Sequence record: OP870143.1
Source of the DNA: Escherichia phage vB_Eco_F22
Length of the DNA stretch: 64,000 nucleotides
Reading direction: 5' to 3' (one strand)
Part shown: piece after piece, positions 1-64,000 of the stretch
Layout of the letters: the number at the start of each line of letters is the position of its first letter
Numbering within the stretch: position 1 is the stretch's first letter
Notes under the pieces: model-generated
What the model was told of the DNA's origin: nothing
The model's database searches: none
Seen by the model: the letters and a program-made list of their open reading frames with translations, nothing else
Made by a program: the position numbers and the translations under genes

Positions 1-210
1 TTTCTCTGCCATAGTAGATACATATGAGTTAAGCATACCTACTGCTTTAGTAGCAGTACCAAATGTATCTGCAACAGTAGTAGCAGCAGAGTTAACAGTA
101 CCAAGTAAAGTTCCTGCGGTCATACGTACAGTAGCGGTAGTAGTCATGATGATAGCTCCAATAGTTGATGATAGGACGACATGTCCATAGGTTGCGGAGC
201 AACGTGTAAC
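1..210. repeat. Left arm of a perfect 210-bp inverted repeat (reverse complement of 304..513); truncated by the window edge
   Basis: Manual reverse-complement comparison: 1..210 matches 304..513 exactly, symmetry axis near 257; the 93-bp spacer is itself partly palindromic. Confidence 0.85.
191..203 (-). promoter_or_regulatory. Mirror copy of the 311..323 hairpin motif on the minus strand, directing leftward
   Basis: Lies in the left arm of the inverted repeat; a minus-strand ATG at 145..147 opens a reading frame running off the window start. Confidence 0.3.
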
Positions 211-303
211 ATGTAAAGTGGTGTGGCAGGGGCTACACCCTTACACTCAACCATCCCCCCCGGTATGTTGACCGTGTAGCCACTACCCTACCCCACCTTA
301 CAC

Positions 304-513
304 GTTACACGTTGCTCCGCAACCTATGGACATGTCGTCCTATCATCAACTATTGGAGCTATCATCATGACTACTACCGCTACTGTACGTATGACCGCAG
401 GAACTTTACTTGGTACTGTTAACTCTGCTGCTACTACTGTTGCAGATACATTTGGTACTGCTACTAAAGCAGTAGGTATGCTTAACTCATATGTATCTAC
501 TATGGCAGAGAAA
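304..513. repeat. Right arm of the 210-bp inverted repeat; contains a hairpin motif and the first 49 codons of ORF 367..690
   Basis: Exact reverse complement of 1..210. Confidence 0.85.
311..323 (+). promoter_or_regulatory. Hairpin motif GTTGC-TCC-GCAAC upstream of ORF 367..690; candidate virion-RNAP-type hairpin promoter
   Basis: 5-bp GC-rich stem with 3-nt TCC loop, followed by ctatGGAc; same family as motifs at 929, 1242 and 5106. Confidence 0.4.
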
Positions 514-690
514 CAAGCCATTCGTACTAAATTAGAAATGCATACATTCGTAAACAAATTAGCTGAAGAAACAGCTATGAACGAGACTATGCGTAAGAAA
601 AGTATTGAAGAATTCTGCAAAGATTCAGAGAACGCTCGTATCTATAACGCAGAATATTCAAAAGTAATCGACATCCTGACTAAAGACTAA
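367..690 (+). CDS. Hypothetical early protein (107 aa); 5' 147 nt duplicated in inverted orientation at 1..147
   Basis: ORF with GGAG 9 nt upstream of ATG; followed by a terminator hairpin. Confidence 0.5.
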   Translation: MTTTATVRMTAGTLLGTVNSAATTVADTFGTATKAVGMLNSYVSTMAEKQAIRTKLEMHTFVNKLAEETAMNETMRKKSIEEFCKDSENARIYNAEYSKVIDILTKD

Positions 691-696
691 ATCAAT

Positions 697-724
697 AGGA
701 GGCTCTTCGGAGTCTCCTTTTATA
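697..724 (+). terminator. Intrinsic terminator
   Basis: Hairpin AGGAGGCTC-TTCG-GAGTCTCCT followed by TTTTAT. Confidence 0.6.
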
Positions 725-777
725 AACATTAGATAGATAGTCTATTTTGCATAAAAAGTTAAAAGAGAATCCTACTA

Positions 778-924
778 TGAGCAAACTAGAAAACGCATTT
801 ATCCTGACTGTTTGTGTACTTGCAATTGTTACTTTGGTTTCCATTCACATTGGGAAACCTCTGGTAAATACTGACTATGGCAATGGTCAAAAAGTAAAAT
901 CCATCTTGCTAATGGATAAGTAAA
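778..924 (+). CDS. Possible small hydrophobic protein (about 48 aa), not in the ORF track
   Basis: ATG..TAA read by eye in the 690-976 gap; predicted single hydrophobic helix; weak RBS. Confidence 0.2.
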
Positions 925-928
925 AACC

Positions 929-941
929 GCTGTTCCACAGC
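929..941 (+). promoter_or_regulatory. Hairpin motif GCTGT-TCC-ACAGC upstream of ORF 976..1191
   Basis: 5-bp stem, TCC loop, followed by ttacGGATa; member of the repeated motif family. Confidence 0.4.
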
Positions 942-975
942 TTACGGATACATTTCAACCAATTAGGAGACATCC

Positions 976-1191
976 ATGCACACAGAAAATATCCGTATAA
1001 TTGAGAATTGCTTTAGTAACAAACCAGTAGACCTCAGCAACGCAAGAAGGTCTACTGATAAAGAGTATGGAGAGTTTCTATCCTTACTCGATGAGTATCG
1101 TATGCAAGGGCATGTTGAATTACATGCCTATCTGCATAACTCAGGCTACTTCATGGATAAACTGGAATCTGAAACAGGCTGTCCATTCTAA
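976..1191 (+). CDS. Hypothetical early protein (71 aa)
   Basis: ORF with AGGAG RBS; downstream of hairpin motif at 929. Confidence 0.5.
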   Translation: MHTENIRIIENCFSNKPVDLSNARRSTDKEYGEFLSLLDEYRMQGHVELHAYLHNSGYFMDKLESETGCPF

Positions 1192-1241
1192 GTAAACAAT
1201 TCCCTCTTAAGAGGGAATCAGCACAGAGTGCTTAAAACCAG

Positions 1242-1256
1242 GGCTGCTCCGCAGCC
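1242..1256 (+). promoter_or_regulatory. Hairpin motif GGCTGC-TCC-GCAGCC upstream of ORF 1269..1751
   Basis: 6-bp stem, TCC loop, followed by tttGGATgattt then ATG at 1269. Confidence 0.45.
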
Positions 1257-1268
1257 TTTGGATGATTT

Positions 1269-1751
1269 ATGCATCCACTAATCATTGAAATCTTAAGTCT
1301 TTTCTTGGGTTTAGTCACCGACGGACAAACCCATAAATCAAACAATCATTTATCTGGAGAGTACAAAATGTCTATTCAAAAATTCACTTTCGGTCAATCT
1401 AACCCTGCTGCTACCACTGAAACTAAAACTGCTAAGCCTAAAGCTCAGTTCTGGTTGAACATTGGTTATATTGCTAATGAAGGCTCTGAAGATGAGAAGT
1501 TCATCTCTCTGCCTACTGGTATTCCACTGGATACTCAGGAACCACTGCCTACTAATAGCAGCAATGCTGACTTCCGTGCTATGCGTTGTGCACAGAACGA
1601 CTTGCTGGAACAGTTAATCGAATATGCTCAGAACCTGGAACCAGGTGAAGAAGGTATCATTAACCTGCAAGTTCAACTACGTCGTGTGAAAGCAGAGGCT
1701 GCTGACATCCCAGCAGACGAGAATAAATATGCTCGTAAACTGACTTTCTAA
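1269..1751 (+). CDS. Hypothetical early protein (160 aa; alternative start at 1368 with GGAG RBS gives 127 aa)
   Basis: ORF immediately downstream of hairpin motif at 1242; terminator hairpin at 1761..1790. Confidence 0.5.
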
Positions 1752-1760
1752 TCAACAACT

Positions 1761-1790
1761 GGACTCCCTTCGGGGAGTCTTTTATTTTTA
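1761..1790 (+). terminator. Intrinsic terminator
   Basis: Hairpin GGACTCCC-TTCG-GGGAGTC followed by TTTTATTTTT. Confidence 0.7.
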
Positions 1791-1894
1791 ACTAGACGAT
1801 AAGCTATTTCTACTTTTTGAGTATCTTTAGACGAAGGGTACTGAAACAGTAACCAGATAGATATAGATTTATATTAGATGAAGGAGTAACCACT

Positions 1895-2191
1895 ATGCGT
1901 ACATTATGTAACCGTTATAACTCACAAAAGTTGATTGATACGTTGCAACCTTGGGGTAGTAAGATGTCACTGAATGCTCGCTGGCAGGTAAGTGTAAAAG
2001 ATGAAAACGGTCACTGCTATGACCACTTCTTTGTAACTAAACCTACTCGTAAACAAATCCGTAAACTTCACAATGTGCAAAAACATTACCTATCACAAAA
2101 ATGCTATGAGTGTGGTAAGAGAATAGAACTAGGTAAAGAATTTACTTTTGATGATCTCAACTATGCTCACACTGACTGCCTGAAAGGATAA
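1895..2191 (+). CDS. Hypothetical Cys/His-rich protein (98 aa), possible zinc-binding
   Basis: ORF with GGAG RBS; HCYDH...CYECGKR...HTDC pattern. Confidence 0.5.
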   Translation: MRTLCNRYNSQKLIDTLQPWGSKMSLNARWQVSVKDENGHCYDHFFVTKPTRKQIRKLHNVQKHYLSQKCYECGKRIELGKEFTFDDLNYAHTDCLKG

Positions 2192-2195
2192 GACT

Positions 2196-2414
2196 ATGCT
2201 GGACTTCATTGCGTTTGTAATACTCTGCTCTGTACTGTATCGCCTGCGTGGTTACATCCTCAATGGAGCCAAGTGGGTAAGAACTAAGTTGGTACTTATC
2301 TGTAAGTTACCCGTTGTATTCGTTAAGTGTCTGTTTGCTTCCATAGTAGCTAAAGAAGTTCGTAAGCAACTCTGGGCTAAAGAAGCAGAAGAGTTTGCAA
2401 AGAGGAACCAGTGA
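2196..2414 (+). CDS. Hypothetical small protein (72 aa) with hydrophobic N-terminus
   Basis: ORF closely following the previous gene. Confidence 0.4.
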   Translation: MLDFIAFVILCSVLYRLRGYILNGAKWVRTKLVLICKLPVVFVKCLFASIVAKEVRKQLWAKEAEEFAKRNQ

Positions 2415-2584
2415 TATTCACTAACATTGAGGATGCCATTGAAGAATGTATCTTCCGTAGATATCACACTGGAGTACAGAAGCGACACTATGGTGTTGTA
2501 CAGCTCAATGGTTATCAAATGGCTGTAAGAATTGTACGTAACAATAAACCTTTTAACTTTATGTGGAGTACTAAACATGCGTAA
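2411..2584 (+). CDS. Possible small protein (about 57 aa, GTG start overlapping the upstream stop)
   Basis: Read by eye; not in the ORF track; weak support. Confidence 0.2.
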   Translation: MIFTNIEDAIEECIFRRYHTGVQKRHYGVVQLNGYQMAVRIVRNNKPFNFMWSTKHA

Positions 2585-2706
2585 GTCATTAATCATGGGA
2601 ACCAAAGCTGACGTACAGAAGATGAAAGAGCGTCTGGCTGCTAAGCAACAGACATCTGAACCAGTACGTAAGATTGTTACCTTCAACCATCCGTGCATAA
2701 AATAGT
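2578..2706 (+). CDS. Possible small protein (about 42 aa)
   Basis: ATG with GGAG about 10 nt upstream; ends just before terminator hairpin at 2708. Confidence 0.25.
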
Positions 2707-2707
2707 A

Positions 2708-2745
2708 AGGAGTCCTCCAATAGGAGGCTCCTATTTTTTATTTTT
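2708..2745 (+). terminator. Intrinsic terminator
   Basis: Imperfect hairpin AAGGAGTCCTCC/AGGAGGCTCCT followed by T-rich run. Confidence 0.55.
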
Positions 2746-2782
2746 GAATAGTTAGTTATGTATTTAAATAGGAGAAAGAGCC

Positions 2783-3097
2783 TTGAATGAAATAGTATGT
2801 ATACTTCCTCACTTAGCTAAAGTAGCTGACAGGAATATACGGGTACATTTACCCTTCCCATTAAGTAATCCATTCACTCGTAATGAAAGAACCACAGTAG
2901 AAGATATAGAGGTAGCTTATGAGGCTTATCTTCGTAATCGTCTTATTAGTGGTGACAAATTAATTACAGCAGAGATGGAAAGGATTGCATCCTTTGTCAC
3001 AGATAGTACTAAGAAACCTGTTGGTTTAATTGGTACTGAATCTGATGTTAACGTTATTCGTAAAATATTAATGGAGGCTTTAGGTGAACAACCTTAG
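2783..3097 (+). CDS. Hypothetical protein (104 aa; TTG start in track)
   Basis: ORF with AGGAG upstream. Confidence 0.45.
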   Translation: MNEIVCILPHLAKVADRNIRVHLPFPLSNPFTRNERTTVEDIEVAYEAYLRNRLISGDKLITAEMERIASFVTDSTKKPVGLIGTESDVNVIRKILMEALGEQP

Positions 3098-3317
3098 TGA
3101 TGTAATAGTAGGTAATGAAATATTCGTTAACCGAAAAGGTTATGCACGAATTAAGCTAAAGAGTACTAACAGAACTATTGTTCGTAAGGTGTACTCTAAA
3201 CCTTTTAGTAATTTCTCTATTGATGAGGTGCGTATTAATAACAAAATGTACCTCATAGATAGTAAAGTATCTGTATGCCATACAGACGGTAAAACCTCAC
3301 TTGAATATGCTTATTAA
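3084..3317 (+). CDS. Hypothetical protein (77 aa; GTG start)
   Basis: ORF overlapping the upstream gene end; same transcriptional orientation. Confidence 0.4.
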   Translation: MNNLSDVIVGNEIFVNRKGYARIKLKSTNRTIVRKVYSKPFSNFSIDEVRINNKMYLIDSKVSVCHTDGKTSLEYAY

Positions 3318-3329
3318 GGAATAAACAAA

Positions 3330-3551
3330 ATGTTGTTCAGCACTAATTATGGTATTTGCCCGATTTGCAATAAAGGAAGAGGAGTTGCTAATCATAAGAA
3401 GTGTAGTCGTATCCTACAGAAACAACGGAACCAGGAAGAATGGGATAAGTTGTTAAATAATCAGCATAAAGAAGAGAACCAACAGATGGCTGTTAAGGCA
3501 TCTACTCAACGTATTCGCCGTATTAACTATATACAGGGGTATCAGAAATGA
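3330..3551 (+). CDS. Hypothetical basic protein with CxxC motif (73 aa)
   Basis: ORF; CPICNKG near N-terminus; 4-nt overlap with the next gene. Confidence 0.45.
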   Translation: MLFSTNYGICPICNKGRGVANHKKCSRILQKQRNQEEWDKLLNNQHKEENQQMAVKASTQRIRRINYIQGYQK

Positions 3552-3904
3552 AACTAATTGTAGCTGGGGGACGTGACTTCACTGACACCAATCGTATGAT
3601 TGCTGAATTACAGAAGCTAGTAGAATCAGGTGAAATAACTGATTCACCTGAACTTGTATGTGGTATGGCTCGAGGAGCAGATATGCTTGCATATAGTCTC
3701 TGGGCTAATAACCGTATGCCTATCCACAACTTCCCAGCAAACTGGAATAAGCATGGAAAGTCTGCTGGTTATAAACGTAATCAGGAAATGGGTGAATTTG
3801 CAGATGCTGCTGTATGTTTCTGGGATGGTAATTCCAAAGGAACCAAGCACATGATTGATATCATGAATAGGCTTAATAAACCTGTATACATTGTGAGGTA
3901 CTGA
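3548..3904 (+). CDS. SLOG/DprA-like Rossmann-fold protein (DUF2493-like, 118 aa)
   Basis: N-terminal VAGGRDF and central GMARGAD motifs resemble the DprA/SLOG GxARGxD signature. Confidence 0.5.
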   Translation: MKLIVAGGRDFTDTNRMIAELQKLVESGEITDSPELVCGMARGADMLAYSLWANNRMPIHNFPANWNKHGKSAGYKRNQEMGEFADAAVCFWDGNSKGTKHMIDIMNRLNKPVYIVRY

Positions 3905-4162
3905 GTGATTATTACATTCCCTGTAACTAAATCATTTAACTATATGGGACAAACTATTGAAGTCCCATTATGGGTTAAATATGTAGCATTATTACCTCGT
4001 CCTCAGAAAAGCAAGAATGCCTCACTAATTGGATTTAGTAGAAAGCCTAAGCTAACCGAAAACTGTATTTGGAAGTCTAGTGGTAGACAAGAGGAAATTG
4101 GTTTTTGTGACTATGTGCTTCAACCAAATACAGTATATCTAACTCTGGAGAAAGTAGAGTGA
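3905..4162 (+). CDS. Hypothetical protein (85 aa; GTG start)
   Basis: ORF tightly packed with neighbours. Confidence 0.4.
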   Translation: MIITFPVTKSFNYMGQTIEVPLWVKYVALLPRPQKSKNASLIGFSRKPKLTENCIWKSSGRQEEIGFCDYVLQPNTVYLTLEKVE

Positions 4163-4479
4163 ATAACATTGTAGTAGTACATGATAATACATTTACTGAT
4201 GTCGATAAGATGATGCGTAATATTGATTACGTATCTCAGACTAGTAAAGCATTCAATGAAGAGTTCACTATTTACTGTGAACCAGAGTCACCACTGGTTC
4301 CTGTATTAAAGGAAGCAGGTCTACCGTTCTCTACAGAGAACTTCCCAGAAGAACCAGAGTACATGATTACATTCATATATGACTTACATGATGGCTCACA
4401 TGCCAGTGAACTAGCCATGAACCAATGGCGTAGTAAACGTCCTGTATTCGCATTTCAGGTACTTAAACCAAAGGATTAA
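4159..4479 (+). CDS. Hypothetical protein (106 aa; GTG start)
   Basis: ORF with 4-nt overlap to the upstream gene. Confidence 0.45.
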   Translation: MNNIVVVHDNTFTDVDKMMRNIDYVSQTSKAFNEEFTIYCEPESPLVPVLKEAGLPFSTENFPEEPEYMITFIYDLHDGSHASELAMNQWRSKRPVFAFQVLKPKD

Positions 4480-4483
4480 TCAA

Positions 4484-4843
4484 ATGAAAGAGATATTCGT
4501 ATTCACTACTAACACATTAGGTCAGCATACCAATGCTGCTGCCAAGTTAGCCTATAAGAAGCATGGTGCTCGTTGGGGTATGGCCTATGGTCATTATGGT
4601 AATAGCTTTGCCATTCCAGTAAGAGATGGCAATGGTAACCGTATCAAAGAGGGTGCTATTTATGGCTTCATTGAAGGTTTTATTGCCTATGCGTCTACTA
4701 ATCCGCAGTGGGATTTCAAAGTCATGAGTAATGACTATCTGGACCCATACCAATTCATTAATGTAACTGGCAATGTACTGTTACCGGAAGCATGGCGTAA
4801 ACACTTAGGTGATGCTTACAACTACTGGGGAACATTCTCATGA
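4484..4843 (+). CDS. Hypothetical protein (119 aa)
   Basis: ORF; no motif recognised. Confidence 0.5.
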   Translation: MKEIFVFTTNTLGQHTNAAAKLAYKKHGARWGMAYGHYGNSFAIPVRDGNGNRIKEGAIYGFIEGFIAYASTNPQWDFKVMSNDYLDPYQFINVTGNVLLPEAWRKHLGDAYNYWGTFS

Positions 4844-5100
4844 CATATGAAGAACTATGGGCTGCTCAGGTCAGAGCCAGAGCACTCACACGGCATGACA
4901 TCTATTGTGCATTGCAGAACGAATTAAAAGGTCGTACTAAGCTAGGTCACATATCAGGTTTAGTTAAAATACCTATGCGTAGTCTAGTATGGCCTTATCA
5001 GAAAAAAAGTAATGAATTTAACGGTAATGGTTTATATGTACGTATTAACTACCTTGGTCAAGAGAACAGTATTCGTATTGCCTTTTGGACTAAGCGGTAG
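4840..5100 (+). CDS. Hypothetical protein (86 aa)
   Basis: ORF with ATGA overlap to the upstream gene. Confidence 0.45.
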   Translation: MTYEELWAAQVRARALTRHDIYCALQNELKGRTKLGHISGLVKIPMRSLVWPYQKKSNEFNGNGLYVRINYLGQENSIRIAFWTKR

Positions 5101-5105
5101 GCAAT

Positions 5106-5120
5106 AGCTGCTCCGCAGCT
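5106..5120 (+). promoter_or_regulatory. Hairpin motif AGCTGC-TCC-GCAGCT upstream of ORF 5134..5364
   Basis: 6-bp stem, TCC loop, followed by tgaGGATgtaatc then ATG at 5134; near-identical core to the 1242 motif. Confidence 0.45.
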
Positions 5121-5133
5121 TGAGGATGTAATC

Positions 5134-5364
5134 ATGGCAGTATCCATTCAGGAAATCATTGTTAAAAGGCACAAGAGAAAATGGGAAAGCTATTACAAGC
5201 TAAAAGAGGTAATTAATGCTGCTTACCTTAGTGAAGAAGGTTATGCCTGGGTTGAACTAAATAGTGTATGGCCTTGGAGACATAACATCTATACAGACAG
5301 TTTAATCATATTCTACAGCTATGCGAATGAGCATAGTGGTAGGCGTCTAATTGCAAGAATGTAA
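5134..5364 (+). CDS. Hypothetical protein (76 aa)
   Basis: ORF directly downstream of hairpin motif at 5106. Confidence 0.5.
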   Translation: MAVSIQEIIVKRHKRKWESYYKLKEVINAAYLSEEGYAWVELNSVWPWRHNIYTDSLIIFYSYANEHSGRRLIARM

Positions 5365-5386
5365 TTAACTAATTGGAGAATATGCG

Positions 5387-6205
5387 ATGTACTCATCAAT
5401 AGAACATCAGAAGCAGCTTGAAGTCCTATTCAATAAAAATCAATTACTGCCTCGCATGAGGAAGGAATTCGAGGACTCCAAAGAAATTGACTTTAAGGCA
5501 TTCGCTGCCTATTTAGAAATTGATTATAAGCTGCTCATTGATGCAATGGTGCAGATTGCCCTACATAAACGTGCTGACATCCAGACTATGATTGGCTCTC
5601 TCATGAGTCACTCAGATGATGCTCAGTACATCGCTGACTGTCTATATAAGATGGCAGAGAATGACTGCTTCAACTATGACCCTACCATCGACAAATTCGG
5701 TGTTATCTATGAGATTAGTGAAGATGTTCAGATGGAACTGGAAGCATTCCAGTATCCATTACCTATCGTAAGTGCTCCTAAGCCTGTTCTGTGTAACCGT
5801 GATACAGGTTACTACGAAAGCAGAGGCAGCATCATCCTCAAGAAGAATCATCATGAAATGGACGTCTGCCTTGACCACATCAACCGTATGAACAATCAAC
5901 GTCTCTGTATTAACTGGGACGTTGCCAACTATGTAAAAGACTCTCGTCCTAACATGGATAAACCCAAAGAGGGGGAAACCCGTCAGGACTATGAGAAACG
6001 TGTTAAAGCCTTTGAGAAGTACAGTCGTACTGCTAAGGAAGTAATGGAGTTAGTAACTCAAGAAGGCAATAACTTCTCACTAGCACATAAGTACGATAAG
6101 AGGGGCAGAACCTATGCCTGTGGATACCATATCAATTTTCAAGGGACTTCATATAACAAGGCAGTGATTGAATTTGCTGATAAGGAGCTGGTAAACGATG
6201 ATTAA
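5387..6205 (+). CDS. Phage RNA polymerase II small subunit (N4 gp15-like)
   Basis: 272 aa, immediately upstream of the catalytic subunit; size and position match the N4 RNAPII heterodimer. Confidence 0.5.
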   Translation: MYSSIEHQKQLEVLFNKNQLLPRMRKEFEDSKEIDFKAFAAYLEIDYKLLIDAMVQIALHKRADIQTMIGSLMSHSDDAQYIADCLYKMAENDCFNYDPTIDKFGVIYEISEDVQMELEAFQYPLPIVSAPKPVLCNRDTGYYESRGSIILKKNHHEMDVCLDHINRMNNQRLCINWDVANYVKDSRPNMDKPKEGETRQDYEKRVKAFEKYSRTAKEVMELVTQEGNNFSLAHKYDKRGRTYACGYHINFQGTSYNKAVIEFADKELVNDD

Positions 6206-6346
6206 TAAACGTGCAGTAGAAGACTTCTATGCTCATAGAGAGTTGGTACTGAAACGCATCAATGAAGCAATGAAACGTGAGGCTGAAGCTAAAGCTAAGC
6301 ATAACCGTAAATAAATCCAAATGCGAGCCAAGAGGACTAATCTCAA

Positions 6347-6589
6347 ATGAGTAAGCTATTAAAACTGTGGTTAATTAGCCAAAGTGAAAACCGTGGGCAT
6401 GACTCCTTTGATTCTGCTGTTGTAGCAGCCTACACAGAGGAAGAAGCTAAACAAATTAATCCAGACGGAGAATGGAAACTATACACCGCCTGGTGTTCTT
6501 CACCAGATAAAGTACATGTTGAGTACCTGGGTATTGCCACCGAAGGCGTGGAACCAGGAATAGTATTGTCATCATTTAATGCTGGTTAA
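6347..6589 (+). CDS. Hypothetical protein (80 aa)
   Basis: ORF between the two RNAP subunit genes. Confidence 0.4.
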   Translation: MSKLLKLWLISQSENRGHDSFDSAVVAAYTEEEAKQINPDGEWKLYTAWCSSPDKVHVEYLGIATEGVEPGIVLSSFNAG

Positions 6590-6643
6590 TCATCCAATAA
6601 GCAGGCTCTCCATAGTGGGGAGCCAAGAAGCGAGGAATATACA

Positions 6644-7861
6644 ATGCAACTGTTAACTGCCCGTGAATACCTGAAAGTAGATGTCGCTAACAACTATGGC
6701 TTAGATAAAAAGACATGGGATGAACGTATTAGCTGGTTCGATGAGAACGAAGCTAATCTGCTCAATCTGGTAGATGAAGCTGAAGAATCTGCACTGTTCT
6801 ATGCTGGTGTAAACGCATGGAAAGATATGAAAGCTGGTAAGCCTATTGGTTATGCCGTAGCTCTGGATGCTACATCATCTGGCTTACAGTTACTGGCTTG
6901 CCTGACTGGTGACCGTTCTGCTGCTGAACTGTGTAACGTAGTTAACTACATGGGCAAGAATGGTAAGCCATTACGTCGTGATGCTTATACAGTTATCTAT
7001 CATAAGATGCTGGACATCCTTGGTGAAGCATCTCGTATTAAACGTAGTGACACCAAGCAGGCAGTTATGACTGCATTCTATGGTTCAGAAGCTAAACCTA
7101 AAGAAGTATTCGGTGAAGGTATCCGTCTCAAGACTTTTGAGAATGTAATGGAAACTGTTGCTAGTGGACCTTGGGCATTGAACAAGTTCTTACTGCAATG
7201 TGGTAACCCAGACGCTAACCGTTATGTATGGGTATTGCCTGACAACTTCCATGCTGTCATTAAAGTTATGGTTCCTGAAGTACAGACTGTTAACTTCTTA
7301 GGTAAGCCATTCGACATCACTCGTATGGTCCAAGGTACTGAAGAGAAGACCCGTATGCTCTCTGCTAACATCACCCACTCTATTGATGGGATGGTAGTAC
7401 GTGAGATGCTGCGTCGTTGTAACTTCAACATGAACCAGGTGAACTATATTAAGTCCCTCTGTGAGGGAACCAGTGAATACATGGTTGGCTCTGATGATAA
7501 CTATGAAATGGTTAACACACTGTGGTCTAACTATGAGAAGTCGGGATTCCTGTCTACCCGTATCTTTGATTATCTGGACTCTGAAACAATTGCATTGGTT
7601 GATACAGATGTAATCATGGCTATGCTCAATACCATGCCTAAGAAACCATTCCCTGTAATGACCGTACACGACTGCTTCCGTTGTCATCCTAACTACGGTA
7701 ATGACCTGCGTCGTCAGTACAATCAGATTCTGTCTGACATTGCTAAGAGTGACCTACTGGGCTTCATCCTGTCTCAGGTACTGGGACAAGAGTTCTCTGC
7801 TGGTAAGCTGGATGACAGCCTTTGGCAGGACATCCTTGAAACAGATTATGCATTAAGTTAA
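6644..7861 (+). CDS. Phage RNA polymerase II catalytic subunit (T7-like single-subunit RNAP palm; N4 gp16-like)
   Basis: ALDATSSGLQ (motif A), RSDTKQAVMTAFYGSEAKPKEVFG (motif B, close to T7 RSVTKRSVMTLAYGSKEFG), TVHDCF (motif C); terminator at 7869. Confidence 0.8.
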   Translation: MQLLTAREYLKVDVANNYGLDKKTWDERISWFDENEANLLNLVDEAEESALFYAGVNAWKDMKAGKPIGYAVALDATSSGLQLLACLTGDRSAAELCNVVNYMGKNGKPLRRDAYTVIYHKMLDILGEASRIKRSDTKQAVMTAFYGSEAKPKEVFGEGIRLKTFENVMETVASGPWALNKFLLQCGNPDANRYVWVLPDNFHAVIKVMVPEVQTVNFLGKPFDITRMVQGTEEKTRMLSANITHSIDGMVVREMLRRCNFNMNQVNYIKSLCEGTSEYMVGSDDNYEMVNTLWSNYEKSGFLSTRIFDYLDSETIALVDTDVIMAMLNTMPKKPFPVMTVHDCFRCHPNYGNDLRRQYNQILSDIAKSDLLGFILSQVLGQEFSAGKLDDSLWQDILETDYALS

Positions 7862-7868
7862 TAAACTG

Positions 7869-7903
7869 GCCTCATACCTTCGGGTATGGGGCTTTTATTT
7901 TTT
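7869..7903 (+). terminator. Intrinsic terminator after the RNAPII catalytic subunit gene
   Basis: Hairpin GCCTCATACC-TTCG-GGTATGGGGC followed by TTTTATTTTTT. Confidence 0.75.
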
Positions 7904-7905
7904 GC

Positions 7906-8103
7906 TTGGAGGTAGTCAACATGCCAGACATCTATGATGTTATTACTAAAACCGTACTGATAGTTTTATCTGCTATTGTGATACTCACTATAGTTAACGC
8001 CCACAAATCCAAGTTTGCTTATTGCTACTATGGAGCATACTCTGCCGGATGTTTTGTATTAGCCGGTTGGATAGCTTACTGGATTTACCACATCAACAAC
8101 TAG
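7906..8103 (+). CDS. Small membrane protein (65 aa, two hydrophobic helices)
   Basis: ORF between two terminators. Confidence 0.4.
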   Translation: MEVVNMPDIYDVITKTVLIVLSAIVILTIVNAHKSKFAYCYYGAYSAGCFVLAGWIAYWIYHINN

Positions 8104-8130
8104 CCACCCTCAAGGGTGGCTTTCTTTTTT
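8103..8130 (+). terminator. Intrinsic terminator
   Basis: Hairpin GCCACCC-TCAA-GGGTGGC followed by TTTCTTTTTT. Confidence 0.7.
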
Positions 8131-8177
8131 ATCAGCCTTCATAATGATTAGGCATATTTACTCAAGAGGATACATAC

Positions 8178-9011
8178 ATGCCAACCCTAAAGATTGCGTT
8201 TAATAAAACTACCAACGTTGCTACCGTGCTTGATTCAGGTGGCAGTGTTCCAGGTGGTTCCGTGGAAGTAGGTACTTTTGAACATCCAGATGCCACTTAC
8301 CCTGATAGCTTAGTTATCTATCACGGTGTTCGTGACCTGTTGTATAAACGTTCTGCTAAAAACCCTGCTGAAGAAGGCTTCTGGCCTGACAACATCGTGG
8401 ATATGCAATCGGTCACTATCGACATGCAAGCTACTCCACGACTGACTGTTGCTACCAAACTGCCTCGTGTAGTCTCTGCCATCGAAGGAGTAGATGTTAA
8501 CTGGCATATTGATGTAGCAGGTGGTAAAGCACCATTTACTTATAAGTGGCAATTCAAAGCTGATACTGCTGGTGCAGTATTCACTGATATTGATTCTGGT
8601 GATAACGCATCTGCTATCACTGCAACATTGACCCTTAGTAACGTAACAGCTGCTTCTGCCGGTACTTATAAAGTGATTGTTACTGATGCTAATGGAACCA
8701 CGGTAGAAGATACCTCGTTGCTGGCTGTAGGTTACTACGAAGCAAGTTCACTGGTAGCTACTCCTACTTCACTGGCTCTGTCTGTTGCTGAAGATCTCGC
8801 CGCTGGCAAGACTGTAACCATTGCTGCTATGCCTGTTGGTTCATCTGCTGGTACTTTGTCTATCAAGACTGCTCCAGATTCTGCCCGTGCTACAGCTACC
8901 ATTGCTGGTAACGTACTGACAGTTAAACCTGTGGCTGCTGGTGATGCTACTTCTGTTGTAGTTACCAACGGTACTGTCGATGTAACCATCGCTGTTACTG
9001 TTGCAGAGTAA
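8178..9011 (+). CDS. Ig-like domain protein, possible capsid decoration protein (N4 gp17-like)
   Basis: TYKWQF...TLTLSNVTAASAGTYKVIVTDANGTT resembles Ig-like/Big domain strands; position after the RNAPII genes matches N4 gp17. Confidence 0.45.
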   Translation: MPTLKIAFNKTTNVATVLDSGGSVPGGSVEVGTFEHPDATYPDSLVIYHGVRDLLYKRSAKNPAEEGFWPDNIVDMQSVTIDMQATPRLTVATKLPRVVSAIEGVDVNWHIDVAGGKAPFTYKWQFKADTAGAVFTDIDSGDNASAITATLTLSNVTAASAGTYKVIVTDANGTTVEDTSLLAVGYYEASSLVATPTSLALSVAEDLAAGKTVTIAAMPVGSSAGTLSIKTAPDSARATATIAGNVLTVKPVAAGDATSVVVTNGTVDVTIAVTVAE

Positions 9012-9063
9012 GGGTATCCCTTATTTGGGGTTATAAACCCCGAAAGGAAACCCTCAAGTTTGG

Positions 9064-9091
9064 CCTCCCTATTGAAGGGAGGTCTTTTTTT
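9064..9091 (+). terminator. Intrinsic terminator after the Ig-like protein gene (third of three consecutive hairpins)
   Basis: Hairpin CCTCCC-TATTGAA-GGGAGG followed by TCTTTTTTT. Confidence 0.7.
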
Positions 9092-9148
9092 GACTATTGT
9101 TTGTCTGTTATATGAATATGTATCAATCTACTAACTAAGAAGGTAACT

Positions 9149-9409
9149 ATGCGTAAAATTGCTATTGGATTCGGTTGTAGTGCTGTTACGGGCCTTATCG
9201 CTTATGCTGCCCACGTAATCTTGGGTATGTCACTGATTGACCTGACACCGGTCATGGTAGCTGCTATCGCAGCCCCACTATTTGGTATCGTAGTCTTTGA
9301 CTTTAAAGCATTCAGCCGTGCTGCTGCTGAAGTAAGCAATCTAATCCTGGGCCGACTTGGACATCGTTCCTTTGGTTCTGGTAGTCTATGCCGACCTCAT
9401 GGTCTGTAA
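9149..9409 (+). CDS. Small membrane protein (86 aa)
   Basis: ORF with predicted hydrophobic helices. Confidence 0.4.
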   Translation: MRKIAIGFGCSAVTGLIAYAAHVILGMSLIDLTPVMVAAIAAPLFGIVVFDFKAFSRAAAEVSNLILGRLGHRSFGSGSLCRPHGL

Positions 9410-9428
9410 AGTATAAACTGATAGATAA

Positions 9429-9453
9429 ACCCCAGCATTGACTGGGGTTTTTT
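9429..9453 (+). terminator. Intrinsic terminator
   Basis: Hairpin AACCCCAG...CTGGGGTT followed by TTTTG. Confidence 0.6.
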
Positions 9454-9659
9454 GCATCTGGAGCCAGGAAATGTATAAAGAGATTGCATTCTTCTCGTTC
9501 TTGTTAGGAGGGTTAATTGGTGCAGGAATTGTAGCTATTTCTAATACCTACTTTGGTTCTACTCCAAACTCTGTAACACAAACCCACAAGCATGAATGTG
9601 AATTGAATATCCCTCGTAATCAAAACTGCGTAATGCAGTTCGTACCGGAGAAGAAATGA
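9438..9659 (+). CDS. Small membrane protein (likely true start at 9471 with GGAG RBS)
   Basis: ORF; the track N-terminus overlaps the terminator hairpin at 9429. Confidence 0.35.
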   Translation: MTGVFCIWSQEMYKEIAFFSFLLGGLIGAGIVAISNTYFGSTPNSVTQTHKHECELNIPRNQNCVMQFVPEKK

Positions 9660-9841
9660 AACTTACCCAGTCCCAAGTAATATTCCTTCGCATGGTTCAA
9701 GGTGGTTCTGCCACCAGCAACCGTAATAACAAAACCGCACAGTCTCTTAAGAAGCTGGGCTTAGTACAGTTCAATACTGGTCTTGGGTGGTCATTAACCC
9801 CTACCGGAGTAATTCAACTCAACGAATTAAAAGGTAACTAA
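9656..9841 (+). CDS. Hypothetical protein (61 aa)
   Basis: ORF with ATGA overlap. Confidence 0.4.
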   Translation: MKLTQSQVIFLRMVQGGSATSNRNNKTAQSLKKLGLVQFNTGLGWSLTPTGVIQLNELKGN

Positions 9842-10168
9842 ATGAAAACTTTAATTGCTGTTGCTGTAGTAGCTTTATCAGTTCTGTCATTCGGTGCTCA
9901 AGCATCTAGTCGTGCAACCTTGCTGGAAGCTGCTGCTGATTACAAAGCTAATAATACAAACTTTGTGAACCAGGGTTACTTCATGGGCATGGTTACCATG
10001 GGGGTGGAAGCAGGAAAGAACTGTGTACCTGACGATATGAAGTTAGGGCACATTTTTGACAGAGTGGCTTCTATTATTCTGTATGACCGAAAGGTTAATG
10101 CAATGAAAGTACCTTCAGACATGGTTCTGTTAGCGATTGATACAGCGTATCCCTGCGTTAAATCTTAA
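9842..10168 (+). CDS. Secreted/periplasmic protein with signal peptide (108 aa)
   Basis: N-terminal MKTLIAVAVVALSVLSFGAQAS. Confidence 0.5.
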   Translation: MKTLIAVAVVALSVLSFGAQASSRATLLEAAADYKANNTNFVNQGYFMGMVTMGVEAGKNCVPDDMKLGHIFDRVASIILYDRKVNAMKVPSDMVLLAIDTAYPCVKS

Positions 10169-10202
10169 TTAGTAATTCCATTAACTTTAGGAGAGTAAGT
10201 AA

Positions 10203-11255
10203 ATGGCGAGCATTGACTCCTTGACTGTATGTAATACACGCCAAGCCCGTAACTTTATTATCCGTGCCTTACAAGCAGGTAACGTACCGTTCCTGACTTC
10301 ATCGCCGGGCATGGGTAAATCTGCAATTATCCGTTCTGTTGCAGAAGAATTTGGCATGAAGCTGATTGACCATCGTCTATCTACTTCTGCCCCGGAAGAC
10401 TTATCTGGTCTACCATTCCGTAATGGTGACCGTGCAGAGTTTATCCCTTTCGCTGACTTATTCCCTATTGAGGGTGACGAAGTACCGGAAGGTTATAATG
10501 GCTGGCTCCTGTTCCTTGATGAGTTCAACTCAGCTAAGAAAGAAGTAGTAGCTGCTGCATATAAACTGATTCTAGACCGTATGACTGGACAGAAAAAACT
10601 TCACCCCAACGTGATGATTATCTGTGCCGGTAATAAAGCTACTGACCGTGCTATCGTTAACCCTCTAGGTACTGCAATGCAGTCCCGTGTTGTCCACTTC
10701 GAAATGGAACTTAACTTCGACATCTTTGTTGAAGACGTAATGATTCCACAAGAATGGGATGAGCGTCTGGTTGCATTTTTACATGCTAACCCAGGTTATC
10801 TGCACGACTTCGACCCTGCCCATAAGAACAAAACATTCTGTTGCCCTCGTACCTGGGACTTTGTTAATAAAGACCTCAAGAACCGACCAGAAGGTGCTTT
10901 GCCTGATGAAGATTCTATCTACTATGCAGGTCACGTTACTGCTGGTAAAGCTACAGAATTTGTTCAGTTCACCCAGGTATACAATCGTATGATTACGATT
11001 GAGAAGGTAGTCAAAGACCCATTGGGCTGTGCACTACCGGAGGATAATAACCTGTGTTGGGCTACCGTTAACCACCTGGCTAACAAGACTACTGAAGATA
11101 ACTTCGCTGATGTACTTAAGTACATTGAACGCTTTAAAACGTTCACCCATAAGATTCTGTACTTCCGTACAGTAGGCAAAGCATTACCAGAAATTCAGGC
11201 TACCCCTGAATGGCGTAAGGCTGCTGCTAATATCTCTCGTTACATTCACGGATAA
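10203..11255 (+). CDS. AAA+ ATPase, MoxR-like
   Basis: Walker A SSPGMGKSAI, Walker B LLFLDEFN; 350 aa. Confidence 0.7.
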   Translation: MASIDSLTVCNTRQARNFIIRALQAGNVPFLTSSPGMGKSAIIRSVAEEFGMKLIDHRLSTSAPEDLSGLPFRNGDRAEFIPFADLFPIEGDEVPEGYNGWLLFLDEFNSAKKEVVAAAYKLILDRMTGQKKLHPNVMIICAGNKATDRAIVNPLGTAMQSRVVHFEMELNFDIFVEDVMIPQEWDERLVAFLHANPGYLHDFDPAHKNKTFCCPRTWDFVNKDLKNRPEGALPDEDSIYYAGHVTAGKATEFVQFTQVYNRMITIEKVVKDPLGCALPEDNNLCWATVNHLANKTTEDNFADVLKYIERFKTFTHKILYFRTVGKALPEIQATPEWRKAAANISRYIHG

Positions 11256-11262
11256 TCACAAC

Positions 11263-12438
11263 ATGAACCAGATACCTCAGCACACACTTAGTGATGAACA
11301 ACTCATGCGTGAGTATGACCGTATTCAGGCCAAAGCCTTTCTCGGACGTAGTGCAGCGTTTTTTGGTTCATTGCTGTGTAGTCTTAAGTTCTCATGGAAA
11401 CGTGAAGACTGTCCTACCGCATGTACTGATGGGATAGAACTGCATTTCAACCCAGACTTCTTTATCTGGATGTGTCCTGATGCAAGAGAAACAGTATTAA
11501 TGCACGAGCTATGGCATGTGGCATATCTACATGACATCCGTCGTGGAAGCCGTGACCCAGAAGTCTGGAACCAGGCTTGTGACCACTTCATTAACCTTCA
11601 GTTAGAAGAAGATGGTTACAAGTTCACTGGTATCGACGAAGGTATTTGTAAAGACCCTCAATATAAAGGATGGGTCGAAGAAGACATCTACGATGACCTG
11701 ATGAAGAACCCTCAGAAAAGGCAGAAGCCGTCAGGGGGTGCTGGAGCAGGTCTTGCTGGCGACATGAAATCCCCCACTTCGGGACAGTCCCAGGGTGCTG
11801 TCGTCAATAACGTAGTACGTGCAATGCAAAGCCAGAAGATGGCTGGTGGACAGATGCCTGGTAAAGGTGCTGGTCGTATGGAAGAGGTCATTACCCAATT
11901 CCTTAAACCAGTGGTTCCTTGGCAGGAAGTTCTGATGAACTTCTTTACCGACATTGATGACACACATTATACGTGGGCCAGACCTAATCGTCGTTACACT
12001 GACATCTATCTACCTTCACTGGAAGATGATGAAGGACGTCTACGTCACTTAGCCTACTTTGAGGATGTATCTGGTTCCATCAGTAGTGCTGACTCTCTGC
12101 GTTTTAACTCAGAGGTTGCCTACGTTAAGAGCCAGTTCAATCCTAAGAAGATGTCCCTAATTACCTTCGACGATATTATCCAGGAAGAAATAGACATCAC
12201 TGAAGAAGATACTTTTGAAGAGATTAAGATTACAGGTCGTGGTGGTACAAACCTTGAACCAGTACGCGAATGGATTATTAAGAATAAGCCAACCGCTGCA
12301 ATCATATTCTCCGATATGTATGTTCGTCCAATGGAAGAATTGCCATTTGATATTTCCATCATCTGGTGTGTTCTGAATAATCCCAATGCTACCGTACCTT
12401 TTGGGGAGGTAGTTCATATCCCTAAAGGAATGAAATAA
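11263..12438 (+). CDS. VWA-domain protein with N-terminal HExxH metallopeptidase-like region (DUF2201-like partner of the MoxR ATPase)
   Basis: HELWHVAYLH motif; gene pairing with upstream AAA+ ATPase; 391 aa. Confidence 0.5.
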   Translation: MNQIPQHTLSDEQLMREYDRIQAKAFLGRSAAFFGSLLCSLKFSWKREDCPTACTDGIELHFNPDFFIWMCPDARETVLMHELWHVAYLHDIRRGSRDPEVWNQACDHFINLQLEEDGYKFTGIDEGICKDPQYKGWVEEDIYDDLMKNPQKRQKPSGGAGAGLAGDMKSPTSGQSQGAVVNNVVRAMQSQKMAGGQMPGKGAGRMEEVITQFLKPVVPWQEVLMNFFTDIDDTHYTWARPNRRYTDIYLPSLEDDEGRLRHLAYFEDVSGSISSADSLRFNSEVAYVKSQFNPKKMSLITFDDIIQEEIDITEEDTFEEIKITGRGGTNLEPVREWIIKNKPTAAIIFSDMYVRPMEELPFDISIIWCVLNNPNATVPFGEVVHIPKGMK

Positions 12439-12944
12439 TGGTTGTTAATGGTAATTCTCTATATCGCTCATCTCAGTTGCTGGATGTTCCAGACCATAAG
12501 GTATCTGAACATGGTGTAAGCTATGGATTAGGTGAAGCTGGCTACGATATTCGTATCAAACAGGACATTACCTTCTATCACTTATTTGGGTTGATTCCAA
12601 TGGTGAAGGTCGTTGATGGAAATCAAGTATCACGCCATTTCGGTAAGTTCACATTGGCTTCAGCAATTGAGAAGTTCAACATGTCCCCTTCCTGTGTAGC
12701 TATCGTTCACGATAAGTCTACATGGGCAAGACGTGCATTATCAGTGTTCAATACCGTAATAGAACCAGGATGGAAAGGGTATTTGACTCTTGAACTGGTC
12801 TATCATGGTCGTAAGAAACTACATATCCCGGCTGGTGCTGGGATAGCTCAAGTATTATTTCATCTGGTTCAGGAACCTGCTAATTACAACGGCAAGTATC
12901 AGAACCAGGAAAATCAACCAGTAGCTGCAAGAAGCAGTAAATAA
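12438..12944 (+). CDS. dcd: dCTP deaminase / dUTPase-superfamily enzyme
   Basis: GEAGYDIRI, KSTWARRAL, EPGWKGYLTLEL and GAGIAQVLFH motifs typical of the Dcd family. Confidence 0.65.
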   Translation: MVVNGNSLYRSSQLLDVPDHKVSEHGVSYGLGEAGYDIRIKQDITFYHLFGLIPMVKVVDGNQVSRHFGKFTLASAIEKFNMSPSCVAIVHDKSTWARRALSVFNTVIEPGWKGYLTLELVYHGRKKLHIPAGAGIAQVLFHLVQEPANYNGKYQNQENQPVAARSSK

Positions 12945-12953
12945 GGAAAACTC

Positions 12954-13163
12954 ATGTCAGTATTTCAAGTAACTCATGCAACCTCAGATGTACGTTTAAC
13001 CATTAATGCTGCAAATGTAGTTGCAGTGGAACAGATTCCACTGTCTGATTGCGCTCGTATTACACTTGTAAATGAAGGTACTTTGGATACCAAAGAAAGC
13101 TATCGTTCAGTACGTAATTACCTGAAGAAAGCTCTTGCTCCTGCAAGCAAAGATGCTGAGTAA
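12954..13163 (+). CDS. Hypothetical protein (69 aa)
   Basis: ORF followed by terminator-like hairpin. Confidence 0.45.
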   Translation: MSVFQVTHATSDVRLTINAANVVAVEQIPLSDCARITLVNEGTLDTKESYRSVRNYLKKALAPASKDAE

Positions 13164-13236
13164 GTAGCTGCCTAAATAGCCCAGCATAGTTGGGCTATTT
13201 GTGAAGAAACTAACTCAACCCCACATAGGAACTATC

Positions 13237-13497
13237 ATGGAATCTTTAGCAGCAATCCTTATTCTGTTATTTGCACTAGCTGTATACCTTATCCCTACCA
13301 TTATTGCTTTTGCACGGGGCCATGCCTCTAAGTGGGGAATTGGTGTACTCAACATCGTATTAGGCTGGTCTTTGGTCTTCTGGGTAGTAGCACTGATTTG
13401 GTCACTGTCTAATAAAGGACAGTCTCAGACTACAATCGTTAACGTTGGTAGTGGGAACCAATACAACGTGTCTCAAACGAGCCAGTCTGATAAGTAA
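13237..13497 (+). CDS. Small membrane protein resembling the superinfection-immunity (Imm-like) family; track start 13201 is GTG
   Basis: LIPTIIAFARGHASKWGIGVLNIVLGWSLVFWVVALIWSL resembles the Imm_superinfect signature; ATG 13237 has AGGA RBS. Confidence 0.5.
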   Translation: MESLAAILILLFALAVYLIPTIIAFARGHASKWGIGVLNIVLGWSLVFWVVALIWSLSNKGQSQTTIVNVGSGNQYNVSQTSQSDK

Positions 13498-13571
13498 CTA
13501 ACCTAAGCATCATTGCATAGTGGTGCTTGTGGAAGTTACTTTCAGCTCATTGCTTATCCATCTCCTAATCC

Positions 13572-13599
13572 AAGCCCACCTAACCCGTGGGCTTTTTTA
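13572..13599 (+). terminator. Intrinsic terminator
   Basis: Hairpin AAGCCCAC-CTAACCC-GTGGGCTT followed by TTTTTAA. Confidence 0.65.
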
Positions 13600-13614
13600 A
13601 TTACAGGTACTCTT

Positions 13615-13998
13615 ATGTCAAACAGACAAAATGGTAAGTCTATCTTATATGGACTGGACTTAAGTAAACTGGAACAAACTGCAATGCTTACTTTAGGTAA
13701 AACTATACATGACCAAGTAGAGAATGAAATAGAATCAGATGTTTATGCAGCAATGCAAGCTGCTATTCTGAAAGGATGGACTAGTAGATCATTTAATGTT
13801 TTCCCATACATCCCTCCTGAACCTCATCTGAAATCTAAGGTAGACCGTATCATAGATAAGTTCTGGCTTAGTCCTTGCTATGACGAAATGCATCTTTACC
13901 TGGCTCAAATACAAAAGAATCCACGTACTAAGGATTTGTTCAAAGGCAAGAGCACTACCCATCATTACCCTTGGTATAGAAGAGGTAGTAAATACTAA
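13615..13998 (+). CDS. Hypothetical protein (track ORF 13513..13998, trimmed to the first Met after the terminator hairpin)
   Basis: ORF; hairpin plus T-run at 13572..13599 sits inside the longer track ORF. Confidence 0.4.
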   Translation: MSNRQNGKSILYGLDLSKLEQTAMLTLGKTIHDQVENEIESDVYAAMQAAILKGWTSRSFNVFPYIPPEPHLKSKVDRIIDKFWLSPCYDEMHLYLAQIQKNPRTKDLFKGKSTTHHYPWYRRGSKY

Positions 13999-14441
13999 TG
14001 CGTATCCCATTCCTAAGAAAAAGGGAACGAAATCCTGTTCTTTATAATAAAGGCATAGAGGATGAGTACGAACTTAACCGTAAGGCCCGTTCCTACGCAG
14101 CAAAATTATTAATGGGGGCTACCAACCCTGATAGATTACTGGACTTTGTTTTCGAACAAGTCTTTATCATATACAGCTTAGCTATGTCTGCTGGTTCACA
14201 AGAAGTAAGTGATAAGGCAAGAGATGCTCTCTGTATGCTCCGTAAAGAGTATGAAGCCCTCATGTATGAAGACTTGTACTCCTTTAAAAAAGAAACCGCT
14301 GTAGCGTGTTCTGTGGCTCTTACTGAAGGTATAGCAGTATTACAGGAACTACCACGTAGTGAGTTTAAACTGGTATATGTTCAGGCCAAGAGGATTACAG
14401 AAAGCCGTAGTGGTATTACCAACTATCTAAGGTCATTCTAA
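13998..14441 (+). CDS. Hypothetical protein (147 aa)
   Basis: ORF with ATGA-type overlaps on both sides. Confidence 0.5.
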   Translation: MRIPFLRKRERNPVLYNKGIEDEYELNRKARSYAAKLLMGATNPDRLLDFVFEQVFIIYSLAMSAGSQEVSDKARDALCMLRKEYEALMYEDLYSFKKETAVACSVALTEGIAVLQELPRSEFKLVYVQAKRITESRSGITNYLRSF

Positions 14442-15385
14442 TGATTAAGGCAACTGTCATTGCAGATTCCGTTCATCATGCAACGGGTACTCGTATTACT
14501 ACCTTTGAATTGGTCTATCCCCGATTCATTCACAGTGAGTTTATGACCCACCGTGTATTCAACCGAAATGCTTCAAGTAGTCGTGCTATCCCTACTTCTA
14601 AGTTCATCGAACAAGTTCGTAATGAACCAGTGATGCCAAGTCACTGGGGCAAGAACCAGAAGGGTATGCAGGCATTTGAGGAACTGTCCGAAGACCAACG
14701 TAGTGATGCAATCTTTATCTGGAACCAGGCTGCGTCAAGTGCTGCTACCTATGCGGAAATGCTTCGTCGTGGACAAGTTCATAAGCAGATTGTTAACCGT
14801 ATTCTGGAACCATTCACACATATCCGTGTAGTGGTAACTTCAACTAGCTGGGCTAATTTCTATGGCTTACGTGACCATGAAGATGCCCAACCAGAGATTC
14901 GTGAATTAGCTCAAGCAATGCGTAAGGCTCATAATGAAAGCACTCCAAGAGCACTCCCACAAGGGGAATGGCATTTACCGTATATTGCTCATATTGATCG
15001 TGTCGGGGCTTATAATTACTGCAAACATCAGCGAATTACTCGTGATGAACCAAGTAGTGAAGAAGTGTATGGCTTACTTCTTAAGGTAAGTGCTGCTCGT
15101 TGTGCTCGTGCTTCTTACAACAATTTTGAAGGCCGTCCTTCTACTATTGAAGAAGACTTAGGATTGTTTGCTAAGTTAGTAGAGAACCAACCTATTCATG
15201 CATCCCCTACAGAACACCAGGCAACTCCTATGCTGTTCGGTGATAAGTTCATTAACAACCAGAACCCATTAACCTGGGAACAGGGTGTTACTTCAATGGA
15301 TCGTGAAGGTAATCTGTATTCAGGTAACCTGTTAGATTTCATCCAATTCCGTAAACTAATCCCCGGAGAAACAATTACAGAATGA
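14441..15385 (+). CDS. thyX: Flavin-dependent thymidylate synthase ThyX-like
   Basis: THRVFNRNASSS fits the ThyX RHRx7S signature with one substitution; 314 aa; adjacent to dCTP deaminase. Confidence 0.5.
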   Translation: MIKATVIADSVHHATGTRITTFELVYPRFIHSEFMTHRVFNRNASSSRAIPTSKFIEQVRNEPVMPSHWGKNQKGMQAFEELSEDQRSDAIFIWNQAASSAATYAEMLRRGQVHKQIVNRILEPFTHIRVVVTSTSWANFYGLRDHEDAQPEIRELAQAMRKAHNESTPRALPQGEWHLPYIAHIDRVGAYNYCKHQRITRDEPSSEEVYGLLLKVSAARCARASYNNFEGRPSTIEEDLGLFAKLVENQPIHASPTEHQATPMLFGDKFINNQNPLTWEQGVTSMDREGNLYSGNLLDFIQFRKLIPGETITE

Positions 15386-15618
15386 AACGTTTAGCTATCC
15401 AAGCCCTGTTTATAAGTATCATCCTGGTTCTGGAATTTGTATTTGCACTGCATGGTGCACAGAGCCTAGAAGAGATGTTCTTCGTAGTAGCCCGTTTTTC
15501 TGCATGTGTTCTTAGCTTATGGTGTGTGTATTACTATGCACGCGATTATGTAGCCATCAAGGAACAGGATGATGCTAAGGAACGTCTATTACAATTCGTA
15601 GAACAGAATCGTAAGTAA
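15382..15618 (+). CDS. Small membrane protein (78 aa)
   Basis: ORF with hydrophobic helices; terminator at 15624. Confidence 0.45.
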   Translation: MKRLAIQALFISIILVLEFVFALHGAQSLEEMFFVVARFSACVLSLWCVYYYARDYVAIKEQDDAKERLLQFVEQNRK

Positions 15619-15623
15619 ACCTA

Positions 15624-15650
15624 AGACCTCCTCCGGGAGGTCTTTTTTTG
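15624..15650 (+). terminator. Intrinsic terminator
   Basis: Hairpin AGACCTCC-TCCG-GGAGGTCT followed by TTTTTTTG. Confidence 0.75.
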
Positions 15651-15678
15651 GTTTCAATTAACTCTTTTAGGGGGGCAT

Positions 15679-15891
15679 ATGCCTGCTAAATACCGTATCA
15701 AAGACACTCCACTAATGTGTGAGGGTGAGAAGGGTGACATTGTATATGCCTGTATCCAGGATGATTTCAATGCTGCTCTGATGTTAACCCAAATGACAAA
15801 TACACTGCATGTATCAGTAACACTGGACCCTACCGGTGACTATCCATGCTTCCCTATCCCTGCCCATAACCTGGAGCAAATCCATGATTAA
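15679..15891 (+). CDS. Hypothetical protein (70 aa)
   Basis: ORF with GGGGG RBS-like stretch upstream. Confidence 0.45.
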   Translation: MPAKYRIKDTPLMCEGEKGDIVYACIQDDFNAALMLTQMTNTLHVSVTLDPTGDYPCFPIPAHNLEQIHD

Positions 15892-16198
15892 TCCTGAAGT
15901 TATTCATAGTAAAACTGGTAAGGCTATTCCACTTAGTGATATTGCAGTTACCGGTGATATTGCTGCTTGTCCGGCTAACATCGCTTCCCTGTGTATGTGC
16001 ATTGCTGCACTAGCAGAGGAACGTAAATTATGGCTGGAACCAAGCAAAGAAATGGTACTAGCTGGCATGTCTGAACTGAATGCACTTCTGAAAGAAATGT
16101 ATGACGAGGATGGTCAATTAGTTGAGCCAACTGATGACCAGATTTCTGATGCTGTAGTATTTATCCTTCAAGCAATGGCAGGTAAACGTAATGGCTAA
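15884..16198 (+). CDS. Hypothetical protein (track ORF 15836..16198, trimmed to the ATGA-overlap start)
   Basis: ORF; internal Met overlaps the upstream stop. Confidence 0.45.
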   Translation: MINPEVIHSKTGKAIPLSDIAVTGDIAACPANIASLCMCIAALAEERKLWLEPSKEMVLAGMSELNALLKEMYDEDGQLVEPTDDQISDAVVFILQAMAGKRNG

Positions 16199-16382
16199 TG
16201 TAAATATCGCCTCAGAGAAAACATATAGCATTCAAATTAATGGCTTAACAGAATATCAGGTCTTATTCCTAATGAATGCTTTTCAAAACAGTCCAGTGGG
16301 TCACCATCCTAATGATGAACCACGGGAAGAAGCTGAGCTTCGTAAAGCTATTTTTGATAAGTGTAAACAAGTACTACTTTAA
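16191..16382 (+). CDS. Hypothetical protein (63 aa)
   Basis: ORF with ATG overlapping the upstream stop. Confidence 0.4.
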   Translation: MANVNIASEKTYSIQINGLTEYQVLFLMNAFQNSPVGHHPNDEPREEAELRKAIFDKCKQVLL

Positions 16383-16409
16383 GCAACATTTAAACTGGAG
16401 AGTAAATAA

Positions 16410-18974
16410 ATGTTAGTTGCAGATACTAATCAATCAGCCACTTCAGCGACACTGGGTGGCAAAGAAGCAATCGCCTTTGGCATCTCTGATGACCCGGCAT
16501 TCTTTCACGTATTAAGTACTTCCTTGTATAACAACCCTACTCTGGCAGTAGTCCGTGAGACTATCTGTAACAGTTGGGATGCCCACATTGAAACAGGTAA
16601 GACTGATACACCTATCCGTATTACCATTGATACTGACAACTTTATTACCTTCCGTGACTTTGGTAACGGAATCCCGGATGAACTCATTGGTTCCATTTAC
16701 GGTGTCTATGGTGCATCCACTAAGAAGTCCAACAGCAGTGTTACTGGTGGCTTTGGTCTGGGATGTAAATCCCCATTCGCTTATACAGATAGCTTCCAGG
16801 TTACTTCATGGAACCAAGGAAAGATGTCTGTGTATAACGTAGCTAAGGCTGCAATTGAGAATGATGGTAAACCAGGTATTGTTCCTATTGTTACTGGTAT
16901 TCCTACTGAGGAATCTGGTCTGGAAGTTAAATTCCAGTTAGGTAAGCACGACGTAAATACCTTTGTGCATTACATCACATCAATTGTGTTTAACGGTGAA
17001 ATTAAGGCCGAGCTTAGTCTTCCCAAATTAATTCGTGAAGAAACAGGTAATAGTATTCAACAAGGTGACTACACGCTACTGAATACATTAGGTATGTCAT
17101 TTGAACCTGGTTCGTATGATATGTCTGATAGCTGGTATCAAAGCTATATGGGTAGCAGTAACATCTTTGTTCGTTACGGTAACGTAATGTACCCAATAGT
17201 ATCCAGCCCAGCTAGTGAAGAAGCTGTAGGTCTTATTCTCAACTTCATGAATATTATTGGTGCTGACACTTTAGTAGTTCAGGCTGCACCAGATACCTTA
17301 GCTATTGCCCCTAGTCGTGAAACCCTGTCTAACCAGAAGCTAACTGACGATGGTATTACTGCTCTATGTGTAGATTTAGTAGACCGTATGGAGAAAGAGA
17401 TTAAGGCTAAGATTCCTGAAGCTATTAAGCAGATTGAAGAATACGCCTCTGAATCTTCTACTCAATATTGGGAATACCCATCTTTCCTGGGTGCTGTTAC
17501 AGATAGAACTGTTCAACGCTATATGTCCTCCAGTTTGTGGGCTAAGCAACGTAAGCATCATATTAAGCACTGGCGTAATCTATCCAATAAGGCATTACTA
17601 GCTCGCCCTGAGTATGCAGGTCTTAAAAAACTGTATAGTAAAGCTATGAGTGCTCTTAAGGATACTCGTGCAGATGGTACAAGATACCCATTCCAGGAAT
17701 TAGTATACCGGCATCTGCACTTACCTCAGCTTGCTGCTTTAAAAGCCACTGGTATTAAGTGGTCTGGTTACATAATGAACCAAGGTTATAGTGTTGACCT
17801 GGTGAAAGGTAAACTTACTGACTACTTTAAGATAGGTTATAACTCCCATCTAGGTATTGGTATTTTCACTACTAAGAACGTTGTAGTTACTCGACGTTTA
17901 TCTGATTGTGCAGACTCTTTCTCATACTTCCCTGAATACAACCGGGGTGACCTGGAGCGTACAGCTTTTGTTCACGTCGTTGGTCCTAAGAAGGGTGAAG
18001 CAGAAAAAGCTGTAGCAAAGTTCACTGCTATGGGTTATCGGGTAATTGACCTTACTCAATATAATGAGTGGGACAAGCCAACTAACTTCCGTAGAGAACA
18101 GGCTAAGATAGCTGCCGAGAAGCGTGCTAAGACAATAGCTGCCAATAAAACCAAAGCAGGAGGTAAAACTAATGCACTGGTTTCATTGAATGCTGTACTA
18201 GGTATTATTCGTGAACGAAATATGAGTGGTGATTGGGAATCCAGGCCATATATTCAGGGGGAGTTTGCTGACCCAATCTACCATGAGAAGTCTGGTTTTG
18301 TTGAAGTAGAACTGCCCAAGTACTACGTACCAGCCAATCAGGTTGGTTCTGGTAGACCAGAAACTGCCAAGATAGGAACCATGTGGAAATGGTATGAACT
18401 GTCCGATGAGATGAAAGCAGAAACTGTTGTCTGTCGTAATCAAATCGAAGTTAACAAGGCCAAACGTCGTGGTGCTATTCACATTGACGATATTCGTCTT
18501 AATGAACTGATGTCTGTTATTACCAGTAAGGGATTCAAGAAGTATGTCACTGAACAGCGTATCGGTGTTCTGGAATATGTAGGACTGGATGACAGAGAAT
18601 ACTGGGAAATTCTCGACATTCTGGGACTAACATTCAAACCATTACAGAATCTGGTTCTTAAACCAGAGTATGAATGGGCGTGTGACTTCCTAAGAAACCA
18701 TCCACGTAACAAAGAGAGACTTATTGAGATGGGCCTCATTAAGTCAGTAGACGACTTAGAGCCATATGTAAGGATGGTTAATCCCCGTATGCACAAGCAT
18801 TACGAAGTACTTAAAAAGTACAAAGAACTATTCTGTTATAGCTGGGGTGCTGGTGACATCCTACAGAGCCTGGACTTGGGTAATTTAGTTAAACATCTCA
18901 AGAAGAATCCAGAGGATATTCCTGGGTTTAAGCCCCTCTACCATAATCGTCTAAATAAACTGAAAGGTAAATAA
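16410..18974 (+). CDS. rIIA: GHKL-family ATPase, rIIA-like protein
   Basis: ETICNSWDAH (N-box), FRDFGNGIP (G1), GGFGLGCKS (G2) in the N-terminal region; 854 aa. Confidence 0.55.
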   Translation: MLVADTNQSATSATLGGKEAIAFGISDDPAFFHVLSTSLYNNPTLAVVRETICNSWDAHIETGKTDTPIRITIDTDNFITFRDFGNGIPDELIGSIYGVYGASTKKSNSSVTGGFGLGCKSPFAYTDSFQVTSWNQGKMSVYNVAKAAIENDGKPGIVPIVTGIPTEESGLEVKFQLGKHDVNTFVHYITSIVFNGEIKAELSLPKLIREETGNSIQQGDYTLLNTLGMSFEPGSYDMSDSWYQSYMGSSNIFVRYGNVMYPIVSSPASEEAVGLILNFMNIIGADTLVVQAAPDTLAIAPSRETLSNQKLTDDGITALCVDLVDRMEKEIKAKIPEAIKQIEEYASESSTQYWEYPSFLGAVTDRTVQRYMSSSLWAKQRKHHIKHWRNLSNKALLARPEYAGLKKLYSKAMSALKDTRADGTRYPFQELVYRHLHLPQLAALKATGIKWSGYIMNQGYSVDLVKGKLTDYFKIGYNSHLGIGIFTTKNVVVTRRLSDCADSFSYFPEYNRGDLERTAFVHVVGPKKGEAEKAVAKFTAMGYRVIDLTQYNEWDKPTNFRREQAKIAAEKRAKTIAANKTKAGGKTNALVSLNAVLGIIRERNMSGDWESRPYIQGEFADPIYHEKSGFVEVELPKYYVPANQVGSGRPETAKIGTMWKWYELSDEMKAETVVCRNQIEVNKAKRRGAIHIDDIRLNELMSVITSKGFKKYVTEQRIGVLEYVGLDDREYWEILDILGLTFKPLQNLVLKPEYEWACDFLRNHPRNKERLIEMGLIKSVDDLEPYVRMVNPRMHKHYEVLKKYKELFCYSWGAGDILQSLDLGNLVKHLKKNPEDIPGFKPLYHNRLNKLKGK

Positions 18975-18978
18975 TCTG

Positions 18979-21024
18979 ATGAAAATCGAATTGATTTCTA
19001 TCATCGCACTGGCAGTTGACAGTCGAAACCTCACACTGTGGAAGCCAGATGGCTCCACGGTTGTATATCCACAGAGTGACCCACGGGTTGCTCGTATTGT
19101 ATCTGAAGCACAGACTAAAGGTCTGGGCACTATCCATGACCAAATAGAAGTAAACATTGCACCAGAAGTAGAGTTACGTATTGAATATCTGGAAGCAGAG
19201 AAGAACACCAACGGATTCGTCCGTTTCTTCAAGGTAGCTAAGGCTAAGCTAAAAGAGTTCTTCGAGGACGGTACAAGTAACCAGCCAGCTCGTATCATTT
19301 CAGATATTAAGCTGGGTAATCCTATTAAGACATTAGTATCTAAAGCTATGGATACCTTCCTGGCTGTTCAGGCTAATGAACCAGAAGTAACAGTAGCAGA
19401 TGGTTGCTATGACAAACGTGACAATCTGATGTGGGTTACTGGTTGGGACAAAGACCATAACCATCTTGCACTGGTTCGTTTTATTAACGACGTACTGGGT
19501 TGGGGTTATGACCATACTAATCGCATCCTTGCACGGGAATGGCCTATTGCAATTCGTGCGGTATCCGATGATGAAATGGGTGAGTTTGCTAAACAAGCTC
19601 AGAATATCAAAGGCGTACACGTTGTATTTACCAATCGTGAAGAAACACCACTGCCTTATGTGGAAGTGGTTAAAACTACTAACCAGGATAAGCTGGCTGC
19701 TGCTTCAGAGAAGCTGGCTGCATTAGGTGCTATCAGTACTGATGATGCTAACTTCCACACTGATGTGAAGGAAGATGAGGTAGTTGTTGCTGTTACCAAC
19801 AATGGGGTTATCCCTGGGGTTGAGAACCTGCAACGTCACCTGCGTCAGTCTGCCAAGCTGAAAGACTACAAGGGCTTTACCAAGTTCCTTGAGCGTCTGG
19901 CCCCGGTTATTAAAGACCGTCTGCACTCAGTGGAAGACCTGATGAAGTTCATGGAAACTGCTGAACTGCCTATCGCTGATGATGGCTCCATCCTGTTCCT
20001 GAAACGACTTAAGTTCAGGAGTACAGAAGATGGTAAACGTGTATTCGTTGACTGTCACTCAGGCAACATCCGTCAGTGGGTAGGCTGTAAAGTACAGGTA
20101 CGAGAAGACCTGGTAGACCCTGACCGTCGTCAGGACTGCTCCAATGGTCTGCACGTAGCATCCATGAGTTACATCCGTACCTTCGGCGGTAACGTAACTA
20201 TCCTTGGTAAAGTAGCACCAGAAGATGTATTTGCTGTTCCTGAGTACAACACTAATAAGATGCGTGTAGCTGCGTATCACATTATTGCTGAACTACCAGA
20301 AGAAGAACGTTGCAACGTTAACAATGGCATCTATCTGTCTAAGACAGAAGTAGGTAAGAAGTTACTTAATGATGCCATCGTTGGGAACCATAGCTCACCT
20401 ACCACACTTGTTATGGTTGGTGGTCACTATGGTACTAACCTCAAATACACTAATCTCTCATCTGGTTTTGTAGAACAATTCCGTACAGTTGCTAATAAAG
20501 AAGCACTGAATATGGAAGAGTCACTGAATGAAGCTGTAGCCGCTGAACCAGTGAAGGCTACTGACCTTAAACCTGTTGTTAAGAAGGCTCCAACTGTGAA
20601 AGAACAAATTCAGGAACTCCTTGGTGAGTTCTTATCTGCATCTACTATGGAAGATAAGTTAGCTGCTGCTGACTTATTGGTAGAGTTACGTGGCAAAGCT
20701 CGTAAGCCTTGGGCTGCTCTAGGTGTTTGTAGTTCTGCTGTAGATGCTATTGCTGCTGTACGTAGTACTCGTATTCCTGTTCCAAAGCCTGAACCAGTGA
20801 AGAAAGCTAAGGCTGTCCGTTCGGCTGCTGCTACTAAAGTAGCTCCGTCCGGTAAACACGCTGATAACCTGCGTAGCATCCTGAACGATACGTCATATTC
20901 TGACTATCAGAAAGGCCATGCTCTGCAAGACTATAAGCGTCATGCTAAGAAGTCGTTCACTGCAATGGGTCTGACTGAAGAAGAAGCTAACTTAGCTACC
21001 AAACTGGTCAAAGCTGCTAAGTAA
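18979..21024 (+). CDS. Hypothetical protein, possible rIIB-like partner (681 aa, Ala/Lys-rich C-terminus)
   Basis: Large ORF immediately downstream of the rIIA-like gene; no motif verified. Confidence 0.35.
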   Translation: MKIELISIIALAVDSRNLTLWKPDGSTVVYPQSDPRVARIVSEAQTKGLGTIHDQIEVNIAPEVELRIEYLEAEKNTNGFVRFFKVAKAKLKEFFEDGTSNQPARIISDIKLGNPIKTLVSKAMDTFLAVQANEPEVTVADGCYDKRDNLMWVTGWDKDHNHLALVRFINDVLGWGYDHTNRILAREWPIAIRAVSDDEMGEFAKQAQNIKGVHVVFTNREETPLPYVEVVKTTNQDKLAAASEKLAALGAISTDDANFHTDVKEDEVVVAVTNNGVIPGVENLQRHLRQSAKLKDYKGFTKFLERLAPVIKDRLHSVEDLMKFMETAELPIADDGSILFLKRLKFRSTEDGKRVFVDCHSGNIRQWVGCKVQVREDLVDPDRRQDCSNGLHVASMSYIRTFGGNVTILGKVAPEDVFAVPEYNTNKMRVAAYHIIAELPEEERCNVNNGIYLSKTEVGKKLLNDAIVGNHSSPTTLVMVGGHYGTNLKYTNLSSGFVEQFRTVANKEALNMEESLNEAVAAEPVKATDLKPVVKKAPTVKEQIQELLGEFLSASTMEDKLAAADLLVELRGKARKPWAALGVCSSAVDAIAAVRSTRIPVPKPEPVKKAKAVRSAAATKVAPSGKHADNLRSILNDTSYSDYQKGHALQDYKRHAKKSFTAMGLTEEEANLATKLVKAAK

Positions 21025-21086
21025 TAGCCTGTTCAAATGCCCTCACTTATAATAAAGTGAGGGTAAATTTGAAGAGGAAATGTACT

Positions 21087-21482
21087 ATGAGTAGTGTATA
21101 TCGTGTAAACCGTAAGGCTACTGATGAAGACATCATTCGAATGAATGCTGTTGGATTGTCTCTGGCAACCATTGCTAAAACATTGGGTGTTCACCCAACA
21201 ACCGTGACCTTACGGTTACGTTCTTTAAACATTGAACCAGCCGACACACGTCGGACGTTCATGGAGAATGTACTCCGTCCATTACCAACCCATGTGGCAG
21301 ATTGGCTATCAGAACAAGTTGGTCCTGCTTATGAGATTCGTTCATATGTAAGGGACTTGATTCTGGAGGCATATAATAATCGCCACCTTAACCAAGAGAG
21401 TGAGCATGACAAGTTCATCCGTTTGTACGCTGGAAAGAACCGAAGCCTGGTTCAAGAAAGCAGTACCGAATCCGACGAGTAA
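21087..21482 (+). CDS. Putative HTH DNA-binding protein (track ORF 21057..21482)
   Basis: LSLATIAKTLGVHPTTV helix-turn-helix-like segment; GAGGAA RBS before ATG 21087. Confidence 0.45.
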   Translation: MSSVYRVNRKATDEDIIRMNAVGLSLATIAKTLGVHPTTVTLRLRSLNIEPADTRRTFMENVLRPLPTHVADWLSEQVGPAYEIRSYVRDLILEAYNNRHLNQESEHDKFIRLYAGKNRSLVQESSTESDE

Positions 21483-21858
21483 GAACATTAGTACCCAGGT
21501 GGGCTGTCACCTGGAAGAAGTAGCAGAGATGCTTAATGCCCTCACTAACGCTGACCCAGAGTTAGCTAGTAAGATGGGCTTCCTAAGTGAAGCCATTGAC
21601 CACGTAGGTAACCTCATCAAAAAGAATGGGGGTATTGTGGTCAAAGACCGTGTGGAACTGTTGGATGCTCTGGCTGATCAGATTGTTACAGCAACTGGCA
21701 TCGGTACTTTCCTTGGGATGAATGTCCCTGGAGCATTGGCTGAAGTCAATCGCTCAAACTATTCTAAGTTCGAAGATGGAGAACCCATCTTCAATGAGAA
21801 CAAGAAAGTCATGAAGGGGAAAGACTATACGCCACCAGACCTGAGTAAATTTATCTGA
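21400..21858 (+). CDS. MazG-like NTP pyrophosphohydrolase candidate (start uncertain; overlaps upstream gene by 83 nt)
   Basis: HLEEVAEM and ELLDALADQIVTATGIG resemble MazG EExxE and helix motifs. Confidence 0.4.
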   Translation: MSMTSSSVCTLERTEAWFKKAVPNPTSKNISTQVGCHLEEVAEMLNALTNADPELASKMGFLSEAIDHVGNLIKKNGGIVVKDRVELLDALADQIVTATGIGTFLGMNVPGALAEVNRSNYSKFEDGEPIFNENKKVMKGKDYTPPDLSKFI

Positions 21859-21865
21859 GGTATAT

Positions 21866-21997
21866 ATGACTGAAGATTTTCTGGCATGGTTTGATAAGAA
21901 TTTCCCTGTACATCTTTGGCCTTCCGAAGAAGAACGAGAGGAAATTAAAACATACACATGGCTCGCTTGGCGTGATGCTAAAAGAGTAAATATTTAA
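21866..21997 (+). CDS. Possible small protein (43 aa)
   Basis: ATG with GAGG RBS; ends before terminator at 22001; not in the ORF track. Confidence 0.25.
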   Translation: MTEDFLAWFDKNFPVHLWPSEEEREEIKTYTWLAWRDAKRVNI

Positions 21998-22000
21998 AAA

Positions 22001-22024
22001 TAACCCTCTACGGAGGGTTTTTTA
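22001..22024 (+). terminator. Intrinsic terminator upstream of the helicase gene
   Basis: Hairpin AACCCTC-TACG-GAGGGTT followed by TTTTTAC. Confidence 0.7.
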
Positions 22025-22036
22025 CTGGAGATTTAA

Positions 22037-23347
22037 ATGTTTTCCAAACCTACCAAAGCCCCATTGAACCAGGGGCAAGAAGCGGTTGCGAAGGAGTTCT
22101 TCGACTTCCTGCTCGACCCTAATGCCACAGAGTTCGGAATCAGTGGACCTGGAGGAACTGGTAAGACATTCCTGATGTCGCACCTTATTGATGACACTAT
22201 GCCTGCATATATGGAAACCTGTTCTTTGATGGGAACCAAGCCTCTGTATAACGAAGTTGTCATGACTGCGACCACGAACAAAGCTGCTGAAGTTCTGGCT
22301 CAGGCTACTGGACGACCAACCTCTACCTATCATTCCTTCCAGGGACTGATTGTTAAGAATGACTTTAAGACTGGTGAAGCTAATGTCGTACCGTCTAAGT
22401 CATTCACTATTAAGAAGAACAAAATTATCTTCGTAGATGAAGCATCCATGATTGACCGTCAGTTACTTAAGTATGCTCGTGAAGGTACTCACCAGTGCAA
22501 ACTGGTATTCGTAGGTGATGCTTCTCAGCTTCTGCCTGTTAAAGAGAGTAAGTCTCCAGTGTACGCAGGTAATATCCCAACACACTATCTGACTGAACAG
22601 ATGCGTACCGATACACCAGAACTCAAAACATTGCACCAGCAATTGCGTGATACGGTGGAAGGTAAGACAGGCTTCCTACCTATTAAATGTATTCCAGGTA
22701 TCATTGACTGGGTGCAGGGGGAAGAGATGGAGAAACTGGTTCTCAGTCACTTCACTCAGCCCACCAATAGCCGTATTGTTGCTTACACAAATGACCAGGT
22801 TATTAATTACAATAACTACATTCGTGAAGCTAATGGATATGTGGGTGAATACTCCATCGGTGAACAGCTTGTTTCTAACTCAGCCGTTCGCTTAGGCGTG
22901 GATGACCGTCTGTCTATCGAGCAGGACGTAAAACTCATTGACCAGGATAGCAGTACTCGCATGATTAAGGTTACAGGTGACCTGGAACTGGAAGTTCGTG
23001 ATAGTACTCTTGACCTTGGCTATGGTGGTATTGTTAGTGAAGTACCGGTTCCTACCGACCCAGACTACTTCAACCGTTTGGTTAAGTGGTTAGGTAAAGA
23101 GAAGAACTGGGAACCTTATTTCCGTCTTAAAGAAACCATTCCAGACCTTCGTGCTACTCATGCATGTACTGTTCATAAATCACAAGGCTCTACTTACGAC
23201 ACAATCTTTATTGATGCAAATGACCTCTCAAGCTGTCGCCAACCTGATATGGTTGCCCGTCTGCTTTACGTCGCTGTGTCTCGTGCTCGTAAGCGTGTAG
23301 TGTTCTATGGCAATCTTGCCAGTAAGTATGGTGGTCTAACTTTCTAA
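22037..23347 (+). CDS. SF1 DNA helicase, Dda/RecD-like
   Basis: Walker A GPGGTGKTF, Walker B VDEASMI, and HKSQGSTYD motif characteristic of RecD/Dda helicases. Confidence 0.75.
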   Translation: MFSKPTKAPLNQGQEAVAKEFFDFLLDPNATEFGISGPGGTGKTFLMSHLIDDTMPAYMETCSLMGTKPLYNEVVMTATTNKAAEVLAQATGRPTSTYHSFQGLIVKNDFKTGEANVVPSKSFTIKKNKIIFVDEASMIDRQLLKYAREGTHQCKLVFVGDASQLLPVKESKSPVYAGNIPTHYLTEQMRTDTPELKTLHQQLRDTVEGKTGFLPIKCIPGIIDWVQGEEMEKLVLSHFTQPTNSRIVAYTNDQVINYNNYIREANGYVGEYSIGEQLVSNSAVRLGVDDRLSIEQDVKLIDQDSSTRMIKVTGDLELEVRDSTLDLGYGGIVSEVPVPTDPDYFNRLVKWLGKEKNWEPYFRLKETIPDLRATHACTVHKSQGSTYDTIFIDANDLSSCRQPDMVARLLYVAVSRARKRVVFYGNLASKYGGLTF

Positions 23348-23357
23348 GGGAGGGTAT

Positions 23358-23888
23358 ATGCCTCAGATTGGTTCAGCGACTATTGGTCAGGTTGCCAATA
23401 GCAGTGAGATAGTCAAACACCTGTTCTTAGCAGAACTGGTTCGTCTTGATGGTGTGTTAAACGGTATCATTGATAAGAACGACCGTATCAATGGTGTAGA
23501 TGTATCGGCTGGATTCCTTCACCAAGGGGAGTTCTATCAGCGTTCTAACGCTACCAGACCTCCAACCTACGGTGAGCGATTAACACTTAATCCAGAACTT
23601 TGGCCTGCAATGGACAAGTATCTGAAAGCCTCCAGTCGTCTGATTATGGAAGTACACCTTGTGAACCAGACTGTATATCGACTGGTTCGCGGTTGTATGT
23701 CCTATCAGGATGTACGTGATGCTTTACCTGAATGTCTGGTAGCTCAGGACCAGACTGGTCAGTACAAAGGGCTACCACGTACTCGTGAAGCAGCTTGGAC
23801 TCTTGCTGGTGATGCTATGGCAATCAAACAGTATGAGAAGATTCTACCTTCTATTGAGTACTATGCAGCTTCACATCTGATCTTCTAA
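23358..23888 (+). CDS. Hypothetical protein (176 aa)
   Basis: ORF between the helicase and DNA polymerase genes. Confidence 0.5.
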   Translation: MPQIGSATIGQVANSSEIVKHLFLAELVRLDGVLNGIIDKNDRINGVDVSAGFLHQGEFYQRSNATRPPTYGERLTLNPELWPAMDKYLKASSRLIMEVHLVNQTVYRLVRGCMSYQDVRDALPECLVAQDQTGQYKGLPRTREAAWTLAGDAMAIKQYEKILPSIEYYAASHLIF

Positions 23889-23897
23889 GGTAAAGCT

Positions 23898-26477
23898 ATG
23901 CGTTACATCACCTCTCAGGATACTGGCAAGTATCCTATTGCTATCCTCGGTCATCAAATCCGAAGGGAGGAGATGATTAAAACCTACCTGCTGCCTTATG
24001 ACCTAAGCATGGAAGATTTCATCTTCCTTGAACTTCATTCTGCTCCCGGTAAGAAGAAGACTCCTGCAAGGGAGATTAAAGAGTTCATTCGGCAGGAACT
24101 ACAGCAAGTACTGGATGATGCAGAGACTCAGTACATTATATGTACCGATTCTGACTACTTTAAGATACTGACTAAAGAAGCTAAAGCAGAGGCTAACCTC
24201 GGCTATGTTTGTGACTCAGTATGGGGTAAGCAGAAGGTTATCTATACACCCAGTTACAGACAGGTCTTTTATGACCCACCTGTAGTGAAAGCCAAGATTG
24301 CTCAGGGTATGGATGCATTACTTAACCACATTCGTGGACAGTATGCTGAACCAGGACAGGGAATCATTGAGTTTGAAGCCTATCCAGATACGCCTGAAAA
24401 GATTAAAGCCTGGTTAGACCAGTTGCTTGAGATGAATAAGCCTCTGGCTATAGACATCGAATCCTTCGGTTTAAAGCACTATAACGCTGGTATAGGAACG
24501 ATTACGTTCTGTTGGAGTAAGACACAAGGCATAGCCTTTAATGTGGACTACGAGCCGATTAAGGGGGCTACTGAAGCTCCTTATGGGCGTATCAACAGGA
24601 ACGATGTTGTTCGTAACCTATTACGTGAGTTCTTCATTAAGTACACACAGCGGCAGATGTATCACAACATTAGCTATGACGTGTACATACTTATCTATCA
24701 GTTATTCATGGATAATCTGATTGATACGGAGGGCTTACTGCATGGCATGGAAATCATGCTGCGTAACTGGGACTGTACTAAGTTAATCACATATCTGGCT
24801 ACTAACAGTTGTGCTGGCAATCACCTTAGTCTTAAAGACCAGGCTCAGGAGTATGCTGGTAACTATGCTCAGGATGATATTAAAGACATTCGTCTTATTC
24901 CTAATGAGCAATTGTTACGCTACAACCTCATTGATGGTTTGTGTACCTGGTACACCTATGAGAAGCACTGGGATACTCTCATTGCTGATGACCAACTAGA
25001 TGTTTACAACAACATCTTTAAGCCAGCCTGCGAAGATATTATCCAGATGCAACTTACCGGTATGCCCATGAATATGGATACCGTTAACCAAGTAGCTAAG
25101 GAGATGGAAACTGACAGGAACCAGGCTCTGAAAACTATTCGTGAGTCTAAGCTCATGAAGAATTTCACACTGATGCTTCGTCAGGAATGGGTAGACGATA
25201 AGAATGCTAAGCTTAAGAAGAAGCAGGTAACATTGGCTGACTGTGACATTGAGTTTAATCCTAACTCCGGTCCACAATTACAGAAACTGTTATTTGATTA
25301 TATTGGCTTACCGGTTCTTAGCCTTACTAAGAGCAAGCAACCTGCTACTGACGGCGACACTATTAAAGCACTGCGTACACATACGCAGAGTGAAGATGTT
25401 AAGGAACTGCTCAATGCACTTATCGACTATAAACTCGTGGATAAGATTATCACTAGTTTTATACCAGCTTTCAGGAATGCCCAACCGGGGCCAGATGGCT
25501 GGCACTACCTATTCGGCAACCTCAATCTGGGAGGCACAGTATCAGGACGTCTCTCAGCGTCTGAACCTAACCTACAGACCATCCCCAGTGGTTCCAAATA
25601 TGCCAAGAAGATTAAGAAATGCTTCGAAGCACCACCAGGCTGGATATTTTGTGGACTGGACTTTGCAAGCCTTGAAGACCGTATCTCAGCTTTAACTACG
25701 AAAGACCCTCAGAAACTTAAGGTGTATACCGATGGTTATGATGGGCATAGTCTACGTGCATATGCTTACTTCGGTGAGCAGATGCCAGACATTGTAGATA
25801 CAGTTGAGTCAATCAATTCTATTCAGACGAAGTACAAGCACTTGCGTAGTGATTCTAAAGCCCCAACCTTCTTGCTTACCTATGGTGGCACGTATATGGG
25901 CTTGATGAAAAACTGTGGCTTCTCGGAAGAGAAAGCTAAGACAACAGAGAAACGTTATCACGATCTCTATGTAGTTAGTGATATGTGGGTTCAGGCTAAG
26001 CTAGACGAAGCTGCCAAAACTGGTTATGTAACTGCTGCATTTGGTTTGAGAGTGCGTACTCCTTTACTGGCTCAGGTATTACGTGGGACATGTAAGACTC
26101 CATATGAAGCAGAAGCTGAAGGTAGAACTGCTGGTAATGCCTTGGGGCAAAGCTGGTGTCTACTGAATAACCGTGCTGGTTCAGAGTTTATGCGTAAAGT
26201 CAGAGCCAGTGAGTTCAGATTAGATATACGTCCTAGTATTCACATTCATGATGCTCAGTACTTCATGATTCGTGACAACATGGATACCTTGCAGTACACG
26301 AACAAGCATTTGGTTGAAGCCGTTAACTGGCAAGACCATCCTGATATTGCTCATCCAGAAGTTGGTTTGGGTGGGGAACTATCCTTGTTTTACCCAACGT
26401 GGGCTAACGAGATTGAGATTCCAAATCACGCTACCCCAGAAGAAGTTAATCAAATAATTCAAAAGGCATTCGCATGA
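23898..26477 (+). CDS. Family A (Pol I-type) DNA polymerase with 3'-5' exonuclease domain
   Basis: Exo motif LAIDIESFGL; polymerase motif A RLSASEPNLQTIP, motif B KAPTFLLTYGG, motif C HIHDAQ; 859 aa. Confidence 0.85.
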   Translation: MRYITSQDTGKYPIAILGHQIRREEMIKTYLLPYDLSMEDFIFLELHSAPGKKKTPAREIKEFIRQELQQVLDDAETQYIICTDSDYFKILTKEAKAEANLGYVCDSVWGKQKVIYTPSYRQVFYDPPVVKAKIAQGMDALLNHIRGQYAEPGQGIIEFEAYPDTPEKIKAWLDQLLEMNKPLAIDIESFGLKHYNAGIGTITFCWSKTQGIAFNVDYEPIKGATEAPYGRINRNDVVRNLLREFFIKYTQRQMYHNISYDVYILIYQLFMDNLIDTEGLLHGMEIMLRNWDCTKLITYLATNSCAGNHLSLKDQAQEYAGNYAQDDIKDIRLIPNEQLLRYNLIDGLCTWYTYEKHWDTLIADDQLDVYNNIFKPACEDIIQMQLTGMPMNMDTVNQVAKEMETDRNQALKTIRESKLMKNFTLMLRQEWVDDKNAKLKKKQVTLADCDIEFNPNSGPQLQKLLFDYIGLPVLSLTKSKQPATDGDTIKALRTHTQSEDVKELLNALIDYKLVDKIITSFIPAFRNAQPGPDGWHYLFGNLNLGGTVSGRLSASEPNLQTIPSGSKYAKKIKKCFEAPPGWIFCGLDFASLEDRISALTTKDPQKLKVYTDGYDGHSLRAYAYFGEQMPDIVDTVESINSIQTKYKHLRSDSKAPTFLLTYGGTYMGLMKNCGFSEEKAKTTEKRYHDLYVVSDMWVQAKLDEAAKTGYVTAAFGLRVRTPLLAQVLRGTCKTPYEAEAEGRTAGNALGQSWCLLNNRAGSEFMRKVRASEFRLDIRPSIHIHDAQYFMIRDNMDTLQYTNKHLVEAVNWQDHPDIAHPEVGLGGELSLFYPTWANEIEIPNHATPEEVNQIIQKAFA

Positions 26478-26779
26478 CTAAAAGTACTAAAGAAACCGTC
26501 GTCAAAAAATATCATTGGATGGTGGCAGCACAGGTAATCTTCCAGCTTCCTAAAGCTGAAGATGGTTCCCTGCTTACCATGAACACAATGCTGCTCACTG
26601 ACGAACCTCATGTGACTTATAAAGATTTGGCTCGTGTCAATCACTCCCTGAAGATTAGTCTGGACCAGCGTTTCGACACCTCGGTTGACCTGAAAGATAT
26701 TGTTTATCTGTCTCTTAGCAACCTGGGTCTGATGTCTGAACCAGAGTTCCAGGCAAACATGATTCCCAAGGGGGAATAA
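26474..26779 (+). CDS. Hypothetical protein (101 aa)
   Basis: ORF with ATGA overlap. Confidence 0.45.
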   Translation: MTKSTKETVVKKYHWMVAAQVIFQLPKAEDGSLLTMNTMLLTDEPHVTYKDLARVNHSLKISLDQRFDTSVDLKDIVYLSLSNLGLMSEPEFQANMIPKGE

Positions 26780-27063
26780 TGACTAAGCTCTCCGGTGGTC
26801 TTAATAACTACTATGTAGTTCCAATTAAGAATCCCCAACGGAAAGAGCAAGAGCCATATCAAGCAGAGTGTGAGGATATTATCCAAGCACTGGGCATGAC
26901 CTTCGATGAAGGTTGTGCCTTTAAAGCTCTATGGCGAAATGCTGCTGCCCGTATGGGTAATGGTAAACCAGGTAACTCTTCGGTGTACGACTCAGAGAAG
27001 ATTGTGCACTATGCCAATCGAATATTGAAAAAGGCTTATAATGAAGATAACCAACAATCATGA
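26779..27063 (+). CDS. Hypothetical protein (94 aa)
   Basis: ORF with ATGA overlap. Confidence 0.45.
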   Translation: MTKLSGGLNNYYVVPIKNPQRKEQEPYQAECEDIIQALGMTFDEGCAFKALWRNAAARMGNGKPGNSSVYDSEKIVHYANRILKKAYNEDNQQS

Positions 27064-28021
27064 TGTCTCATTGGCTCTGGCTGTATGGCTATTACATGAC
27101 GAGTATGATTACGTAGACAATCCTAAGTACCTGTCTGCTACCACATTGCTTAAACCTATTAAGCAAATCGTCATGAAGCATCGTGTAGATTTTAGTGACC
27201 AGTCCATTGATGTTATGGATTTCGTATCCACATCAATGGGTACTGGCTTACATGACTCTATAGAGAAAGCCTGGAAGCTGGGCCATAAGACTGCATTGAA
27301 GAAGCTAGGTTATCCTCAGCGAGTAATTGATGCAGTAGTCATTAACCCAACCAAAGCAGACTTTGCTGCTAATCCTGACCTTATCCCAATCTACATTGAA
27401 CAACGTGGAACCAAACAGGTTAAGGGATGGACTATTGGTGGTAAGTTCGACATCGTAACGGAAGGTCTGCTGCAAGACTTCAAGTCTACCTCAACCTATT
27501 CCTGGGTTGCTGGTTCCCGTGATGATGAACACAAGATGCAAGGCAGCTTGTATCGTTGGATTCACAACGACATCATTACTGAGGATGTAATTCGTATTAA
27601 CTACATCTTCACCGACTTCATGAAACACATGGCTAACAGCAATCCGAACTATCCTGCTAATCGCATTATGCATAAGGATATTCCATTGCTATCTGTCGAG
27701 AAGACTGAGCGTTGGGTAGAGGAGAAGATTCACTTAATTGAAAAGTACTGGGATGCACCTGAAGAGGAAATCCCTGAATGTACTGACGAGGAGTTGTGGC
27801 GAACAGAGCCACAGTTCAAATACTTCTCTGATGCTTCTAAGGTAGATGTACCTGGAGCCAGAAGTACCAAAAACTTTGACGATATGGCATCTGCCCGTAT
27901 CTTCATGGCTGAAAAAGGTGGCAAGGGTGCTATCAAGGTCGTGGAGGGACAGGTTAAAAGATGTCTTTACTGTCCTGTCGCATCTATTTGCAAACAAAGA
28001 GAGAGATATTTTCCATCATGA
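27041..28021 (+). CDS. PD-(D/E)XK nuclease, Cas4/RecB-like, with C-terminal Cys cluster
   Basis: GKFDIVTEG...QDFKS nuclease core; C-terminal CLYCPVASIC (C-x2-C-x5-C) plus an upstream Cys, consistent with an Fe-S nuclease. Confidence 0.55.
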   Translation: MKITNNHDVSLALAVWLLHDEYDYVDNPKYLSATTLLKPIKQIVMKHRVDFSDQSIDVMDFVSTSMGTGLHDSIEKAWKLGHKTALKKLGYPQRVIDAVVINPTKADFAANPDLIPIYIEQRGTKQVKGWTIGGKFDIVTEGLLQDFKSTSTYSWVAGSRDDEHKMQGSLYRWIHNDIITEDVIRINYIFTDFMKHMANSNPNYPANRIMHKDIPLLSVEKTERWVEEKIHLIEKYWDAPEEEIPECTDEELWRTEPQFKYFSDASKVDVPGARSTKNFDDMASARIFMAEKGGKGAIKVVEGQVKRCLYCPVASICKQRERYFPS

Positions 28022-30171
28022 GTATTGACCTTACCGGAGTAGTGCACCATCCAGCGATTGAAGAAATCGTAGATGTGCTCTGCAATAAAACCCAGAATAA
28101 CGACCGGGGATTCTTCCGTGTCGAAGTAGCCTACTTCTTGGCTAAAATGGCATCCTGCATGGGTGCAACCATCGTAACTAAAGACCGTGGTGACCTGCCG
28201 GTAAACATCTACGCTATGGCGTTGGCTACATCTGGTTTCGGTAAAGGTCACTCGGTAAATATCATTGAAGACGGGTTCATGACTGGCTTCCGTAAACGTT
28301 TTATGGAAGACACCATGCCCGTCATTGCAAATGACCGTTTATGGAAGATTGCTAACGAACGTGCTGCTCGTCAGGGTACGGACCAGAATGATGAGTTTGA
28401 TAAAGTCGAAGCAGAGTATAAACGTGCTGGGGCATTCCCATTCACATTCGACTCTGGTACAGCACCTGCTGTAAAACAACTTCGTCACAAACTACTTATG
28501 GCTGGTTGTGGTGCTATTAACCTACAGATTGATGAGATTGGTTCCAACCTCATTGCCAACGTTGAAGTACTTAACCTGTTCCTTGAGTTGTATGACCAGG
28601 GGAAAGTAAAACAGAAGTTAACCAAGAACACTGCTGAAAGTATTCGTGGTGAAGAACTGGATGGTAAGACTCCTGCTAACCTGCTGCTGTTCGGTACTCC
28701 GAGTAAGCTGCTGGATGGTGGGCAGACTGAAGACCAGTTCTATGACTTCCTCGATACAGGGTATGCACGTCGTTGTCTGTTTGCGATTGGACACTTAGAC
28801 AAGCGAGCACATGCAACGCTGACCCCGGAAGAAATCTACCGTAACCTGATTAAGCAGGATAACGTTCAATCTCTTGGTAAGTGGGCTAACCACTTCCATA
28901 GTCTGGCTGACCCAAACCTGTTTGGCTTTAAGATGATTGTGGAAGATGCAGTGGGTATTGCTTTAATTACTTACAAAATTGATTGTGAGAAAAAAGCAGA
29001 AGCTATGGCTGACCACGAAGAAATTCGTAAGGCTGAAATCTCTCACCGTTACTTTAAGGCTCTTAAGCTGGCAGGTGCACTGGCGTTTGTTGACCAGAGT
29101 TCATTCATTGAGATGTCTCACCTTAAACAAGCAATCCTGCTCGTAGAAGAATCCGGGGCAGCATTCCAGGGTATTCTCAATCGCGAGAAAGCCTATGTGA
29201 AGCTGGCTAAGTACATTGCCTCCGTAGGTAAGGAAGTGACACATGCTGACTTGCTGGAGTCATTACCATTCTATAAGAGTGGTAATGCAGCTCGTAATGA
29301 GATGATGACTCTTGCTACAGCATGGGGTTACAAACAGCACATCATTATTAAGAAGACCTTCAATGAAGGTATTGAGTTCTTCCGTGGTGAGACTCTGAAA
29401 GAGACTGATACCAATGAGATGATAGTGGCATATAGTGATAGCTTTGCTTATGACTATGTTGGTGAACGTGTACCGTTTGACCAATTACATGTATTAACCC
29501 AAGCTCCCGGTATGCACTGGGTGAACCATCACATGAAGAATGGACATCGTTCTGAAGAGAACGTTATTCCAGGATTTAACATGATTGTTATTGACTGTGA
29601 TGGTGGAGTACCTCTGCATACGTGCCATGAACTGATGAAGGAATATAAGTTCATGACCTATACCACTAAGCGTCACACCGACGAAGAGAACCGCTTCCGT
29701 CTGATTATTCCAATGAACTATGAGTTACACCTCGACACTGAGGAATACAAAGAGTTCATGAATAACGTTATGGCTTGGCTACCATTTGAAACGGATGAGT
29801 CTGCTAACCAACGAGCCAAGAAGTGGATGTCCTGTGAGACTGGTTCCTATCATTACAACCTTGATGCAAATCTGTTGGATGTACGTGACTTTATTCCTCG
29901 TACCAGTAAGAACGAGCAGTTCCAGAACCAGATGAAGGAAGTTCAGTCGTTAGACAATCTGGAGCGTTGGTTCGCTGGTCGTATTGCCTCCGGTAATCGT
30001 AATAATCAAATGATTAAGTACGCACTGGCATTAGTAGACAGTGGTTGGGACTTTGCTCAAGTACAGCAAGCCGTCTACTCATTCAATAAGAAACTGGCTA
30101 ATCCATTACCAGATGATGAATTGAATTCAACCGTAATGGTCACCGTGGCTAAACGCTTCGCTGGCAAGTAA
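28018..30171 (+). CDS. DNA primase / primase-polymerase-type replication protein with PriCT-like C-terminus
   Basis: 717 aa from the ATGA-overlap start (track ORF begins 27961); VIDCDGG and a C-terminal PriCT-like segment; replication-module position. Confidence 0.5.
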   Translation: MSIDLTGVVHHPAIEEIVDVLCNKTQNNDRGFFRVEVAYFLAKMASCMGATIVTKDRGDLPVNIYAMALATSGFGKGHSVNIIEDGFMTGFRKRFMEDTMPVIANDRLWKIANERAARQGTDQNDEFDKVEAEYKRAGAFPFTFDSGTAPAVKQLRHKLLMAGCGAINLQIDEIGSNLIANVEVLNLFLELYDQGKVKQKLTKNTAESIRGEELDGKTPANLLLFGTPSKLLDGGQTEDQFYDFLDTGYARRCLFAIGHLDKRAHATLTPEEIYRNLIKQDNVQSLGKWANHFHSLADPNLFGFKMIVEDAVGIALITYKIDCEKKAEAMADHEEIRKAEISHRYFKALKLAGALAFVDQSSFIEMSHLKQAILLVEESGAAFQGILNREKAYVKLAKYIASVGKEVTHADLLESLPFYKSGNAARNEMMTLATAWGYKQHIIIKKTFNEGIEFFRGETLKETDTNEMIVAYSDSFAYDYVGERVPFDQLHVLTQAPGMHWVNHHMKNGHRSEENVIPGFNMIVIDCDGGVPLHTCHELMKEYKFMTYTTKRHTDEENRFRLIIPMNYELHLDTEEYKEFMNNVMAWLPFETDESANQRAKKWMSCETGSYHYNLDANLLDVRDFIPRTSKNEQFQNQMKEVQSLDNLERWFAGRIASGNRNNQMIKYALALVDSGWDFAQVQQAVYSFNKKLANPLPDDELNSTVMVTVAKRFAGK

Positions 30172-30227
30172 GCAAACAGGAGTCTTTCTTTGGTTTGAAG
30201 GACTCCTAAACTAAACGAGGAAAAATA

Positions 30228-30980
30228 ATGTCCGAAGAAATCTCCAACGATATGAACACTCAGCTAATCCTGATTGCAGGATTCTCAGCAAGTGGTAAAT
30301 CAGCATCGCTGCGTAATATCCGGAACCAGGAACGCTGGCTGTATCTGAATACAGAAGCAGGCAAGCGTCTACCTTTTCGTAATAAATTCAACACCTACAA
30401 CATTGAAGACCCATATCAGATTTGGGAAGCATTTGATGTTGCATCTCCAGGTGGTGAAATGGCAGATGATGTTGATGGTATCATCATCGACTCTGCTACC
30501 TTCATGATGGACATGTTGGAATCCCAGTATGTATTGCCATCTGCTAATACTCAGAAAGCCTGGGGAGACTTTGCACAGTTCTTTAAAATACTGCTGCAAC
30601 AGAAAGTCGTTAAGTTTGGTAAGCCAGTAATTATTACTGCACATGCCAAAGATGAACTCGACGAAGCTGCTGGTGTGATGAAAACATTCATCCCAGTTAA
30701 AGGCTCCCTGAAGAACAATGGCCTTGAGGCTTACTTCTCTACAGTGGTTTACGCAGAACGTGTAGACATTAAGGAACTGGAGAAGTACGGCAACAAGATG
30801 CTTGATATTACGGAAGAAGAACGTGACTTAGGCTATAAGCACGTATTCCAGACACGTCCAACCAAGAAGTCTGTTGGTAAACGACTTCGCTCACCGATGG
30901 GTATGTTTGATAAGTCGCAGACTTACATTGATAATGATGCCCAAAAACTCTTAGACCATCTGGCTGAATACTACGCTTAA
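30228..30980 (+). CDS. P-loop ATPase (RecA-fold, Sak4-like candidate)
   Basis: Walker A GFSASGKS, Walker B IIIDSATF; 250 aa. Confidence 0.5.
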   Translation: MSEEISNDMNTQLILIAGFSASGKSASLRNIRNQERWLYLNTEAGKRLPFRNKFNTYNIEDPYQIWEAFDVASPGGEMADDVDGIIIDSATFMMDMLESQYVLPSANTQKAWGDFAQFFKILLQQKVVKFGKPVIITAHAKDELDEAAGVMKTFIPVKGSLKNNGLEAYFSTVVYAERVDIKELEKYGNKMLDITEEERDLGYKHVFQTRPTKKSVGKRLRSPMGMFDKSQTYIDNDAQKLLDHLAEYYA

Positions 30981-31020
30981 GCGTTTGCCTGGTTGTTAAT
31001 CACTTATTAGGAAAAATATT

Positions 31021-31824
31021 ATGTCACTGTTCGGTAACTTGAAAGAAAAAACCAAAAACGTTGAAGCTGCAAAAGACACTCTTGGTGGTGGTGGCTTCGG
31101 TGCTAAAGAATCTGATATCTACACTGGTACTGTAAAAGTAGCTTACGTAGGTAAAGCTGATTCTGGTGCAGACTGGATGCAGTTAATCATCGAAAACCTG
31201 AAAGGTTCTGACGGCAATGATGCTGGTGAGTTCCGTGCTCAGGTGTACTTTACTTCCGGTAATGCTAAAGGCAATAAGCCGACTTACGAGAAGAATGGTA
31301 AAGAATACTTCCTGCCTGGCTACACTGTCATTAATGACATGATGCTGATGGCTACTGGTTGTGAACTGCCAGATGCAGACTTCGAAGAGAAGATTGTTAA
31401 AGTCTATGACTTCGACCTGAAAGCTGAAACCAATAAGTCTGTCATGGTTCCAGTTGACCTGGTTGGGCAGACTGTTACCTTCGCTCTGGAAAAGGTTCTG
31501 GAAGCTAAGCAGGTTAAAGGTGACAACGGTTACGTTGACTCCGGAGAAACTCGTGAAGTAAACGAGATTCAGAAAGTATTTCACCCGGAATTGCTGGTCA
31601 CAGTCGTCGAGGCTCAGGAAGCAGAGAAGGCTGAGAAAGAACTGACCCCAGAACTGGCTGTATTCTATGCAGCATGGCTGGAAAAGAACAAAGGTAAAAC
31701 CCGTGATAAGACCAAGGGTTCTGCTGGTGGTAATGGTAAAGGTGGCCTGCCTCCTAAACCAGGTGCAGGTGCTGGCACAGGTACTACTCCTGCTGGTGGT
31801 AAATCTCTGTTCGGTAAGCGTTAA
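31021..31824 (+). CDS. Single-stranded DNA-binding protein candidate (N4 gp45-like) with Gly-rich C-terminal tail
   Basis: 267 aa; position between replication ATPase and resolvase as in N4; no OB-fold motif verified. Confidence 0.4.
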   Translation: MSLFGNLKEKTKNVEAAKDTLGGGGFGAKESDIYTGTVKVAYVGKADSGADWMQLIIENLKGSDGNDAGEFRAQVYFTSGNAKGNKPTYEKNGKEYFLPGYTVINDMMLMATGCELPDADFEEKIVKVYDFDLKAETNKSVMVPVDLVGQTVTFALEKVLEAKQVKGDNGYVDSGETREVNEIQKVFHPELLVTVVEAQEAEKAEKELTPELAVFYAAWLEKNKGKTRDKTKGSAGGNGKGGLPPKPGAGAGTGTTPAGGKSLFGKR

Positions 31825-32378
31825 TGAAAATCCCAATTGTCGGTGCAGACATTAGCCTCCGCAATTGGGGATTAGCTCGTGGGATGCTGGACATTGAGTC
31901 CGGCGTCTTCGAGCAGGTCGAACTTAAACTGGTTCAAACTGAAGTTGACCACAACAAACAAGTTCGAACCAACTCCAAAGATATACAAGCTGCCCATGAT
32001 TTGTTTCTTGGTTGTGAAGAATGGTTACGGTCTGCTAAAGCAGTATTCGTAGAAGTGCCAGTAGGCTCTCAGTCTGCTAATGGTATGAAGTCCTATGGTG
32101 TATGCGTAGGATTAATCGGTGCATTCCGTGCATTGGGTTGCCCAATCTTTGAAGTATCCCCAATTGAAAACAAACTTGCACTGGTCGGTGATAAAACTGC
32201 ATCCAAAGACACGATGATCCGTGCTGCTCATGCCATCTATCCTGAAGCCAACTGGCTCACAGATAAGAAAGGTAAACTTCTGAATAAGAATGAGCACTTA
32301 GCCGATGCAATCGGTGCAATCCACGCTGGGGTAAATCTTCCAGCTTTCCAAAATCTCATTAAATTAATAAAGGCATAA
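31824..32378 (+). CDS. RuvC-like Holliday junction resolvase
   Basis: N-terminal VGADISLRNWG, FVEVPVGSQ and HLADAIGAIHAG, matching the RuvC acidic catalytic residue spacing; 184 aa. Confidence 0.55.
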   Translation: MKIPIVGADISLRNWGLARGMLDIESGVFEQVELKLVQTEVDHNKQVRTNSKDIQAAHDLFLGCEEWLRSAKAVFVEVPVGSQSANGMKSYGVCVGLIGAFRALGCPIFEVSPIENKLALVGDKTASKDTMIRAAHAIYPEANWLTDKKGKLLNKNEHLADAIGAIHAGVNLPAFQNLIKLIKA

Positions 32379-32379
32379 T

Positions 32380-32829
32380 ATGCAAATCGTTCTGAACCAG
32401 TCTGAAGTAGAAGCTGCTATTGAAGCTTATGTAAACGAACAAGTTAATCTTGCCGGGGACATTAATATCCTGGTGAATGCAGATGGTACTGCCACCATTG
32501 GAATCAATGAAGAGGTCGGTCATAGTGATGACACTCCCCCCGTGGTAGAGAAGAAGACTCGCCGTCCTCGTAAGAATCCACAGGAAGCCAAACACCGTCC
32601 AGTAGAACCGGAACCGGCTGTTGAGGATGAAGCTGAAGAAGAGGTAAAGGAAGAAGAAACCCAGACCTCTACTGGTGGTGTGAACGAGAGTTCTACGCCG
32701 GAAGCTGAAGAAGTAGTAGCTGAACCAGAAGCACAAGAAGAAGCTGTGCAGGAGGAAGTTAAGGCAGAAGAACCAGCAGAGAAACCTGCTGCGAAGCCTT
32801 CACTGTTCGCTGGCCTGAAACGTAGTTAA
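32380..32829 (+). CDS. Hypothetical protein with highly acidic Glu/Ala/Pro-rich C-terminal half
   Basis: 149 aa; C-terminal 70 residues are mostly E/A/P/V. Confidence 0.45.
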   Translation: MQIVLNQSEVEAAIEAYVNEQVNLAGDINILVNADGTATIGINEEVGHSDDTPPVVEKKTRRPRKNPQEAKHRPVEPEPAVEDEAEEEVKEEETQTSTGGVNESSTPEAEEVVAEPEAQEEAVQEEVKAEEPAEKPAAKPSLFAGLKRS

Positions 32830-33060
32830 TCTGGTAGGTGGCTCAGAAGCTGCTGCTAGGTGTGGTAGTGTTTATAGTCCTGATGCTACTACTAGTCAGG
32901 ATTATAGACGTGTCGGCTCCATACATAGCTTTTATCATCACTGTCATTATCCTGTGGAAATGCAGTGGTAAACACGGTGGTGACAAGCCGCCAGAATAAC
33001 AACAACCGAACCAGTGGACTTTAATACTCTCCGAAGTCCATTGGTTCAACCGGGGTTGAT

Positions 33061-33231
33061 ATGAACAAATTTACTATTCACTGGCTCAATGGAAAGGTTA
33101 GTTCTTTCATGGGTGGAGAACCTGCTGAAGGAAACAAAGCATTCCACATTGATTCAGAAGGCTGCAAAATCTTAATACCATATGCTTGGTATAAAGATGG
33201 TGAAGTTGAAGCATTAAAAAAGAGTAGTTAA
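33061..33231 (+). CDS. Possible small protein (about 56 aa) upstream of the structured non-coding region
   Basis: ATG..TAA read by eye; not in the ORF track. Confidence 0.25.
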   Translation: MNKFTIHWLNGKVSSFMGGEPAEGNKAFHIDSEGCKILIPYAWYKDGEVEALKKSS

Positions 33232-33999
33232 TATCGTGAAGGGTTCTGTCAGAATCCTTTGAGATAGGAACTCCTATCATAACCTTTCTTAACTTAATCT
33301 TTGCCGTATGGCACTGACGCTAGGGGTGGCCCCCCATCCGTCAGACAGACTATTTTAAGAATGGGTTATCTCAGAAAATGTAAAGCAACATTCGGGTTAA
33401 TCAATGGCCTCTCCTATAGAGGCCATTTCTGAATCTTAGGCTATATCCCAAAGGTTAATATCTTTGGGATAAGGCTTCAGATCCCTTATCAAACTAACCG
33501 CTCAATGTTGAGCATTTTAATCACATAAGCCCCTATATGGGCTGGGTTAAATGTCGGATAGCATAGCTACCTACAGCATCGAATTGTTAGGTCTTACATG
33601 CAATATAGGGTATAAAGGGAGGACTCGTCCCCTCCCTCCTATTATGACATCCTATCAATGAGTACACTTCAAGTGGTAGGCCTGCCGCTCTTGAAATTCA
33701 TCTGCAAAGCTGGAAGTGTACTCTTTGATAGTTTTCGTAAGCGATTATGCGGTTTTTTAGAAACGAACCAATAACATAAATGCAAACGATGATGTTGTTC
33801 TGATGGCAGCCTAATAAGCCAAGCGTCAGTCAGGAGTGAGTCGTCCTGATTATCAAACGACCGTGGAGTACTCCCGTCCATGTATTAGAAACGGGGGACC
33901 AATTACCAGTTGCACGAGATGGCTTGACATGTTCAAGTTTGGACTAAGTGTGACACCGCTAGATTGGAGGGCTGCTGCGGTAAGCTATAGACTCCAACC

Positions 34000-34270
34000 G
34001 GAGGTTCGAATCCTTCACTGGTAACCAATTCAAAGTAGCACTGCATAGAACGCGAAAAGGTACAGCGACGTTAGCCATACGGTATTGTGAGGTTCGAGTC
34101 CTCACCTATGAGCAGTGACGACTGCAACAGTGCTACTCTGAATTGGAAGAATTAAGACGGGTCTGGTGAAGTAGATGGGGTTCGATTCCCCCAGGTGGAG
34201 TAATCCACTAGCGTGCTTGGTGCACGAATAAGACTTAATACTGGTGGTTCGATTCCATCCCCCGTTACCC
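34000..34270 (+). other. Four tRNA-like T-arm modules (GGTTCGAATCC, GGTTCGAGTCC, GGTTCGATTCC x2) that do not fold into canonical cloverleaves
   Basis: T-loop motifs spaced 88, 88 and 67 nt; module 1 is followed by ACTGGTA-A-CCA whose 7-nt complement TACCAGT lies about 107 nt upstream. Confidence 0.3.
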
Positions 34271-34461
34271 AAAGTCGCCAGGTACTTATGGCAAATGGGT
34301 AGTAACGAACTAGTCATTCGTCAAACGCCCACCTAATTACGAGTCAGCAAGAACGCCTTCATTTAAACTTAAACAAAAAAGCTTAACGCAATAATTATGT
34401 AGGGGTATGTAAGGATTGCGAAGAAGGAGCCAGTTAGAGCCTGGCATGACTCACCCATTAT

Positions 34462-34535
34462 GTCCACTTAGCTTAGACTGGGAAAGCAACCGACTAATAA
34501 TCGGAAGGTCACTGGTTCAAATCCAGTAGTGGACA
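34462..34535 (+). tRNA. tRNA gene (74 nt); anticodon loop CTAATAA, anticodon tentatively AAT; CCA not encoded
   Basis: Manual cloverleaf: acceptor GTCCACT/AGTGGAC (7 bp), D-stem GCTT/AAGC with GG in loop, 4-bp anticodon stem CCGA/TCGG, T-arm ACTGG-TTCAAAT-CCAGT. Confidence 0.5.
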
Positions 34536-34769
34536 CCTATTCAGCAGTAACATAGTCCTGATTGCATAGCACTCTAAAGACAACACTGGTAAGACAGTCC
34601 AGTGGCTGCTAATGTATTGTTATTCCCCTCGACGGGAATTTCGCTAGTGAAGGTAACACTTAAAAATCCAAAGCTACGTCTTACTACTATCGGGCTATCA
34701 ACCCACGGTCGCTTAACCCTATAGCGGTAGTAGTTTGACGGCCTGCCTCGTTGACTGCGTTAAAGTCAC

Positions 34770-34811
34770 TAAGTCCCTCGGAGCCGTCACTCTGGGGGAC
34801 TTTTTTATTTG
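34770..34811 (+). terminator. Intrinsic terminator closing the structured non-coding region
   Basis: Stem AAGTCCC.../...GGGGACTT with about 15-nt loop followed by TTTTTTATTT. Confidence 0.5.
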
Positions 34812-34994
34812 AGAACTACTTATTGGACGATTCATATGATTGACCTAATCTTAACACCGTATGCCTATGAGGTAACGGATAACCAAGGACGTAAGTCTTT
34901 GGTGTTTGCAGGTAGCGTAGCCTATAACAACGCAGTCATGTTTAAATACAAACTCAAACCACTCTATGAGGCTAATAATGGCAACAGTAAGTAA
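34809..34994 (+). CDS. Hypothetical small protein (61 aa; TTG start in track, ATG at 34836)
   Basis: ORF starting inside the T-run of the upstream terminator; weak RBS. Confidence 0.3.
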   Translation: MRTTYWTIHMIDLILTPYAYEVTDNQGRKSLVFAGSVAYNNAVMFKYKLKPLYEANNGNSK

Positions 34995-35358
34995 AGAATC
35001 AATCGAAGCTAAGATTAAGAGCGTCTACTATTTCAACGGTGCTGATGCAGTAAAGTCTGCCTTCGTTAACCCTTCTGCACTTCCGGCAGACGATTTGTCT
35101 AACCTGGGCCTGGTAACCTACTGTATTATCATCCTGGAAAACGGCTTCAAAGTTGAAGGTGTATCTGCCTGTGTTGACCCGACCATCTATGATGAGCAGA
35201 AAGGTCGTCAGTATGCATATGAAAACGCATTCAATAAGATTTGGGAAATAGAGGGTTACCTGCTGCGTCAGGCACTGCATGAGAAAGAGGAGACTGCTAA
35301 GGCTCTGGCTTCCTTTGCAGAAAACAACACCTGTGATGGTGGTGGTTGCACCATTTAA
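34978..35358 (+). CDS. Hypothetical protein (track ORF 34966..35358; GAGG RBS favours ATG 34978)
   Basis: ORF; terminator-like hairpin at about 35440. Confidence 0.45.
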   Translation: MATVSKESIEAKIKSVYYFNGADAVKSAFVNPSALPADDLSNLGLVTYCIIILENGFKVEGVSACVDPTIYDEQKGRQYAYENAFNKIWEIEGYLLRQALHEKEETAKALASFAENNTCDGGGCTI

Positions 35359-35476
35359 CAAACAGGTATATGGTAGTTTTTACCGAAAGGTACTGAACTA
35401 CCTGTCATGTGGTAAGGCTCTAGAAGCCAAAACAAAACAAGCCCTCCTAGTGAGGGCTTTATCATTTGAGGTAGTT

Positions 35477-35965
35477 ATGTCAGAAGAAATTAAAGTTCAC
35501 TTCACCAACTACATTGGAACCAAGTGTGTAAATGGTTTCAAGATGAACAAGGAAACATATTGCAAACTTCGTGGCTGGGATGTGCCTGCTAATGAAGACC
35601 CATTAGAAGTAGGTTACCTAGTAGAATACCCGGATTCTAAACCTAACCATGAGCAATTCCGTGGTTATATTAGCTGGTCACCGAGGGCTGCATTTGAGGC
35701 TGCATATCATGATGTAGATAAAGGCTGTAGCTTTGGTCATGCAGTAGAACTTATAAAACTAGGTCACAGACTGACCCGTAAAGGCTGGAACGGTAAGGGA
35801 ATGTATATCACCCTAGTATCTGGTGAAAATTGGGCTATGGATAAACATGAGAATACCATATGTGAGAAACGGGATTGGTTGGGCATAAAAACTGTTGATG
35901 ACCAGTTTATGCCTTGGGTTCCATCCCAATCGGATGTATTAGCCGAAGACTGGATAATTCTATAG
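35477..35965 (+). CDS. Two-domain protein with C-terminal DUF2829/Tad2-like domain (candidate anti-defense)
   Basis: VELIKLGHRLTRKGWNGKGMYITL resembles the DUF2829 signature; GAGG RBS before ATG 35477; track ORF 35279 overlaps upstream gene. Confidence 0.45.
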   Translation: MSEEIKVHFTNYIGTKCVNGFKMNKETYCKLRGWDVPANEDPLEVGYLVEYPDSKPNHEQFRGYISWSPRAAFEAAYHDVDKGCSFGHAVELIKLGHRLTRKGWNGKGMYITLVSGENWAMDKHENTICEKRDWLGIKTVDDQFMPWVPSQSDVLAEDWIIL

Positions 35966-35973
35966 GAAACTAT

Positions 35974-36267
35974 ATGGAACTCTTTAAGAAAGGGCAGCTT
36001 ATACCAAAGCGTATTGGTGGATTGCATGTTCATCGTAAGGCAAGACATCGTTTAACCTTTGGTTGTGATGTACAAATTGATGGTAACAATTGGATTGCCG
36101 TACCAGATACAGGAATTGCAATGGTTCACTGTAAGAAGTTAGGTATTCGTAGAAACAATGGTACTTATCAAAATGTACATGCTGATTTTGTAGATATTCA
36201 TTTTGAAGCCAACAGGATTGATTATGTAATCAAGACTGAACGAAAAATTCTTGTAGTTAAGAAGTAA
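35974..36267 (+). CDS. Hypothetical protein (track ORF 35914..36267, trimmed to ATG with AGGA RBS)
   Basis: Last + strand ORF before the convergent terminator. Confidence 0.4.
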   Translation: MELFKKGQLIPKRIGGLHVHRKARHRLTFGCDVQIDGNNWIAVPDTGIAMVHCKKLGIRRNNGTYQNVHADFVDIHFEANRIDYVIKTERKILVVKK

Positions 36268-36272
36268 AATAG

Positions 36273-36300
36273 AAGCCCCTCATTAGAGGGGCTTTTTTAT
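36273..36300. terminator. Bidirectional terminator at the convergence of rightward and leftward transcription
   Basis: Hairpin GAAGCCCCTC-ATTA-GAGGGGCTT flanked by A-run upstream and TTTTTTATTTT downstream, between + ORF end 36267 and - ORF end 36302. Confidence 0.7.
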
Positions 36301-36301
36301 T

Positions 36302-39300
36302 TTAGTTTACCAGGTTCATCCAAGGGTTCAGGTTGTGAGCACGTAGACCTTGCCCAAAGCCCCATGAGTAATCCAGCCCACCCTTAGCAGCAATGCTAAA
36401 GATGTTGTCCTGAATAGGCAGACCAACATTACCAAACATGGTAGGAGTTGGAGCCAGCATTGCCATTGCTGCATGCACCGGGTTATTACGAATCATGGAC
36501 ACTGCAACCTTAGCTGAACGAATCTTAAAGTTGTAGAACCACATCAAACCAACACTTTCCATATACCCACGGAAGCGACCTGGTAAACGGTCATAGTTAA
36601 CAAACTCTTCAGTTACACGTCCCAGTGCTTCTTCACGAGTCTTACCTTTACGCTGAGTCAATTCATCATAGATGATTGCTTTAGCGATAAAGTCAGAGTA
36701 CTCAACTGTCTTTTGGATACCCTGGAACAGAGCAGTATCCTTGGTGATAAGTGCATAACGTCCAGCAGTACGTACAGACTTAGGTAACTTATCTGCCAGC
36801 TTTTCCATATATTCGTGAAGTTTGCCTTCAGTAATCAGAATGTCATCACGACCGATACCAGCATCTGCAATTGAAGAGAACTCACCAGCTTCCAACAGAG
36901 GCCAGATGCTCATACGCTTATGGCTATCAGTAATGGACTGAATCTCAGCCTTAAGTTTACGAATCTGGTTCGGGTTAGTAGCTGCACGTAATTCTGCTTC
37001 TGCATCTACCTGACGCAGACGAGATTTCAGGTACTGGTTAATCTCAGCAGTTTTCTGTGGAATGCTTTTAGCAATGTTCTTAACCGGTACACCACGGGCA
37101 ACCATCTGGTAAAGGTTAGCCAAGAAGTTAACAGCAGGTACGACTACTGACTTAACTACAATCAGAGTCTTGGCTTCTTTAACTAAGTTTTGAACCAGGT
37201 TCTCACCACCCATTGTGTACTTATAAGCACGGTTGCCAAATACACCCAGCATAGCTTTCTTGAAGGTATCCAATGTTTCCGGGGACCAACGAGAATTACC
37301 AGACCAGGCATCACCTACAGAAGCTGCACGATAACCAAGTGCATCATTCAGCATGTCACGACGCACCCACAGTTCACCCTCACCAAACAGACTTTCTGCT
37401 TTCTGACGTGTTTCACTGTTCATTAGCTTAAGAGCATCAGCAGTTACTGGGTCCAGTTTAGAACCAAGAAGGTTAACGTACTGGGATTTATTAGAGGCAG
37501 ACATCTTAATGTCGTTCTCATACATGCTATGCAGGTTCTCAATCAACATATTGTTGAAACGCTGAGCCTTAGCTTCTTCCACCTGACGACCACGCCATAC
37601 ACCAATTGCACGGGCAAGGTGATTCTCGCCTTCAATGTGCTTCAGCATGTTAGGGTCAATGGATTGCTCATAGGCAACCACATTACCTTTGTCATCATAT
37701 ACAGGCAGAAGTGGTTCATTACCACGTTCACCACGAGCCAGTGCTTTAGTGATACGGTCTACGGAAGGCTTGTCAGTAATACGACCAGCTACCATCGAAC
37801 CCATCGTAAAGCCCGTACCGATGTCTACACCACCAGCAGTATTACGAACGTTTTGTAGGATACCCTGTGAGAAAGGAGCCTGTGCCTGTACCGGTGCGAA
37901 GTAGTAGCTGCGTGCTGGACCACGGTTAGCAGAGCTACCTTGATAAGTACCCAGACGTACATAAGATTTCTCAATCAAATCTCCAAACTGGCTATCTTCA
38001 GCAACAATCAGATTAACACCCTGTTTAGTCTCACTAGGGATATGCCCTTTGTACTGGTTCAAGGTTGCACGCATATCAGACTTGGCTTTAGCCATTTCAT
38101 CTTTACGCTGACCAACCAGGTAAGAAGTAGCAAAGTCCATTCCATCAACTTCTGTCTGAGCCAGAGAAGATAACATCTCACGGTCGGACTTGTTCATTGC
38201 TTCCAGTGCATACAGGGTAATCAGTTTATCCAGTTGAGCTACATCTACAGTAGAACGAGCAGCCTGACGTTCACCAAGCATACGAGAGATTGCAGTAGCA
38301 TTACGCAGCAGGTTATTACCGACTGTACCGTTAATCATGAACTGAGCCAGTTGCTTAGATTTACGACTAATAAGAGGCCAGTTACGACCAGCTTGTTTCT
38401 GCAAATCTGCTTCCAGCTTATTCACTTCACGGTCAACAATCTTCTGGTCAGATAGTAGGTCACGGATTTCAGCCAGAGACATAGTGTCACGCAGAACAGC
38501 TAAGTCAGTTTTACCCATGCCAGTGTGCATTGCTTTCCACTCATCGTTAGTCAGCTTACGGCTGAACTTAGATGCGATAGTGGTAGGCAGGTGTTCACGG
38601 AATTGCTGACGGTCTGCTTGTACCTGTGCACGAACTGCTTTAATCAAATCGTATACAGAAGCATTACTCTTAGTACGACCAGTTAAGTCATTAACCAGGT
38701 CATGGAAGGGTTGCCATACCTTACCCTGGTTCATTGCAGCCATAACACCTTCAGCTACAATTGCACCATTCTTCTCAGTAGCAATAGCAGCCACCAATTG
38801 TGCAGCATGGGCAGCACCTTTAACCAATGGATTCTTAGTATTAGCTGCAACTTCGCGAGCACTTTCTAAAGCACGAGTAGACAGTGCATCAATAGAATCC
38901 ACCAGATACTGGTTAGCACGATCAATAGCATTACCACTAGGAGTAGCAACGGAATCATAGAATGACTGTGCATTGAGGCTAGTCTGCATGATTGTCTGAG
39001 CCAGTGCATCCATACCTTCCTGTACGTTGGTAGCTTTAGTGTCACCTGCTACACGGGCATTCAAGCTAGACATTGCAGCAGTACCAATGTTAGTCAGCAT
39101 TGCATCAATGGTATTACCGGATTTCTTATCTGCTTTCATAACAGGAATGTTAGCCAGTACGTTACGTACCTCTTCACTTACCATTGCCAGACCAACAAAG
39201 GTAGGCAGTAAGGAAGAACGACCCTGTGCATCAAACTCGATATTGTTAGCACCCATGATGGTATCGAACTTCTGCTGTGCATAGTAACGGTCAGCAGGGT

Positions 39301-42300
39301 TGGTACTATCCGGGTCAGCCATGAATGCTTCAACGGTCAGATTCTTAGTAACGTGTGCATAGTATTCCTGTGCACGAGATAGAGCAGCCGGACTAATAGC
39401 AGCCTCAGTAGCCAAAGCAGCAACGATATTAGTGAACAGGCGTTGTTCCTGCATATTCATAGTGAAACCATGAGCCTGAACATCACGGGTTACTTTAGTA
39501 GCATTCACTACTGCATCAGAGAACTTACCTTTACGAATTACTTGTTGCACTGGTTCTGAACCAATGTAGTTAGTAATCAGCTTATCAAAGGTCTGCCCCA
39601 ATTCTTCCAGACGGGTATTGTCGCCATACGCCTTGTTATGGAACAAGGTAGTGTCCTTGGATACAGCAGCCGTAGGAGCCTGCCCACGCATAACTACGGA
39701 AGAGTTAAACAGTAAGCCAGAGAACATATCATCTGCATTAGCAGGAGCTTTCTTACGACCGAATACCAGACGCTTGATTGCTTCATACACAGACTGAACC
39801 ATAGTCTTCAGTGCAGTAGTCTTCTTCTGCTTACTAATTAGTTCACGGTTGGTTAAGCCCCAAGCCATGTATTCGTTCAGTGCAGCAGCTTTAGCCATTG
39901 CCGGTTCAATGAAGCCATTAGACAAGTGACCGTTAATGGTATTGAGTGCATCAGCATATGCTTCACGTACTGCCGGGGTTTCATCCTTAACATCCAGAGT
40001 ACGGAACTGGTTCATCAGGTCTTCAATATTCTGAACTGCTTCATTAGGAGTACCCTCATAATGAGCCAGTACAGATTCAAAAGTAGAAGCATGTACCAAT
40101 TCATGAACCAGAGTCTCTAAGGAAGGGGTAACTAAGTAGATGGTCTTATCATCAAAGTTAGTCCAGCCATATGCATTACCAGCTTCGGCAGCTTCAATAT
40201 CTTCCGGTGCTGGGCGAGTAATGTTCTTCTCAATAGCATAAGCATCCAGCTGAGCAGGAGTACCGTAAACAACCTTGTAGTCTTTAGCAGCAAGGGATTT
40301 CTGTACTTCTTTCAATACCGCTTGCTGTTCAGGAGACATCTCTTTAGCCAGCTTAGTGATAGCAGTATTAGACAGCAGACGTACACCAGACTTCAGTACA
40401 CGACCAACCTGTTCCATTGCTGGTACTTCTTTAACAGGTGTTTCTTCAGCAGGTACTTCTTTCACTGGTTCTGCTTTAGCAGCACGTACTGCATCACGGC
40501 GCTTATTTAATTCGGCATCAAACAGTTCGTTTAGCTTAGCTACTTGCTGGTCTACAGTCAGACCTTCCAGAGAGATTTTACCGTTGTTCACATAAGGAGC
40601 ACCTACAGCAGCCATCTGGTCAACAGTGGTCTGTACCTGGTTCATTACTTTGTGGCGAATATCTACACCTAAAGCAATGTTACGCAGATTACGTTCAATG
40701 AGGTTAACACCGGATTTCTCAATCATATCAATCTTATACTGCCTGTCTCCCTCAACACGACTGATATGGGAAAGCTGTTCAAAATCTAAAGCGGAACGAG
40801 CAATGTCATCAATTGTCTTATCTGACAACTTATTAAAGTCTACGTTCTTCATGAACTTAGAGAAGGAGTCATACACGTTCTTAATAGGATTGCCCTGCCA
40901 AGAAGTATAAACAGCCTCATTAGCTTTACGACTTGCATCAGTGATGTCATTGATACCAATGTTCATACCATCAAAGATTTTCAGGGTATTCTTCGGAGCA
41001 CCTTTCATAGTAGAAAGGGTCTGCATCATCATGCCATCACCAGTACCAATGGTCATAAATGGAATACCTGCAACACCTGCTTGTGAAGGAGCATAGATGC
41101 TCATTGGCACACGCATACGGTCGTCTAAGTTGGTAGCCAGTACTTGGTTAGCAACATCAGTATTCTCACTGCCAGCAATGTAAAAAGTCTGTGAACCAGT
41201 CTCAATCATTGGAGCCAGTGGAGACAGGGATTTCTGAATTTCATTCAGCTCTTCCTGTGTTAAGAAATCGCCCTTCTTCCAGGTTGGGTCTTTTTCTTTT
41301 TCTGCCAGTTTAGCCTGTACTGCTTGTTGGAACATATCCTGCAATACTAAAGACTGAATTTGAGTAGCCTTCTGCAAGTTCTCAGTGGAGTGCATCAGAC
41401 CTTCACCAACGGTGAACCGGATACTTTGTCTCATTGGTTCAACGAAGAAGTGCAACATGTTCTCTTGTAGGTTCTTAAGAGCATCACCAGATACAGTAAA
41501 CTCCTGGGGATCTAACTCACCAGTCAGAGCACCATCTACTTCCTTAATAAATAACTTACCTTTACGCTTAGCTGGAATCTTACCAGTCAGTGCTTCCATA
41601 GAAGTAAGGAAGGTATCCAGCATAGCCTGAGCATCTGCCTCAGACGCAGCCTCCTTACCAAACAATGCCATAGCTGGGGAAATGCTAGGGTCAGTAGCAC
41701 GTGCTTGTAGAACGTCACTGAGGCGTTCGTAGATGGCGTCAGTAATTGCACTAACCATCTTGCCAGCAATACCACGAGCACCAGAACCATAGATGGTAAT
41801 GGTCAGGGGGTTTTTAGCGATGCCACGTTTCAGGTCCAGAGTACCGTCTTCATTCAGGTTAAAGTCTTTAATGAACAGGTCCATTAGCTTCTGGAGATGA
41901 TCCATCTGGCTCATAACAGGAACGTTGTTACGGTAAGCACTACGTAATTCATTTAGATAGAATTGCAAACTATTGGTAGATGCTTCATACAGGTCAACAT
42001 TATCGTCGATAGAGCAATGTTCGTTCATCGTTTTACCAGCACGACCAAAGAACAAACCACCCTTGGCAGTATTCTTAATCCAATTTGGAGTGAACTTACC
42101 TCCAGTCATTAATACCATTGCGTTGATTGGGCCGTTGGTTACACCATCGGCTTCAACGTACAGAGGAGTATTAAAATTAGCACGGTTATCACTGTTCAGG
42201 TAACGGGCATATTCCATCAGAGCCATGAGAGCCACGAAGGATTTGTTATCACCCAAAGAGGTCTTCAGGATATCTACTGCATCTGTCGGTAAGTGCCCAG

Positions 42301-45300
42301 ACTTATCAAACTCAACCATCATATCAACAGCAGGTTTCAATTTGCCTTCCAGAGCTTTAGTCAACTCTTCAGACATAGCTTCACGGGACATTTTATGTAC
42401 CTTGATGCCTAATGCCTGAGCCAGTCCTAACTGGAAGTCAGAGAACGCTTGGCTATTTTCATTACTCAGGTCAATAGTAGAGAAGGTTGGCAGAATTGCT
42501 TCACGAACCAGCTTACTGGATTGTGGGTTGTTCTTACCAAGCATCTGCATACGACCTACTCGGGTCATGTTATAGCCATAGTGAATGGGGGTATCCAAAC
42601 CATTCTCTTGTTCTTTTAGATGATTAATTAAACCGAACAGAGAATCATATGCCATAGATACTGATAAGTTCTTACCTTCCAGTGATTTAGCATTATTTTT
42701 ATTCAGCAAATCAGGATTAAGAGTACCAGCACCCATTAGTTCCAGAATGCTGTCTCGACCCAATGCTTCATAGAAGTTAACCATCGGCATGTGTACACGG
42801 AACTCAGTAGCCTGTTCAGCTTTCAGTGCAGCTTTCTGTTCGGGGGTATTCTTAACAGCAGGATTACGTAACTGAGTTTGGGCCACGGAAGGAATGTCGT
42901 CACCAAAGTACATTTTCTCTTCCGGATTTACCAACACAGCTTCTTCAATTGCTGTAGGGAAATTATTAATAGGGTCTTTATCAGCCAACTTATTAATAGT
43001 GTACAGACCAATAGTCTTATTAGAGTCCGGGTCAATCTCAGACACATCCAGCATAGTCTCTGTAACTGCACCCATCTCAATGAGGGAAGACAGAATCTCT
43101 GTAGCCATTGCCACTGGAATGCCTTTTGTATAACCCAGTGGTGCATTAGGGTTACGATTCAAACCCCAATAAGATTCAATCTTCTGAGCCAGTGAGCTAG
43201 TAGCTTCGACCAGGGTCTGGGCATTCTCAAATTCAGCCAGAATACTTTCTGGTAACAAGGATGCTTCTACTCCAGTAATGGCAGCTACGTCTTTTATGTC
43301 TTTAATGGCAGCATTCTGTGCAGCAGTCAGTCGCCATTGCAGACCAGCAAGCACGGCAGTCTCTAACAACTGGTCATTGAACTTAAAGGTATCACCATCT
43401 TTTTCAACGATATTCAGCAGTTTGCCACCTACCCAACGGTTAGCTTCAGTACCTTCTGCAAAACGTTTACCAACGTTCTTATTAGCAAGGAACTTAGCCA
43501 GTCGTTCAGACAGAGTAGTCTTCAGTGTTTCCCCAAAGTCCATCAAATCTTGGTAACGTTCTAACACATCACCCGTGAGAGCGTTATTTTCTTTTTGAGT
43601 GAATGCTTCAAAGCGAGCAGCAGAAGACAGTGCTTGCTTAATATCAGCTAAAGGAGATTCAGAACCAATGGTACGGGACTTGGGTTCTTCTGGCAGGGTA
43701 AATGCTTTCAGGAACTGGTTCGGTGTCTTTTCATTGTTATAGACAGGGAACACTGTTTCCATCTCAGAAAGAGGTTTGCCACCTACTGTATAATCTGCTT
43801 TTAGCTGAGCCAGCGATACTTCATCTTTCTCCACGTTGTTAGTGTTACGGCCAGAGGTATCTACACCAACCAGAATCTGTGCATTATTGGCTTCAACGAA
43901 AGATTGAACAGTATTGAATTGTTCAGCGGTCAGCTTTTGATTATCAAACAGTTGTAGGGACACAAACGGTTGTTCACTGCCTTTATAGAAAGTAGAGCGA
44001 ATAGAACCAGTATCCAAAGACATATCACGATAGCCATCATGCCCAAATACGTCAGACAGGCTGATATGGTCGCCATTAGAACCAACCACAGTACCATCAG
44101 CAAACAACCACGGACTCTCTCTACGGTCACCACTCTTATTAAGAGTTTCCTGTGAAATGGTATTTTCTTTCACATAAGCATCTCTTTCAGATTCAGTAGG
44201 TTGCTCAATGGTATCCTCATTAGTGAGGGTAGCATCTACTGTTTCAGGCTTAGTAGTAGAAACTTCTTCTGTTTTTGGGCTAGTCTCCTTAGTAGGAGCA
44301 GTCTTATTTTCTACCACTGGTTTAGCTTTAGGCTGTACAGTAGTAGTGTCCTCTTGCACTGGTGCAGGAGTTTCATCAACCTGATTCACTGGTTCATTAG
44401 TCTGTTGAGACTGAGTGGCATCAAGACCACCTTGACGGAACTCTTTAACTACCTGGGCAGCAGGCTTGTTCAGACGTGAATCCAACGAGGTAACTTTCAC
44501 ATGAGAAACATTAAGCTCCGGGTAAGCCGTAGCAAGTGCATTAGCAATATCAGCTACGGTTTTGGCCTCCAGTCCTACTTGCTGTGCAAACTTAACAGAC
44601 TTGGTATCGTAAGGATTAACACCGAGGCCAGTACGACTACGTACCCATTCACGGGAAGGCGAGAGAGCCTGATAATGAACAGACTTATTCTTATCCGCAT
44701 TCCCCGAAATCAGATGCTCATTCAACGCTCCGACCTTATTCTGCATGTGCTGGGCGAACTTCATAAAGTCGCTCAGATAAGCGGAGGCCAAATCGAAGTT
44801 ACCAGAGTTATACGCAGAACGAATGCGTTTCGCATGTTGCAACGCAGAGTACTGTCCTTCATTAGAACGAGACTCGTCGGTTTTAATCTGTTTACTAACA
44901 ATGTCTTGAGGACGTAAGCCTAGTTCTTCTGCTTTAGCGTCGAACTCTCGTGCACCCTGTAACAAGGCAGCAGCAGATTGCAGGGCAGCACGTTGACGAT
45001 TCCCCAGTGTAATCTTACCTTCGCTTGCGTGCTTCAGAACCATGTTCACTGAATCTGCATCCAGTACTTCTGGAGATACATCAGCAGCCATAGCAATGTT
45101 GTTTGCTTGGGCTTGATTAGCTTCTTCAGTAGCTTTCAGCTTACCTGCTTCAGCCTGTTCCTGAATCATAGAATGGATGGCACGGAATGCACGAAGTACT
45201 TTAGGGGTATTCTGTACGTTAGCCATCAGACCAGAGAACTGGTCTACGATTGCAGCAGCAGGGGAACCCTGTTCCAGATTAGCCAGAGCACCCGGGTCAC

Positions 45301-47149
45301 GGTTAATGAAGCTATCCATGGACATGATGTTGTCATACATCTGGATTGCAGCTTCCATTTGAACGTTAGGGTCTTCGGCAGTATTAACCAGGTCAGCCAT
45401 CTTCTGAATAGCTTCTACACGGTTAGTGGAACCAGAAACAGCTTCACGGATTACTGGGTTAGCTTGTTCCAACTCTACCGGGTCGAACTTCATTGCCTGA
45501 GTTAAGTCAGCAGCATACTGGGTAGCAGCAGCTTTCTCTTCCGGAGAAATATCCATTGCATCTACTGCTTCCTGTACAGTTGCTTGTGCTTGTTCTGCCT
45601 GAGCAGCAGCTTCCTGTGCAGCAGCATTAACCGTAGCATCAGCTACAGGGGATGCTTGTTCATTACGCTTGGCAACTTCTTCACCACGTTGAACCAGAAT
45701 GTTAGTAAGAGGAGATGCAGCTTTTGCTAGTGTTTTACCAACCAGAGAAGCACCAGCCAGGGTAGTACGAAGAGTAGGGCCAGCAGCAGCACCGGCAGCT
45801 TTAACAGTTGCACCAGGGACTTGAGCAACTCCAGCACTACCGAAGCCATAAAGTGCACCAAGACCTGCTTGCTCACCAACCCCTTTGAGGGTGTCACGGG
45901 ATGCATCAACGTTTTCTTTGATTGCAGTATTCTGTGCGAACTGACCAAAGCCGGATTGAATACCTTCCTCTACAGTTTCACGCAGCATATTAGAACCAGC
46001 ACCTGCCAGTGAACCTACCTTAAGTGGGTTAAGTTCAAAGCGAGATACCAGTGGGCCGGTAGCAGCAGCAACTGGAGCAGTTAAGCCAGCAGCAATGATA
46101 CCTGTTTCAGATGCAGTCTGACGACGTGCTTCATCAGGAGATAAACCATCAGCAATATGCTGTTGGTAAACAGGAGACTTACTTGCCAGTTCTTGGTGGG
46201 ACATCTTCATGATTTCAGAAGCAGTCTGTTGGTATGCACCACCAGCTTCCATACCACCGATTGCAATAGCAGGTGCAGCAACACGACCAGCAGACAGTGC
46301 AACCTGTGCAGGACGTGAACCTAACCCAGCAGCTAAGGTAATACCCTTAACAGCTTTATCACCACCTACCATTACTTTACCGAGTGCAGATACACCACGA
46401 ATAAGTGGACCACCGGTAAAGAGGGAACCAACACCTTCACTCAGTCCGTCAGAGGCAGCCATACCATTATCAAGTGTATTAGCAACAGAATCGAAAGCAT
46501 CACGACCAATACGAGACAAGGAGGCAACCAAATCGTTCTCCCCATTTTTGATGTCTTGTTCATAAAGTTTCTGATTCTTTTGAGCAGAAATCTGGTTCTG
46601 ATTCTGAACAACCTTACGGGTAGCATTCAGTGCATCAGACTGTAGATTGTGTACGCCTTCATTCAACCAATCCATCCCGGAAGCAATGGTTGCCCCGGCA
46701 TTATCATTGACCAAACCTGTGCCAAGAGCAGCAATGCCCCCAAGGGTATTAGCAACACCAAGACCAACACCAGAAAGAGTATCGCCAAATGCTTCTGCGT
46801 TAGTACGTTGTTTAGATAAGTCCTGACGTACAACATCCGCAGCATTAGCTCGGCTATTAAGAATTTGTAGACCTTGCTCATTACCGTATTTATTAATGAT
46901 TTCTAATGGGGAGGCTTGAGTGAAATCTGCCTGAAGTGAACCTGGTTCGAATGCACCGATTCCAAGATTACCTACACGTCCGGTCTGGAGATTGTAAGCA
47001 TTCTCTGGGGTTAATTGGAAAGGGATTTGCCCTTGTGCAGCTTGCTTCTGAGAGGTTGCAGTAGAGACATCGACTCGCTTAGCATTAGTGATGCTGTCTG
47101 CGAAACCTGCCAGACGGTCAAATGTTGACATAGCATGTTTCCTGTTCAA
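36302..47149 (-). CDS. Giant virion RNA polymerase (N4 gp50-like vRNAP), 3615 aa
   Basis: Single uninterrupted 10.8-kb ORF; central T7-like palm motifs LYVEADGVTNGPINAM (A), KNPLTITIYGSGARG (B), KIFDGMNIG (C); first gene of the leftward block. Confidence 0.8.
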   Translation of the reverse strand: MNRKHAMSTFDRLAGFADSITNAKRVDVSTATSQKQAAQGQIPFQLTPENAYNLQTGRVGNLGIGAFEPGSLQADFTQASPLEIINKYGNEQGLQILNSRANAADVVRQDLSKQRTNAEAFGDTLSGVGLGVANTLGGIAALGTGLVNDNAGATIASGMDWLNEGVHNLQSDALNATRKVVQNQNQISAQKNQKLYEQDIKNGENDLVASLSRIGRDAFDSVANTLDNGMAASDGLSEGVGSLFTGGPLIRGVSALGKVMVGGDKAVKGITLAAGLGSRPAQVALSAGRVAAPAIAIGGMEAGGAYQQTASEIMKMSHQELASKSPVYQQHIADGLSPDEARRQTASETGIIAAGLTAPVAAATGPLVSRFELNPLKVGSLAGAGSNMLRETVEEGIQSGFGQFAQNTAIKENVDASRDTLKGVGEQAGLGALYGFGSAGVAQVPGATVKAAGAAAGPTLRTTLAGASLVGKTLAKAASPLTNILVQRGEEVAKRNEQASPVADATVNAAAQEAAAQAEQAQATVQEAVDAMDISPEEKAAATQYAADLTQAMKFDPVELEQANPVIREAVSGSTNRVEAIQKMADLVNTAEDPNVQMEAAIQMYDNIMSMDSFINRDPGALANLEQGSPAAAIVDQFSGLMANVQNTPKVLRAFRAIHSMIQEQAEAGKLKATEEANQAQANNIAMAADVSPEVLDADSVNMVLKHASEGKITLGNRQRAALQSAAALLQGAREFDAKAEELGLRPQDIVSKQIKTDESRSNEGQYSALQHAKRIRSAYNSGNFDLASAYLSDFMKFAQHMQNKVGALNEHLISGNADKNKSVHYQALSPSREWVRSRTGLGVNPYDTKSVKFAQQVGLEAKTVADIANALATAYPELNVSHVKVTSLDSRLNKPAAQVVKEFRQGGLDATQSQQTNEPVNQVDETPAPVQEDTTTVQPKAKPVVENKTAPTKETSPKTEEVSTTKPETVDATLTNEDTIEQPTESERDAYVKENTISQETLNKSGDRRESPWLFADGTVVGSNGDHISLSDVFGHDGYRDMSLDTGSIRSTFYKGSEQPFVSLQLFDNQKLTAEQFNTVQSFVEANNAQILVGVDTSGRNTNNVEKDEVSLAQLKADYTVGGKPLSEMETVFPVYNNEKTPNQFLKAFTLPEEPKSRTIGSESPLADIKQALSSAARFEAFTQKENNALTGDVLERYQDLMDFGETLKTTLSERLAKFLANKNVGKRFAEGTEANRWVGGKLLNIVEKDGDTFKFNDQLLETAVLAGLQWRLTAAQNAAIKDIKDVAAITGVEASLLPESILAEFENAQTLVEATSSLAQKIESYWGLNRNPNAPLGYTKGIPVAMATEILSSLIEMGAVTETMLDVSEIDPDSNKTIGLYTINKLADKDPINNFPTAIEEAVLVNPEEKMYFGDDIPSVAQTQLRNPAVKNTPEQKAALKAEQATEFRVHMPMVNFYEALGRDSILELMGAGTLNPDLLNKNNAKSLEGKNLSVSMAYDSLFGLINHLKEQENGLDTPIHYGYNMTRVGRMQMLGKNNPQSSKLVREAILPTFSTIDLSNENSQAFSDFQLGLAQALGIKVHKMSREAMSEELTKALEGKLKPAVDMMVEFDKSGHLPTDAVDILKTSLGDNKSFVALMALMEYARYLNSDNRANFNTPLYVEADGVTNGPINAMVLMTGGKFTPNWIKNTAKGGLFFGRAGKTMNEHCSIDDNVDLYEASTNSLQFYLNELRSAYRNNVPVMSQMDHLQKLMDLFIKDFNLNEDGTLDLKRGIAKNPLTITIYGSGARGIAGKMVSAITDAIYERLSDVLQARATDPSISPAMALFGKEAASEADAQAMLDTFLTSMEALTGKIPAKRKGKLFIKEVDGALTGELDPQEFTVSGDALKNLQENMLHFFVEPMRQSIRFTVGEGLMHSTENLQKATQIQSLVLQDMFQQAVQAKLAEKEKDPTWKKGDFLTQEELNEIQKSLSPLAPMIETGSQTFYIAGSENTDVANQVLATNLDDRMRVPMSIYAPSQAGVAGIPFMTIGTGDGMMMQTLSTMKGAPKNTLKIFDGMNIGINDITDASRKANEAVYTSWQGNPIKNVYDSFSKFMKNVDFNKLSDKTIDDIARSALDFEQLSHISRVEGDRQYKIDMIEKSGVNLIERNLRNIALGVDIRHKVMNQVQTTVDQMAAVGAPYVNNGKISLEGLTVDQQVAKLNELFDAELNKRRDAVRAAKAEPVKEVPAEETPVKEVPAMEQVGRVLKSGVRLLSNTAITKLAKEMSPEQQAVLKEVQKSLAAKDYKVVYGTPAQLDAYAIEKNITRPAPEDIEAAEAGNAYGWTNFDDKTIYLVTPSLETLVHELVHASTFESVLAHYEGTPNEAVQNIEDLMNQFRTLDVKDETPAVREAYADALNTINGHLSNGFIEPAMAKAAALNEYMAWGLTNRELISKQKKTTALKTMVQSVYEAIKRLVFGRKKAPANADDMFSGLLFNSSVVMRGQAPTAAVSKDTTLFHNKAYGDNTRLEELGQTFDKLITNYIGSEPVQQVIRKGKFSDAVVNATKVTRDVQAHGFTMNMQEQRLFTNIVAALATEAAISPAALSRAQEYYAHVTKNLTVEAFMADPDSTNPADRYYAQQKFDTIMGANNIEFDAQGRSSLLPTFVGLAMVSEEVRNVLANIPVMKADKKSGNTIDAMLTNIGTAAMSSLNARVAGDTKATNVQEGMDALAQTIMQTSLNAQSFYDSVATPSGNAIDRANQYLVDSIDALSTRALESAREVAANTKNPLVKGAAHAAQLVAAIATEKNGAIVAEGVMAAMNQGKVWQPFHDLVNDLTGRTKSNASVYDLIKAVRAQVQADRQQFREHLPTTIASKFSRKLTNDEWKAMHTGMGKTDLAVLRDTMSLAEIRDLLSDQKIVDREVNKLEADLQKQAGRNWPLISRKSKQLAQFMINGTVGNNLLRNATAISRMLGERQAARSTVDVAQLDKLITLYALEAMNKSDREMLSSLAQTEVDGMDFATSYLVGQRKDEMAKAKSDMRATLNQYKGHIPSETKQGVNLIVAEDSQFGDLIEKSYVRLGTYQGSSANRGPARSYYFAPVQAQAPFSQGILQNVRNTAGGVDIGTGFTMGSMVAGRITDKPSVDRITKALARGERGNEPLLPVYDDKGNVVAYEQSIDPNMLKHIEGENHLARAIGVWRGRQVEEAKAQRFNNMLIENLHSMYENDIKMSASNKSQYVNLLGSKLDPVTADALKLMNSETRQKAESLFGEGELWVRRDMLNDALGYRAASVGDAWSGNSRWSPETLDTFKKAMLGVFGNRAYKYTMGGENLVQNLVKEAKTLIVVKSVVVPAVNFLANLYQMVARGVPVKNIAKSIPQKTAEINQYLKSRLRQVDAEAELRAATNPNQIRKLKAEIQSITDSHKRMSIWPLLEAGEFSSIADAGIGRDDILITEGKLHEYMEKLADKLPKSVRTAGRYALITKDTALFQGIQKTVEYSDFIAKAIIYDELTQRKGKTREEALGRVTEEFVNYDRLPGRFRGYMESVGLMWFYNFKIRSAKVAVSMIRNNPVHAAMAMLAPTPTMFGNVGLPIQDNIFSIAAKGGLDYSWGFGQGLRAHNLNPWMNLVN

Positions 47150-47193
47150 ACTTATATCGTATATAGGTAACTTACTCTACAGTAAGCCAGTGT

Positions 47194-47216
47194 AAGAAAA
47201 AAGCCCCGTAGGGCTT
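47194..47216 (-). terminator. Intrinsic terminator between the upstream virion gene and vRNAP
   Basis: Hairpin AAGCCCC-GTA-GGGCTT; read on the minus strand it is followed by TTTTTTCTT. Confidence 0.55.
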
Positions 47217-47225
47217 TTATTAGTA

Positions 47226-49178
47226 TTACCGATTTTGTCTTGGTTGCATATACTCGGGCAGTCCTTGTGCCTGACGTAAGTATCGTGCAGCACGCTCTTC
47301 ATCTTCCTTGGCTCGTGCCCTGTCCACACTAGCCTGTGACTGGAAACCTCTTGGAGCCAGGTTAGCTGGGTCAGCTTGAACTTGTGCCTGTGCAGCTTGG
47401 AGCATTGCAGCAGCTTTAGTAACAGCTTCCTGTCTTGCAGGTAACAATGCAGTAAGACCTGTTTGTCCGGTGTTAATCTTATTCTGGGTATTTGCCAGTG
47501 CAGCTACAGCAGCATCATATGCAGTCTGTGCTGCCTGAATATTCTGCATAGCTTGAGCACGACCCAGGTTACGAACACTACCTTCCAGTGGCTCTCCCCG
47601 TTTCACACCCTCAATTAACTGTTCTACCTGACGGTCATTAAGACGCATACCATTACCGGCTTCATTGGTAATGAGTGGGTTAATTGCATCAATAGCACGG
47701 CTAATATAACCCTCTGGTACACCGGTCTGTGCACGTTGCATAACAGCAGCAGCCATAGCTGGTGACATATTCCCACGTTGAGAAATATCATTCAGTCGGT
47801 TCAGTACCCAGTTACGGTCAGCACCTTTAAAATCACCCTCCAACAGACGGTTAGCAATCTCACCTACTGGGGTATTATCAGTGACAGTACCGAGGAAGTC
47901 TGTATTAAGACTACCGGTGTTATCCTGCATAGAACGAGTACCAATCATACCGGTAGCCAGAGTAGATACTGCCTGATTACCAACCATAGCTAGTGGGTCA
48001 GCCCCCACTTCTGCTTGGGCAATAACAGGTTTAATCTGTTCCCAAGTCATATCCTTATAAGCACCCGGAGTAGAGTTAGGCAGAGCAGCCCAGGTATCTT
48101 TAAGGTTGCCATTCTTACGGGCCTCGAAGATAGCCTTACCAATCTTATCCTGGTTCTCAGGAGAAAGAGGCTGGCTTTGCCAATCTGAACCAAGAACTTT
48201 GGGAGCGAAGTCTTGCAGAGTAGCTTGGTTAATCTGGAATGCACCAACAGGTGAAGCACCCTGGTTCGTCTTCATACCTTCTTGATGCTTAACTACATCA
48301 CCAATACTCATTTGAGTAATAGGAGTAGAAGTACCAGCAAACTGGTAAGTAACATCATAAGGGGAACCCTGACGTGTACCAGCAGTACCCGGAGCAGATG
48401 CAGCACCCACACCATTACCGTATACACCCGGGTAAGCACTAGCCAGTAATCCCTGCAAACGTGCCTGTGCAACCGGGGACAGGTTCTTACTATATGCTTC
48501 TGCCAACAGACGGGCATCATTAGGGTTCTCAGCACCACGGGTAATCTGTGACATTACACCCATAGCAGCCTGACTATCAGCATCATTACGCTGAGCAACA
48601 CCTAAATCAAAACGATTCTGAGCTTGATTAATAGCCTGACCACCCTGACCTTGAAGACTACTCAGCATGTCCAATTGCTGGTTAGCAGGGAGTGCAGACA
48701 ATGCATCACGGGTCTGACTTAATGCAGCATTAATACGGTTCTGGTCACCGGACTGATAAGCCTCAGACAGTAAACGAATAGCAGGGGAAGCATTATCTAA
48801 TGCAGAGTTAGTATCCTGCAAACGTCCAAAGATATAAGCATTGTAGTCATTGGTTCCCTGCTGACCTTGTTGAGTCAGTAATGTACCTGCTCTCTCGTCC
48901 AGATTCTGGAGAGTACGCTGGTTTATCAGTGAAGGGTCAACCCCCTGAAACAATGCACCAGATGCTAAAGCATTACGGTACTCATTCGGGTCTTGATACT
49001 GCATAGCATTCATCATGACGGCATTGCCAGCCTCCTGCTTGGCAGCGTTCTGGAAATTACCCAGTGCATCACTTAAGCCGGAGGTGGCGTTACCAATCAT
49101 GTTGCCAAATGTGCGAATGCTGTCACCAACTCCAGAGAAGTTAGGTGCATCAACATTTCTCCACGTTATCTGAGCCAT
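47226..49178 (-). CDS. Virion-associated protein (650 aa)
   Basis: Large ORF directly upstream of vRNAP on the same strand. Confidence 0.5.
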   Translation of the reverse strand: MAQITWRNVDAPNFSGVGDSIRTFGNMIGNATSGLSDALGNFQNAAKQEAGNAVMMNAMQYQDPNEYRNALASGALFQGVDPSLINQRTLQNLDERAGTLLTQQGQQGTNDYNAYIFGRLQDTNSALDNASPAIRLLSEAYQSGDQNRINAALSQTRDALSALPANQQLDMLSSLQGQGGQAINQAQNRFDLGVAQRNDADSQAAMGVMSQITRGAENPNDARLLAEAYSKNLSPVAQARLQGLLASAYPGVYGNGVGAASAPGTAGTRQGSPYDVTYQFAGTSTPITQMSIGDVVKHQEGMKTNQGASPVGAFQINQATLQDFAPKVLGSDWQSQPLSPENQDKIGKAIFEARKNGNLKDTWAALPNSTPGAYKDMTWEQIKPVIAQAEVGADPLAMVGNQAVSTLATGMIGTRSMQDNTGSLNTDFLGTVTDNTPVGEIANRLLEGDFKGADRNWVLNRLNDISQRGNMSPAMAAAVMQRAQTGVPEGYISRAIDAINPLITNEAGNGMRLNDRQVEQLIEGVKRGEPLEGSVRNLGRAQAMQNIQAAQTAYDAAVAALANTQNKINTGQTGLTALLPARQEAVTKAAAMLQAAQAQVQADPANLAPRGFQSQASVDRARAKEDEERAARYLRQAQGLPEYMQPRQNR

Positions 49179-49190
49179 GATGGTTTCCTA

Positions 49191-49655
49191 TTAACGGGTT
49201 AGTTTATTAGCTGCAATGTAAGCATCAGCTGAAGACTGGTCACGGTTCTCTGCTGTAGCACGACTACGAGCACGGTCTTCCAGTGCAGTGTTATAAGACT
49301 TAATCTGGTTATTCAGGTTAGTGTTAGTAACACTCTTAGTAAAGTTCAACTGGTCTTTGGCTAACTTGTTAGCCTGGAAACCACTATAGATACCAGCTAA
49401 GGAACCAAGTGCACCAAGTCCTAGTTGGAAGGTGGGTACGTTCATACCCAACTGATTAGCTGAACCAGATAAGAAGGAGGTAGGGGAAGCCACTCCTGTA
49501 CCTGTATTCATACCAATAGCTGCACCCGGATTATAGTTCATAGCTGGAGTATTAAAGTTTTGATTGTTATTAGACATCCAAGACATAGCAGCTGGCTGTG
49601 GGGTTTGGTTGCCTGTTAAAAATGACAAATCCATGGGGATTCTCCTGTTAAACAA
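49191..49655 (-). CDS. Hypothetical virion protein (154 aa)
   Basis: ORF in the late structural block, 8-nt overlap with the upstream gene. Confidence 0.5.
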   Translation of the reverse strand: MFNRRIPMDLSFLTGNQTPQPAAMSWMSNNNQNFNTPAMNYNPGAAIGMNTGTGVASPTSFLSGSANQLGMNVPTFQLGLGALGSLAGIYSGFQANKLAKDQLNFTKSVTNTNLNNQIKSYNTALEDRARSRATAENRDQSSADAYIAANKLTR

Positions 49656-52290
49656 GGTCAGTATTAAGGGTCATATCAGAGTAGCTGCCAACCATGTTTA
49701 AAGACATGTCAGCTATATCCGAACCAGTCATAAGAGTACGTGAGAGGAAAGAATCCATCGACTCCATTGACACAAATTGCATAGGGTCAATTACACCCTG
49801 CCCAGCAGTACCAAACATTTCTTCATACTGCTTATTGATTGCCATCATATCAGTATTGTACTGCTGCATTAAATTCTCTGCTTTCTGAATAGTAGCAGCC
49901 GTGGATGCATTAATATACTGACTAATGCCGTTACCCACTGAACTGGTAAGTTGCATGATGTTCTGAGCATTCATCATTTCACTGGCTAAGGTAGATAAAG
50001 ATGTACCAGTAGACATAGCAGTACCAACGTTCATAGCTACCATTGAAGCAACAGCAGCAATGATAAAACCTAGCTTATCACCAAAGAGTGAAGTGGATAC
50101 TTTAGTGACAATAGATATCAGAATCATTGCAGCAATGGCGTTTGCTACAGCACCAACTATTACAGCAGCTAACCCAACAAAACCTAGCGATGCACCAACT
50201 GCACCATATGCCCCAAGAATACCAGCACCACCAGTACCCATAGTAAATACGGATACAACGACAGCAACCACAACAACCACAATCTTAAAGGCAGAGGTTT
50301 GATACCACTTCTGCTTAACCTTCTTGTATGAGTTCATCACTAAGTAGGAACAAGCAGTAGACAGTTGGGTACTACGAGTCAGTGACATTGAACGGTAGAT
50401 GTTAGTGTGTAGTGGAATAATGAATCCACTTTCCTCTGCATCACCCATTGCTTCGGCAACATCAATACTCACTGACTTATTTTTATATACTCTATTGTTG
50501 TGGTTTAGTCCCAGTACTCTAAGTTTACGGTAGGTGTCATTACCATCCTGCCAAAGCAATTCATACTCCTGCATAGAATAAAACGTAGGAGTAACTTCTA
50601 GTTTTTTGTTAGCACCAGTACGTATGTTCTTACGGGTAAGGGTTATATCCCCTGCATATCTGGCTCGAAGTTGCCCCTGCTTAGCACCAGCCCATGCTTT
50701 ACCAGAATGAGTAGTTTCAAACACATAGTTCCAACGGATGGTCATGTCATACTTATAATGCTTACTACTATGTACCCTAAACTCTCGCTTAGGTATGACA
50801 GGGTATTCTGGTAGTGGAGGAGGTGTTCCAACAATTTGACCTTCCTGTCTGTTCCACCATTCTACGTATGCATCGACTGCATCGTTTGCTGCCTGATAAC
50901 CTGCAATCACTGCTTCCAGTGTGGGGTAGGTTGGGTCAGGTGGGAATGCTTCAGTAGCCATCTGAAAGAAACGGTAGATGTATTCCTTAGCAGTATCTTC
51001 TGGAGTGTTAAGAGATACACCGAATGTGCCATAGATGTACTGGATATCACCTATGTCGTCATTCTTCTTAAGCTCAGTAACTACTTTATTAAGCTTACCA
51101 CCAGTAGCTTTATAGAGTGCCTTCTTACAGTGGGGGTAGATTGGGTCATTCTCTACCCATTGTTTATCATTCCTGATTGGAATGAATGGATAGAATCGGT
51201 TATCGGTAGCTTCCGTTTCAAACAGTGAATCGAGTGCAACGTTACCAGAGTTCTGCTTATAGATAAGCATCTTAGGAGTACCAACAGCAGTCATCTCAGT
51301 ATCAGTACGAGTAGTCTGGGATGAGTACTTACGAACCAGTGTCTCTGTGGTTGTGGTAATTGTATCTGTGCGAGTAACACCACCACCTAAATCAACTACA
51401 TTGGTAGTTACAGTAGTACTGGATTGAACCTCACCAAACTTTGTATGAGTCATTACCCTGTCAGATACAACTACAGTTACATCATCAGGCTTCTCAGTGA
51501 ACCCCCTACGGTAAACCTTAACGTAAGAGTTCCAGTTATCTACACTTGGTTCAGTAACAGTACTGTCTTCATCCGGTCTACCATCAGAGTAAACAGAATG
51601 GGTCTGTATAGTCTTAGTAAGATTGGTTGTATTAGCTGTAGTATCGCTTGAGATAGTGGTCCACAACAAAGTAGACGGTAAGTCATCTTCATCATCATAG
51701 ACAGTAGTCGGACCTACTACCGGTGGATTGATAATAGGGGACTTATAGAATGAGTAATCAGCATAGAGATACAAAGCACCTGGTTCAAAGTTAGTAGGTG
51801 TGAATGTAATGGTAGAACCTCCATCCAGGGAGGTCATAGTAATTTCATTGGTATCTTCATCAATGTCTATATCAAATCGTTCCATAATTCGACTTGGGGC
51901 ATTCTCATAAAGATACTGGTCACACCATTGCTCAAAGTCAGCAAAGCCAATCTCTGCTGCCTGAACATAGACAGATTCTCCGGCAGGTGGGGTAATTTGA
52001 CCCTCTATAACAGTAGGGTCAATCTTAGCCAGTACACCTAACGAAGAACCAGCCATACCAACTTCTGAATCATAGTGGTTCTTACTCCAGCTGGAGAACA
52101 GTCGCATACGAATACCCGGCCCATTCAGATAACTATCAGAGATAGTGTCTGCCATAGTGAATCCCGTATTGGAAACAATGTTACCAATGACTACAGTCTT
52201 CATATAGTTTGGACGTTTGTGTATATCCCCTGCCATGTTATAGACAGAGGATGCTACGTATACTTTGGTCTTCCCACTGAATAAGCCCAT
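49648..52290 (-). CDS. Large virion structural protein (880 aa) with extended Gly/Ala/Val-rich hydrophobic segment
   Basis: Long ORF; about 90-residue hydrophobic stretch starting VVVVAVVVSVFTMGTGGAGILGAYGAVGASLGFVGLAAVIVGAVANAIAAMILISIVT. Confidence 0.55.
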   Translation of the reverse strand: MGLFSGKTKVYVASSVYNMAGDIHKRPNYMKTVVIGNIVSNTGFTMADTISDSYLNGPGIRMRLFSSWSKNHYDSEVGMAGSSLGVLAKIDPTVIEGQITPPAGESVYVQAAEIGFADFEQWCDQYLYENAPSRIMERFDIDIDEDTNEITMTSLDGGSTITFTPTNFEPGALYLYADYSFYKSPIINPPVVGPTTVYDDEDDLPSTLLWTTISSDTTANTTNLTKTIQTHSVYSDGRPDEDSTVTEPSVDNWNSYVKVYRRGFTEKPDDVTVVVSDRVMTHTKFGEVQSSTTVTTNVVDLGGGVTRTDTITTTTETLVRKYSSQTTRTDTEMTAVGTPKMLIYKQNSGNVALDSLFETEATDNRFYPFIPIRNDKQWVENDPIYPHCKKALYKATGGKLNKVVTELKKNDDIGDIQYIYGTFGVSLNTPEDTAKEYIYRFFQMATEAFPPDPTYPTLEAVIAGYQAANDAVDAYVEWWNRQEGQIVGTPPPLPEYPVIPKREFRVHSSKHYKYDMTIRWNYVFETTHSGKAWAGAKQGQLRARYAGDITLTRKNIRTGANKKLEVTPTFYSMQEYELLWQDGNDTYRKLRVLGLNHNNRVYKNKSVSIDVAEAMGDAEESGFIIPLHTNIYRSMSLTRSTQLSTACSYLVMNSYKKVKQKWYQTSAFKIVVVVVAVVVSVFTMGTGGAGILGAYGAVGASLGFVGLAAVIVGAVANAIAAMILISIVTKVSTSLFGDKLGFIIAAVASMVAMNVGTAMSTGTSLSTLASEMMNAQNIMQLTSSVGNGISQYINASTAATIQKAENLMQQYNTDMMAINKQYEEMFGTAGQGVIDPMQFVSMESMDSFLSRTLMTGSDIADMSLNMVGSYSDMTLNTDLV

Positions 52291-52291
52291 A

Positions 52292-53134
52292 TTAGTTCAG
52301 CCCGTTGTTAGACTTCAGCTTGGTCAGAATGGTATCAATACTTGCGTTAGTGAAACCATTAGGTGGGTTCAAGCCTTCATCAATAGTCTTCTGTGTAATC
52401 CATGCATCAGTAAACAGCTTAGATGCTTTAACTTCTGCATCACGTTGGTAAGAAGTAATTTGCTGAGAGTACAACTCTTTCTGCTTACCTACAGAACCAG
52501 TAACAGTAGCTCCATCACTTCGGGTATCTAGCGTCTGTGCACGTTGTGCTTCGGTCTGCTCAGTAATCAGCTTAAGCTGTTGAGGTAACATCTGGTCAGC
52601 ATTAAATAATGCAGCACAGTATGTTTCAGACTCAGTAGCAATCTTCAGTTTAGTAAGAGCATACTCACTCTTAGCAGACAGTGCCTGAATCTTAGCCAGT
52701 ACATACTGAGCTTTAGAAGTTGCCAGTTGAACGCGTGCAGTAACTGCCTGAATCTGTGCCATAGCAGCAGCCCAGTATGCTTGGTCACGACCAAGTAAAA
52801 ACTGAACAGCATTACTCATGCACGATTCCATCATAGCAATGTATGCTTTGGTGTATTCACCACCAGTAATACGATTAGCTTTAAACTCAGCTTTAAGGTG
52901 ATTGTGTGCAGATTCCATTAATGCATCAAACGTACCACTACCACCTACTTCACGGGTAGTAAGTGATTCATTTGTTACTTTAGTAATAGCATCAAAGATT
53001 GGGGAATTATCACCACCAGGGATATCCCATTCAGGACCAGACATATCAATGTCAGGGAGGGTAAAGTCATCACCCTTAGTTAACTCTTCTAGGAGTCGGT
53101 TAGCTTCTACCTCAGCAGAACAAGACATAATCAT
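52292..53134 (-). CDS. Structural protein (280 aa)
   Basis: ORF in the late block. Confidence 0.5.
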
Positions 53135-53204
53135 TCCTCTTGGTTCAAAAAGAAACGGCCCACGGAGTTACCCCAGTGAGCCGTGTTGAACTGTAGCTTA
53201 TACG

Positions 53205-53846
53205 TTAATCGTTCAGGCTACCAGCAGCAATCTGTGCTTGAGCCAGTTGAGCCAATTCTGCTTCAGTCAGCGGAGGCAATACTTCAATGGAGAACTCACG
53301 TGCTTCTGTTGCACGGATATCCGGTAAGCCATTCTTACCTTTGCGAGTCGTAATGTTGATGAACTTACGCTCTTTAAGGAACTCATAAATACAGTACGGA
53401 ATATGATAACCATTGTCGGTGACTTCACCGAATGGAACAAACTTACGTACAGTACCCATATATTCGTTAGCTACGGTGATAATCTCACCCGGCAGGTCTT
53501 TCTTCTTAGGATCAAGGTTCTGGATACGTACACGAATCAGTCGAGTCTGTTCTGCACGAATCTTCTGACCCAGAGTCATTTTCTTAACACCTGCTTCTTG
53601 TTTTTCACCCAAAGGATTAACAGCAGTTTCTTTTACTTCTGGTTCATCTTTTGCTTGTGCAGCTTCAATCTTCTCACGGAGTTTCTCAACGGAGATGTTG
53701 TTAGAGAACTTAATATTCATCAATGTTGCACGTTGCTTAAGAACTTCAAGTTCGCTAGGCATTGCAATATCGTTAACGGTATCTTCGTTGCCCTGTACGT
53801 CCAGTTCTACGTCAGTGGTCGGTTTATCGTTAATGCTCATGTTCAT
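53205..53846 (-). CDS. Hypothetical structural protein (213 aa)
   Basis: ORF downstream of the capsid gene. Confidence 0.5.
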   Translation of the reverse strand: MNMSINDKPTTDVELDVQGNEDTVNDIAMPSELEVLKQRATLMNIKFSNNISVEKLREKIEAAQAKDEPEVKETAVNPLGEKQEAGVKKMTLGQKIRAEQTRLIRVRIQNLDPKKKDLPGEIITVANEYMGTVRKFVPFGEVTDNGYHIPYCIYEFLKERKFINITTRKGKNGLPDIRATEAREFSIEVLPPLTEAELAQLAQAQIAAGSLND

Positions 53847-53882
53847 ATTTCCTGTGGTTCAACTAGTTTTATTAAGAGGGGG

Positions 53883-53906
53883 ACTTATGTCCCCCTTGTT
53901 TTATTT
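53883..53906. terminator. Strong hairpin downstream of the major capsid gene (orientation ambiguous)
   Basis: Hairpin AGAGGGGGAC-TTAT-GTCCCCCT; T-run is stronger on the + strand reading than on the - strand. Confidence 0.35.
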
Positions 53907-53913
53907 AGGACTA

Positions 53914-55116
53914 TTACAGAGGAGCAACAGTCTTAATCAGAGCCAGACGTTCTGGACGTTTAACCAGGATACCGTAGTACCACTTGATGGAACTGAAGCC
54001 AGTCTCACCATACGGATCATTACGGTCAGCAGTTTCTCGACCAGGCATCTTAGTCATGATGGAGAACTTAACAGACTTACCATCAGTCTGGAAGCCAATG
54101 GTAGAGAAGGAGTCATCACCAACTACCAGCATCGGGAATACGTCGTAGTGTTCTTGACCACTAACCATAGAAGAACGATAACCTGGGTTAGTAGTAACCT
54201 GAGCACCAGCACCTGCCCAATGCAGCATTTCTGGAACCTGGATAATACGGAACTTGTCGATACAACCAATCTCACCATTCATCAGAGTACCAGCATCAGC
54301 ATAGTGCTGAACCTCGATGAATGCTTTGTTACCGAACAGGTCTTTCATCGCTTTCAGTTCTGGAACCAGTTCAGAACCAACGTACATTACACGAGTACCA
54401 CCAAGTACTTTGGTATCAGTAAGTTTAGAACCAGTGATGATAGTAGTCTGGGTCGGAGTACGGTTCTCAGTAAGAATCTGGTCAAGACGCATCAGGTTCT
54501 TATAAGAAACTACAGACGGGGTAGAACCTTCACCGGTGATGGTAGCATCGGAGGTAGCAGCACCTGCATACAGTACAGTACCAGCAGCAGCCAGCAGGTC
54601 TTTCTGGAGAACAGCTTCAGTCAACTGTACAGCACCGTTCATCAGTTCACGGGACAGGTGCTCTTTCAGTTGGTCGTCAGAATCAAAGTCCAGAGACTCT
54701 TGAGTAAATTCGTAGAAGAAACCGAACTTATGAATGGAACCTTCACGAGACAGACGGGTAAAGCCTACACGGTTAACACGACCACCATTCTCTGTCAGCA
54801 GAGGCAGTTTAGAAGTGATGTTACCAACGTCTCGGGAAGAACCATACAGGTTACCATTAACGATGGTAGCACCCTTAGCATCAATACCCTGGTCGTTGAT
54901 GTTCTTATCATCAAGCAGTGGGACGTACTCATACACCTTAACAGTCTTACCATAGTTCTTCGGCATGTTAATGGTGTTAGCCAGTGGCATGAAATACTGG
55001 TCTTTACGGGACTGAATAATAGCTTTCTTCAGCCAGTAATAGGTATTCATCTGGTCGGAACCAGCACCATCAATGCTAGATTTCTGGCCGTCAATTGGGG
55101 CGTTATAGTTTAACAT
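53914..55116 (-). CDS. Major capsid protein candidate (N4 gp56-like, 400 aa)
   Basis: Size and position (portal - small protein - scaffold-like - this gene) match N4-like capsid modules; strong hairpin directly downstream. Confidence 0.55.
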
Positions 55117-55132
55117 ATCATCTTATTCCTGT

Positions 55133-56353
55133 TTAAAGACTACCCGGTACTGGGAGTTTAGCGAAATCTTCATCACTCATAGCGAGTGGGTTTACAATAG
55201 GTGTTGCTTTACGTGTAGCAGCCCGACTAAGGGAAGCTGCTTTAGCTTGCTCACTGTTAGCCAGAGTCTGCTTAGGTTGTGCTACACGCACTACCGGCTG
55301 AACTACTGGTTTAACTGCTTGTACCGGTTCTGGCTTAGCCACTCGGTTAAATGCCCCTTGTTGTGCAAGGAGGTTACCGACGTGGTTATAAGCCTGAATG
55401 AACGGAGTACCTACCGGAATCTGGCCTAACATCTGAAGACGGTTCACTTCGTTTGCAATGGTGTCATAAATACCATTCTCACGTTGTTCGTGAATAGTCT
55501 GGAGTAGGCCACGATTCTGGTAAAGAGCATCTTTACTGGCAGCATCCCATGTCGAGCCGATAACACCTAATGTAGCTTGTCCTTCTTGAGTAGACTTTAA
55601 GTCGTCAATTTCGGTTGCAAAATCTGCTTCGGTGTCGGTAACACGGTGATTGCCACCCTGGTAGTTAATTTCCTCATCTGGGTTAAAGTCCAGAGGATCT
55701 GTACCAGAGTCTTTGAGCAACTTCTTAATGGCTTCAGGATTCTTTTTATCCAGGTCAATCAGGAAGGAAAGTTTGTCCTCATCCATTAAACCGTTGTTCT
55801 GTAACATCAGCATTACCTTACGGTAAGGCTTTAGTTCTTGCATCTTACGAGTATAGTTAGCACCCATCTGCATCAGGCTAATGGCCTCCTCCGGTGAACG
55901 GGGAGTAATCACTTTGCCGTTAGCTTTAAAAGGAGCCATCAACTTTTCGTAACTTTCCTTATAGTTGAAGTCAGCAGGCAGACCTTCAGACTGTTTGCCT
56001 TCTTCTTCCTGTTCCTGGCCTGGTTCAGTAGTAGAAGGTTCAGCTTTAGTAATCGGCTCGCCGTTACTATCAACTTCTGTGTCAACAACTTTATCATCAA
56101 CTTTATCAGAAGTTAAAGGATTTGCTGAATCTTCTTCATCTGGTTCGGCTTCGGGGGAGGTTTCTTCGGTTGGTAGGTCTTCAACAGCAGGGGTGTCAAC
56201 TTCTTCATCAGGAGTCTGTACGCCGTTGGTTTCTGGGTTGTTCTGAGTGGAAGTATCTTCCTCAGCGATAATTGCTGGGGCTTCCATATTCAGAATCTCA
56301 TCATCCGACATTGCGAGAATGTCGGAAGCTGTGGTTGCAGCTTCCGTAGTCAT
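55133..56353 (-). CDS. Acidic protein between portal and capsid genes, scaffolding-protein candidate (406 aa)
   Basis: Highly acidic N-terminal region; syntenic position between portal and capsid. Confidence 0.4.
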   Translation of the reverse strand: MTTEAATTASDILAMSDDEILNMEAPAIIAEEDTSTQNNPETNGVQTPDEEVDTPAVEDLPTEETSPEAEPDEEDSANPLTSDKVDDKVVDTEVDSNGEPITKAEPSTTEPGQEQEEEGKQSEGLPADFNYKESYEKLMAPFKANGKVITPRSPEEAISLMQMGANYTRKMQELKPYRKVMLMLQNNGLMDEDKLSFLIDLDKKNPEAIKKLLKDSGTDPLDFNPDEEINYQGGNHRVTDTEADFATEIDDLKSTQEGQATLGVIGSTWDAASKDALYQNRGLLQTIHEQRENGIYDTIANEVNRLQMLGQIPVGTPFIQAYNHVGNLLAQQGAFNRVAKPEPVQAVKPVVQPVVRVAQPKQTLANSEQAKAASLSRAATRKATPIVNPLAMSDEDFAKLPVPGSL

Positions 56354-56372
56354 AGGAAATATCTCCGGTTAA

Positions 56373-56717
56373 TTATTCGTCTTCAGGTTCAGCACGAACT
56401 GCGTCGAGTTCTTCTTCTACCTGTAGAATAACGTCAGCTTCGTTTTCACCCATGCGAATAGCGAGGTCGAGCCAACGACGTAAGTGACCAGCAGCTTGAG
56501 CCATGTTCAATGCATCTGCACGGTTATTTGCTTCAAGCAGTGGGTCACCAGACTCTTGCACGTAACGTGCACAATCTTCCGTACAGAACTGGCGAAGAAT
56601 TACTTTACGGAACAGTGGATTCTCCAGAAGTTTACGTACATCTTCTGCATGTGCAACTGCACCTTTAGCAGCTTCCAGTCGATGTTCCAGTCCAGCGATT
56701 GTTGATTCTTTACTCAT
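56373..56717 (-). CDS. Hypothetical protein (114 aa)
   Basis: ORF between portal and scaffold-like gene. Confidence 0.45.
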   Translation of the reverse strand: MSKESTIAGLEHRLEAAKGAVAHAEDVRKLLENPLFRKVILRQFCTEDCARYVQESGDPLLEANNRADALNMAQAAGHLRRWLDLAIRMGENEADVILQVEEELDAVRAEPEDE

Positions 56718-56730
56718 GTGAAGGTCTGCC

Positions 56731-59001
56731 TTACAGGTTCATGCCAAGAGCCGATGCTGGGTCTTGGCTAGGGTCATAGTATTGGGAACTAAGTGAATAA
56801 GCCGGGTCTTGTTGAGCAGCTAAATCACGTTCTGGTATAGAGTTCCCGTCAGTCAAAGTATTATATCCAACAGCAGCAGATATGTTGGGGGTAGTTTCCC
56901 CTTCTTTAATAGGTGTTGTCAATGCCTTAGTTATCTGAAGGTTCTGGTTTCCTTGGGATTGTGCTTTTTGTTTTTCCATATCACGAGCATGTTTAGTACC
57001 AGATTCCTGTTCCAGATAATCCAGGTCTTTAAGGTCACCAGCAGAAGCAGCCTCTTTAGCCTTAGCCATATTGAGTGCAATCTTACTTTGTAACTCTTCA
57101 TTCTCAAGCTGTGCTTTCTGAATTGCCAATTGCTTAAGCTGTTCTTCCATAGGGTCTGGTTGTGGTTGCCAGGTACGTAACTCATGGGCCAGGTCAGGCA
57201 TACGTTTAAGTTCTGCAATCTTAGCTACAAGAGATAATGTAATAGTCTGGTCAACCGTATTACCCAATGTTTGAACCATGAAGCTCAAGTCCTGAGATTT
57301 CTGGTTATCAATTTCAGCAGTGTTAATATCAACCTCAATGTCGAAGTTACCTTTAAGGTCTTCACGGTTAATCTCTACATACTGCTCGTTAGTAATACGT
57401 ACGACTTCTTTCTCAGATAAGAACACAGCATTCATTGCACAAATCTTAGTACCAATGTCTGCCATACCTTTAGCCAATCGACGAAGGATTGCCATCTCAC
57501 GTTTGGATGCTGCATCAAGTGCACCACGAATACCGGCAGCCACATCTCCATAAGCTGAACCAGTTACACCACCAGAGAATGCTTTGACCCCAGTTAATGC
57601 TTCTGCTTCCTGGTTTTGCATCTGAGTCATTACTATTGCTGACTGAGGTAACTCAGGGAACTTATGTTCCATAATGGCCTGACTAGGATTACCTTGCATT
57701 GGGTTATATTCATAGTCTTGTCCATCGTCATATCGACGTCGGTTTAGTGTATCCAGCATCCCTTTAGGATAACCACGTTGACCATTTGCACTTCGACCTA
57801 ACAGGTCAATCATCCCACGCATAGTTGCACCAAGAATTGCTTGGTTATCTCCTAACAGTTCAGCATCAGCTTCACCGAATAGCTCTCGTTTACGTGGCAT
57901 GTAAGGAACAACTACCAAAGGTAACTTACCATCCGGGAAAGGGTTCTTCTCCATACGAATAAGAGTAGAGCCAATCCAGGTAGCAACAATTGGTTCCAGA
58001 GAACCATCATCATTGATGTCGTAAAATCCCCAGTACTCATAAGCAACGACTTTCTTACGTAGTGCATCCTTAAACTGGAAGTCGCTTGGAGTTTTACTCT
58101 CATGGTCTGGATCAGTCATAGGACTGGAGCTTTCCCAATCAATCTTATCTAAATTGTGGTAACGATCTTTGTTCTTCATGAGGTCTGCTTTACATGTCTC
58201 AAACGAGATAACTGCATACAGAGCCTTATCCAAATCACCATTACAACTAGGGTCAATAACTACGTTATTAGGGTTAAGCATTTCAACGGTGGGTCTGTTA
58301 ACCAGTGCCTTCTCTACTTCTACTTCAGTAACCCCAGTCTGGATTGCATAGGTAGCTTCCCCAGTTTCATTGAAGTAGTTAACAGCTTCTTTAATATCTT
58401 CAGGCATTGTTTCATCGTACTCACGAGGATTCTCTGCCTGAAGCTGTAAAGCCTGTTGAAGAACATCTGCCTGTTCCTGGTTCTCAATTGGATACAACTG
58501 AAATACTGGAGTTTCAGTTTTAATCTTAACAGTCTTACGTTCCCAACCAATACGAGCAATACCAGTACCGTCATCTACGACACTGTGTACGTAATCATCT
58601 ATCAGTTTCACTTTATTAAGCTGGGTACGGAATTGGTAGTTAAGAACTAATTCATTCTGACGTGCAGCTAATTCATCTTCAAAAGTAACCGGAGTTACTT
58701 TAAAGAGTTTATTAGATGAGAGGAATGGTTCAGACAATGGAGCATATCGCCACTCTGCCTGACGGCGAACCAGTCTAGGCTGGACTTGCGAACGTCCCTT
58801 AACCTTTGGGGGTTTAGCCTTACCCTTGACTTCCATCAGGTCATTCCACTCACGAATCTGTGCCATAATCGCATCGTGAGCAGGTTTAGCTGATTCCAAA
58901 TCACCCTTCAGCAATTGGATACTTGGTTCCTTCTTCCAGTCCGTTATCTTCTCTGATTGAGCCGGGTCTGGTAAAGGCTTAAAAGTGTCTTGGTGTTCCA
59001 T
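56731..59001 (-). CDS. Portal protein candidate (N4 gp59-like, 756 aa)
   Basis: Size and synteny upstream of the capsid assembly genes. Confidence 0.55.
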
Positions 59002-59009
59002 AGTTATTC

Positions 59010-59531
59010 CTATTCAAAAAGTTTACGGTCAGCCTGAATTTGTTTACCCAACTCAATTAGTTGGTTGTCACGGAGTCTAACAGTTGCCCGGAGTTCTTCA
59101 ACCAAACGTCTGCCTTCTTCAAGACTGTTGTCGAGTCTGGCTGCATGGCTTGCAAGACTTCTGCACTCAAGGGTTCCGGCTTCGGCTTGACGTTTATATA
59201 CCGATGCTCGTCTTTCAGACTGTTGCATCCGGCTGTCGTAATCACTGCTAACGCGAGCAAGCTCGCTTGCGTAATTACTCTCAGCCGTCTGCAACCGGGA
59301 AGTGAGTAACCCGACTTCATAACTATGGTTTCTTTGGAGAGCATTGTATTTGTCCTGTAGTTTTTGTATTGCCTTCAGGTCTTCAACCTTTTGGACATCC
59401 CACTTCTTTTGAACAGTAGACTGCCCATTGGAATTGCCCCAAAAGTAAATGGTGGCCCCGAGGACCACCACCAGAAGATAAGGCCAACCTTTAGAGATTA
59501 GCATCTTCATTACATGCCTCCAGTGGTACAT
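59010..59531 (-). CDS. Rz-like inner-membrane spanin (i-spanin)
   Basis: N-terminal transmembrane helix [16 protein letters not shown] followed by coiled-coil-like periplasmic domain; contains embedded lipoprotein ORF. Confidence 0.55.
59057..59320 (-). CDS. Rz1-like outer-membrane lipoprotein spanin (o-spanin), embedded in the Rz gene in another frame
   Basis: Lipobox-like [12 protein letters not shown] with Cys, Pro-rich KPKPEP segment; fully inside the Rz ORF; start codon uncertain (track ORF 59057..59344). Confidence 0.5.
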   Translation of the reverse strand: MKSGYSLPGCRRLRVITQASLLALAVITTAGCNSLKDEHRYINVKPKPEPLSAEVLQAMQPDSTTVLKKADVWLKNSGQLLDSVTTN

Positions 59532-60126
59532 TACCGATTCGGTTAGCTACCCAACCATACGTAAAGTCTGGCATGTTCAATGAGGTGTAGTGGTTCAGTT
59601 GTTTAGCATCAAGCAACTTAATCATTACCTTACATGCTGCAACTTTGCCTCGTTTTTTCTGTAATACTTTATATGCATTAACAGTACCTGCACCGACTTT
59701 ACCATCAACTTGTATTTTAGGGTAGTCTTTGCCATCACGGGACATTTCATTAAGAGATTGCTGCAACCATTTAGCTGGTCTGGTTACACCAGTGTTAACA
59801 CCAGCATCAACCAGTTTGTGTGTTACAGCAGGAGATATATCAGCGAAAGCTACGAAGTTAGGCTTGAGTACGTAGTCATCAATGTATATCTCAGCAGCCA
59901 TCTCTTTCGATAAACCCTTCATGGAACCATTCCAACCATACTCAGTAGCCAGAACTTCTTTATGAGACTTAGCTACCGATTGGGTAATACCATGATTAGT
60001 TTCCCCACCTGGGTCACGAGGATTGTTTACGTACCCTCCTTCCATATAGAACACTGCCCCCAGAATAGCAGCGACAACTCCTCCCACTGCACCACCTTTT
60101 GCAGCAAGTTTTTGTTTAGCTTTCAT
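59491..60126 (-). CDS. Endolysin, GH108-type N-acetylmuramidase with N-terminal signal-anchor (SAR-like) segment
   Basis: YMEGGYVNNPRDPGGETNHGIT matches the GH108 N-terminal signature; Gly/Ala-rich hydrophobic stretch GGAVGGVVAAILGAVF. Confidence 0.65.
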   Translation of the reverse strand: MKAKQKLAAKGGAVGGVVAAILGAVFYMEGGYVNNPRDPGGETNHGITQSVAKSHKEVLATEYGWNGSMKGLSKEMAAEIYIDDYVLKPNFVAFADISPAVTHKLVDAGVNTGVTRPAKWLQQSLNEMSRDGKDYPKIQVDGKVGAGTVNAYKVLQKKRGKVAACKVMIKLLDAKQLNHYTSLNMPDFTYGWVANRIGNVPLEACNEDANL

Positions 60127-60442
60127 GAGAATCTTCCTTTGGATGGAATCGTATTAGTCTGCCCACAATATTTAAAGCAAACAGTGCGATTGTAATACTG
60201 GAACCATGTGGGATATCTTCAAGGATGTGACGGGGTAGTCCTGTTAGCATTGGTTGGATAATATCTACAGCAGAAAACAGAATTAATCCAAACGTACTAA
60301 TCTGAACAGATGCCCACTTCCAGGACTTCTTCCAGTTAGGTACTAGTCCTATCTTTCTTTTTAGCTTGCAAACCATGCGAATATCTCCCGTCTTGCAGCA
60401 GCCAATACACCAATAATTGCACCTGCTCCAGCCCAAACCCAC
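60116..60442 (-). CDS. Putative holin (two transmembrane helices; true start probably near 60376)
   Basis: Small membrane protein adjacent to the endolysin. Confidence 0.4.
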   Translation of the reverse strand: MGLGWSRCNYWCIGCCKTGDIRMVCKLKRKIGLVPNWKKSWKWASVQISTFGLILFSAVDIIQPMLTGLPRHILEDIPHGSSITIALFALNIVGRLIRFHPKEDSHES

Positions 60443-60693
60443 TTACCAAAAATCCCAGCACCGGCAACTTTATGTTTAATGGTGATGAACTCTTCAATGG
60501 TGGGTTCAGACTTAGTGATGCTCTCTTCTACCCGTTTAAGTCGGGTACTAAGGTCGCCCATAGACTCACTTAGCTTTTTAATAGACTCTTCCATTTTCTC
60601 CCTTTCTCTCGATTCACGAGTTTGGTTTTCGAAAATGTTTCTCAGTCTCTCCTCGAGTCTGGCTAGAGTTACGTTATCTGGTTCATTTCCCAT
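60361..60693 (-). CDS. Coiled-coil protein with C-terminal transmembrane helix (holin/antiholin or lysis-associated candidate)
   Basis: 110 aa; charged helical N-terminus, C-terminal GIFGKWVWAGAGAIIGVLAAA. Confidence 0.4.
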   Translation of the reverse strand: MGNEPDNVTLARLEERLRNIFENQTRESREREKMEESIKKLSESMGDLSTRLKRVEESITKSEPTIEEFITIKHKVAGAGIFGKWVWAGAGAIIGVLAAARREIFAWFAS

Positions 60694-60761
60694 AGGGACT
60701 TTCTCAGGTTAGTTAAGTCGTGATTGACTGAAACAGTCTACATAAAGGATTGTTTGGGATA

Positions 60762-60788
60762 CAACAAAAAAGCCCCCAGACGGGGGCT
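60762..60788 (-). terminator. Intrinsic terminator downstream of the tail gene
   Basis: Hairpin AGCCCCC-AGAC-GGGGGCT; minus-strand reading followed by TTTTTTGTTG. Confidence 0.65.
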
Positions 60789-60797
60789 TTGTTTTAT

Positions 60798-63053
60798 TTA
60801 GGTGTTATCAGCAACTACCTCAAGTACTCCGTTATTAGAACGAAGGCGTTTGTAAGTACTATCCCCCACATCTCGGAGTATAATCCCTTTGGTAGCATAC
60901 ATAGTACCGAAACGTCCATCCTTAGAACCAATATCCTGCAAGGAATCTGTTACTGCTGTCATAACCCCTGCAACACGATTAACTTTACGGGCATACCAGA
61001 CATTTTTGCCAACATCTTTATCCATAGCAACATCGAAGTTAAAGTTTGCAGTATTGGTAGATAAACCATTCATTGCTGCACTAGAAGTATCAACAGTAAT
61101 CTTGAGAGTACCTCCAGTAAGTCCATCAGCAGAAACGTACAACTCTGCATTCTTAAAGTTACGAATGCCACCTAGACCATTGGCAAAGGTAACTTTAGAT
61201 GCATCACCATAAACAATTAACCGATTCTCTTTGAATCGTTCTGCGTAAAGACCGAAAGGAGTAGCGTCCTGATCTTCAATATTAATTGTTGCATGGTTAG
61301 TGTTAATGGTGGGTGGGATACCAAATGTAATAGTATTCCCTTTAAACTCTTTAACTTTGAAATTCAAACGATACTCATCAGCATAATCATTTGCATATCT
61401 GTTCTGAAGTTCACAATCAATAAAGCTATAACACTCAAAACCCATAGCAGCAGGCCAGCCAGTATCAATAATACTGCCTATGATGGTTGTGCCTACAAAC
61501 TTAATATTACGGGCATTACCAGCATTGGATACAGCACCCTCAGAGTGCATACTATGTAGCACGCCACCCACAACCAGAATATCGTTAACAGTCCCCGGTA
61601 CGGATACAGTCTGGAATGCACACTTACCGGTGTTAACAATTTTAGGGTTAATAACACGAATGTTGTAAGGGTTTCCCCCTTCAGCTTCAATATCAATACC
61701 TGCTTCCGGTCCGGTATAATGAGTACCAATCCCACCAGCTTTATTGCCTGAGCGGGTAATTACTGGATTAATGATATCAATGTTAGCTCCACCAGTCAGG
61801 GAGTAGCAGTTGCGCCCACAGGAATCCCAGTAACAGTCTTCAATAACAGTGCGTGGAACAATATCCAAGAAACTGAAGCTACCGGTAGATTGATGATATA
61901 AGCCATCTACAGGCGAATTAAGGTATTTATGTCGGTAAACACGAGCACCTGCTGACTGGTTAATCCACATGTTATAACAAGGAATCTGATAACCAGTGTT
62001 ACCAAACTTACCCCCCCATACAGCAGAGGCTAAGTTACCATCACTGGTCCCACCATTAATTACGACGTTAGGTGCTTTGTACAGTTTAATAAGAAAACCT
62101 TGGTAAGCCATATAGCTATAATCAGGGGTTTCAGCTACAACATCCGGTGCAATAGAACCAGTAACAGGATCAAAAGCCCCTAAACGCATACCGTCATTAA
62201 TCTTAAGTGTCCAGTTACTCATCTCCAGTTCGATATTAGCATCCGTCATATGAATGGAGAACCAGCCTTTAGCAGAAGCATCTGTCCAGGCACGCTGCTC
62301 ATAGGAAGGTTTATAAGAACCACCCTGACCAGTAGAACCAGTGAGATACTGGGAACCTACTAAACTAGTGCCAGCAGGGAATATCACCTTAACCGGTTCA
62401 GTTACCTGTGTGCTTAAGTATTGACCCAATTCCCAAAGAGCGTCTGCGTTATCAGCAGAGTCAACAGTTACACCAAAATCCGTAGCATAGATTACACGTC
62501 TACCCATTAAATCCATGTTAGCAGCTACGTTGGTATTAATTGCATTAGGCATACGAACATAGGGAACTTCTTCAGACTTAACTAATGGGCTTAACTTACT
62601 CCAGGCATCATTAGCTACACCACCTGAGTTTTCTGGTGTAGAGGATGCCGGGACAACTTTAGGGAATGCACCATTCCAAATATAATACTCACCATTATGA
62701 ATCAGTCTTTGGTTTTTAACGGTAAGGGTAGCCCCAGTAGTAAATGAACCGGGAGAGTTAATATACTCCTTACGTTCTACAGCCAGAGCACCTAAGTCAA
62801 CATTACCAGCAGAGTGAACTAATACCCCAGCAGGACTAAGACTTACAGCAGTAACACCTGAACCAATATCAGCAGGTAAGGAGTAAGCACGCTGTGACGC
62901 TTTGTCATAGATGACTTTATAACCGCTTAGTACAGCACCAGTAGAGAAGTAAACAACCTCAGATTGCTTAACCCCAAAGTGACGGGCTACTGCTTGTTTG
63001 TTGGTTAAGATTCCAGTTGAACCCTTACCACCTTGTGAAAACATTTCGTTCAT
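60798..63053 (-). CDS. Tail protein (tailspike/sheath-like, receptor-binding candidate), 751 aa
   Basis: Large late ORF flanked by minus-strand terminators; Gly/Asn/Thr-rich repeats suggestive of beta-structure. Confidence 0.5.
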   Translation of the reverse strand: MNEMFSQGGKGSTGILTNKQAVARHFGVKQSEVVYFSTGAVLSGYKVIYDKASQRAYSLPADIGSGVTAVSLSPAGVLVHSAGNVDLGALAVERKEYINSPGSFTTGATLTVKNQRLIHNGEYYIWNGAFPKVVPASSTPENSGGVANDAWSKLSPLVKSEEVPYVRMPNAINTNVAANMDLMGRRVIYATDFGVTVDSADNADALWELGQYLSTQVTEPVKVIFPAGTSLVGSQYLTGSTGQGGSYKPSYEQRAWTDASAKGWFSIHMTDANIELEMSNWTLKINDGMRLGAFDPVTGSIAPDVVAETPDYSYMAYQGFLIKLYKAPNVVINGGTSDGNLASAVWGGKFGNTGYQIPCYNMWINQSAGARVYRHKYLNSPVDGLYHQSTGSFSFLDIVPRTVIEDCYWDSCGRNCYSLTGGANIDIINPVITRSGNKAGGIGTHYTGPEAGIDIEAEGGNPYNIRVINPKIVNTGKCAFQTVSVPGTVNDILVVGGVLHSMHSEGAVSNAGNARNIKFVGTTIIGSIIDTGWPAAMGFECYSFIDCELQNRYANDYADEYRLNFKVKEFKGNTITFGIPPTINTNHATINIEDQDATPFGLYAERFKENRLIVYGDASKVTFANGLGGIRNFKNAELYVSADGLTGGTLKITVDTSSAAMNGLSTNTANFNFDVAMDKDVGKNVWYARKVNRVAGVMTAVTDSLQDIGSKDGRFGTMYATKGIILRDVGDSTYKRLRSNNGVLEVVADNT

Positions 63054-63065
63054 ATAAACCTCATT

Positions 63066-63096
63066 GTTTTTCTATAAAAGCCCCCTCGGGGGCTTT
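63066..63096 (-). terminator. Intrinsic terminator between the two tail genes
   Basis: Hairpin AAAGCCCCC-TCG-GGGGCTTT; minus-strand reading followed by TTTTATAGAAAAA. Confidence 0.55.
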
Positions 63097-63098
63097 CT

Positions 63099-63956
63099 TT
63101 AAAAGAATTGAGAATCAATTGAGTAGGTAATTGTCCCACGTAATTCAGCAGTAGGAGTAATGTCCGATTCTAATAGTGCTGTCGTAGCCTCTTCAGGCTG
63201 TTTAAGTATTTGAATTACATTAGACCCTCTATTCATTACTACAGAAAGTTGTGGGGTTCCTGGTTGCAATCCAGTATATGCACTAATAGTACCACTTGCA
63301 GCATTCTTAGCAGGGTAGGGCATATTACGTATTTGCATAGCACCCGTTTGACCACCTGCACCATTAAGCTTAATAAAGAACTCTACGGTAACTGTATTAC
63401 CTGTTTTAGTGTACTTAATATCTTTAGTAGCACCTCCCACATCTGAGGTTACTGAACCAAAAGTAATAGCTGCAAGGGGAACGTCAGCAGTTTCATTCCA
63501 TGCCTCAAAATTGATGAGGTTGGAATCTCCAGTTACAATATGTATAAACTTGTTGCTGCCAGTATTAACAATAATCTTAGAGCCAGCAGCATTAGCACTT
63601 ACCCCAATCTTAGGCAGTTCTCCATTAGAGAAACGTCCATTGTTAAAGACAATATGGTTGTTAGGTCCATGTATCCACATATCCCTGGAGTATGTAGTTC
63701 CATATGCTAAAAAAGTATTAAATATGATAAAGTTATCATTACCTACTGAAATTAAAGGGTTTTGCTCATTTGTTTTAGGCAAGCAATAAAAATCATCAAC
63801 AGTCATATCATTGCCAGAATTAAAATGAGCAGCTACCCCATAACCTGCATCAGTAGCAGATGGTAACTCAGAACCACAACCACTAATGTGAAGTCCATTG
63901 TTATTGTCAAAGTAATAGGCAGTACGCACCGTACCATCAGAAGCACAGCTTTGCAT
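63099..63956 (-). CDS. Tail fiber-like or appendage protein (285 aa)
   Basis: Late ORF next to the tail gene; Gly/Asn/Thr-rich. Confidence 0.45.
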   Translation of the reverse strand: MQSCASDGTVRTAYYFDNNNGLHISGCGSELPSATDAGYGVAAHFNSGNDMTVDDFYCLPKTNEQNPLISVGNDNFIIFNTFLAYGTTYSRDMWIHGPNNHIVFNNGRFSNGELPKIGVSANAAGSKIIVNTGSNKFIHIVTGDSNLINFEAWNETADVPLAAITFGSVTSDVGGATKDIKYTKTGNTVTVEFFIKLNGAGGQTGAMQIRNMPYPAKNAASGTISAYTGLQPGTPQLSVVMNRGSNVIQILKQPEEATTALLESDITPTAELRGTITYSIDSQFF

Positions 63957-64000
63957 ATTACCATATTGATGATTCAGGATACGGTACGCCCCTGGTGCAA

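Follow-up and report, generated by a model that had tools for sequence, protein, structure and literature searches.

The inverted repeat at 34025-34146 of Escherichia phage vB_Eco_F22 is best explained as the stem of a plus-strand RNA hairpin, a helix scaffold that presents a tRNA mimic at its tip; we give this reading a probability of roughly 0.6. All positions are those of the window, that is, the whole stretch of 64,000 nucleotides analysed (record OP870143.1). The repeat itself is real and far beyond chance. A repeat search returned a 5' arm, CCAATTCAAAGTAGCACTG, and a 3' arm, CAGTGCTACTCTGAATTGG, each 19 nt long, 95% complementary and 84 nt apart, with a single A-C mismatch at 34033/34138. 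The search and the sequence itself thus bear out the arm positions and the pairing at 18 of 19 positions that an earlier, sequence-only reading had reported. At up to 3 mismatches the 19-mer matches the 64-kb window at 2 places, its own and that of the partner arm, where 0.01 would be expected by chance and none of 100 shuffles gave 2. The 131-nt stretch folds at -50.5 kcal/mol, compared with -30.5 +/- 3.7 kcal/mol for shuffled sequences (z = -5.5).

The window comes from a Gamaleyavirus (G7C/PhAPEC5-like N4-like coliphage, Schitoviridae). The 1.7-kb region around the inverted repeat matches 343 phage records, the best of them at 86-96% identity, and a 3615-aa ORF (36302-47149) matches the protein that is annotated as virion RNA polymerase in the relatives. 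The inverted-repeat unit lies within a 1.6-kb stretch without credible ORFs (33232-34808), flanked by gp46-like genes on one side and gp48/gp49 on the other. Major features of this RNA island are summarized in Table 1. Its tRNA-Ile is conserved in Gamaleyaviruses; an A at position 34 of tRNA-Ile is unusual for bacteria and phages. Four further T-loop motifs (GGTTCGAnTCC, at 34001, 34089, 34177 and 34244) fall in three tRNA-like units, namely the upstream unit A, the inverted-repeat unit and the downstream unit C, none of which is called by any tRNA finder. Unit A ends in ...ACTGGTAACCA, and its CCA makes up the first three bases of the 5' arm of the inverted repeat; its closing stem covaries in relatives (UACCAGU/ACUGGUA to UAUCAGU/ACUGAUA). 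The fold of unit C has a z-score of -2.4. Units A and C, with their closed acceptor-like stems and T loops, stand on either side of the inverted-repeat unit. Phage tRNA islands are increasingly linked to counter-defence.

Table 1. Features of the RNA island around the inverted repeat (window positions)
Feature	Position	Strand	Remarks
Paralogous hairpin I1	33652-33731	+	22-nt arms, 91% complementary; 36-nt loop without T arm
tmRNA-like mRNA-like domain	33732-33901	+	PK1, tag frame and two more pseudoknots; RF04321 sub-threshold
tRNA-like unit A (upstream)	33904-34027	+	closing stem UUACCAG/CUGGUAA; T arm 33999-34015; encoded ACCA end
5' arm of 19-bp helix	34025-34043	+	repeat search, covariation
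Closing ("acceptor-position") stem, 5' strand CAUAG	34044-34048	+	fold; partner 34106-34110
D-arm-like hairpin, stem CGC(G)/(C)AGCG, loop AAAAGGUA	34051-34067	+	read from sequence
Degenerate anticodon-position stem-loop	34069-34081	+	3 bp and 7-nt loop in the window
T arm, 6-bp stem GUGAGG/CCUCAC, canonical 7-nt loop UUCGAGU	34087-34105	+	sequence, alignment
Closing stem, 3' strand CUAUG	34106-34110	+	covariation
5-bp hairpin GCAGU-GACG-ACUGC at three-way junction	34112-34125	+	fold, alignment
3' arm of 19-bp helix	34128-34146	+	repeat search, covariation
tRNA-like unit C (downstream)	34156-34270	+	closing stem GACGGG/CCCGUU; T-loop-like hairpins at 34177 and 34244
tRNA-Ile, anticodon AAU	34462-34537	+	65 bits; sole called tRNA (ARAGORN, Rfam)
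Intrinsic terminator, end of RNA island	34771-34802	+	annotated as terminator in PhAPEC5

Another element of the island is a hairpin at 34385-34445, present also at locus L011:1555-1625, with the conserved loop UAUGUA(UA)GGGGUAUG(U/C)A(A/G)GG and a covarying stem (CGCAAU/AUUGCG vs CCGUAAU/AUUACGG), and followed by a second small hairpin. The motif, which has no matching Rfam family, is common to the Gamaleyaviruses and one T1-like group and occurs at 20 of 134 loci that carry the tag domain discussed below. GenBank records of Bas96 (L003) and Mimir124 (L203) annotate the region homologous to 33200-34900 with 9-11 short reading frames (30-70 codons) on both strands, each labelled "hypothetical protein". 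Such calls over the RNA island are probably spurious, since its conservation is of the RNA type.

The sequence-only reading had described an 84-nt insert with a GTGAGG-TTCGAGT-CCTCAC hairpin, which is indeed there, and had called this hairpin a tRNA-like T arm. The T arm is present, but the description understated the case: the whole insert is a tRNA-like cloverleaf. Its closing stem CAUAG/CUAUG has 5 bp, is 100% paired in homologues and changes from U-A to C-G at one pair in Salmonella phage TR2. The D-arm-like stem is invariant in the alignment, and its loop holds A14, A15, G18 G19 (34059-34060) and A21 as in tRNA. The anticodon-position stem, degenerate in the window, has 5 bp and a CAAAC loop in the 86-nt variants; G-C, A-U and G-U all occur at one of its pairs. 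It is followed by a 5-nt equivalent of the variable loop, GUAUU (34082-34086), whose last base U corresponds to position 48. The T stem is 100% paired, with G-C replaced by A-U in 4 sequences. At the three-way junction, the loop of the GACG hairpin and its flanks (TGACGA) are invariant and its stem changes from G-C to A-U in TR2. The GG of the D loop and the first five bases of the T loop (UUCGA) are invariant in all 9 homologues. The insert thus carries the nucleotides of a tRNA elbow and core: A14, R15, G18 G19, A21, Y48, T54-Psi55-C56-R57-A58 and G53:C61. Because D loop, variable stretch and T loop can be numbered as in tRNA, we read the tip as a mimic of the tRNA core and elbow, including the D loop, the T loop and a Levitt-type 15:48 pair. 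This likeness comes from positions read by eye, since the tRNA covariance model (RF00005) gives no match at E <= 10 on 34015-34160 (146 nt).

The unit is nevertheless not a tRNA, an intron-containing tRNA or a tmRNA: ARAGORN predicts no tRNA or tmRNA at the unit, and Rfam is likewise empty there at gathering and permissive thresholds. Its acceptor equivalent is a 5-bp stem continuous with the long helix and not an open stem of 7 bp, and the anticodon-position loop is UAGCCAU (with A at 33) or CAAAC on a stem of 3-5 bp. There is no usable anticodon. With the long helix closing its acceptor position, the unit in its present form cannot be aminoacylated. Compared with the acceptor of a standard or permuted tmRNA (RF00023, RF04321, RF01850), the third closing pair is C:G, there is no free end, and GCA stands where CCA is expected. 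A permuted tmRNA order (T arm, acceptor hairpin, D loop) was also rejected, because the covarying CAUAG/CUAUG stem encloses the D, anticodon-like and T hairpins.

Covariation, the absence of which, together with that of further copies, the sequence-only reading had named as a refutation, was found when the hand-drawn structure was scored on an alignment of nine distinct homologous sequences. Pairing holds in 95% of pair cells, and 15 pairs have changed on both sides, a large share of the covariation in the long stem coming from one paralogous sequence, TR2. None of 500 shuffles scored as high, and only 28-47% of cells were paired when partners were slid. The 19-bp helix and five inner helices keep their pairing through compensatory changes, and no disruptive single change occurs in the inner helices of the 9 homologues. 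The long RNA helix, one of two explanations offered in the sequence-only reading, is therefore upheld. The strand can be determined as well. The C-G pair at alignment columns 18/110 is U-G in four sequences, which pairs in plus-strand RNA but would correspond to C-A in RNA from the opposite strand; selection has therefore acted on the plus-strand RNA helix. T loop and D loop, too, read correctly on the plus strand only. The tRNA-Ile and the terminator of the island also lie on the plus strand.

These patterns bear on the proposal that the tip is a decaying tRNA pseudogene, a neutral filler in an inter-tRNA spacer hairpin whose stem serves the processing or 3'-end protection of neighbouring RNAs. 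The tip is hypervariable and often absent, its anticodon arm is degenerate and differs between variants, and tRNA finders fail on it, all as expected of a decaying gene. However, across two genera and two different stems the core shows only compensatory substitutions in helices 2, 3, 5 and 6 (closing stem, D arm, T stem and GACG hairpin) and no change in its loops, which points to purifying selection on the fold. Moreover, the same core has been moved intact between stems (TR2 vs Gamaleyavirus). We therefore consider neutral decay unlikely. The core is at the same time rare. Homologues of the whole unit occur in only 12 of the 343 related phage records and in 2 IMG/VR contigs, and the core is therefore dispensable for the phage. 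A scan of 185,579 bacterial species (one genome each) did not recover the core pattern; all 62 matches were chance hits in high-GC genomes, without a T arm, and a bacterial origin of the core was rejected on these grounds.

Elsewhere among the relatives, the arms carry other tips, as a check for presence or absence in homologues, proposed in the sequence-only reading, brought out. The 84-nt insert is replaced by unrelated sequences of 35-52 nt, of at least five kinds, while the arms stay in place. The arms of Mimir124 are identical to those of the window and hold a tip of 41 nt. Other tips measure 52 nt in PhAPEC5, 41 nt in UE-S5a and locus L075, 38 nt in L071, 46 nt in L094 and L136 and 35 nt in L054, and covarying arms occur with five of these other tips (PhAPEC5, UE-S5a, L071, L094/L136 and L054). 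In L054 the arms, CCATTTAATAGTAGCTCTG and CAGAGTTACTATTAAATGG, pair at 19 of 19 positions through compensatory changes.

Tip replacement could also be the work of an element acting at the DNA level, and the sequence-only reading had offered terminal inverted repeats of a miniature mobile element as its second explanation. The unit would then be a MITE, or its arms would be sites of recombination or inversion for cassette exchange. The inverted arms are nearly perfect, and tips have been swapped cleanly at the arm boundaries. In PhAPEC5 the tip shows a T-loop-like motif on the other strand, the result to be expected if the segment between the arms had been inverted. Recombination could use the homologous arms as flanks, and a deletion in phage G7C runs from the 5' arm of the paralogous hairpin I1 to the 3' arm of the inverted-repeat unit (I2). 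Against this, there is one copy only: a search for further copies of the 19-mer, also suggested at the outset, found none in the window beyond the two arms. The flanks (AA/CCAATT...AATTGG/AAG) are not duplicated as a target site would be, no transposase lies nearby, and the core is absent from bacterial genomes. A mobile unit would move arms and cargo together, and here the reverse is seen, with arms retained and cargo exchanged. The compensatory evolution of the arms, with its strand-specific U-G pairs, points to selection on an RNA helix and not on a protein-binding repeat. A mobile element or DNA-level recombination site is thus a very improbable account of the repeat, and the first of these can be set aside. 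Recombination at the conserved arms is nevertheless compatible with the RNA scaffold that we favour, as a route by which tips are exchanged.

The inverted-repeat hairpin has a paralogue in the same island. The arms of hairpin I1 resemble those of I2, and the 3' arm of I1 passes directly into the tmRNA-like domain at PK1. Across relatives the I1 stem bears at least 8 types of tip, and in TR2 the same tRNA-like core sits on a stem of the I1 type, beside the tag domain; the core has thus moved between stems as an intact unit. G7C (L204:730-842) has a single hybrid I1/I2 hairpin, CCAATTCGTGAGAAC.../...GTTCTCACTAATTGG, with a T-arm tip of the type found in Klebsiella phage Pylas, and the existence of this hybrid shows that I1 and I2 belong to one family. 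The hybrid stands in place of the tag domain, unit A and the inverted-repeat unit, all of which are missing from G7C. The ends of its deletion, at the I1 5' arm and the I2 3' arm, are those that recombination between paralogous stems would give.

Tip exchange extends beyond the Gamaleyaviruses. The tip family of PhAPEC5 is found again in the T1-like loci L050 and L107, on the homologous stem, and 29 distinct T1-like sequences show many unrelated tip forms. Tips differ between otherwise close phages, both on the stem before the tag domain and on further copies behind it. T1-like loci (L025-L140) also have a hairpin, ACAACAGGTAAGAGCATT...AGTGCTCTTTCCGTTGTGG, behind PK3 and about 165-260 nt past the transcript start, with a covarying stem and many unrelated tips, and lambdoid prophages have up to three such hairpins around the tag domain. 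A T arm is found in a minority of tips, namely in the core described here, in a second type in Pylas and G7C, and in a few in lambdoid prophages.

The tmRNA-like domain lies 240 nt upstream of the unit and ends in ...ACGGGGGACCA. Rfam tmRNA models score 30-39 bits on it, under the gathering score of 47; the best, the permuted tmRNA RF04321, reaches 38.8 bits on 33732-33901, and the beta_tmRNA model also aligns over the tag region. The tag frame (33782-33814) has no start codon, runs from GCA to TAA and consists of 10 codons, ANDDVVLMAA*. Pseudoknot analysis supports the main form of PK1, whose second stem, as read from the sequences, changes from CUUUG/CAAAG to UUAUG/CAUAA in N4-like phages. 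All 98 distinct sequences pair in stem 1 of PK2, where C-G is replaced by U-A and A-U by G-C and C-G. The domain is widespread. It was found in 759 GenBank phage records from unrelated families, including N4-like and T1-like phages (in the latter behind a sigma-70 promoter), HK620 (in the late leader between qut and tQ), Ackermannviridae, the tRNA clusters of Felixounavirus and a Vibrio siphovirus. IMG/VR contributes at least 120 stretches of viral contigs, and of 5426 complete E. coli genomes 135 carry the domain. It is never annotated, either in the phage records or in the E. coli genomes. The frame has exactly 10 codons in 118 of the 120 IMG/VR loci listed. Variants of the tag (ANDDVVLMAA, ANEEMYLAVA, ANDEQFLAVA, ANDDLMLMAA, ANDNTFLAVA and others) follow the pattern AN[DE]x..L[AM][AV]A. 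Third codon positions are twice as variable as the others (20 vs 10 and 8 for first and second positions), and the tag peptide accordingly appears to be under selection.

No tRNA-like domain belonging to the tag domain was recognised by ARAGORN or Rfam: neither the window nor any of 140 related loci gave a tmRNA with ARAGORN -m, and Rfam at gathering thresholds returned only tRNAs. A search for an acceptor piece acting in trans (a T arm with complementarity to the 7 nt before PK1) gave only 6-of-7 matches to ordinary tRNAs, at chance level, and this candidate was dropped. Closure of the T1-like transcript between its 5' and 3' ends was likewise rejected, the C1 5' end having no partner by eye. 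The searchable literature contained no match for a phage tmRNA-like RNA of this kind, for tmRNA in N4-like phages or for the tag peptides; papers on tmRNA databases list other phages only.

Two further observations concern this domain. The stretch at 33729-33738 (UAGUUUUCGU), the most conserved part of its 5' region, is perfectly complementary over 10 nt to codons 3-6 in the tag frame of host ssrA (ACGAAAACUA; L205:341-350, nt 97-106 of E. coli ssrA). No longer stretch of complementarity connects the two RNAs. Antisense pairing to host ssrA is a weak lead, and the match may be due to chance, since 17-19 of 500 shuffles also reach 10 nt and the HK620 and CBA120 versions reach only 8 nt. In Pylas (L036:9535-9610), ARAGORN calls a tRNA with the anticodon CUA (labelled Pyl) within the cluster of tRNA genes upstream of the tag domain, a possible amber suppressor.

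It is of particular interest whether the tRNA-like tip supplies the partner that the tag domain seems to lack. The tip would then be the SmpB-binding tRNA-like domain of a split phage tmRNA, joined to the tag domain at 33732-33901 in cis in TR2 and in trans here, and the phage would run its own trans-translation with the tag ANDDVVLMAA. In TR2 the core is carried on a P2-like stem just 5' of PK1 and the tag, which is the place of the tRNA-like domain in permuted tmRNA genes. With the tag frame under selection at the peptide level and PK2 covarying, the tag domain needs some tRNA-like partner, and none has been recognised. The structure of the unit argues otherwise. Its acceptor is closed by a long helix, without a free 3' end, CCA or G3:U70, and the helix exits from the acceptor end and not from the anticodon side, which from known geometry would be sterically wrong for the ribosomal A site. 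The distribution also fits poorly. The core is found in few relatives, as noted above, and in the window it sits on a hairpin separate from the tag domain, the two being linked only in TR2. Most phages with the tag domain lack a T arm on the stem, T1-like phages lack any 5' arm, and G7C has a T-arm tip without a tag domain, so a tRNA-like tip is not an obligatory partner of the tag. On these grounds of structure and distribution, a split tmRNA is less likely than a helix scaffold, and we regard it as improbable.

Under the helix-scaffold reading, we infer that the unit would be transcribed on the plus strand as part of a polycistronic island of tRNA, tRNA-like and tmRNA-like RNAs. The 19-bp helix, extending from the CCA of unit A to just before unit C, is conserved and its tip exchangeable, and the whole hairpin is paralogous to the P2-like stem that in TR2 carries the core next to PK1 and the tag. 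The double-stranded stem may stabilise the tip, and it probably directs endonucleolytic processing as well. A role as scaffold or processing site is suggested by the position of its ends next to the two neighbouring units, and a site of the RNase III type by its length, since 19-24 bp is the size of an RNase III substrate. That length is borderline: 19 bp with one A-C mismatch is at the lower limit for RNase III, and the helix reaches 24 bp when the closing stem is included. The tRNA-mimic tip would engage a host factor that recognises the tRNA elbow or core, acting as a decoy or as a recruitment handle. Candidate partners are tRNA-modifying or tRNA-processing enzymes, SmpB, or a tRNA-targeting defence nuclease.

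The unit may also be one piece of an undescribed modular phage RNA system that combines a tmRNA-derived tag template, spread over hundreds of enterobacterial phages and prophages that are not related, with long-stem hairpins that exchange their tips at very high rates, some of the tips being mimics of tRNA or of the tRNA-like domain (TLD) of tmRNA. We put this forward only tentatively, as a possibility that we would not call probable. If it were true, these phages would be using a split or TLD-less tmRNA to rewrite or hijack the trans-translation of their hosts, and the hairpin tips would be a cassette system shaped by an arms race. The context, a widespread unannotated tag template and hypervariable tips, is in fact more surprising than the unit itself. 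A translated tag template without a recognisable tRNA-like domain would directly challenge the present view of how trans-translation is delivered, and the hypervariable tips, borne by conserved stems, would make up a novel type of fast-evolving RNA cassette.

Several known systems share features with the unit. T4 species 1 and 2 (rnaC/rnaD) are stable tRNA-like RNAs encoded in a phage tRNA cluster. Like the unit, they are small structured RNAs associated with phage tRNAs, with which they are co-transcribed; their 3' parts resemble tRNA, and host tRNA enzymes process them. A long stem with an exchangeable tip is not among their described features. The leader-trailer stems cut by RNase III in rRNA operons, and the RNase III stems of phage T7 early RNAs, are helices of about 20 bp that bracket a structured RNA inside a polycistronic precursor; the stem of the unit has only 19 bp with a mismatch, or 24 bp when stacked on the closing stem. 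The resemblance to tmRNA is twofold. The unit has a T arm and a D-loop element and no anticodon, as the TLD of tmRNA does, and its core stands in TR2 on a helix before PK1 and a 10-codon tag ending in AA; the consensus of the beta-proteobacterial two-piece tmRNA also resembles the tag region. Unlike tmRNA, the unit has no open acceptor stem, CCA or G3:U70, its topology is not permuted, ARAGORN is silent and Rfam sub-threshold, and phages with the tag domain can do without it. RNAs consisting of a TLD alone, which inhibit tmRNA, have been described in phages (e.g., mycobacteriophage DS6A).

Membership in the Y RNA family was rejected. The Ro-binding motif GNCGAAN0-1G is absent from the 5' arm of the unit, no Ro60/TROVE domain was found in the ten large ORFs scanned (of 15 with at least 380 aa), and the unit matches no tRNA, tmRNA, Y RNA or other Rfam family at E <= 10. 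It sits in a polycistronic tRNA-like array and not beside rsr and, to our knowledge, typical E. coli K-12 hosts lack Rsr. With motif, TROVE gene and model match all absent, the unit may work like a Y RNA without being one. The architectural likeness is close. In both, a long helix formed by the two ends carries a mimic of the D arm, T arm and tertiary core of tRNA, the anticodon-position arm is reduced, and the RNA does not function in decoding. In Yrn1 of D. radiodurans the terminal helix takes the acceptor position of the tRNA-like module, and the order of elements in its description, acceptor-position helix, D arm, anticodon-like arm and T arm, is that of the unit (PMC4201824). Y RNAs with a tRNA-like domain also occur in phages, beside tRNA and tmRNA genes, and in M. 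smegmatis YrlA undergoes RNase P cleavage and CCA addition (PMC4201824). We regard the Y RNA family as the closest architecture in the literature, and the unit as a new example of tRNA mimicry on a helix scaffold, resembling both Y RNAs and TLDs and a member of neither.

Follow-up and report, generated by a model that had tools for sequence, protein, structure and literature searches.

An isoleucine tRNA gene with an AAU anticodon in an N4-like coliphage

The 64,000 nucleotides of phage DNA which were analysed here (the window) contain, at positions 34462-34535 (+), a genuine, intact and canonical isoleucine tRNA gene, far beyond what chance would produce. The anticodon is AAU, i.e. the wobble position 34 is an adenosine. 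As the original prediction had remarked, this is a rarity: ANN anticodons other than ACG are found in 695 of 246,393 bacterial tRNA genes (Raval et al., 2026; bioRxiv 10.64898/2026.05.15.725136). We consider the tRNA an accessory decoder of AUU codons, charged by the host IleRS and carrying an unmodified A34, and give this reading a probability of roughly 0.55. A new kind of mechanism is not needed. As a gene, the tRNA is ordinary; the gene and its anticodon are already on record, annotated and in print. Its modest value is that of a natural test case for the avoidance of A34. A genus of coliphages has maintained it, with compensatory changes, and Ile(AAU) recurs on unrelated tRNA bodies in other viruses; this makes it suited to tests in a tractable phage-host pair.

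Structure and amino acid identity of the tRNA

The gene reads GTCCACT TA GCTT AGACTGGGA AAGC A ACCGA CTAATAA TCGGA AGGTC ACTGG TTCAAAT CCAGT AGTGGAC A, which is 74 nt up to the discriminator A73. At default thresholds ARAGORN called a single tRNA in the whole 64-kb window, a tRNA-Ile with the anticodon aat at 34462-34537. This agrees with the original prediction, in which one tRNA had been folded and the same anticodon register had been read. The tRNA family of Rfam, RF00005, matched 34462-34535 over the full model (1-71) with 65.0 bits against a gathering score of 29 (E=7.6e-12). The cloverleaf has stems of 7, 4, 5 and 5 bp. The 5' strand of the acceptor stem, GTCCACT (34462-34468, +), pairs perfectly with AGTGGAC at 34528-34534 and contains the C of C4-G69. 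The D arm (34471-34487, +) is built from the stem GCTT/AAGC, which includes U12-A23, and the 9-nt loop AGACTGGGA with G18 and G19. The T arm ACTGG TTCAAAT CCAGT (34511-34527, +) has G53-C61 and the loop TTCAAAT. Thus, the perfect 7-bp acceptor stem and the canonical T arm claimed earlier were borne out by the sequence and by the Rfam alignment alike.

The anticodon arm ACCGA CTAATAA TCGGA (34489-34505, +) contains C29-G41 and a standard 7-nt loop, C32 U33 A34 A35 U36 A37 A38. ARAGORN and RF00005 agree that the anticodon AAT, with A at position 34, lies at 34496-34498 (+). An A-A mismatch had been noticed at the first pair of the anticodon stem; indeed A27.A43 is the sole pair which the RF00005 alignment marks as non-canonical. 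Inspection of the sequence showed that the nucleotides of the tertiary core, U8, A14, G15-C48, G18 G19, G53-C61 and T54-A58, are all present, as are U33 and the purine A37. The original prediction had conceded that its register might be wrong. This is refuted because three independent predictors give AAT in a standard 7-nt loop: ARAGORN, Rfam/Infernal and the published tRNAscan-SE analysis of sister phages which carry the same gene (about 96% identical) and in which it was named tRNA-Ile-AAT (PMC11927229).

Separately, a minus-strand Rfam match to 'Plastid-ycf2' over the gene appears to be the tRNA read antisense and was disregarded. Directly 3' of the discriminator A73 the sequence continues with CCT. 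A complete CCA is thus missing from the gene, and completing the 3' end would fall to the CCA-adding enzyme of the host. This is usual among phage tRNAs. Host enzymes would likewise process the transcript, including the addition of the 3'-terminal A.

The determinants of bacterial IleRS are A73, C4-G69, U12-A23, G16, U20, U21, C29-G41, G34 or lysidine-34, A35, U36, A37 (t6A) and A38 (Giege and Eriani; PMC9976931). Most of them are present in the phage tRNA: A73 is at 34535, C4 at 34465 pairs with G69 at 34531, U12-A23 and C29-G41 are both formed, and the loop CUAAUAA supplies A35, U36, A37 and A38, with A37 as a putative t6A site. The determinants for MetRS (C34, U4-A69) and ValRS (C36) are absent. 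Therefore isoleucine is, judged from the nucleotides, by far the most likely identity, and the host IleRS most likely charges the tRNA with isoleucine. Two features deviate. Position 34 is A, neither G nor lysidine, and in the D loop, where G16, U20 and U21 serve isoleucylation and editing, AGACUGGGA gives A16, G20 and A21 by our numbering. For this reason charging could be inefficient or editing altered. In relatives the gene is annotated either as tRNA-Ile or, ambiguously, as 'tRNA-Xle'; the proper label is tRNA-Ile(AAU), not 'Xle'.

Relatives, cassette slot and origin of the gene

The window belongs to an N4-like coliphage of the genus Gamaleyavirus. The 9 kb around the tRNA are 91-95% identical to the closest relatives (E20, Bas96, Mimir124, PhAPEC5, PhAPEC7 and the UE-S5a group), and 161 phage records match this stretch, the lowest at 60-80% identity. 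The gene is located near the end of the rightward gene block within an ORF-poor stretch (32829-34966); the leftward block contains the virion RNA polymerase, a 3615-aa ORF at 36302-47149 (-). About 235 nt downstream of the tRNA is a strong hairpin resembling an intrinsic terminator, with 13 bp, 7 of them G-C, followed by TTTTATTT (34771-34802, +). PhAPEC5 has a terminator annotated at the equivalent place, and the hairpin is likely the end of the transcription unit which holds the tRNA. We infer that the tRNA would be transcribed together with the rightward early/middle gene block. A scan for sigma-70-type promoters upstream of the tRNA, which does not cover N4-type promoters, returned 3 against 6.7 expected from shuffles.

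Copies of the tRNA gene with at least 90% identity exist in 43 phage records. PhAPEC5, PhAPEC7, Bp4, Uz-1, ECBP1, SP5M, UE-S5a/b, UE-M3/M6 and others carry it at the same locus with 96-100% identity and the anticodon AAT, and AAT was found in 14 of 14 Gamaleyavirus copies fetched. At pair 5:68 the window copy has A5-U68 and PhAPEC5 has G5.U68; otherwise there is no material difference from the Gamaleyavirus copies. A 2025 paper reported the 'tRNA-Ile-AAT' of sister phages (PMC11927229). The peculiarity of A34 is not discussed in reports on the tRNA-Ile or 'tRNA-Xle' genes of Gamaleyavirus.

To this alignment of syntenic copies from relatives 10 copies contributed, corresponding to 8 distinct and closely related sequences (90-98% identical). 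Four stem pairs vary: 1:72 (G-C/G.U), 2:71 (U-A/C-G/U.G), 5:68 (A-U/G.U) and 29:41 (C-G in the window, U-A in L009/L005). Standard pairing is preserved by each of the six stem substitutions; those at 2:71 and 29:41 are double, i.e. compensatory, changes, found among only 8 distinct, close sequences. Outside the stems two D-loop positions and one position of the variable loop differ. The anticodon loop, the T arm, the D stem and A27.A43 do not vary in the 8 sequences. Paired cells amounted to 95%, compared with 16-47% when the partners were slid by 1-3 columns, and the observed covariation score was reached by 12 of 500 shuffles of the 8 distinct sequences. The substitution rate of the tRNA is 0.032 per site, equal to that of the upstream flank; the downstream flank has 0.079 and many gaps. 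Thus, the tRNA is more conserved than the downstream flank only, not than both flanks. The pair-preserving variation argues moderately for selection on the tRNA structure; because the sequences are few and closely related, the evidence from conservation is moderate, not strong. It largely rejects the reading as a pseudogene. The original prediction had listed a pseudo-tRNA as an option, and this now appears unlikely: the tertiary positions are intact, 6 of 6 stem substitutions including the two double changes keep pairing, and the anticodon loop is invariant.

The gene occupies a slot between conserved flanks. The 5' flank, GAGCCAGTTAGAGCCTGGCATGACTCACCCATTAT (34427-34461, +), contains the hairpin GCCAG-7nt-CTGGC, is kept in genomes with a different cassette and has a substitution rate as low as that of the tRNA; it may act as a promoter or a signal for processing. 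The 3' flank, CAGCAGTAACATAGTCCTGATTGCATAGCAC... (34537-34760, +), is also found in the tRNA-less G7C, and L014 is 97% identical over 34537-34760. In G7C, EC1-UPM, PGN829.1 and PD205 both flanks match and the tRNA is absent. The slot of G7C contains, between the same flanks (...GGCATGRCTCACCYATT and CAGCAGTAACATAGTCC...), an unrelated sequence of about 127 nt with a 12-bp terminal stem. Because G7C and others hold a different RNA cassette in the same slot, the tRNA gene is dispensable. In pSb-1 and Bas96 the slot is filled by an 85-nt tRNA-like RNA. It shares the acceptor stem and the T arm with tRNA-Ile, differs in the D arm and has a 30-nt expanded anticodon arm; Rfam scores it with 54 bits, ARAGORN does not call it, and in Bas96 it is annotated as 'tRNA-Val'. 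In UE-S5a, IME11, ST4 and nithesis, tRNA-Ile is immediately preceded by a further tRNA-like gene, which has an anticodon loop of 6 nt and is absent from the window. The window has four further T-arm-like hairpins in this region (34000, 34088, 34177 and 34243). They are part of tRNA-like remnants which neither ARAGORN at default settings nor Rfam recognised. In the distant relatives Moo19 and L013 ordinary tRNAs stand in arrays (Tyr, Asn, Pro, Gln or Tyr, Asn, Asp, Gly), accompanied by a tRNA-Ile(GAT) core with a broken acceptor stem. A candidate for a second A34 tRNA, Cys(ACA), is absent from the window; in relatives it remained below the Rfam threshold despite calls by ARAGORN and tRNAscan-SE, and we attach little weight to it.

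Where did the gene come from? A BLAST search of the tRNA against all phage records gave, as matches outside of the genus, the Aeromonas T4-like phage AsSzw2 (79.7%), ileX/ileZ of Stx-phages (78.9%) and further tRNA-Ile genes of T4-like phages of Enterobacter, Klebsiella and Cronobacter; in E. coli genomes the search hit tRNA-Ile genes of prophages and plasmids. All matches outside of the genus that were fetched have the anticodon CAT, i.e. are of the lysidine-dependent tRNA-Ile2 type. At 77-80% identity, tRNA-Ile2(CAU) (ileX/ileY, 933W ileX/ileZ, T4-like phages) is thus closest outside the genus and has A73, C4-G69 and the loop CU-N-AUAA in common with the phage tRNA. In tRNA-Ile2, C34 is converted to lysidine by TilS, whereas the A34 of the phage tRNA allows no lysidine; it should be independent of TilS and should not read AUA. 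The anticodon arm is identical to that of AsSzw2 tRNA-Ile2(CAT) (A ACCGA CTCATAA TCGGT) at 15 of 17 positions. The differences are restricted to positions 34 and 43, and it is A43 that turns the A-U pair 27:43 of AsSzw2 into the A.A mismatch. In E. coli tRNA-Ile1 the corresponding arm has a quite different sequence, CACCC CTGATAA GGGTG. This is only suggestive of an origin of the phage tRNA from a tRNA-Ile2 gene by C34->A, a change that would make the tRNA independent of TilS and replace AUA by AUU as its codon. The argument rests on the unbiased BLAST search and on the 15/17 match in the arm. Full-length similarity failed as a proof of tRNA-Ile2 ancestry; outside of the arm, identities of 75-80% are generic and are reached even with Cys and Arg tRNAs. 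In addition, viral tRNAs with the arm core CCGACT-N-ATAATCGG exist for each of the four wobble bases. Among the tRNAs predicted in IMG/VR with this core C34 is found at least 112 times, T34 at least 58 times, G34 28 times and A34 21 times, so that on this core A34 is not enriched over T34 or G34 in IMG/VR; it is the rarest, though recurrent. Viral contigs beyond Gamaleyavirus hold Ile(AAT) on four or more unrelated tRNA bodies, and two contigs from bacterial genomes, one of them from Pasteurellaceae, have it as well. In the unrelated viral contigs it sometimes neighbours Ile(TAT) or Ile(GAT) within a tRNA array, which would be expected of a working isoacceptor.

It is possible, if doubtful, that the RNA does not decode at all. 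It may be a near-neutral passenger, a tRNA-Ile2 which was disabled by C34->A and has not yet decayed, or a tRNA-shaped RNA which is kept for another purpose. Such purposes might alternatively be a decoy for a host enzyme that targets tRNAs, a ligand of TilS or IleRS that is not a substrate, or a recombination or processing module of the cassette site. The slot itself speaks for this, as unrelated small structured RNAs swap there between fixed flanks and the neighbours in relatives are non-canonical tRNA-like RNAs, the one with a 6-nt anticodon loop and the 85-nt form with the expanded arm. Further, the gene was lost several times, its conservation is no better than that of the upstream flank, and its presence is uncorrelated with codon usage. 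However, a gene disabled in the ancestor of the genus should show disruptive changes, as do the neighbouring remnants; here all stem substitutions preserve pairing, two of them as compensatory doubles, and the anticodon loop is invariant. The contrast between an intact tRNA-Ile and its decayed tRNA-like neighbours supports selection. Most identity elements for IleRS are retained, and viral contigs show Ile(AAT) on five or more unrelated tRNA bodies, sometimes arrayed with isoacceptors. With respect to a decoy, we know of no E. coli anticodon nuclease specific for tRNA-Ile.

Decoding with A34 in E. coli and the demand for AUU

The sole direct data on AAU in E. coli were obtained with engineered tRNAs, which have the same anticodon in the same host. 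These are artificial (a tRNA-Tyr body of archaeal origin or plasmid-borne, mutated host genes), whereas the phage gene is natural and maintained by a virus. Schmitt et al. (2024; PMC11066159) tested 15 ANN anticodons, each carried by an orthogonal tRNA which had the same anticodon loop as tRNA-Arg2, the tRNA that TadA modifies naturally. Inosine was seen only on ACG, AUG and AAG, i.e. on ANG anticodons, and not on AAU in E. coli; any change in the loop abolished modification in the E. coli assay. The AAU tRNA decoded AUU with 4.5%, AUC with 0.43% and AUG with 0.27%, and AUA decoding was below detection. Raval et al. (2026) expressed every ANN tRNA in E. coli and found them mature and active. 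Cells overexpressing Ile-tRNA(AAU) grew faster and to a higher yield in two or more media, and the predicted load of mistranslation was low. Although E. coli tolerated A34 tRNAs broadly, or even profited from them, genomes are nearly devoid of such genes. Engineered AAU tRNAs in E. coli hence are selective for AUU, carry no detectable inosine and are tolerated or mildly beneficial.

By analogy, the best-supported expectation is that an unmodified A34 reads AUU by Watson-Crick pairing, AUC weakly and AUA not at all. In the phage tRNA, A34 would most likely remain unmodified and read AUU via A34:U3, AUC about ten times less well. The original prediction had considered that the tRNA might need a modification of A34. 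By the best available data this is unsupported, since in E. coli AAU is free of inosine and AUU is read directly (PMC11066159). The nearest relatives, the tRNA-Ile2(CAU) of Stx prophages and T4-like phages, are readers of AUA, and a residual decoding of this rare codon might have been retained. This is highly improbable: A34:A3 is not tolerated, with AUA decoding by AAU below detection in E. coli (PMC11066159), and TilS acts on cytidine (PMC9976931), so that lysidine would not be formed on A. As judged from the IMG/VR counts, phages which need AUA use CAT or TAT on the same arm. Decoding of AUA is effectively refuted unless I34 forms.

Formation of inosine in the infected cell, by off-target activity of the host TadA or by an unrecognised phage enzyme, would generate a eukaryote-like tRNA-Ile(IAU), which would read AUU, AUC and AUA without TilS. 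We consider this unlikely. The arm resembles that of the AUA-reading tRNA-Ile2, and an I34 form would have retained AUA decoding after the loss of C34. The loop shares C32, U33, A37 and A38 with that of tRNA-Arg2. Raval et al. (2026) inferred I34 on Phe-tRNA(AAA) from a native E. coli gene and argued that TadA is more flexible than thought; Ile was not tested in that study and phages are unmentioned. On the other hand, TadA modified ANG anticodons only, and AAU showed neither detectable inosine nor AUA reading, even in a loop identical to that of tRNA-Arg2 (PMC11066159). The phage tRNA has A35 and U36 in place of the C and G of the TadA substrate, and C34 of the TilS substrate CAU is lacking; by sequence it is a relative of tRNA-Ile2, not a member. 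A zinc motif of cytidine/adenosine deaminases ([HC][AVSP]E...PCxxC) was not found in the six frames of the 64-kb window, with about 8 kb of the genome lying outside. Nor is the demand for AUA special, with 5.5 codons per 1000 overall and 3.7 in late genes. If the deaminated form were true, there would be a second natural tRNA substrate for E. coli TadA (or one for an unknown phage factor).

Eukaryotic cytosolic tRNA-Ile(AAU) has the same genomic anticodon and amino acid as the phage tRNA. There, ADAT2/ADAT3 quantitatively convert A34 to I34, which is a determinant for IleRS (PMC9976931). In contrast, homodimeric TadA is the only such enzyme in the host of the phage, and in tests its specificity excluded AAU (PMC11066159); the body of the phage tRNA is bacterial in type. 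Rare ANN anticodons likewise occur in Leu(AAG) and Thr(AGU) of Lactobacillales, Leuconostocaceae and Mollicutes, which have AT-rich genomes and prefer U-ending codons (Raval et al., 2026). Some of these tRNAs are modified to I34 by the organism's own TadA. They belong to four-fold boxes in which superwobble is harmless, whereas the box of Ile(AAU) is shared with Met (AUG).

A broader interpretation is that A34 is a viral strategy which recurs in several phage lineages: a tRNA-Ile2-type body that needs neither TilS nor TadA as a pure AUU reader, or else an IAU tRNA that reads all Ile codons. At present we view this as rather improbable. If true, it would provide the first natural bacterial-virus system for studying the near-universal avoidance of A34.

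Is there a demand for an AUU decoder? Codon usage was determined from 67 ORFs of the window (19,146 codons). ATT is the fourth commonest codon with 35.0 per 1000, compared with 16.5 for ATC. Of all Ile codons 61% are ATT; in the leftward block, i.e. the virion RNA polymerase and late genes, the share is 69%, and ATT/(ATT+ATC) is 0.84-0.92 in most large late ORFs. Among eight U/C-ending pairs the preference for U in ATT/ATC (0.68) is second only to that in TGT/TGC (0.74). In E. coli, ATT and ATC are used about equally and ATC is preferred in highly expressed genes. The anticodon AAU thus matches the codon bias of the phage. The tRNA would add decoding capacity for AUU, the preferred Ile codon of the phage, which the major host tRNA-Ile1(GAU) reads through G.U wobble. 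That AUU is already served by an abundant host tRNA counts against an accessory decoder. Further, when relatives were compared in the same gene neighbourhood, the ATT bias was 0.50-0.68 with the tRNA and 0.57-0.76 without, i.e. a link between presence of the tRNA and ATT bias was not found among them. Because the bias is alike with and without it, the tRNA would exploit the bias rather than drive it, and any benefit must be small.

An upstream element encoding an ssrA-like tag

The more consequential by-product of this analysis is an unannotated RNA element encoding an ssrA-like tag, which is common to N4-like phages, P1, HK620 and others. In the window this conserved element is located at about 33712-33900, 650 nt upstream of the tRNA. 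The Rfam model of permuted tmRNA matched 33692-33814 with 38.8 bits (E=1.5e-5), below the gathering score of 47. Its 3' part reads GCA AAC GAT GAT GTT GTT CTG ATG GCA GCC TAA TAA, which translates into ANDDVVLMAA followed by two stops. The ssrA tag of E. coli is ANDENYALAA, so that both are of equal length, start with AND, end with AA and are followed by a double stop. Within the tag frame a stop occurs seven codons upstream, and an ATG, GTG or TTG start is lacking. When the threshold of ARAGORN was lowered to 80%, it called a permuted tmRNA with the tag ANDDVVLMAA.

A convincing tRNA-like domain adjoining the element was not found. The candidate at 33904-34027 ends with ACCA, but has C3-G70 instead of the G3.U70 required for alanine charging. 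Our search of the literature on phage tmRNA-like RNAs, with the tmRNA database paper among the sources, yielded nothing on enterobacterial phages.

Across the N4-like relatives the element is more conserved than its own flanks. The tag alleles there remain similar to ssrA: ANDDVVLMAA, with synonymous endings GCA GCC, GCG GCG and GCT GCT, ANDNVVLMAA, ANEEAYLMVA and ANNETYLMVA. The element matches 230 phage records of unrelated types, nearly all of them unannotated. In E. coli it was detected at 705 places in 657 of 5,426 genomes, mostly on plasmids; the element is thus not the host ssrA gene. The tag frame was kept in 4 of 4 distant lineages checked. Phage phiMAM1 has the tag ANDNAYLMVA and Sa179lw has ANDDVVLMAA. 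In P1 the tag ANDDLMMVAA is located just past the annotated 'dicF-like region' and upstream of the P1 tRNA genes, and in HK620 the tag ANEEMYLAVA lies in the late leader between qut and the terminator.

Variable RNA cassettes at the tRNA-Ile site

The site of the tRNA-Ile(AAT) gene was compared in G7C, pSb-1 and Bas96. Here the slot behaved as a swap site with fixed flanks. G7C (locus L014, 9569-9696) carried a cassette of 127 nt which is not a tRNA and has a terminal stem of 12 bp. In pSb-1 (L018, 9252-9336) and Bas96 (L022, 2218-2302) the slot was occupied by an 85-nt tRNA-like RNA. It has its acceptor and T arms in common with tRNA-Ile, and its anticodon arm is expanded, CAGGAAAGCTTCGAGAGAACAAGGTGTCTG. 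This expanded arm is homologous to a motif in the late leader of phage HK620, located about 250 nt downstream of the HK620 tag.

Some sister phages possess an additional tRNA-like gene immediately 5' of tRNA-Ile (L025, nithesis, 2083-2155; L002, UE-S5a, 4736-4811; L012, 9416-9491; L024, 2083-2155). It folds into a clean cloverleaf with an anticodon loop of 6 nt, AAACCA, and was scored by Rfam at 40.7 bits. Its annotation varied with the tool used: tRNA-OTHER, Undet or Thr.

An ssrA-like element and tRNA-like remnants upstream of tRNA-Ile

Upstream of tRNA-Ile the window contains a conserved RNA element which carries no annotation (33712-33900, plus strand). Within it, a reading frame at 33782-33814(+) encodes the ssrA-like tag ANDDVVLMAA; it lacks a start codon and ends in two stops, the second at 33815-33817. 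In the tag alleles of relatives the ssrA-like character was kept and synonymous changes were present. The Rfam model tmRNA_permuted matched the element with 38.8 bits, i.e. below the threshold of 47, and ARAGORN reported a permuted tmRNA only when its threshold was set to 80%. Homologues were found in 230 phage records, among them P1, HK620, phiMAM1, Sa179lw and P1-like plasmids. The P1 homologue adjoins the 'dicF-like region' of P1; that of HK620 is located in the late leader. The element may mimic a tmRNA or serve as a coding piece. It is distinct from the host ssrA gene.

In sister phages the tag element is flanked by genes called 'tRNA-Cys(ACA)' and 'tRNA-Ala(CGC)' (L011, ECBP1, 8983-9061 and 8620-8691; L002, UE-S5a, 3900-3979). 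The former, a second anticodon with A34, was called by both ARAGORN and tRNAscan-SE. Both genes scored below the Rfam tRNA threshold, and 'tRNA-Cys(ACA)' is not present in the 64-kb window.

A series of tRNA-like remnants extends from the tag element to tRNA-Ile. The first, at 33904-34027(+), has an acceptor stem of 7 bp (TACCAGT/ACTGGTA) with C3-G70 as pair 3:70; its T arm reads GGAGG-TTCGAAT-CCTTC, and its end, A-CCA, is encoded. It is followed by T-arm-like hairpins at 34088-34104, 34177-34191 and 34243-34259. At 80%, ARAGORN returned weak Ser(gga) and Leu(cag) tRNAs and one of undetermined type from this stretch. This region is built as a mosaic; its individual modules are present in some relatives and absent from others.

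tRNA-Ile genes in more distant genomes

Cores of tRNA-Ile(GAT) were located in Moo19 (L023, about 1962-2034) and in L013 (about 9264-9337), the latter additionally with Tyr, Asn, Asp and Gly tRNAs. Their anticodon arms are of the E. coli tRNA-Ile1 type, their acceptor stems are broken or truncated and the Rfam match is limited to model positions 8-63. The 3' part of the Moo19 gene together with its downstream flank is homologous to the 3' part and flank of the tRNA-Ile in the window.

tRNA-Ile(AAT) with the anticodon-arm core of the window gene recurred in at least four further unrelated tRNA bodies on viral contigs from IMG/VR (L031, L033, L035, L040, L074 and others, jumbo-phage contigs among them). 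It was also present in two bacterial genome contigs, L142 (Pasteurellaceae) and L198. Sometimes it was arrayed with Ile(TAT) or Ile(GAT).

Codon bias, terminator and intron-like signals

Among all U/C codon pairs of the phage, TGT/TGC had the highest U bias (0.74). A late ORF of 400 aa (53914-55116, minus strand) uses ATT and ATC equally, 12 each, compared with an ATT fraction of 0.84-0.92 in the neighboring ORFs. Among the structural genes this one may have the highest expression and be tuned to the host tRNA.

In the N4-like contig L015, which is more distant, group I intron models of Rfam gave sub-threshold matches at 4731-4958 and 5191-5483, with 30-33 bits versus a gathering score of 50; they are located upstream of the SSB gene. 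In the window the rightward block and the gene for the virion RNA polymerase converge, with a bidirectional terminator-like hairpin (36271-36296) exactly between them.

Follow-up and report, generated by a model that had tools for sequence, protein, structure and literature searches.

N4-like phages carry an anti-signalling hotspot that extends from the primase gene to the virion RNA polymerase (vRNAP) gene and includes Tad2, Tad3, Acb4, Sequestin, and Bes1/2 (bioRxiv 10.64898/2026.06.04.730250). The closest described relatives of the protein reported here are SPO1 Tad2 (gp34.65; 8SME/8SMF/8SMG) and ModTad2 (9EIB/8V3E), both of which are phage-encoded single-domain proteins of 88-89 aa from accessory regions. 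In the structure of SPO1 Tad2 with 3'cADPR, the main contacts are made by W25, N26, W73, and D79, and secondary contacts by I63, T65, D67, H71, S76, and T78 (bioRxiv 10.1101/2023.05.01.538930). The ligands of Tad2 homologues vary and include 3'cADPR, His-ADPR, N7-cADPR, cyclic dinucleotides, and cUMP/cCMP (PMC12393519; PMC10680739).

Sponge domains also occur in fusions. For instance, Tad2-Acb4 (Pasteurella phage Pm86), Tad2-Sequestin, and Acb4-Sequestin (Ab09 gp59, YH6) each join a sponge to another small phage domain, and both partners are proven sponges. Sequestin (PF21825) is a 3'cADPR sponge that was discovered via its fusions to Tad2 and Acb4 (bioRxiv 10.1101/2025.07.12.664507), and PF13876 corresponds to Acb4, an anti-CBASS sponge family (bioRxiv 10.1101/2024.12.30.630793). 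In RyR Tad (gp68 of Pectobacterium phage vB_PatP_CB1), an N-domain is followed by a gcADPR-sponge domain, which is RyR Repeat12-like, all-alpha, and dimeric. [quoted passage not shown] In addition, pdAcrIIA7 (9KZR) has a Tad2/DUF2829 core with an N-terminal extension and is still tetrameric (PMC13133391).

In this study, we analysed 64,000 nucleotides of Escherichia phage vB_Eco_F22 (sequence record OP870143.1; this whole stretch is called the window below) and focused on a gene whose product joins a Tad2 domain to an additional N-terminal domain of 83 residues, named nd here. Taken as a whole, the gene product is best explained as a Tad2-family sponge with which the phage counters host defence, and we consider this explanation quite probable. 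Its identity as a Tad2-family sponge gene is held with high confidence, and by analogy with the described Tad2 proteins, the nd-Tad2 protein most probably neutralises Thoeris signalling.

The gene and its place in the hotspot

F22 is an N4-like coliphage (Gamaleyavirus, Schitoviridae), and the DNA of the window is 92-95% identical to that of Gamaleyavirus phages including Bas96, E20, NAN33P5, and Mimir124. The features around the nd-Tad2 gene are as follows.

27961..30171, primase gene, hotspot boundary upstream of the nd-Tad2 gene
31021..31824, ORF in the position of the annotated SSB in the related phage Mimir124
31824..32378, + strand, Bes1 homologue (RuvC-like, N4 gp46-like), hotspot landmark; 41% identity to Ab09 gp60, E=7e-47
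34966..35358, + strand, Acb4 homologue (N4 gp49/Sf6 gp66 family), upstream neighbour; PF13876, E=6.3e-25
35439..35459, + strand, intergenic GC-rich hairpin of 8 bp with a weak T tract, terminator-like (terminator scan)
35468..35471, + strand, Shine-Dalgarno-like GAGG, 5 nt before the ATG (direct reading of the sequence)
35477..35965, + strand, complete nd-Tad2 gene, 162 aa plus stop (ATG at 35477, TAG at 35963-35965)
35477..35725, + strand, N-terminal domain nd, residues 1-83, a conserved, predicted beta-alpha-beta-beta-alpha module and homologue of the RyR Tad N-domain
35726..35962, + strand, Tad2-like (PF11195/DUF2829) sponge domain, residues 84-162, assigned from Pfam, PDB sequence matches, Foldseek, and pocket residues
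35974..36267, + strand, gene for a 97-aa protein (phrog_29107, E=2.9e-47), downstream neighbour
36271..36296, both strands, terminator hairpin with an 11-bp stem and T run on + and a 9-bp stem on - (terminator scan)
36302..47149, - strand, vRNAP gene (3615 aa), convergent

The nd-Tad2 gene lies within the published anti-signalling hotspot of N4-like phages. This assignment is based on the Acb4 and Bes1 homologues, with the primase and vRNAP genes as boundaries. RyR Tad also comes from the hotspot of an N4-like phage; however, its gene is found beside the primase gene, whereas the F22 gene is found beside the vRNAP gene. A Sak4-like (AAA_24) gene is among the genes upstream of nd-Tad2. Bes1 reportedly assists phages in escaping type II Thoeris (bioRxiv 10.64898/2026.06.04.730250). 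The next ORF (32380..32829, + strand, 149 aa with an acidic tail) occupies the position of Bes2 in Ab09 and has no significant similarity to Bes2. About 1.2 kb (33300..34540) are without a long ORF. This stretch includes a tRNA-Ile gene (34462..34537), whose anticodon, AAT, is unusual, and an Rfam match below threshold that resembles tmRNA_permuted (33692..33814; 38.8 bits vs a gathering score of 47). The latter may be a degenerate tRNA-like element.

Since the gene at 34966..35358 belongs to PF13876/Acb4, two sponge-type genes stand side by side in F22. The start of the Acb4 homologue overlaps a small ORF (34836..34994, phrog_34266). A sequence search of the Acb4 homologue against the PDB gave no match, and five hotspot proteins gave no match in NCBIfam. 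Between the two sponge-type genes, 17 nt 5' of the nd-Tad2 start codon, is the hairpin at 35439..35459, and the records of PhAPEC5 and PhAPEC7 have 'terminator' features at this position. This element might reduce read-through, or it might be a regulatory hairpin of the N4 type.

The first-pass annotation had placed the gene at 35477-35965 and had described it as the penultimate + strand gene before a convergent terminator. Both statements hold: the ORF has 162 codons and ends with TAG, and only the ORF at 35974..36267 lies between it and the terminator hairpin of the convergent vRNAP gene. The 97-aa product of this last ORF has no match in Pfam or NCBIfam, and the same slot holds unrelated small genes in Mimir124 and Moonfish. 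Such variation between close relatives would be expected of a cargo slot, and we regard the gene as variable cargo of the hotspot and as a candidate for an anti-defence function.

The product is identical (100%) to F22_0059 of Escherichia phage vB_Eco_F22, matches phrog_872 over its full length (E=1.7e-65), and has 380 homologues; at least 80% of the protein is encoded in 92 phage records. Start codons differ between records. The F22 record begins the gene at 35336 (209 aa), the Bas96 protein has 144 aa, and most others have 162-166 aa, while the longest possible ORF called mechanically reaches upstream to 35279. We favour the start at 35477 because it agrees with where 72 aligned homologues begin (MSEEIKVHF.../METKV...) and with the ribosome-binding site. 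The 209-aa form is probably an over-extension, since it would cross the intergenic hairpin and overlap the 3' end of the Acb4 gene.

The C-terminal Tad2 domain

The C-terminal part of about 80 residues had been described as DUF2829/Tad2-like, with the peptide GHAVELIKLGHRLTRKGWNGKGMYITLVSGENWAMD (residues 87-122) quoted for it, and the Pfam result agrees with this description. Residues 85-161 matched PF11195 at positions 2-72 of the 73 in the profile (E=2.1e-23; 83.1 bits vs a cut-off of 25), which as a sequence match is far beyond chance. Among the matches listed, PF11195 was present in all of at least 120 homologues. In a phmmer search against PDB chains, the best-scoring relatives were ModTad2 (9eib/8v3e, E=4e-16) and SPO1 Tad2 (8sme/8wje, E=7e-14), followed by HgmTad2/AcrIIA7 (8kbi, E=1.5e-10, with the match broken into two stretches) and pdAcrIIA7 (9kzr, E=1.9e-10).

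The predicted structure points to the same family. An AlphaFold2 monomer model of the nd-Tad2 protein, built with an alignment of 72 homologues, had a mean pLDDT of 91.2. The best 24 Foldseek matches in the PDB were all Tad2/AcrIIA7 structures, including 8smf, 8wje, and 9eib (E from 7e-7 to 2e-5; target-normalised TM up to 0.85), and the model superposed on the SPO1 Tad2 crystals. The C-terminal domain thus has the predicted Tad2 fold, in which an N-terminal helix is combined with an antiparallel beta-sheet and loop helices. In these matches, the identity was 40-45% for chains of SPO1 and Mod Tad2 and 29-30% for Hgm/Spt.

Furthermore, the residues that contact 3'cADPR in SPO1 Tad2 are largely kept. 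According to the alignment, W104, N105, I137, T139, D141, W147, S150, and D153 of the F22 protein are identical to their SPO1 equivalents, and only two contacts are substituted (T78 by S152 and H71 by M145). All homologues (72/72) keep SPO1 W25, N26, T65, W73, S76, and D79 unchanged, and 64/72 retain D67. In SPO1 numbering, the F22 protein and these homologues have I or M at position 63, S or T at position 78, and M or V at position 71. The replacement of H71 counts against the sponge explanation given above.

Thus, the F22 protein shares with SPO1 Tad2 and ModTad2 the PF11195 domain, about 40-45% identity over that domain, the same predicted fold, six identical residues (W25, N26, T65, W73, S76, and D79 in SPO1), and an origin in a phage accessory region. 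It differs from them in the extra N-terminal domain, in the two substituted contacts, in an insertion 5 residues shorter than that of SPO1, and in its host, the Gram-negative E. coli; its likeness to them is known from the sequence and the model. Residues 84-162 are a bona fide Tad2 domain in their sequence, in the fold predicted for them, and in the residues of the pocket, and membership of the Tad2 family is established on every feature testable in silico. The Tad2-like anti-defence reading of the first-pass annotation is therefore supported by the profile, the AlphaFold2 fold, and the pocket residues.

This call is correct but not new, because orthologues have already been so labelled and the N4-like hotspot has been published. 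For example, the orthologues in PhAPEC5 and PhAPEC7 are recorded as 'DUF2829 domain-containing protein', Moonfish gp18 (Shigella phage) as 'Thoeris anti-defense 2-like protein', and the Mimir124 orthologue as 'anti-CRISPR protein'.

The N-terminal domain nd

An extra N-terminal domain of about 80 residues had also been proposed, and about 80 residues do lie outside the Tad2 match. Residues 1-83 gave no match in Pfam or NCBIfam, and none in the PDB by sequence and profile searches. An exhaustive phmmer search of nd against 1.84 billion cluster representatives found 1111 proteins (E<=1e-3). The nd-containing proteins range from 88 to 658 aa, and nd may be N-terminal, C-terminal, or internal. One spurious match, P0127 (1815 aa, with 12 apparent nd matches), was set aside because it is a repeat protein with no relation to nd (profile E=0.29).

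In the best 147 of the 1111 representatives, the Pfam matches were PF21825 (49), PF11195 (39), PF13876 (18), and the Acb2/Tad1 hairpin (5). The domain census of the same 147 proteins gave 40 nd-Tad2 and 50 nd-Sequestin fusions (9 of the latter being Acb4-nd-Sequestin), 9 other combinations of Acb4 and nd, and 14 cases of nd alone. Tad2, Sequestin, or Acb4 is thus fused to nd in 99 of them. In 31 others of these best 147 (P0121-P0268), nd is followed by at least 45 residues without a recognised domain. Further anti-defence domains may be hidden in these tails, some of which open with a stretch resembling a degenerate Tad2 helix and others of which are helical or unique. A short variant of nd of about 47 aa (YIGTK..AW..D.DG..GY.VKY.DGY.SWSP..VFE.AY) was seen in Tad2 and Sequestin fusions of Ruegeria and Pseudomonas.

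Across phyla, nd sequences share about 45-55% identity. Seven positions are invariant and 17 nearly so, and most of these are aromatic or charged; K16, Y28, R32, W34, Y47, E50, Y51, N57, Y64, W67, and Y77 are very highly conserved. It recurs beside at least five kinds of sponge domain, namely Tad2, Sequestin, Acb4, Acb2/Tad1, and RyR. Moreover, a stand-alone nd gene of 78 aa is found in Erwinia phage phiEaP8 (L007, 2504..2740), where no further + strand gene intervenes before the convergent vRNAP gene; the nd-Tad2 fusion holds this slot in F22. We conclude that nd is a separate, autonomous, and strongly conserved module. Many nd fusions are listed in the homologue tables that supplement the Tad2 and Sequestin papers, and nd is not discussed in the accessible main text of either paper. 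No experimentally tested nd-Tad2 fusion was found in the accessible part of these tables.

Several known families were considered for nd. No profile or fold likeness of nd to Tad2, Acb4, Sequestin, Acb2/Tad1, or Lockin was found. Acb4 was rejected: residues 1-83 of Ab09 gp59, which had suggested it by their length, are a true PF13876 domain, and gp59 has no nd; relatives of nd do occur inside other fused sponges, such as Acb4-nd-Sequestin. Sequestin was rejected, as PF21825 adjoins nd on its C-terminal side in the fusions, and a diverged Tad2 was rejected too. Lockin was rejected by inference, since it is reported to be absent from INPHARED phages, in which nd is frequent. Identity of nd with one of the binders of TIR proteins or effectors, Tad3-Tad8, is unlikely, since the hotspot paper recognises Tad3 and yet terms the gp68 N-domain an 'unknown fold' (bioRxiv 10.64898/2026.06.04.730250).

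The relative that was found is RyR Tad. With hhalign, the nd profile matched residues 2-68 of CB1 gp68 with a probability of 96.7% (E=4.6e-10, 67 columns), and BLASTP of nd against gp68 gave E=1e-5. The two share the motifs Y..(T/H)K.V.A.PM, GYLV.Y, and SWSP..VF, and a BFVD fold search with nd matched a Yersinia phage TG1 protein that has an RyR domain. On these comparisons, nd and the RyR Tad N-domain are homologues. Nevertheless, the sponge domains that follow are different: that of RyR Tad is all-alpha and dimeric, whereas a Tad2 tetramer would be expected in F22. The N-terminal extension of pdAcrIIA7 is also different, being a 'head' of 48 residues in two helices that has no relation to nd; it is nonetheless a precedent for an N-terminal extension on a Tad2 core that is compatible with the tetramer (PMC13133391).

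By analogy with gp68, we favour a role for nd as a strand-swapped dimerisation or assembly part that couples sponge oligomers. This preference is based on the gp68 structure and on the negative result for gp68_N alone. As the leading inference, nd would form a strand-swapped dimer and tie sponge units together, which would serve stability, valency, or higher-order assembly, and it is probably not itself a binder of the Thoeris type I signal. In the AlphaFold2 models, the first strand of nd (residues 10-13) appears in the full-length model only and is missing from the model of nd alone, which is at most compatible with a strand swap.

Another reading is that nd is an unrecognised sponge or a binder of an immune protein, so that nd-Tad2 would be a dual inhibitor like Tad2-Acb4 and Acb4-Sequestin, with the difference that in F22 the partner is a putative binder. 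Tad2 would then take up the Thoeris signal, and nd a second target. The discovery of Sequestin followed the same guilt-by-fusion reasoning, and Tad2, Sequestin, or Acb4 is carried by 99 of the best 147 representatives, the nine Acb4-nd-Sequestin triples included. Further points in its favour are the five proteins that also have the Acb2/Tad1 hairpin and the RyR-domain fusions. Stand-alone nd genes, one of them in the slot before the vRNAP gene in phiEaP8, the very high conservation of aromatic and charged residues, and the likeness to known sponges in being small and dimer-forming also fit a binder. However, gp68_N of RyR Tad was inactive against type I Thoeris, and the net charge of nd in F22, counted from the sequence, is about -3. 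We rate this reading as tentative. An own function for nd can be argued because its conservation exceeds what a linker or dimeriser would need and because it has stand-alone genes. A binding module with its own target is kept as a possible, though doubtful, role since the conserved residues are aromatic and charged, the gene can be independent, and the association with sponges is near-exclusive. In the same way, it is conceivable rather than likely that nd represents a new widespread counter-immunity family of phages, acting as a sponge for another signal or as a binder of a host immune protein. If so, it would have been overlooked for want of a Pfam entry and because it invariably shows up as the 'extra' portion of sponges of the Tad2, Sequestin, Acb4, or RyR kind.

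Target signals and meaning for Gamaleyavirus phages

Judging from the structures of SPO1, Hgm, and Mod Tad2, the Tad2 domains of F22 would assemble as a homotetramer, and pockets between protomers would bind and sequester the Thoeris signal made by TIR proteins. The ThsA effector would then stay inactive. The target signal is not readable from the sequence because the ligands of Tad2 homologues differ widely. Since the canonical gcADPR pocket is conserved, 3'cADPR is the default ligand; the likeliest ligands would be 3'cADPR and 2'cADPR, and His-ADPR or N7-cADPR may also be bound.

Alternatively, the Tad2 domain might mainly sequester a signal other than that of Thoeris, such as CBASS cyclic dinucleotides or the cUMP/cCMP of Pycsar, in a second pocket at the V-shaped dimer interface. 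Some Tad2 homologues do have a second pocket that binds cyclic dinucleotides or cUMP (PMC12393519; PMC10680739), and F44 of SPO1, which occludes this pocket, aligns with K123 of the F22 protein (R/K in 36/72 homologues), although this loop is variable and its alignment cannot be relied on. The pocket insertion of HgmTad2 is long (residues 32-72; PMC10680739). The variable insertion between the equivalents of N26 and I63 has 31 residues in the F22 protein vs 36 in SPO1 Tad2, and the long beta2-beta5 insertion of the HgmTad2 type, about twice that of SPO1, is absent from the alignment of the F22 protein. Because the insertion needed is about twice as long as that of SPO1, a cyclic-dinucleotide pocket of the HgmTad2 type is not expected. 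With the canonical gcADPR pocket fully conserved, Thoeris signals stay the default, and a mainly non-Thoeris target seems improbable.

To our knowledge, E. coli has type I-E/I-F CRISPR-Cas systems and not the tracrRNA-dependent type II, which argues against reading nd-Tad2 as an anti-CRISPR of the AcrIIA7 type that binds tracrRNA or guide RNA, as the Mimir124 label would have it. This reading draws on the homology of the Tad2 core to AcrIIA7/HgmTad2 and on the reported binding of tracrRNA in vitro by AcrIIA7 only with its head removed (PMC13133391), but it is very improbable, as full-length pdAcrIIA7 with its N-terminal extension was inactive as an Acr (PMC13133391), the Acr activity of HgmTad2 was not reproduced by Li et al. 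(PMC10680739), and the F22 protein is nearer to SPO1 and Mod Tad2 than to AcrIIA7 and is missing the long insertion. The 'anti-CRISPR' labels stem from AcrIIA7 homology and are unlikely to apply.

With the Tad2-family sponge as the preferred explanation, the nd-Tad2 gene lies directly 3' of an Acb4-type sponge gene in the hotspot, and F22 thus probably carries side-by-side countermeasures to CBASS and Thoeris signalling. From these adjacent countermeasures, we predict that Gamaleyavirus phages, which serve in E. coli phage studies (e.g., Bas96 of the BASEL collection), should resist CBASS and Thoeris. They may also trigger guard systems that sense sponges (e.g., Panoptes).

As a lead, nd itself is more useful: it is highly conserved, has no Pfam entry, accompanies at least five sponge families, and also occurs alone. 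An answer to whether it is a scaffold or a binder would explain a recurring design of phage sponges, and nd could serve as a 'handle' for searching the unannotated domains fused to it for new anti-defence functions. If nd is indeed a counter-immunity module, the F22 protein would be a dual inhibitor, and the 1000-plus clusters that contain nd would mark further anti-defence domains in 'nd-X' fusions.

Follow-up and report, generated by a model that had tools for sequence, protein, structure and literature searches.

A 10.8-kb open reading frame (ORF) in Escherichia phage vB_Eco_F22 raises the question of whether its product is a virion RNA polymerase (vRNAP), the enzyme that phage N4 packages and injects for rifampicin-resistant early transcription (PMC4496689, PMC13434306), and of what the protein contains beyond its N4 counterpart. 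Here, we focus on this gene and its surroundings in a 64,000-nucleotide stretch of the genome (record OP870143.1), referred to below as the window. The explanation that we favour, at a probability of about 97%, is that the gene is the orthologue of N4 gp50 and encodes a virion-encapsidated, single-subunit vRNAP of a probable G7C-like Gamaleyavirus, ejected into the cell together with an additional module in its first linker. The gene as such is already known: dozens of near-identical genomes have it annotated, and full-length cryo-EM structures of the N4 orthologue are available. Its identification as a vRNAP in itself does no more than confirm that the window comes from a G7C-like phage of the Schitoviridae; the additions made here are a residue-level domain map, a corrected operon position and a constrained, folded domain in linker 1.

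The gene and its orthologues

The ORF listing of the window gives a frame at 36302..47149 on the minus strand, with 3615 aa when read from TTG, and the single 10.8-kb ORF of that length claimed by the earlier note is thereby borne out. A chance frame is ruled out: at the stop-codon frequency of the window (0.057), 3615 stop-free codons have a probability of approximately 1e-93. The TTG at 47149 is the earliest possible start and probably not the one in use. An in-frame ATG lies six codons 3′ of it at 47131; it is preceded by AGGAAA, and translation from it begins MSTFDRLAGF, the annotated N-terminus in phages E20, G7C and PhAPEC7 (MSVFDRLAGF in N4), so that the product is most likely 3609 aa in length.

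36302..47131, minus strand: coding sequence of vRNAP (N4 gp50 orthologue), 3609 aa and a TAA stop; the longest ORF reaches the TTG at 47149.

The earlier note had called the product an N4-like virion RNA polymerase and had proposed comparison with N4 gp50 and the mini-vRNAP structure; the match proves to be end to end. Searched with phmmer against the PDB, the protein matches full-length N4 gp50 (11gp, 9pnq, 9pnr) at E=0 and 4999 bits, in two stretches of aa 1-996 and 1136-3608, and mini-vRNAP (2po4, 3c2p, 3q0a) at 1657 bits. Identity to N4 is 66.6% over 3469 aligned residues, and the order of N-terminal domain (NTD), linker 1, polymerase (Pol) domain, linker 2 and C-terminal domain (CTD) is that of the N4 protein (2PO4, 3C2P, 3Q0A, 9PNQ/9PNR, 11GP). 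Four Pfam families (N4_RNAP_helical, vRNAP_dom_2, vRNAP_dom and vRNAP_plug) are matched above their gathering thresholds, with E values from 5e-100 to 5e-25, and PHROG 2206, 'virion RNA polymerase', scores 4113 bits across aa 25-3608. The same gene is found in Gamaleyavirus phages, with amino acid identities of 98.9% in E20 (WAQ79258), 95.9% in PhAPEC7 (AHV82680) and 94.4% in G7C (gp50, AEL79661); the corresponding nucleotide identities are 96.6% for E20 and 92.8% for G7C, in both of which the vRNAP is annotated. Nothing found contradicts the vRNAP assignment.

Full-length gp50 orthology, PHROG 2206 and the vRNAP Pfam domains together also allow the gene to anchor the genome as N4-like, as had been proposed. 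Membership of Gamaleyavirus is defined by at least 70% genome-wide nucleotide identity to genus members and by three RNA polymerase (RNAP) genes. The window holds all but about 8 kb of the phage genome, and identity was compared over parts only, namely the vRNAP gene (96.6% and 92.8%, as above) and the left end (99.7% to E20); homologues of gp2 and gp15 are present in addition to the vRNAP. The relationship to T7 RNAP is less direct: matches in the phmmer search of the PDB are confined to vRNAP entries, with no T7 RNAP link detected, and T7-like kinship rests on the N4 structures and literature, where mini-vRNAP has the common right-hand fold, the TxxGR/DxxGR motif and motifs A, B and C of the family (PMC4496689). 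Relative to T7 RNAP, the vRNAP has N-terminal and C-terminal extensions of approximately 1100 and 1370 aa and a plug module and, by analogy with N4, would differ further in its hairpin single-stranded promoters and virion packaging.

Domain map, active site and candidate hairpin promoters

The alignment to N4 resolves the protein into the following parts, all on the minus strand.

44429..47131, minus strand: NTD, aa 1-901, aligning to the N4 NTD.
44186..44428, minus strand: linker 1, low-complexity part rich in T/E/P/Q, aa 902-982.
43769..44185, minus strand: linker 1, inserted module, aa 983-1121; folded core aa 995-1121 (nt 43769-44149).
40472..43765, minus strand: polymerase domain equivalent to mini-vRNAP, aa 1123-2220 (vRNAP_dom_2, vRNAP_plug, N4_RNAP_helical, vRNAP_dom).
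43433..43480, minus strand: recognition element for the -11/-10 hairpin loop bases, K1218, R1223 and W1233 (mini-vRNAP K114, R119, W129).
42551..42565, minus strand: TxxGR motif, TRVGR, with R1527, aa 1523-1527.
42128..42166, minus strand: motif A, PLYVEADGVTNGP, with E1660 and catalytic D1662, aa 1656-1668.
41780..41827, minus strand: motif B, RGIAKNPLTITIYGSG, with K1773 and Y1781, aa 1769-1784.
41105..41131, minus strand: specificity loop contacting the hairpin stem, D2004 and R2007 (mini-vRNAP D901, R904).
40955..40984, minus strand: motif C, LKIFDGMNIG, with catalytic D2054, aa 2050-2059.
40412..40471, minus strand: linker 2, aa 2221-2240.
36305..40411, minus strand: CTD, aa 2241-3609.

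The T7-like palm motifs A, B and C that the earlier note had placed in the central region are thus located to the residue. All 13 of the N4 catalytic and promoter-contact residues that were checked are conserved in an identical local context, including the five that recognise the hairpin promoter (K1218, R1223, W1233, D2004 and R2007). For the N4 enzyme, the roles of D559, D951, K670, Y678 and R424 are presumably catalytic ones equivalent to those mapped here; the alignment confirms that N4 carries these residue types at these positions. Part of the remaining residue roles is taken from PMC4496689. The TxxGR motif, motifs A, B and C, plug, specificity loop, -11 recognition residues and HExxH are all identical to those of N4 gp50. 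Outside the Pol domain, a hydrophobic segment of the NTD (aa 224-274) corresponds in the alignment to helices of N4 that are predicted to span the membrane (residues 224-278; PMC13434306), while the CTD, autoinhibitory in N4 (PMC13434306, PMC13492108), carries HELVH, a zincin-like motif (aa 2343-2347, nt 40091-40105). Values of omega are 0.09-0.13 over NTD, Pol and CTD.

Giant polyvalent proteins of variable domain content are described by Iyer et al. 2017 (PMC5512222), and the F22 protein has a domain that N4 lacks; on this basis, the ORF might be a vRNAP relative that has decayed or lost catalysis and serves in virion structure or ejection as a 'polyvalent' protein, no longer polymerising RNA. 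The chance of this is negligible, given that catalytic R1527, D1662, K1773/Y1781 and D2054 and every checked promoter-contact residue are conserved, that omega in the Pol domain is 0.10 and that the genome contains hairpin promoters of the matching type.

These promoters follow the pattern stem5-TCC-stem5-N4-GGA, which occurs five times in the window against 0.03 expected by chance; each of the four copies on the plus strand falls in an intergenic region upstream of early genes. The pattern is based on architecture because a search for the literal N4 P2 hairpin, GAAGCGGAGCTTC, with up to three mismatches was uninformative (10 matches, 9.7 expected).

311..332, plus strand: candidate vRNAP hairpin promoter GTTGC-TCC-GCAAC-CTAT-GGA, upstream of the gp1 homologue.
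929..950, plus strand: candidate vRNAP hairpin promoter GCTGT-TCC-ACAGC-TTAC-GGA, upstream of the gp1.2 homologue.
1243..1264, plus strand: candidate vRNAP hairpin promoter GCTGC-TCC-GCAGC-CTTT-GGA, upstream of the gp2 homologue.
5107..5128, plus strand: fourth candidate hairpin promoter GCTGC-TCC-GCAGC-TTGA-GGA, intergenic, upstream of ORF 5134..5364 and the gp15 (RNAPII subunit) homologue.

The design is that of the N4 promoters, with a 5-bp stem, a GGA loop on the template strand, a 4-nt spacer and a GG start, and the suggested tie between the polymerase and hairpin motifs at the left end holds for N4-type hairpins at 311, 929, 1243 and 5107. The candidate upstream of the gp15 homologue is a difference from N4. 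By analogy with N4, vRNAP would use these hairpins as promoters.

Operon position and proposed ejection

The vRNAP gene had been described as the first of the leftward late block, which needs correction: it is the last, promoter-distal gene and is leftmost on the map only. The minus-strand block stretches leftwards from the window's right end to 36302; within it, the gp52 and gp51 homologues precede the vRNAP gene, and a bidirectional terminator follows that gene at the point of convergence.

49191..49655, minus strand: gp52 homologue (N4 16.5-kDa ejection protein).
47226..49178, minus strand: gp51 homologue (N4 66-kDa ejection protein), directly upstream of vRNAP in the same operon.
47195..47222, minus strand: terminator-like hairpin and T-run, AAAAGCCC-TACG-GGGCTTTTTTCT, between the gp51 homologue and the vRNAP start.
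36271..36296, no strand assigned: bidirectional intrinsic-terminator hairpin where rightward and leftward blocks converge, 6 nt past the vRNAP stop.

The gp52-gp51-gp50 order, within the late virion-protein block, is the same in G7C and in N4, where gp50 occupies the same slot. The terminator-like hairpin that precedes the vRNAP gene is a difference, as the same scan finds none in N4. The interval from the gp51 homologue to the vRNAP gene showed no sigma70-like promoter, and transcription of the vRNAP gene would rely on either read-through or an unrecognised promoter.

A T7-style RNAP could instead be made in the cell and remain unpackaged, early transcription being left to the host polymerase, and the GenBank notes for G7C report virion confirmation for gp51 and gp54 with gp50 not mentioned. 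This is very improbable for a gene that lies in the late structural block, in a conserved ejection operon, and whose NTD and CTD, the parts flanking the polymerase domain, match those of N4 over their entire length; moreover, separate RNAPII subunit homologues are available for middle transcription. In KP8, a phage of the same subfamily, vRNAP was detected in virions by MALDI (PMC6950046), and N4 virions contain about four copies. Packaging and injection of the F22 vRNAP are thus suggested by N4 orthology and KP8 virion proteomics.

The infection mechanism proposed here is modelled on N4 (PMC13434306, PMC13492108, PMC4496689). The vRNAP gene, the last in the leftward gp52-gp51-gp50 ejection-protein operon, would be expressed late, and the capsid would take up a few copies of the protein. 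At infection, the protein would leave via the tail and a gp51/gp52 channel, with the membrane-associating NTD, flexible linkers, polymerase domain and autoinhibitory CTD acting as 'beads on a string'. The polymerase domain would then recognise DNA hairpins with a 5-bp stem and 3-nt loop, extruded at the left genome end, and early transcripts would start with GG. In this lineage, linker 1 carries an extra folded bead of approximately 125 aa, which recurs in other proteins that are delivered, or predicted to be delivered, with DNA.

A folded module in linker 1

The F22 protein is 109 aa longer than N4 gp50, nearly all of which comes from a folded module of approximately 125-139 aa in linker 1; the N4 linker is a disordered, low-complexity stretch of about 100 aa (residues 907-1006) that lacks it. 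The module, bounded by …PTESE|RDAYV… and …GGKPL|SEMET…, carries the motif SPWLxADG...GDH...TGAIR...QKLTxxQ. AF2 gave a poor model from the insert sequence alone (pLDDT 57), so an alignment-based model was used instead, in which the folded core of approximately 125 aa is compact and confidently predicted (pLDDT 92.4). No significant Pfam match was found among 19 module members (best single-member E 0.04), nor was there any in PHROG, NCBIfam, PADLOC or a profile search of PDB sequences, and no solved structure matches the module. A PD-(D/E)xK nuclease fold was not adopted, as similarity is marginal and the invariant residues lack a conserved (D/E)xK motif.

The module has a patchy distribution within a single genus. 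It occurs in 28 Gamaleyavirus records, about half of those found, including E20 and G7C, and is absent from N4 and from PhAPEC7, whose vRNAP is 3450 aa in length and, despite 95.9% identity overall, has neither this module nor the second, unrelated one of approximately 144 aa that G7C carries in linker 1; Shigella phage B2 likewise has a different, additional module in the same linker. Introns and homing elements are also known to enter the polymerase genes of G7C-like phages (bioRxiv 10.1101/542787). Taken together, these observations would fit an insertion of selfish or neutral DNA at aa 983-1121 (an intein, mobile-element remnant or spacer) with no function of its own. Such an origin is nonetheless unlikely. 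The module is in frame, without stops, and its GC content is in line with that of the gene (0.42 and 0.45, respectively). It has no Hint, intein or homing-endonuclease Pfam match, and an intein is rejected on the further ground that the boundaries lack Cys/Ser/Thr nucleophiles and an HN motif. Eight residues are invariant in homologues down to 23% identity; D1021, H1022, R1045 and Q1071 (D27, H28, R51 and Q77 in the module alignment) are invariant positions. The module is under strong purifying selection, with omega at 0.02-0.07 (dS up to 1.4), a stronger constraint than in the Pol domain; the low-complexity part beside it (aa 902-982), by contrast, evolves fast, at 0.38 against G7C. The most likely role of the module, once ejected, is an accessory one, in binding or as an enzyme.

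An exhaustive HMMER search returned 21 matches to the module, including polyvalent proteins, a TrwC relaxase and a distant vRNAP. Its companions are LPD39, SLT, helicase (SNF2-type) and MTase domains in P0003; ddrB-ParB, LPD39 and MTase in P0004; InPase in P0013; and LPD38 in P0015, while P0020 is the relaxase. In P0003 and P0004, the module regions lie outside every Pfam match. P0011 is a metagenomic vRNAP of approximately 23% identity, with the module at the same position before the polymerase. The giant module-bearing proteins surfaced in this search and in neither word-index search: with the insert, the latter gave no match, and with the domain alignment solely P0010, a stand-alone protein of 166 aa. 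The P0010 contig is phage-like, and its neighbours are ParB and prokaryotic ubiquitin-system genes, which do not indicate a function. The relaxase-borne copy had no tblastn match among PLSDB plasmids.

Polyvalent proteins, such as the DarB-like MTase-helicase of P1, are giant and multidomain like vRNAP; according to Iyer et al. 2017, delivery with DNA is predicted for them and shown for some members, and N4-like vRNAPs are already classed as polyvalent, with variable ART, lysozyme and PBECR domains and a zincin-like HExxH (PMC5512222). The linker-1 module does not feature in the searched parts of that paper. As a globular unit that recurs within large multidomain proteins encoded by phages and by conjugative elements, it resembles the polyvalent-protein-associated (LPD) domains, but it has no significant match to an LPD or other Pfam model. 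We suggest tentatively, at somewhat less than even odds, that the module represents a previously undescribed domain family of proteins 'delivered with DNA', found in some vRNAPs (those of Gamaleyavirus and the metagenomic one), DarB-like and other polyvalent phage proteins and a TrwC conjugative relaxase.

What the N4 structural papers treat as a disordered tether thus holds a constrained, folded domain in about half of the Gamaleyavirus records. The module bears on the 'beads-on-a-string' model of ejection, since it is one more bead to pass a channel of approximately 30-35 Å, and the F22 phage or E20 against PhAPEC7 offers a natural presence/absence pair for its role. If the proposed family is real, linker 1 would be a hotspot for accessory effector or binding 'beads' that enter the cell with the polymerase, and the module could bring a new activity to early infection, for example anti-defence or host-factor binding.

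Identity and active site of the virion RNA polymerase

The giant minus-strand gene of the window encodes an orthologue of phage N4 gp50, the virion RNA polymerase (vRNAP). In a phmmer search of all PDB sequences, its product matches full-length N4 gp50, entered as 'virion DNA-directed RNA polymerase' (11gp, 9pnq, 9pnr), with E=0 and approximately 5000 bits, and crystal structures of mini-vRNAP, the N4 polymerase-domain fragment (2po4, 3c2p, 3q0a), with approximately 1657 bits; the earlier note had suggested both comparisons. Four vRNAP-specific Pfam domains (vRNAP_dom_2, vRNAP_plug, N4_RNAP_helical and vRNAP_dom) score far over threshold and PHROG 2206 'virion RNA polymerase' aligns across aa 25–3608, which bears out the proposed N4-like identity. 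Megablast matches of the gene belong to the genus Gamaleyavirus (G7C-like, Schitoviridae), with nucleotide identities of 96.6% to E20, 95.1% to Bas96 and 92.8% to G7C, and most of these records carry a vRNAP annotation. The corresponding amino-acid identities are 98.9% (E20), 95.9% (PhAPEC7), 94.4% (G7C) and 66.6% (N4). The gene is a known one, with annotated counterparts in near-identical genomes and a structurally characterised orthologue in N4. Several other records label it 'DNA polymerase', 'translation initiation factor 2' or 'gram positive anchor domain protein'. In Shigella phage pSb-1 (KF620435 63879–70981) it is divided near the linker into two CDSs annotated 'hypothetical protein', gp102 and gp103; a frameshift or sequencing error may be the cause, or the gene may truly be in two parts.

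The ORF listing confirms the earlier coordinates exactly: the maximal ORF is 36302..47149 (−), 3615 aa counted from a TTG, and a stop-free run of 3615 codons has a chance of approximately 1e-93 at the stop-codon frequency of the window (0.057). An in-frame ATG at 47131, six codons past the TTG, is preceded by AGGAAA, and translation from it begins MSTFDRLAGF..., the annotated N-terminus of the E20, G7C and PhAPEC7 orthologues (MSVFDRLAGF in N4 gp50). The TTG is just the first possible start; judging from these sequence features, the product is most likely 3609 aa, with a CDS of 36302..47131.

Thirteen functional residues were mapped through a protein alignment from mini-vRNAP, whose numbering begins at gp50 residue 998; the roles of K114, R119, W129, K437, R440, E557, D901 and R904 are taken from the literature (PMC4496689).

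Functional residues of mini-vRNAP and their equivalents in the window protein
−10G contact: K114, window K1218
−11G contact: R119, window R1223
−11G stacking: W129, window W1233
TxxGR motif: R424, window R1527
Initiating NTP: K437 and R440, window K1540 and R1543
Motif A: E557 and D559, window E1660 and D1662
Motif B: K670 and Y678, window K1773 and Y1781
Specificity loop: D901 and R904, window D2004 and R2007
Motif C: D951, window D2054

All 13 are as expected in N4 and the same in the window, E20, G7C and PhAPEC7, with identical local sequence. D559 and D951 (motifs A and C), K670 and Y678 (motif B) and R424 (TxxGR) presumably have the roles listed. With the catalytic residues kept at the mapped N4 positions, the T7-like palm motifs A, B and C reported for the central region are correct; T7 RNAP itself gave no direct phmmer match to the window protein among PDB sequences, so the T7-like relationship is drawn through the N4 structures.

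Position in the late block and candidate promoters

Plus-strand genes extend as far as 36267, those of the minus-strand block fill the stretch between 36302 and the right window end, and the sign of the GC skew switches where the two meet. The gene order matches that of G7C and N4 exactly (portal ... major coat protein ... gp54, gp53, gp52, gp51, gp50), and the two genes directly upstream of vRNAP match the N4 16.5-kDa (gp52) and 66-kDa (gp51) ejection proteins; gp52-gp51-gp50 form a conserved ejection-protein operon (PMC13434306). Because the leftward block ends at 36302 with the gp51 and gp52 homologues upstream, the vRNAP gene, although leftmost on the map, comes last in that block, farthest from the promoter. 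The earlier note had called it the first; this wording aside, its interpretation is supported. Two hairpins flank the gene:

36271–36296, bidirectional terminator hairpin, 6 nt past the vRNAP stop
47195–47222, minus strand, terminator-like hairpin and T-run between the gp51 homologue and the vRNAP start, within the ejection-protein operon

The site equivalent to the second carries a terminator annotation in PhAPEC7; applied to N4, the same scan yielded no hairpin of this kind. We infer that it may limit read-through and attenuate vRNAP expression, keeping vRNAP at low copy. Close to the end of the rightward block lies a tRNA-Ile gene (34462–34537 (+), anticodon AAT, ARAGORN), annotated at the equivalent place in E20.

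As the promoter-contact residues are those of N4, N4-type promoters should exist in the window. A search for the literal N4 P2 hairpin was uninformative; a repeat family at 313, 931 and 1245 led to the hairpin architecture, namely a 5-bp stem, a TCC loop (GGA on the template strand), the complementary stem, 4 nt and GGA. This pattern retains the N4 determinants −11G, −10G, −8G and +1C on the template strand, and its GG start fits the two initiating GTPs in N4 structures. It occurs five times, at 311, 929, 1243 and 5107 on the plus strand and as an inverted copy at 203, against 0.03 expected (300 Markov simulations). The four plus-strand copies all fall between genes, upstream of the gp1, gp1.2, gp2 and gp15 homologues, respectively, in keeping with the proposed tie between vRNAP and left-end hairpins. 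N4 is described as having three early promoters near its left end; the fourth candidate here lies further in:

5107–5128, plus strand, candidate hairpin promoter approximately 4 kb into the early region, before ORF 5134..5364 and the gp15 (RNAPII subunit) homologue

Window 1–224 is a 99% reverse-complement copy of 290–513, including the inverted first hairpin promoter. Position 1 of G7C, the true genome left end, aligns to window position ~224 and position 1 of E20 to 293; the duplication appears to be an artefact of assembly (a fold-back or inverted duplication) at a linear genome terminus rather than biology.

Domain layout and the linker-1 module

The N4 domain boundaries (PMC13434306, PMC13492108) were carried onto the window protein through the alignment.

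Domains of the window vRNAP
aa 1–901, NTD
aa 902–1122, linker 1
aa 1123–2220, Pol
aa 2221–2240, linker 2
aa 2241–3609, CTD

The N4 virion holds 4 ± 1 copies of vRNAP, which is the last protein to be ejected, via the gp51/gp52 channel as beads on a string, and has a membrane-associating NTD (PMC13434306, PMC13492108); the window NTD has a hydrophobic stretch aligning to the predicted membrane helices of N4. The CTD contains a zincin-like HELVH motif (aa 2343–2347, nt 40091–40105 (−)) conserved with N4 (aa 2228). Iyer et al. 2017 (PMC5512222) predict a metallopeptidase-like domain in this region, with a possible role in processing the giant protein; no metallopeptidase domain around the motif was detected by Pfam at E≤0.1.

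Linker 1 of N4 (residues 907–1006) is a disordered low-complexity tether (PMC13434306, PMC13492108), and window aa 902–982 are likewise T/E/P/Q-rich. After aa 982 the window protein carries an insertion of ~125–139 aa (aa 983–1121, nt 43769–44185), here termed the linker-1 module, that is shared with E20 and G7C but absent from N4 and PhAPEC7. By tblastn it occurs in 28 phage records, all Gamaleyavirus and all within the vRNAP gene, at an identity of at least 92.6%. Pairwise omega is 0.02–0.07 at dS up to 1.4, below that of the adjoining low-complexity linker (0.38) and of Pol (0.10), which argues that the module is not filler.

HMMER, run exhaustively over 1.84 billion representatives, returned 21 distant relatives. 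One, P0011, is itself a vRNAP at only 22–24% identity, with the module likewise preceding the polymerase and a single BLASTP alignment spanning the module into Pol. Several are large polyvalent proteins with SLT, SNF2-type helicase, MTase, LPD39, ddrB-ParB, InPase or LPD38 domains, one is a TrwC relaxase, and one is a stand-alone 166-aa protein on a phage-like metagenome contig (ERZ23491061 scaffold_4375, 7294–7794). On one side of the stand-alone copy is a PolB-exonuclease-like gene, on the other a ParB gene, and a prokaryotic ubiquitin/E2/JAB/ThiF cluster lies nearby. Eight residues (S, P, L, G, D, H, R and Q) are invariant in the alignment of 19 module sequences. The AlphaFold2 model built from this alignment is a confidently predicted, compact alpha/beta domain (pLDDT 92.4, pTM 0.86), and the BFVD model of the pSb-1 protein, obtained independently, is in agreement with it (TM 0.93).

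In the same linker, G7C has a second, unrelated module of ~144 aa (gp50 aa 968–1110; HQ259105 44215–44565), found elsewhere only in Shigella phage B2 (76% identity) and with a marginal PHROG match to an HTH DNA-binding protein (E 0.013). No description of the linker-1 module was found in the accessible literature searched. The theme of domain accretion is known, since Iyer et al. 2017 (PMC5512222) treat N4-like vRNAPs as polyvalent proteins accreting accessory domains such as ART, lysozyme and PBECR. Such accretion seems to be concentrated in linker 1, and we propose that the linker-1 module would be an extra bead, carried along with the polymerase, that would act early in the infected cell.
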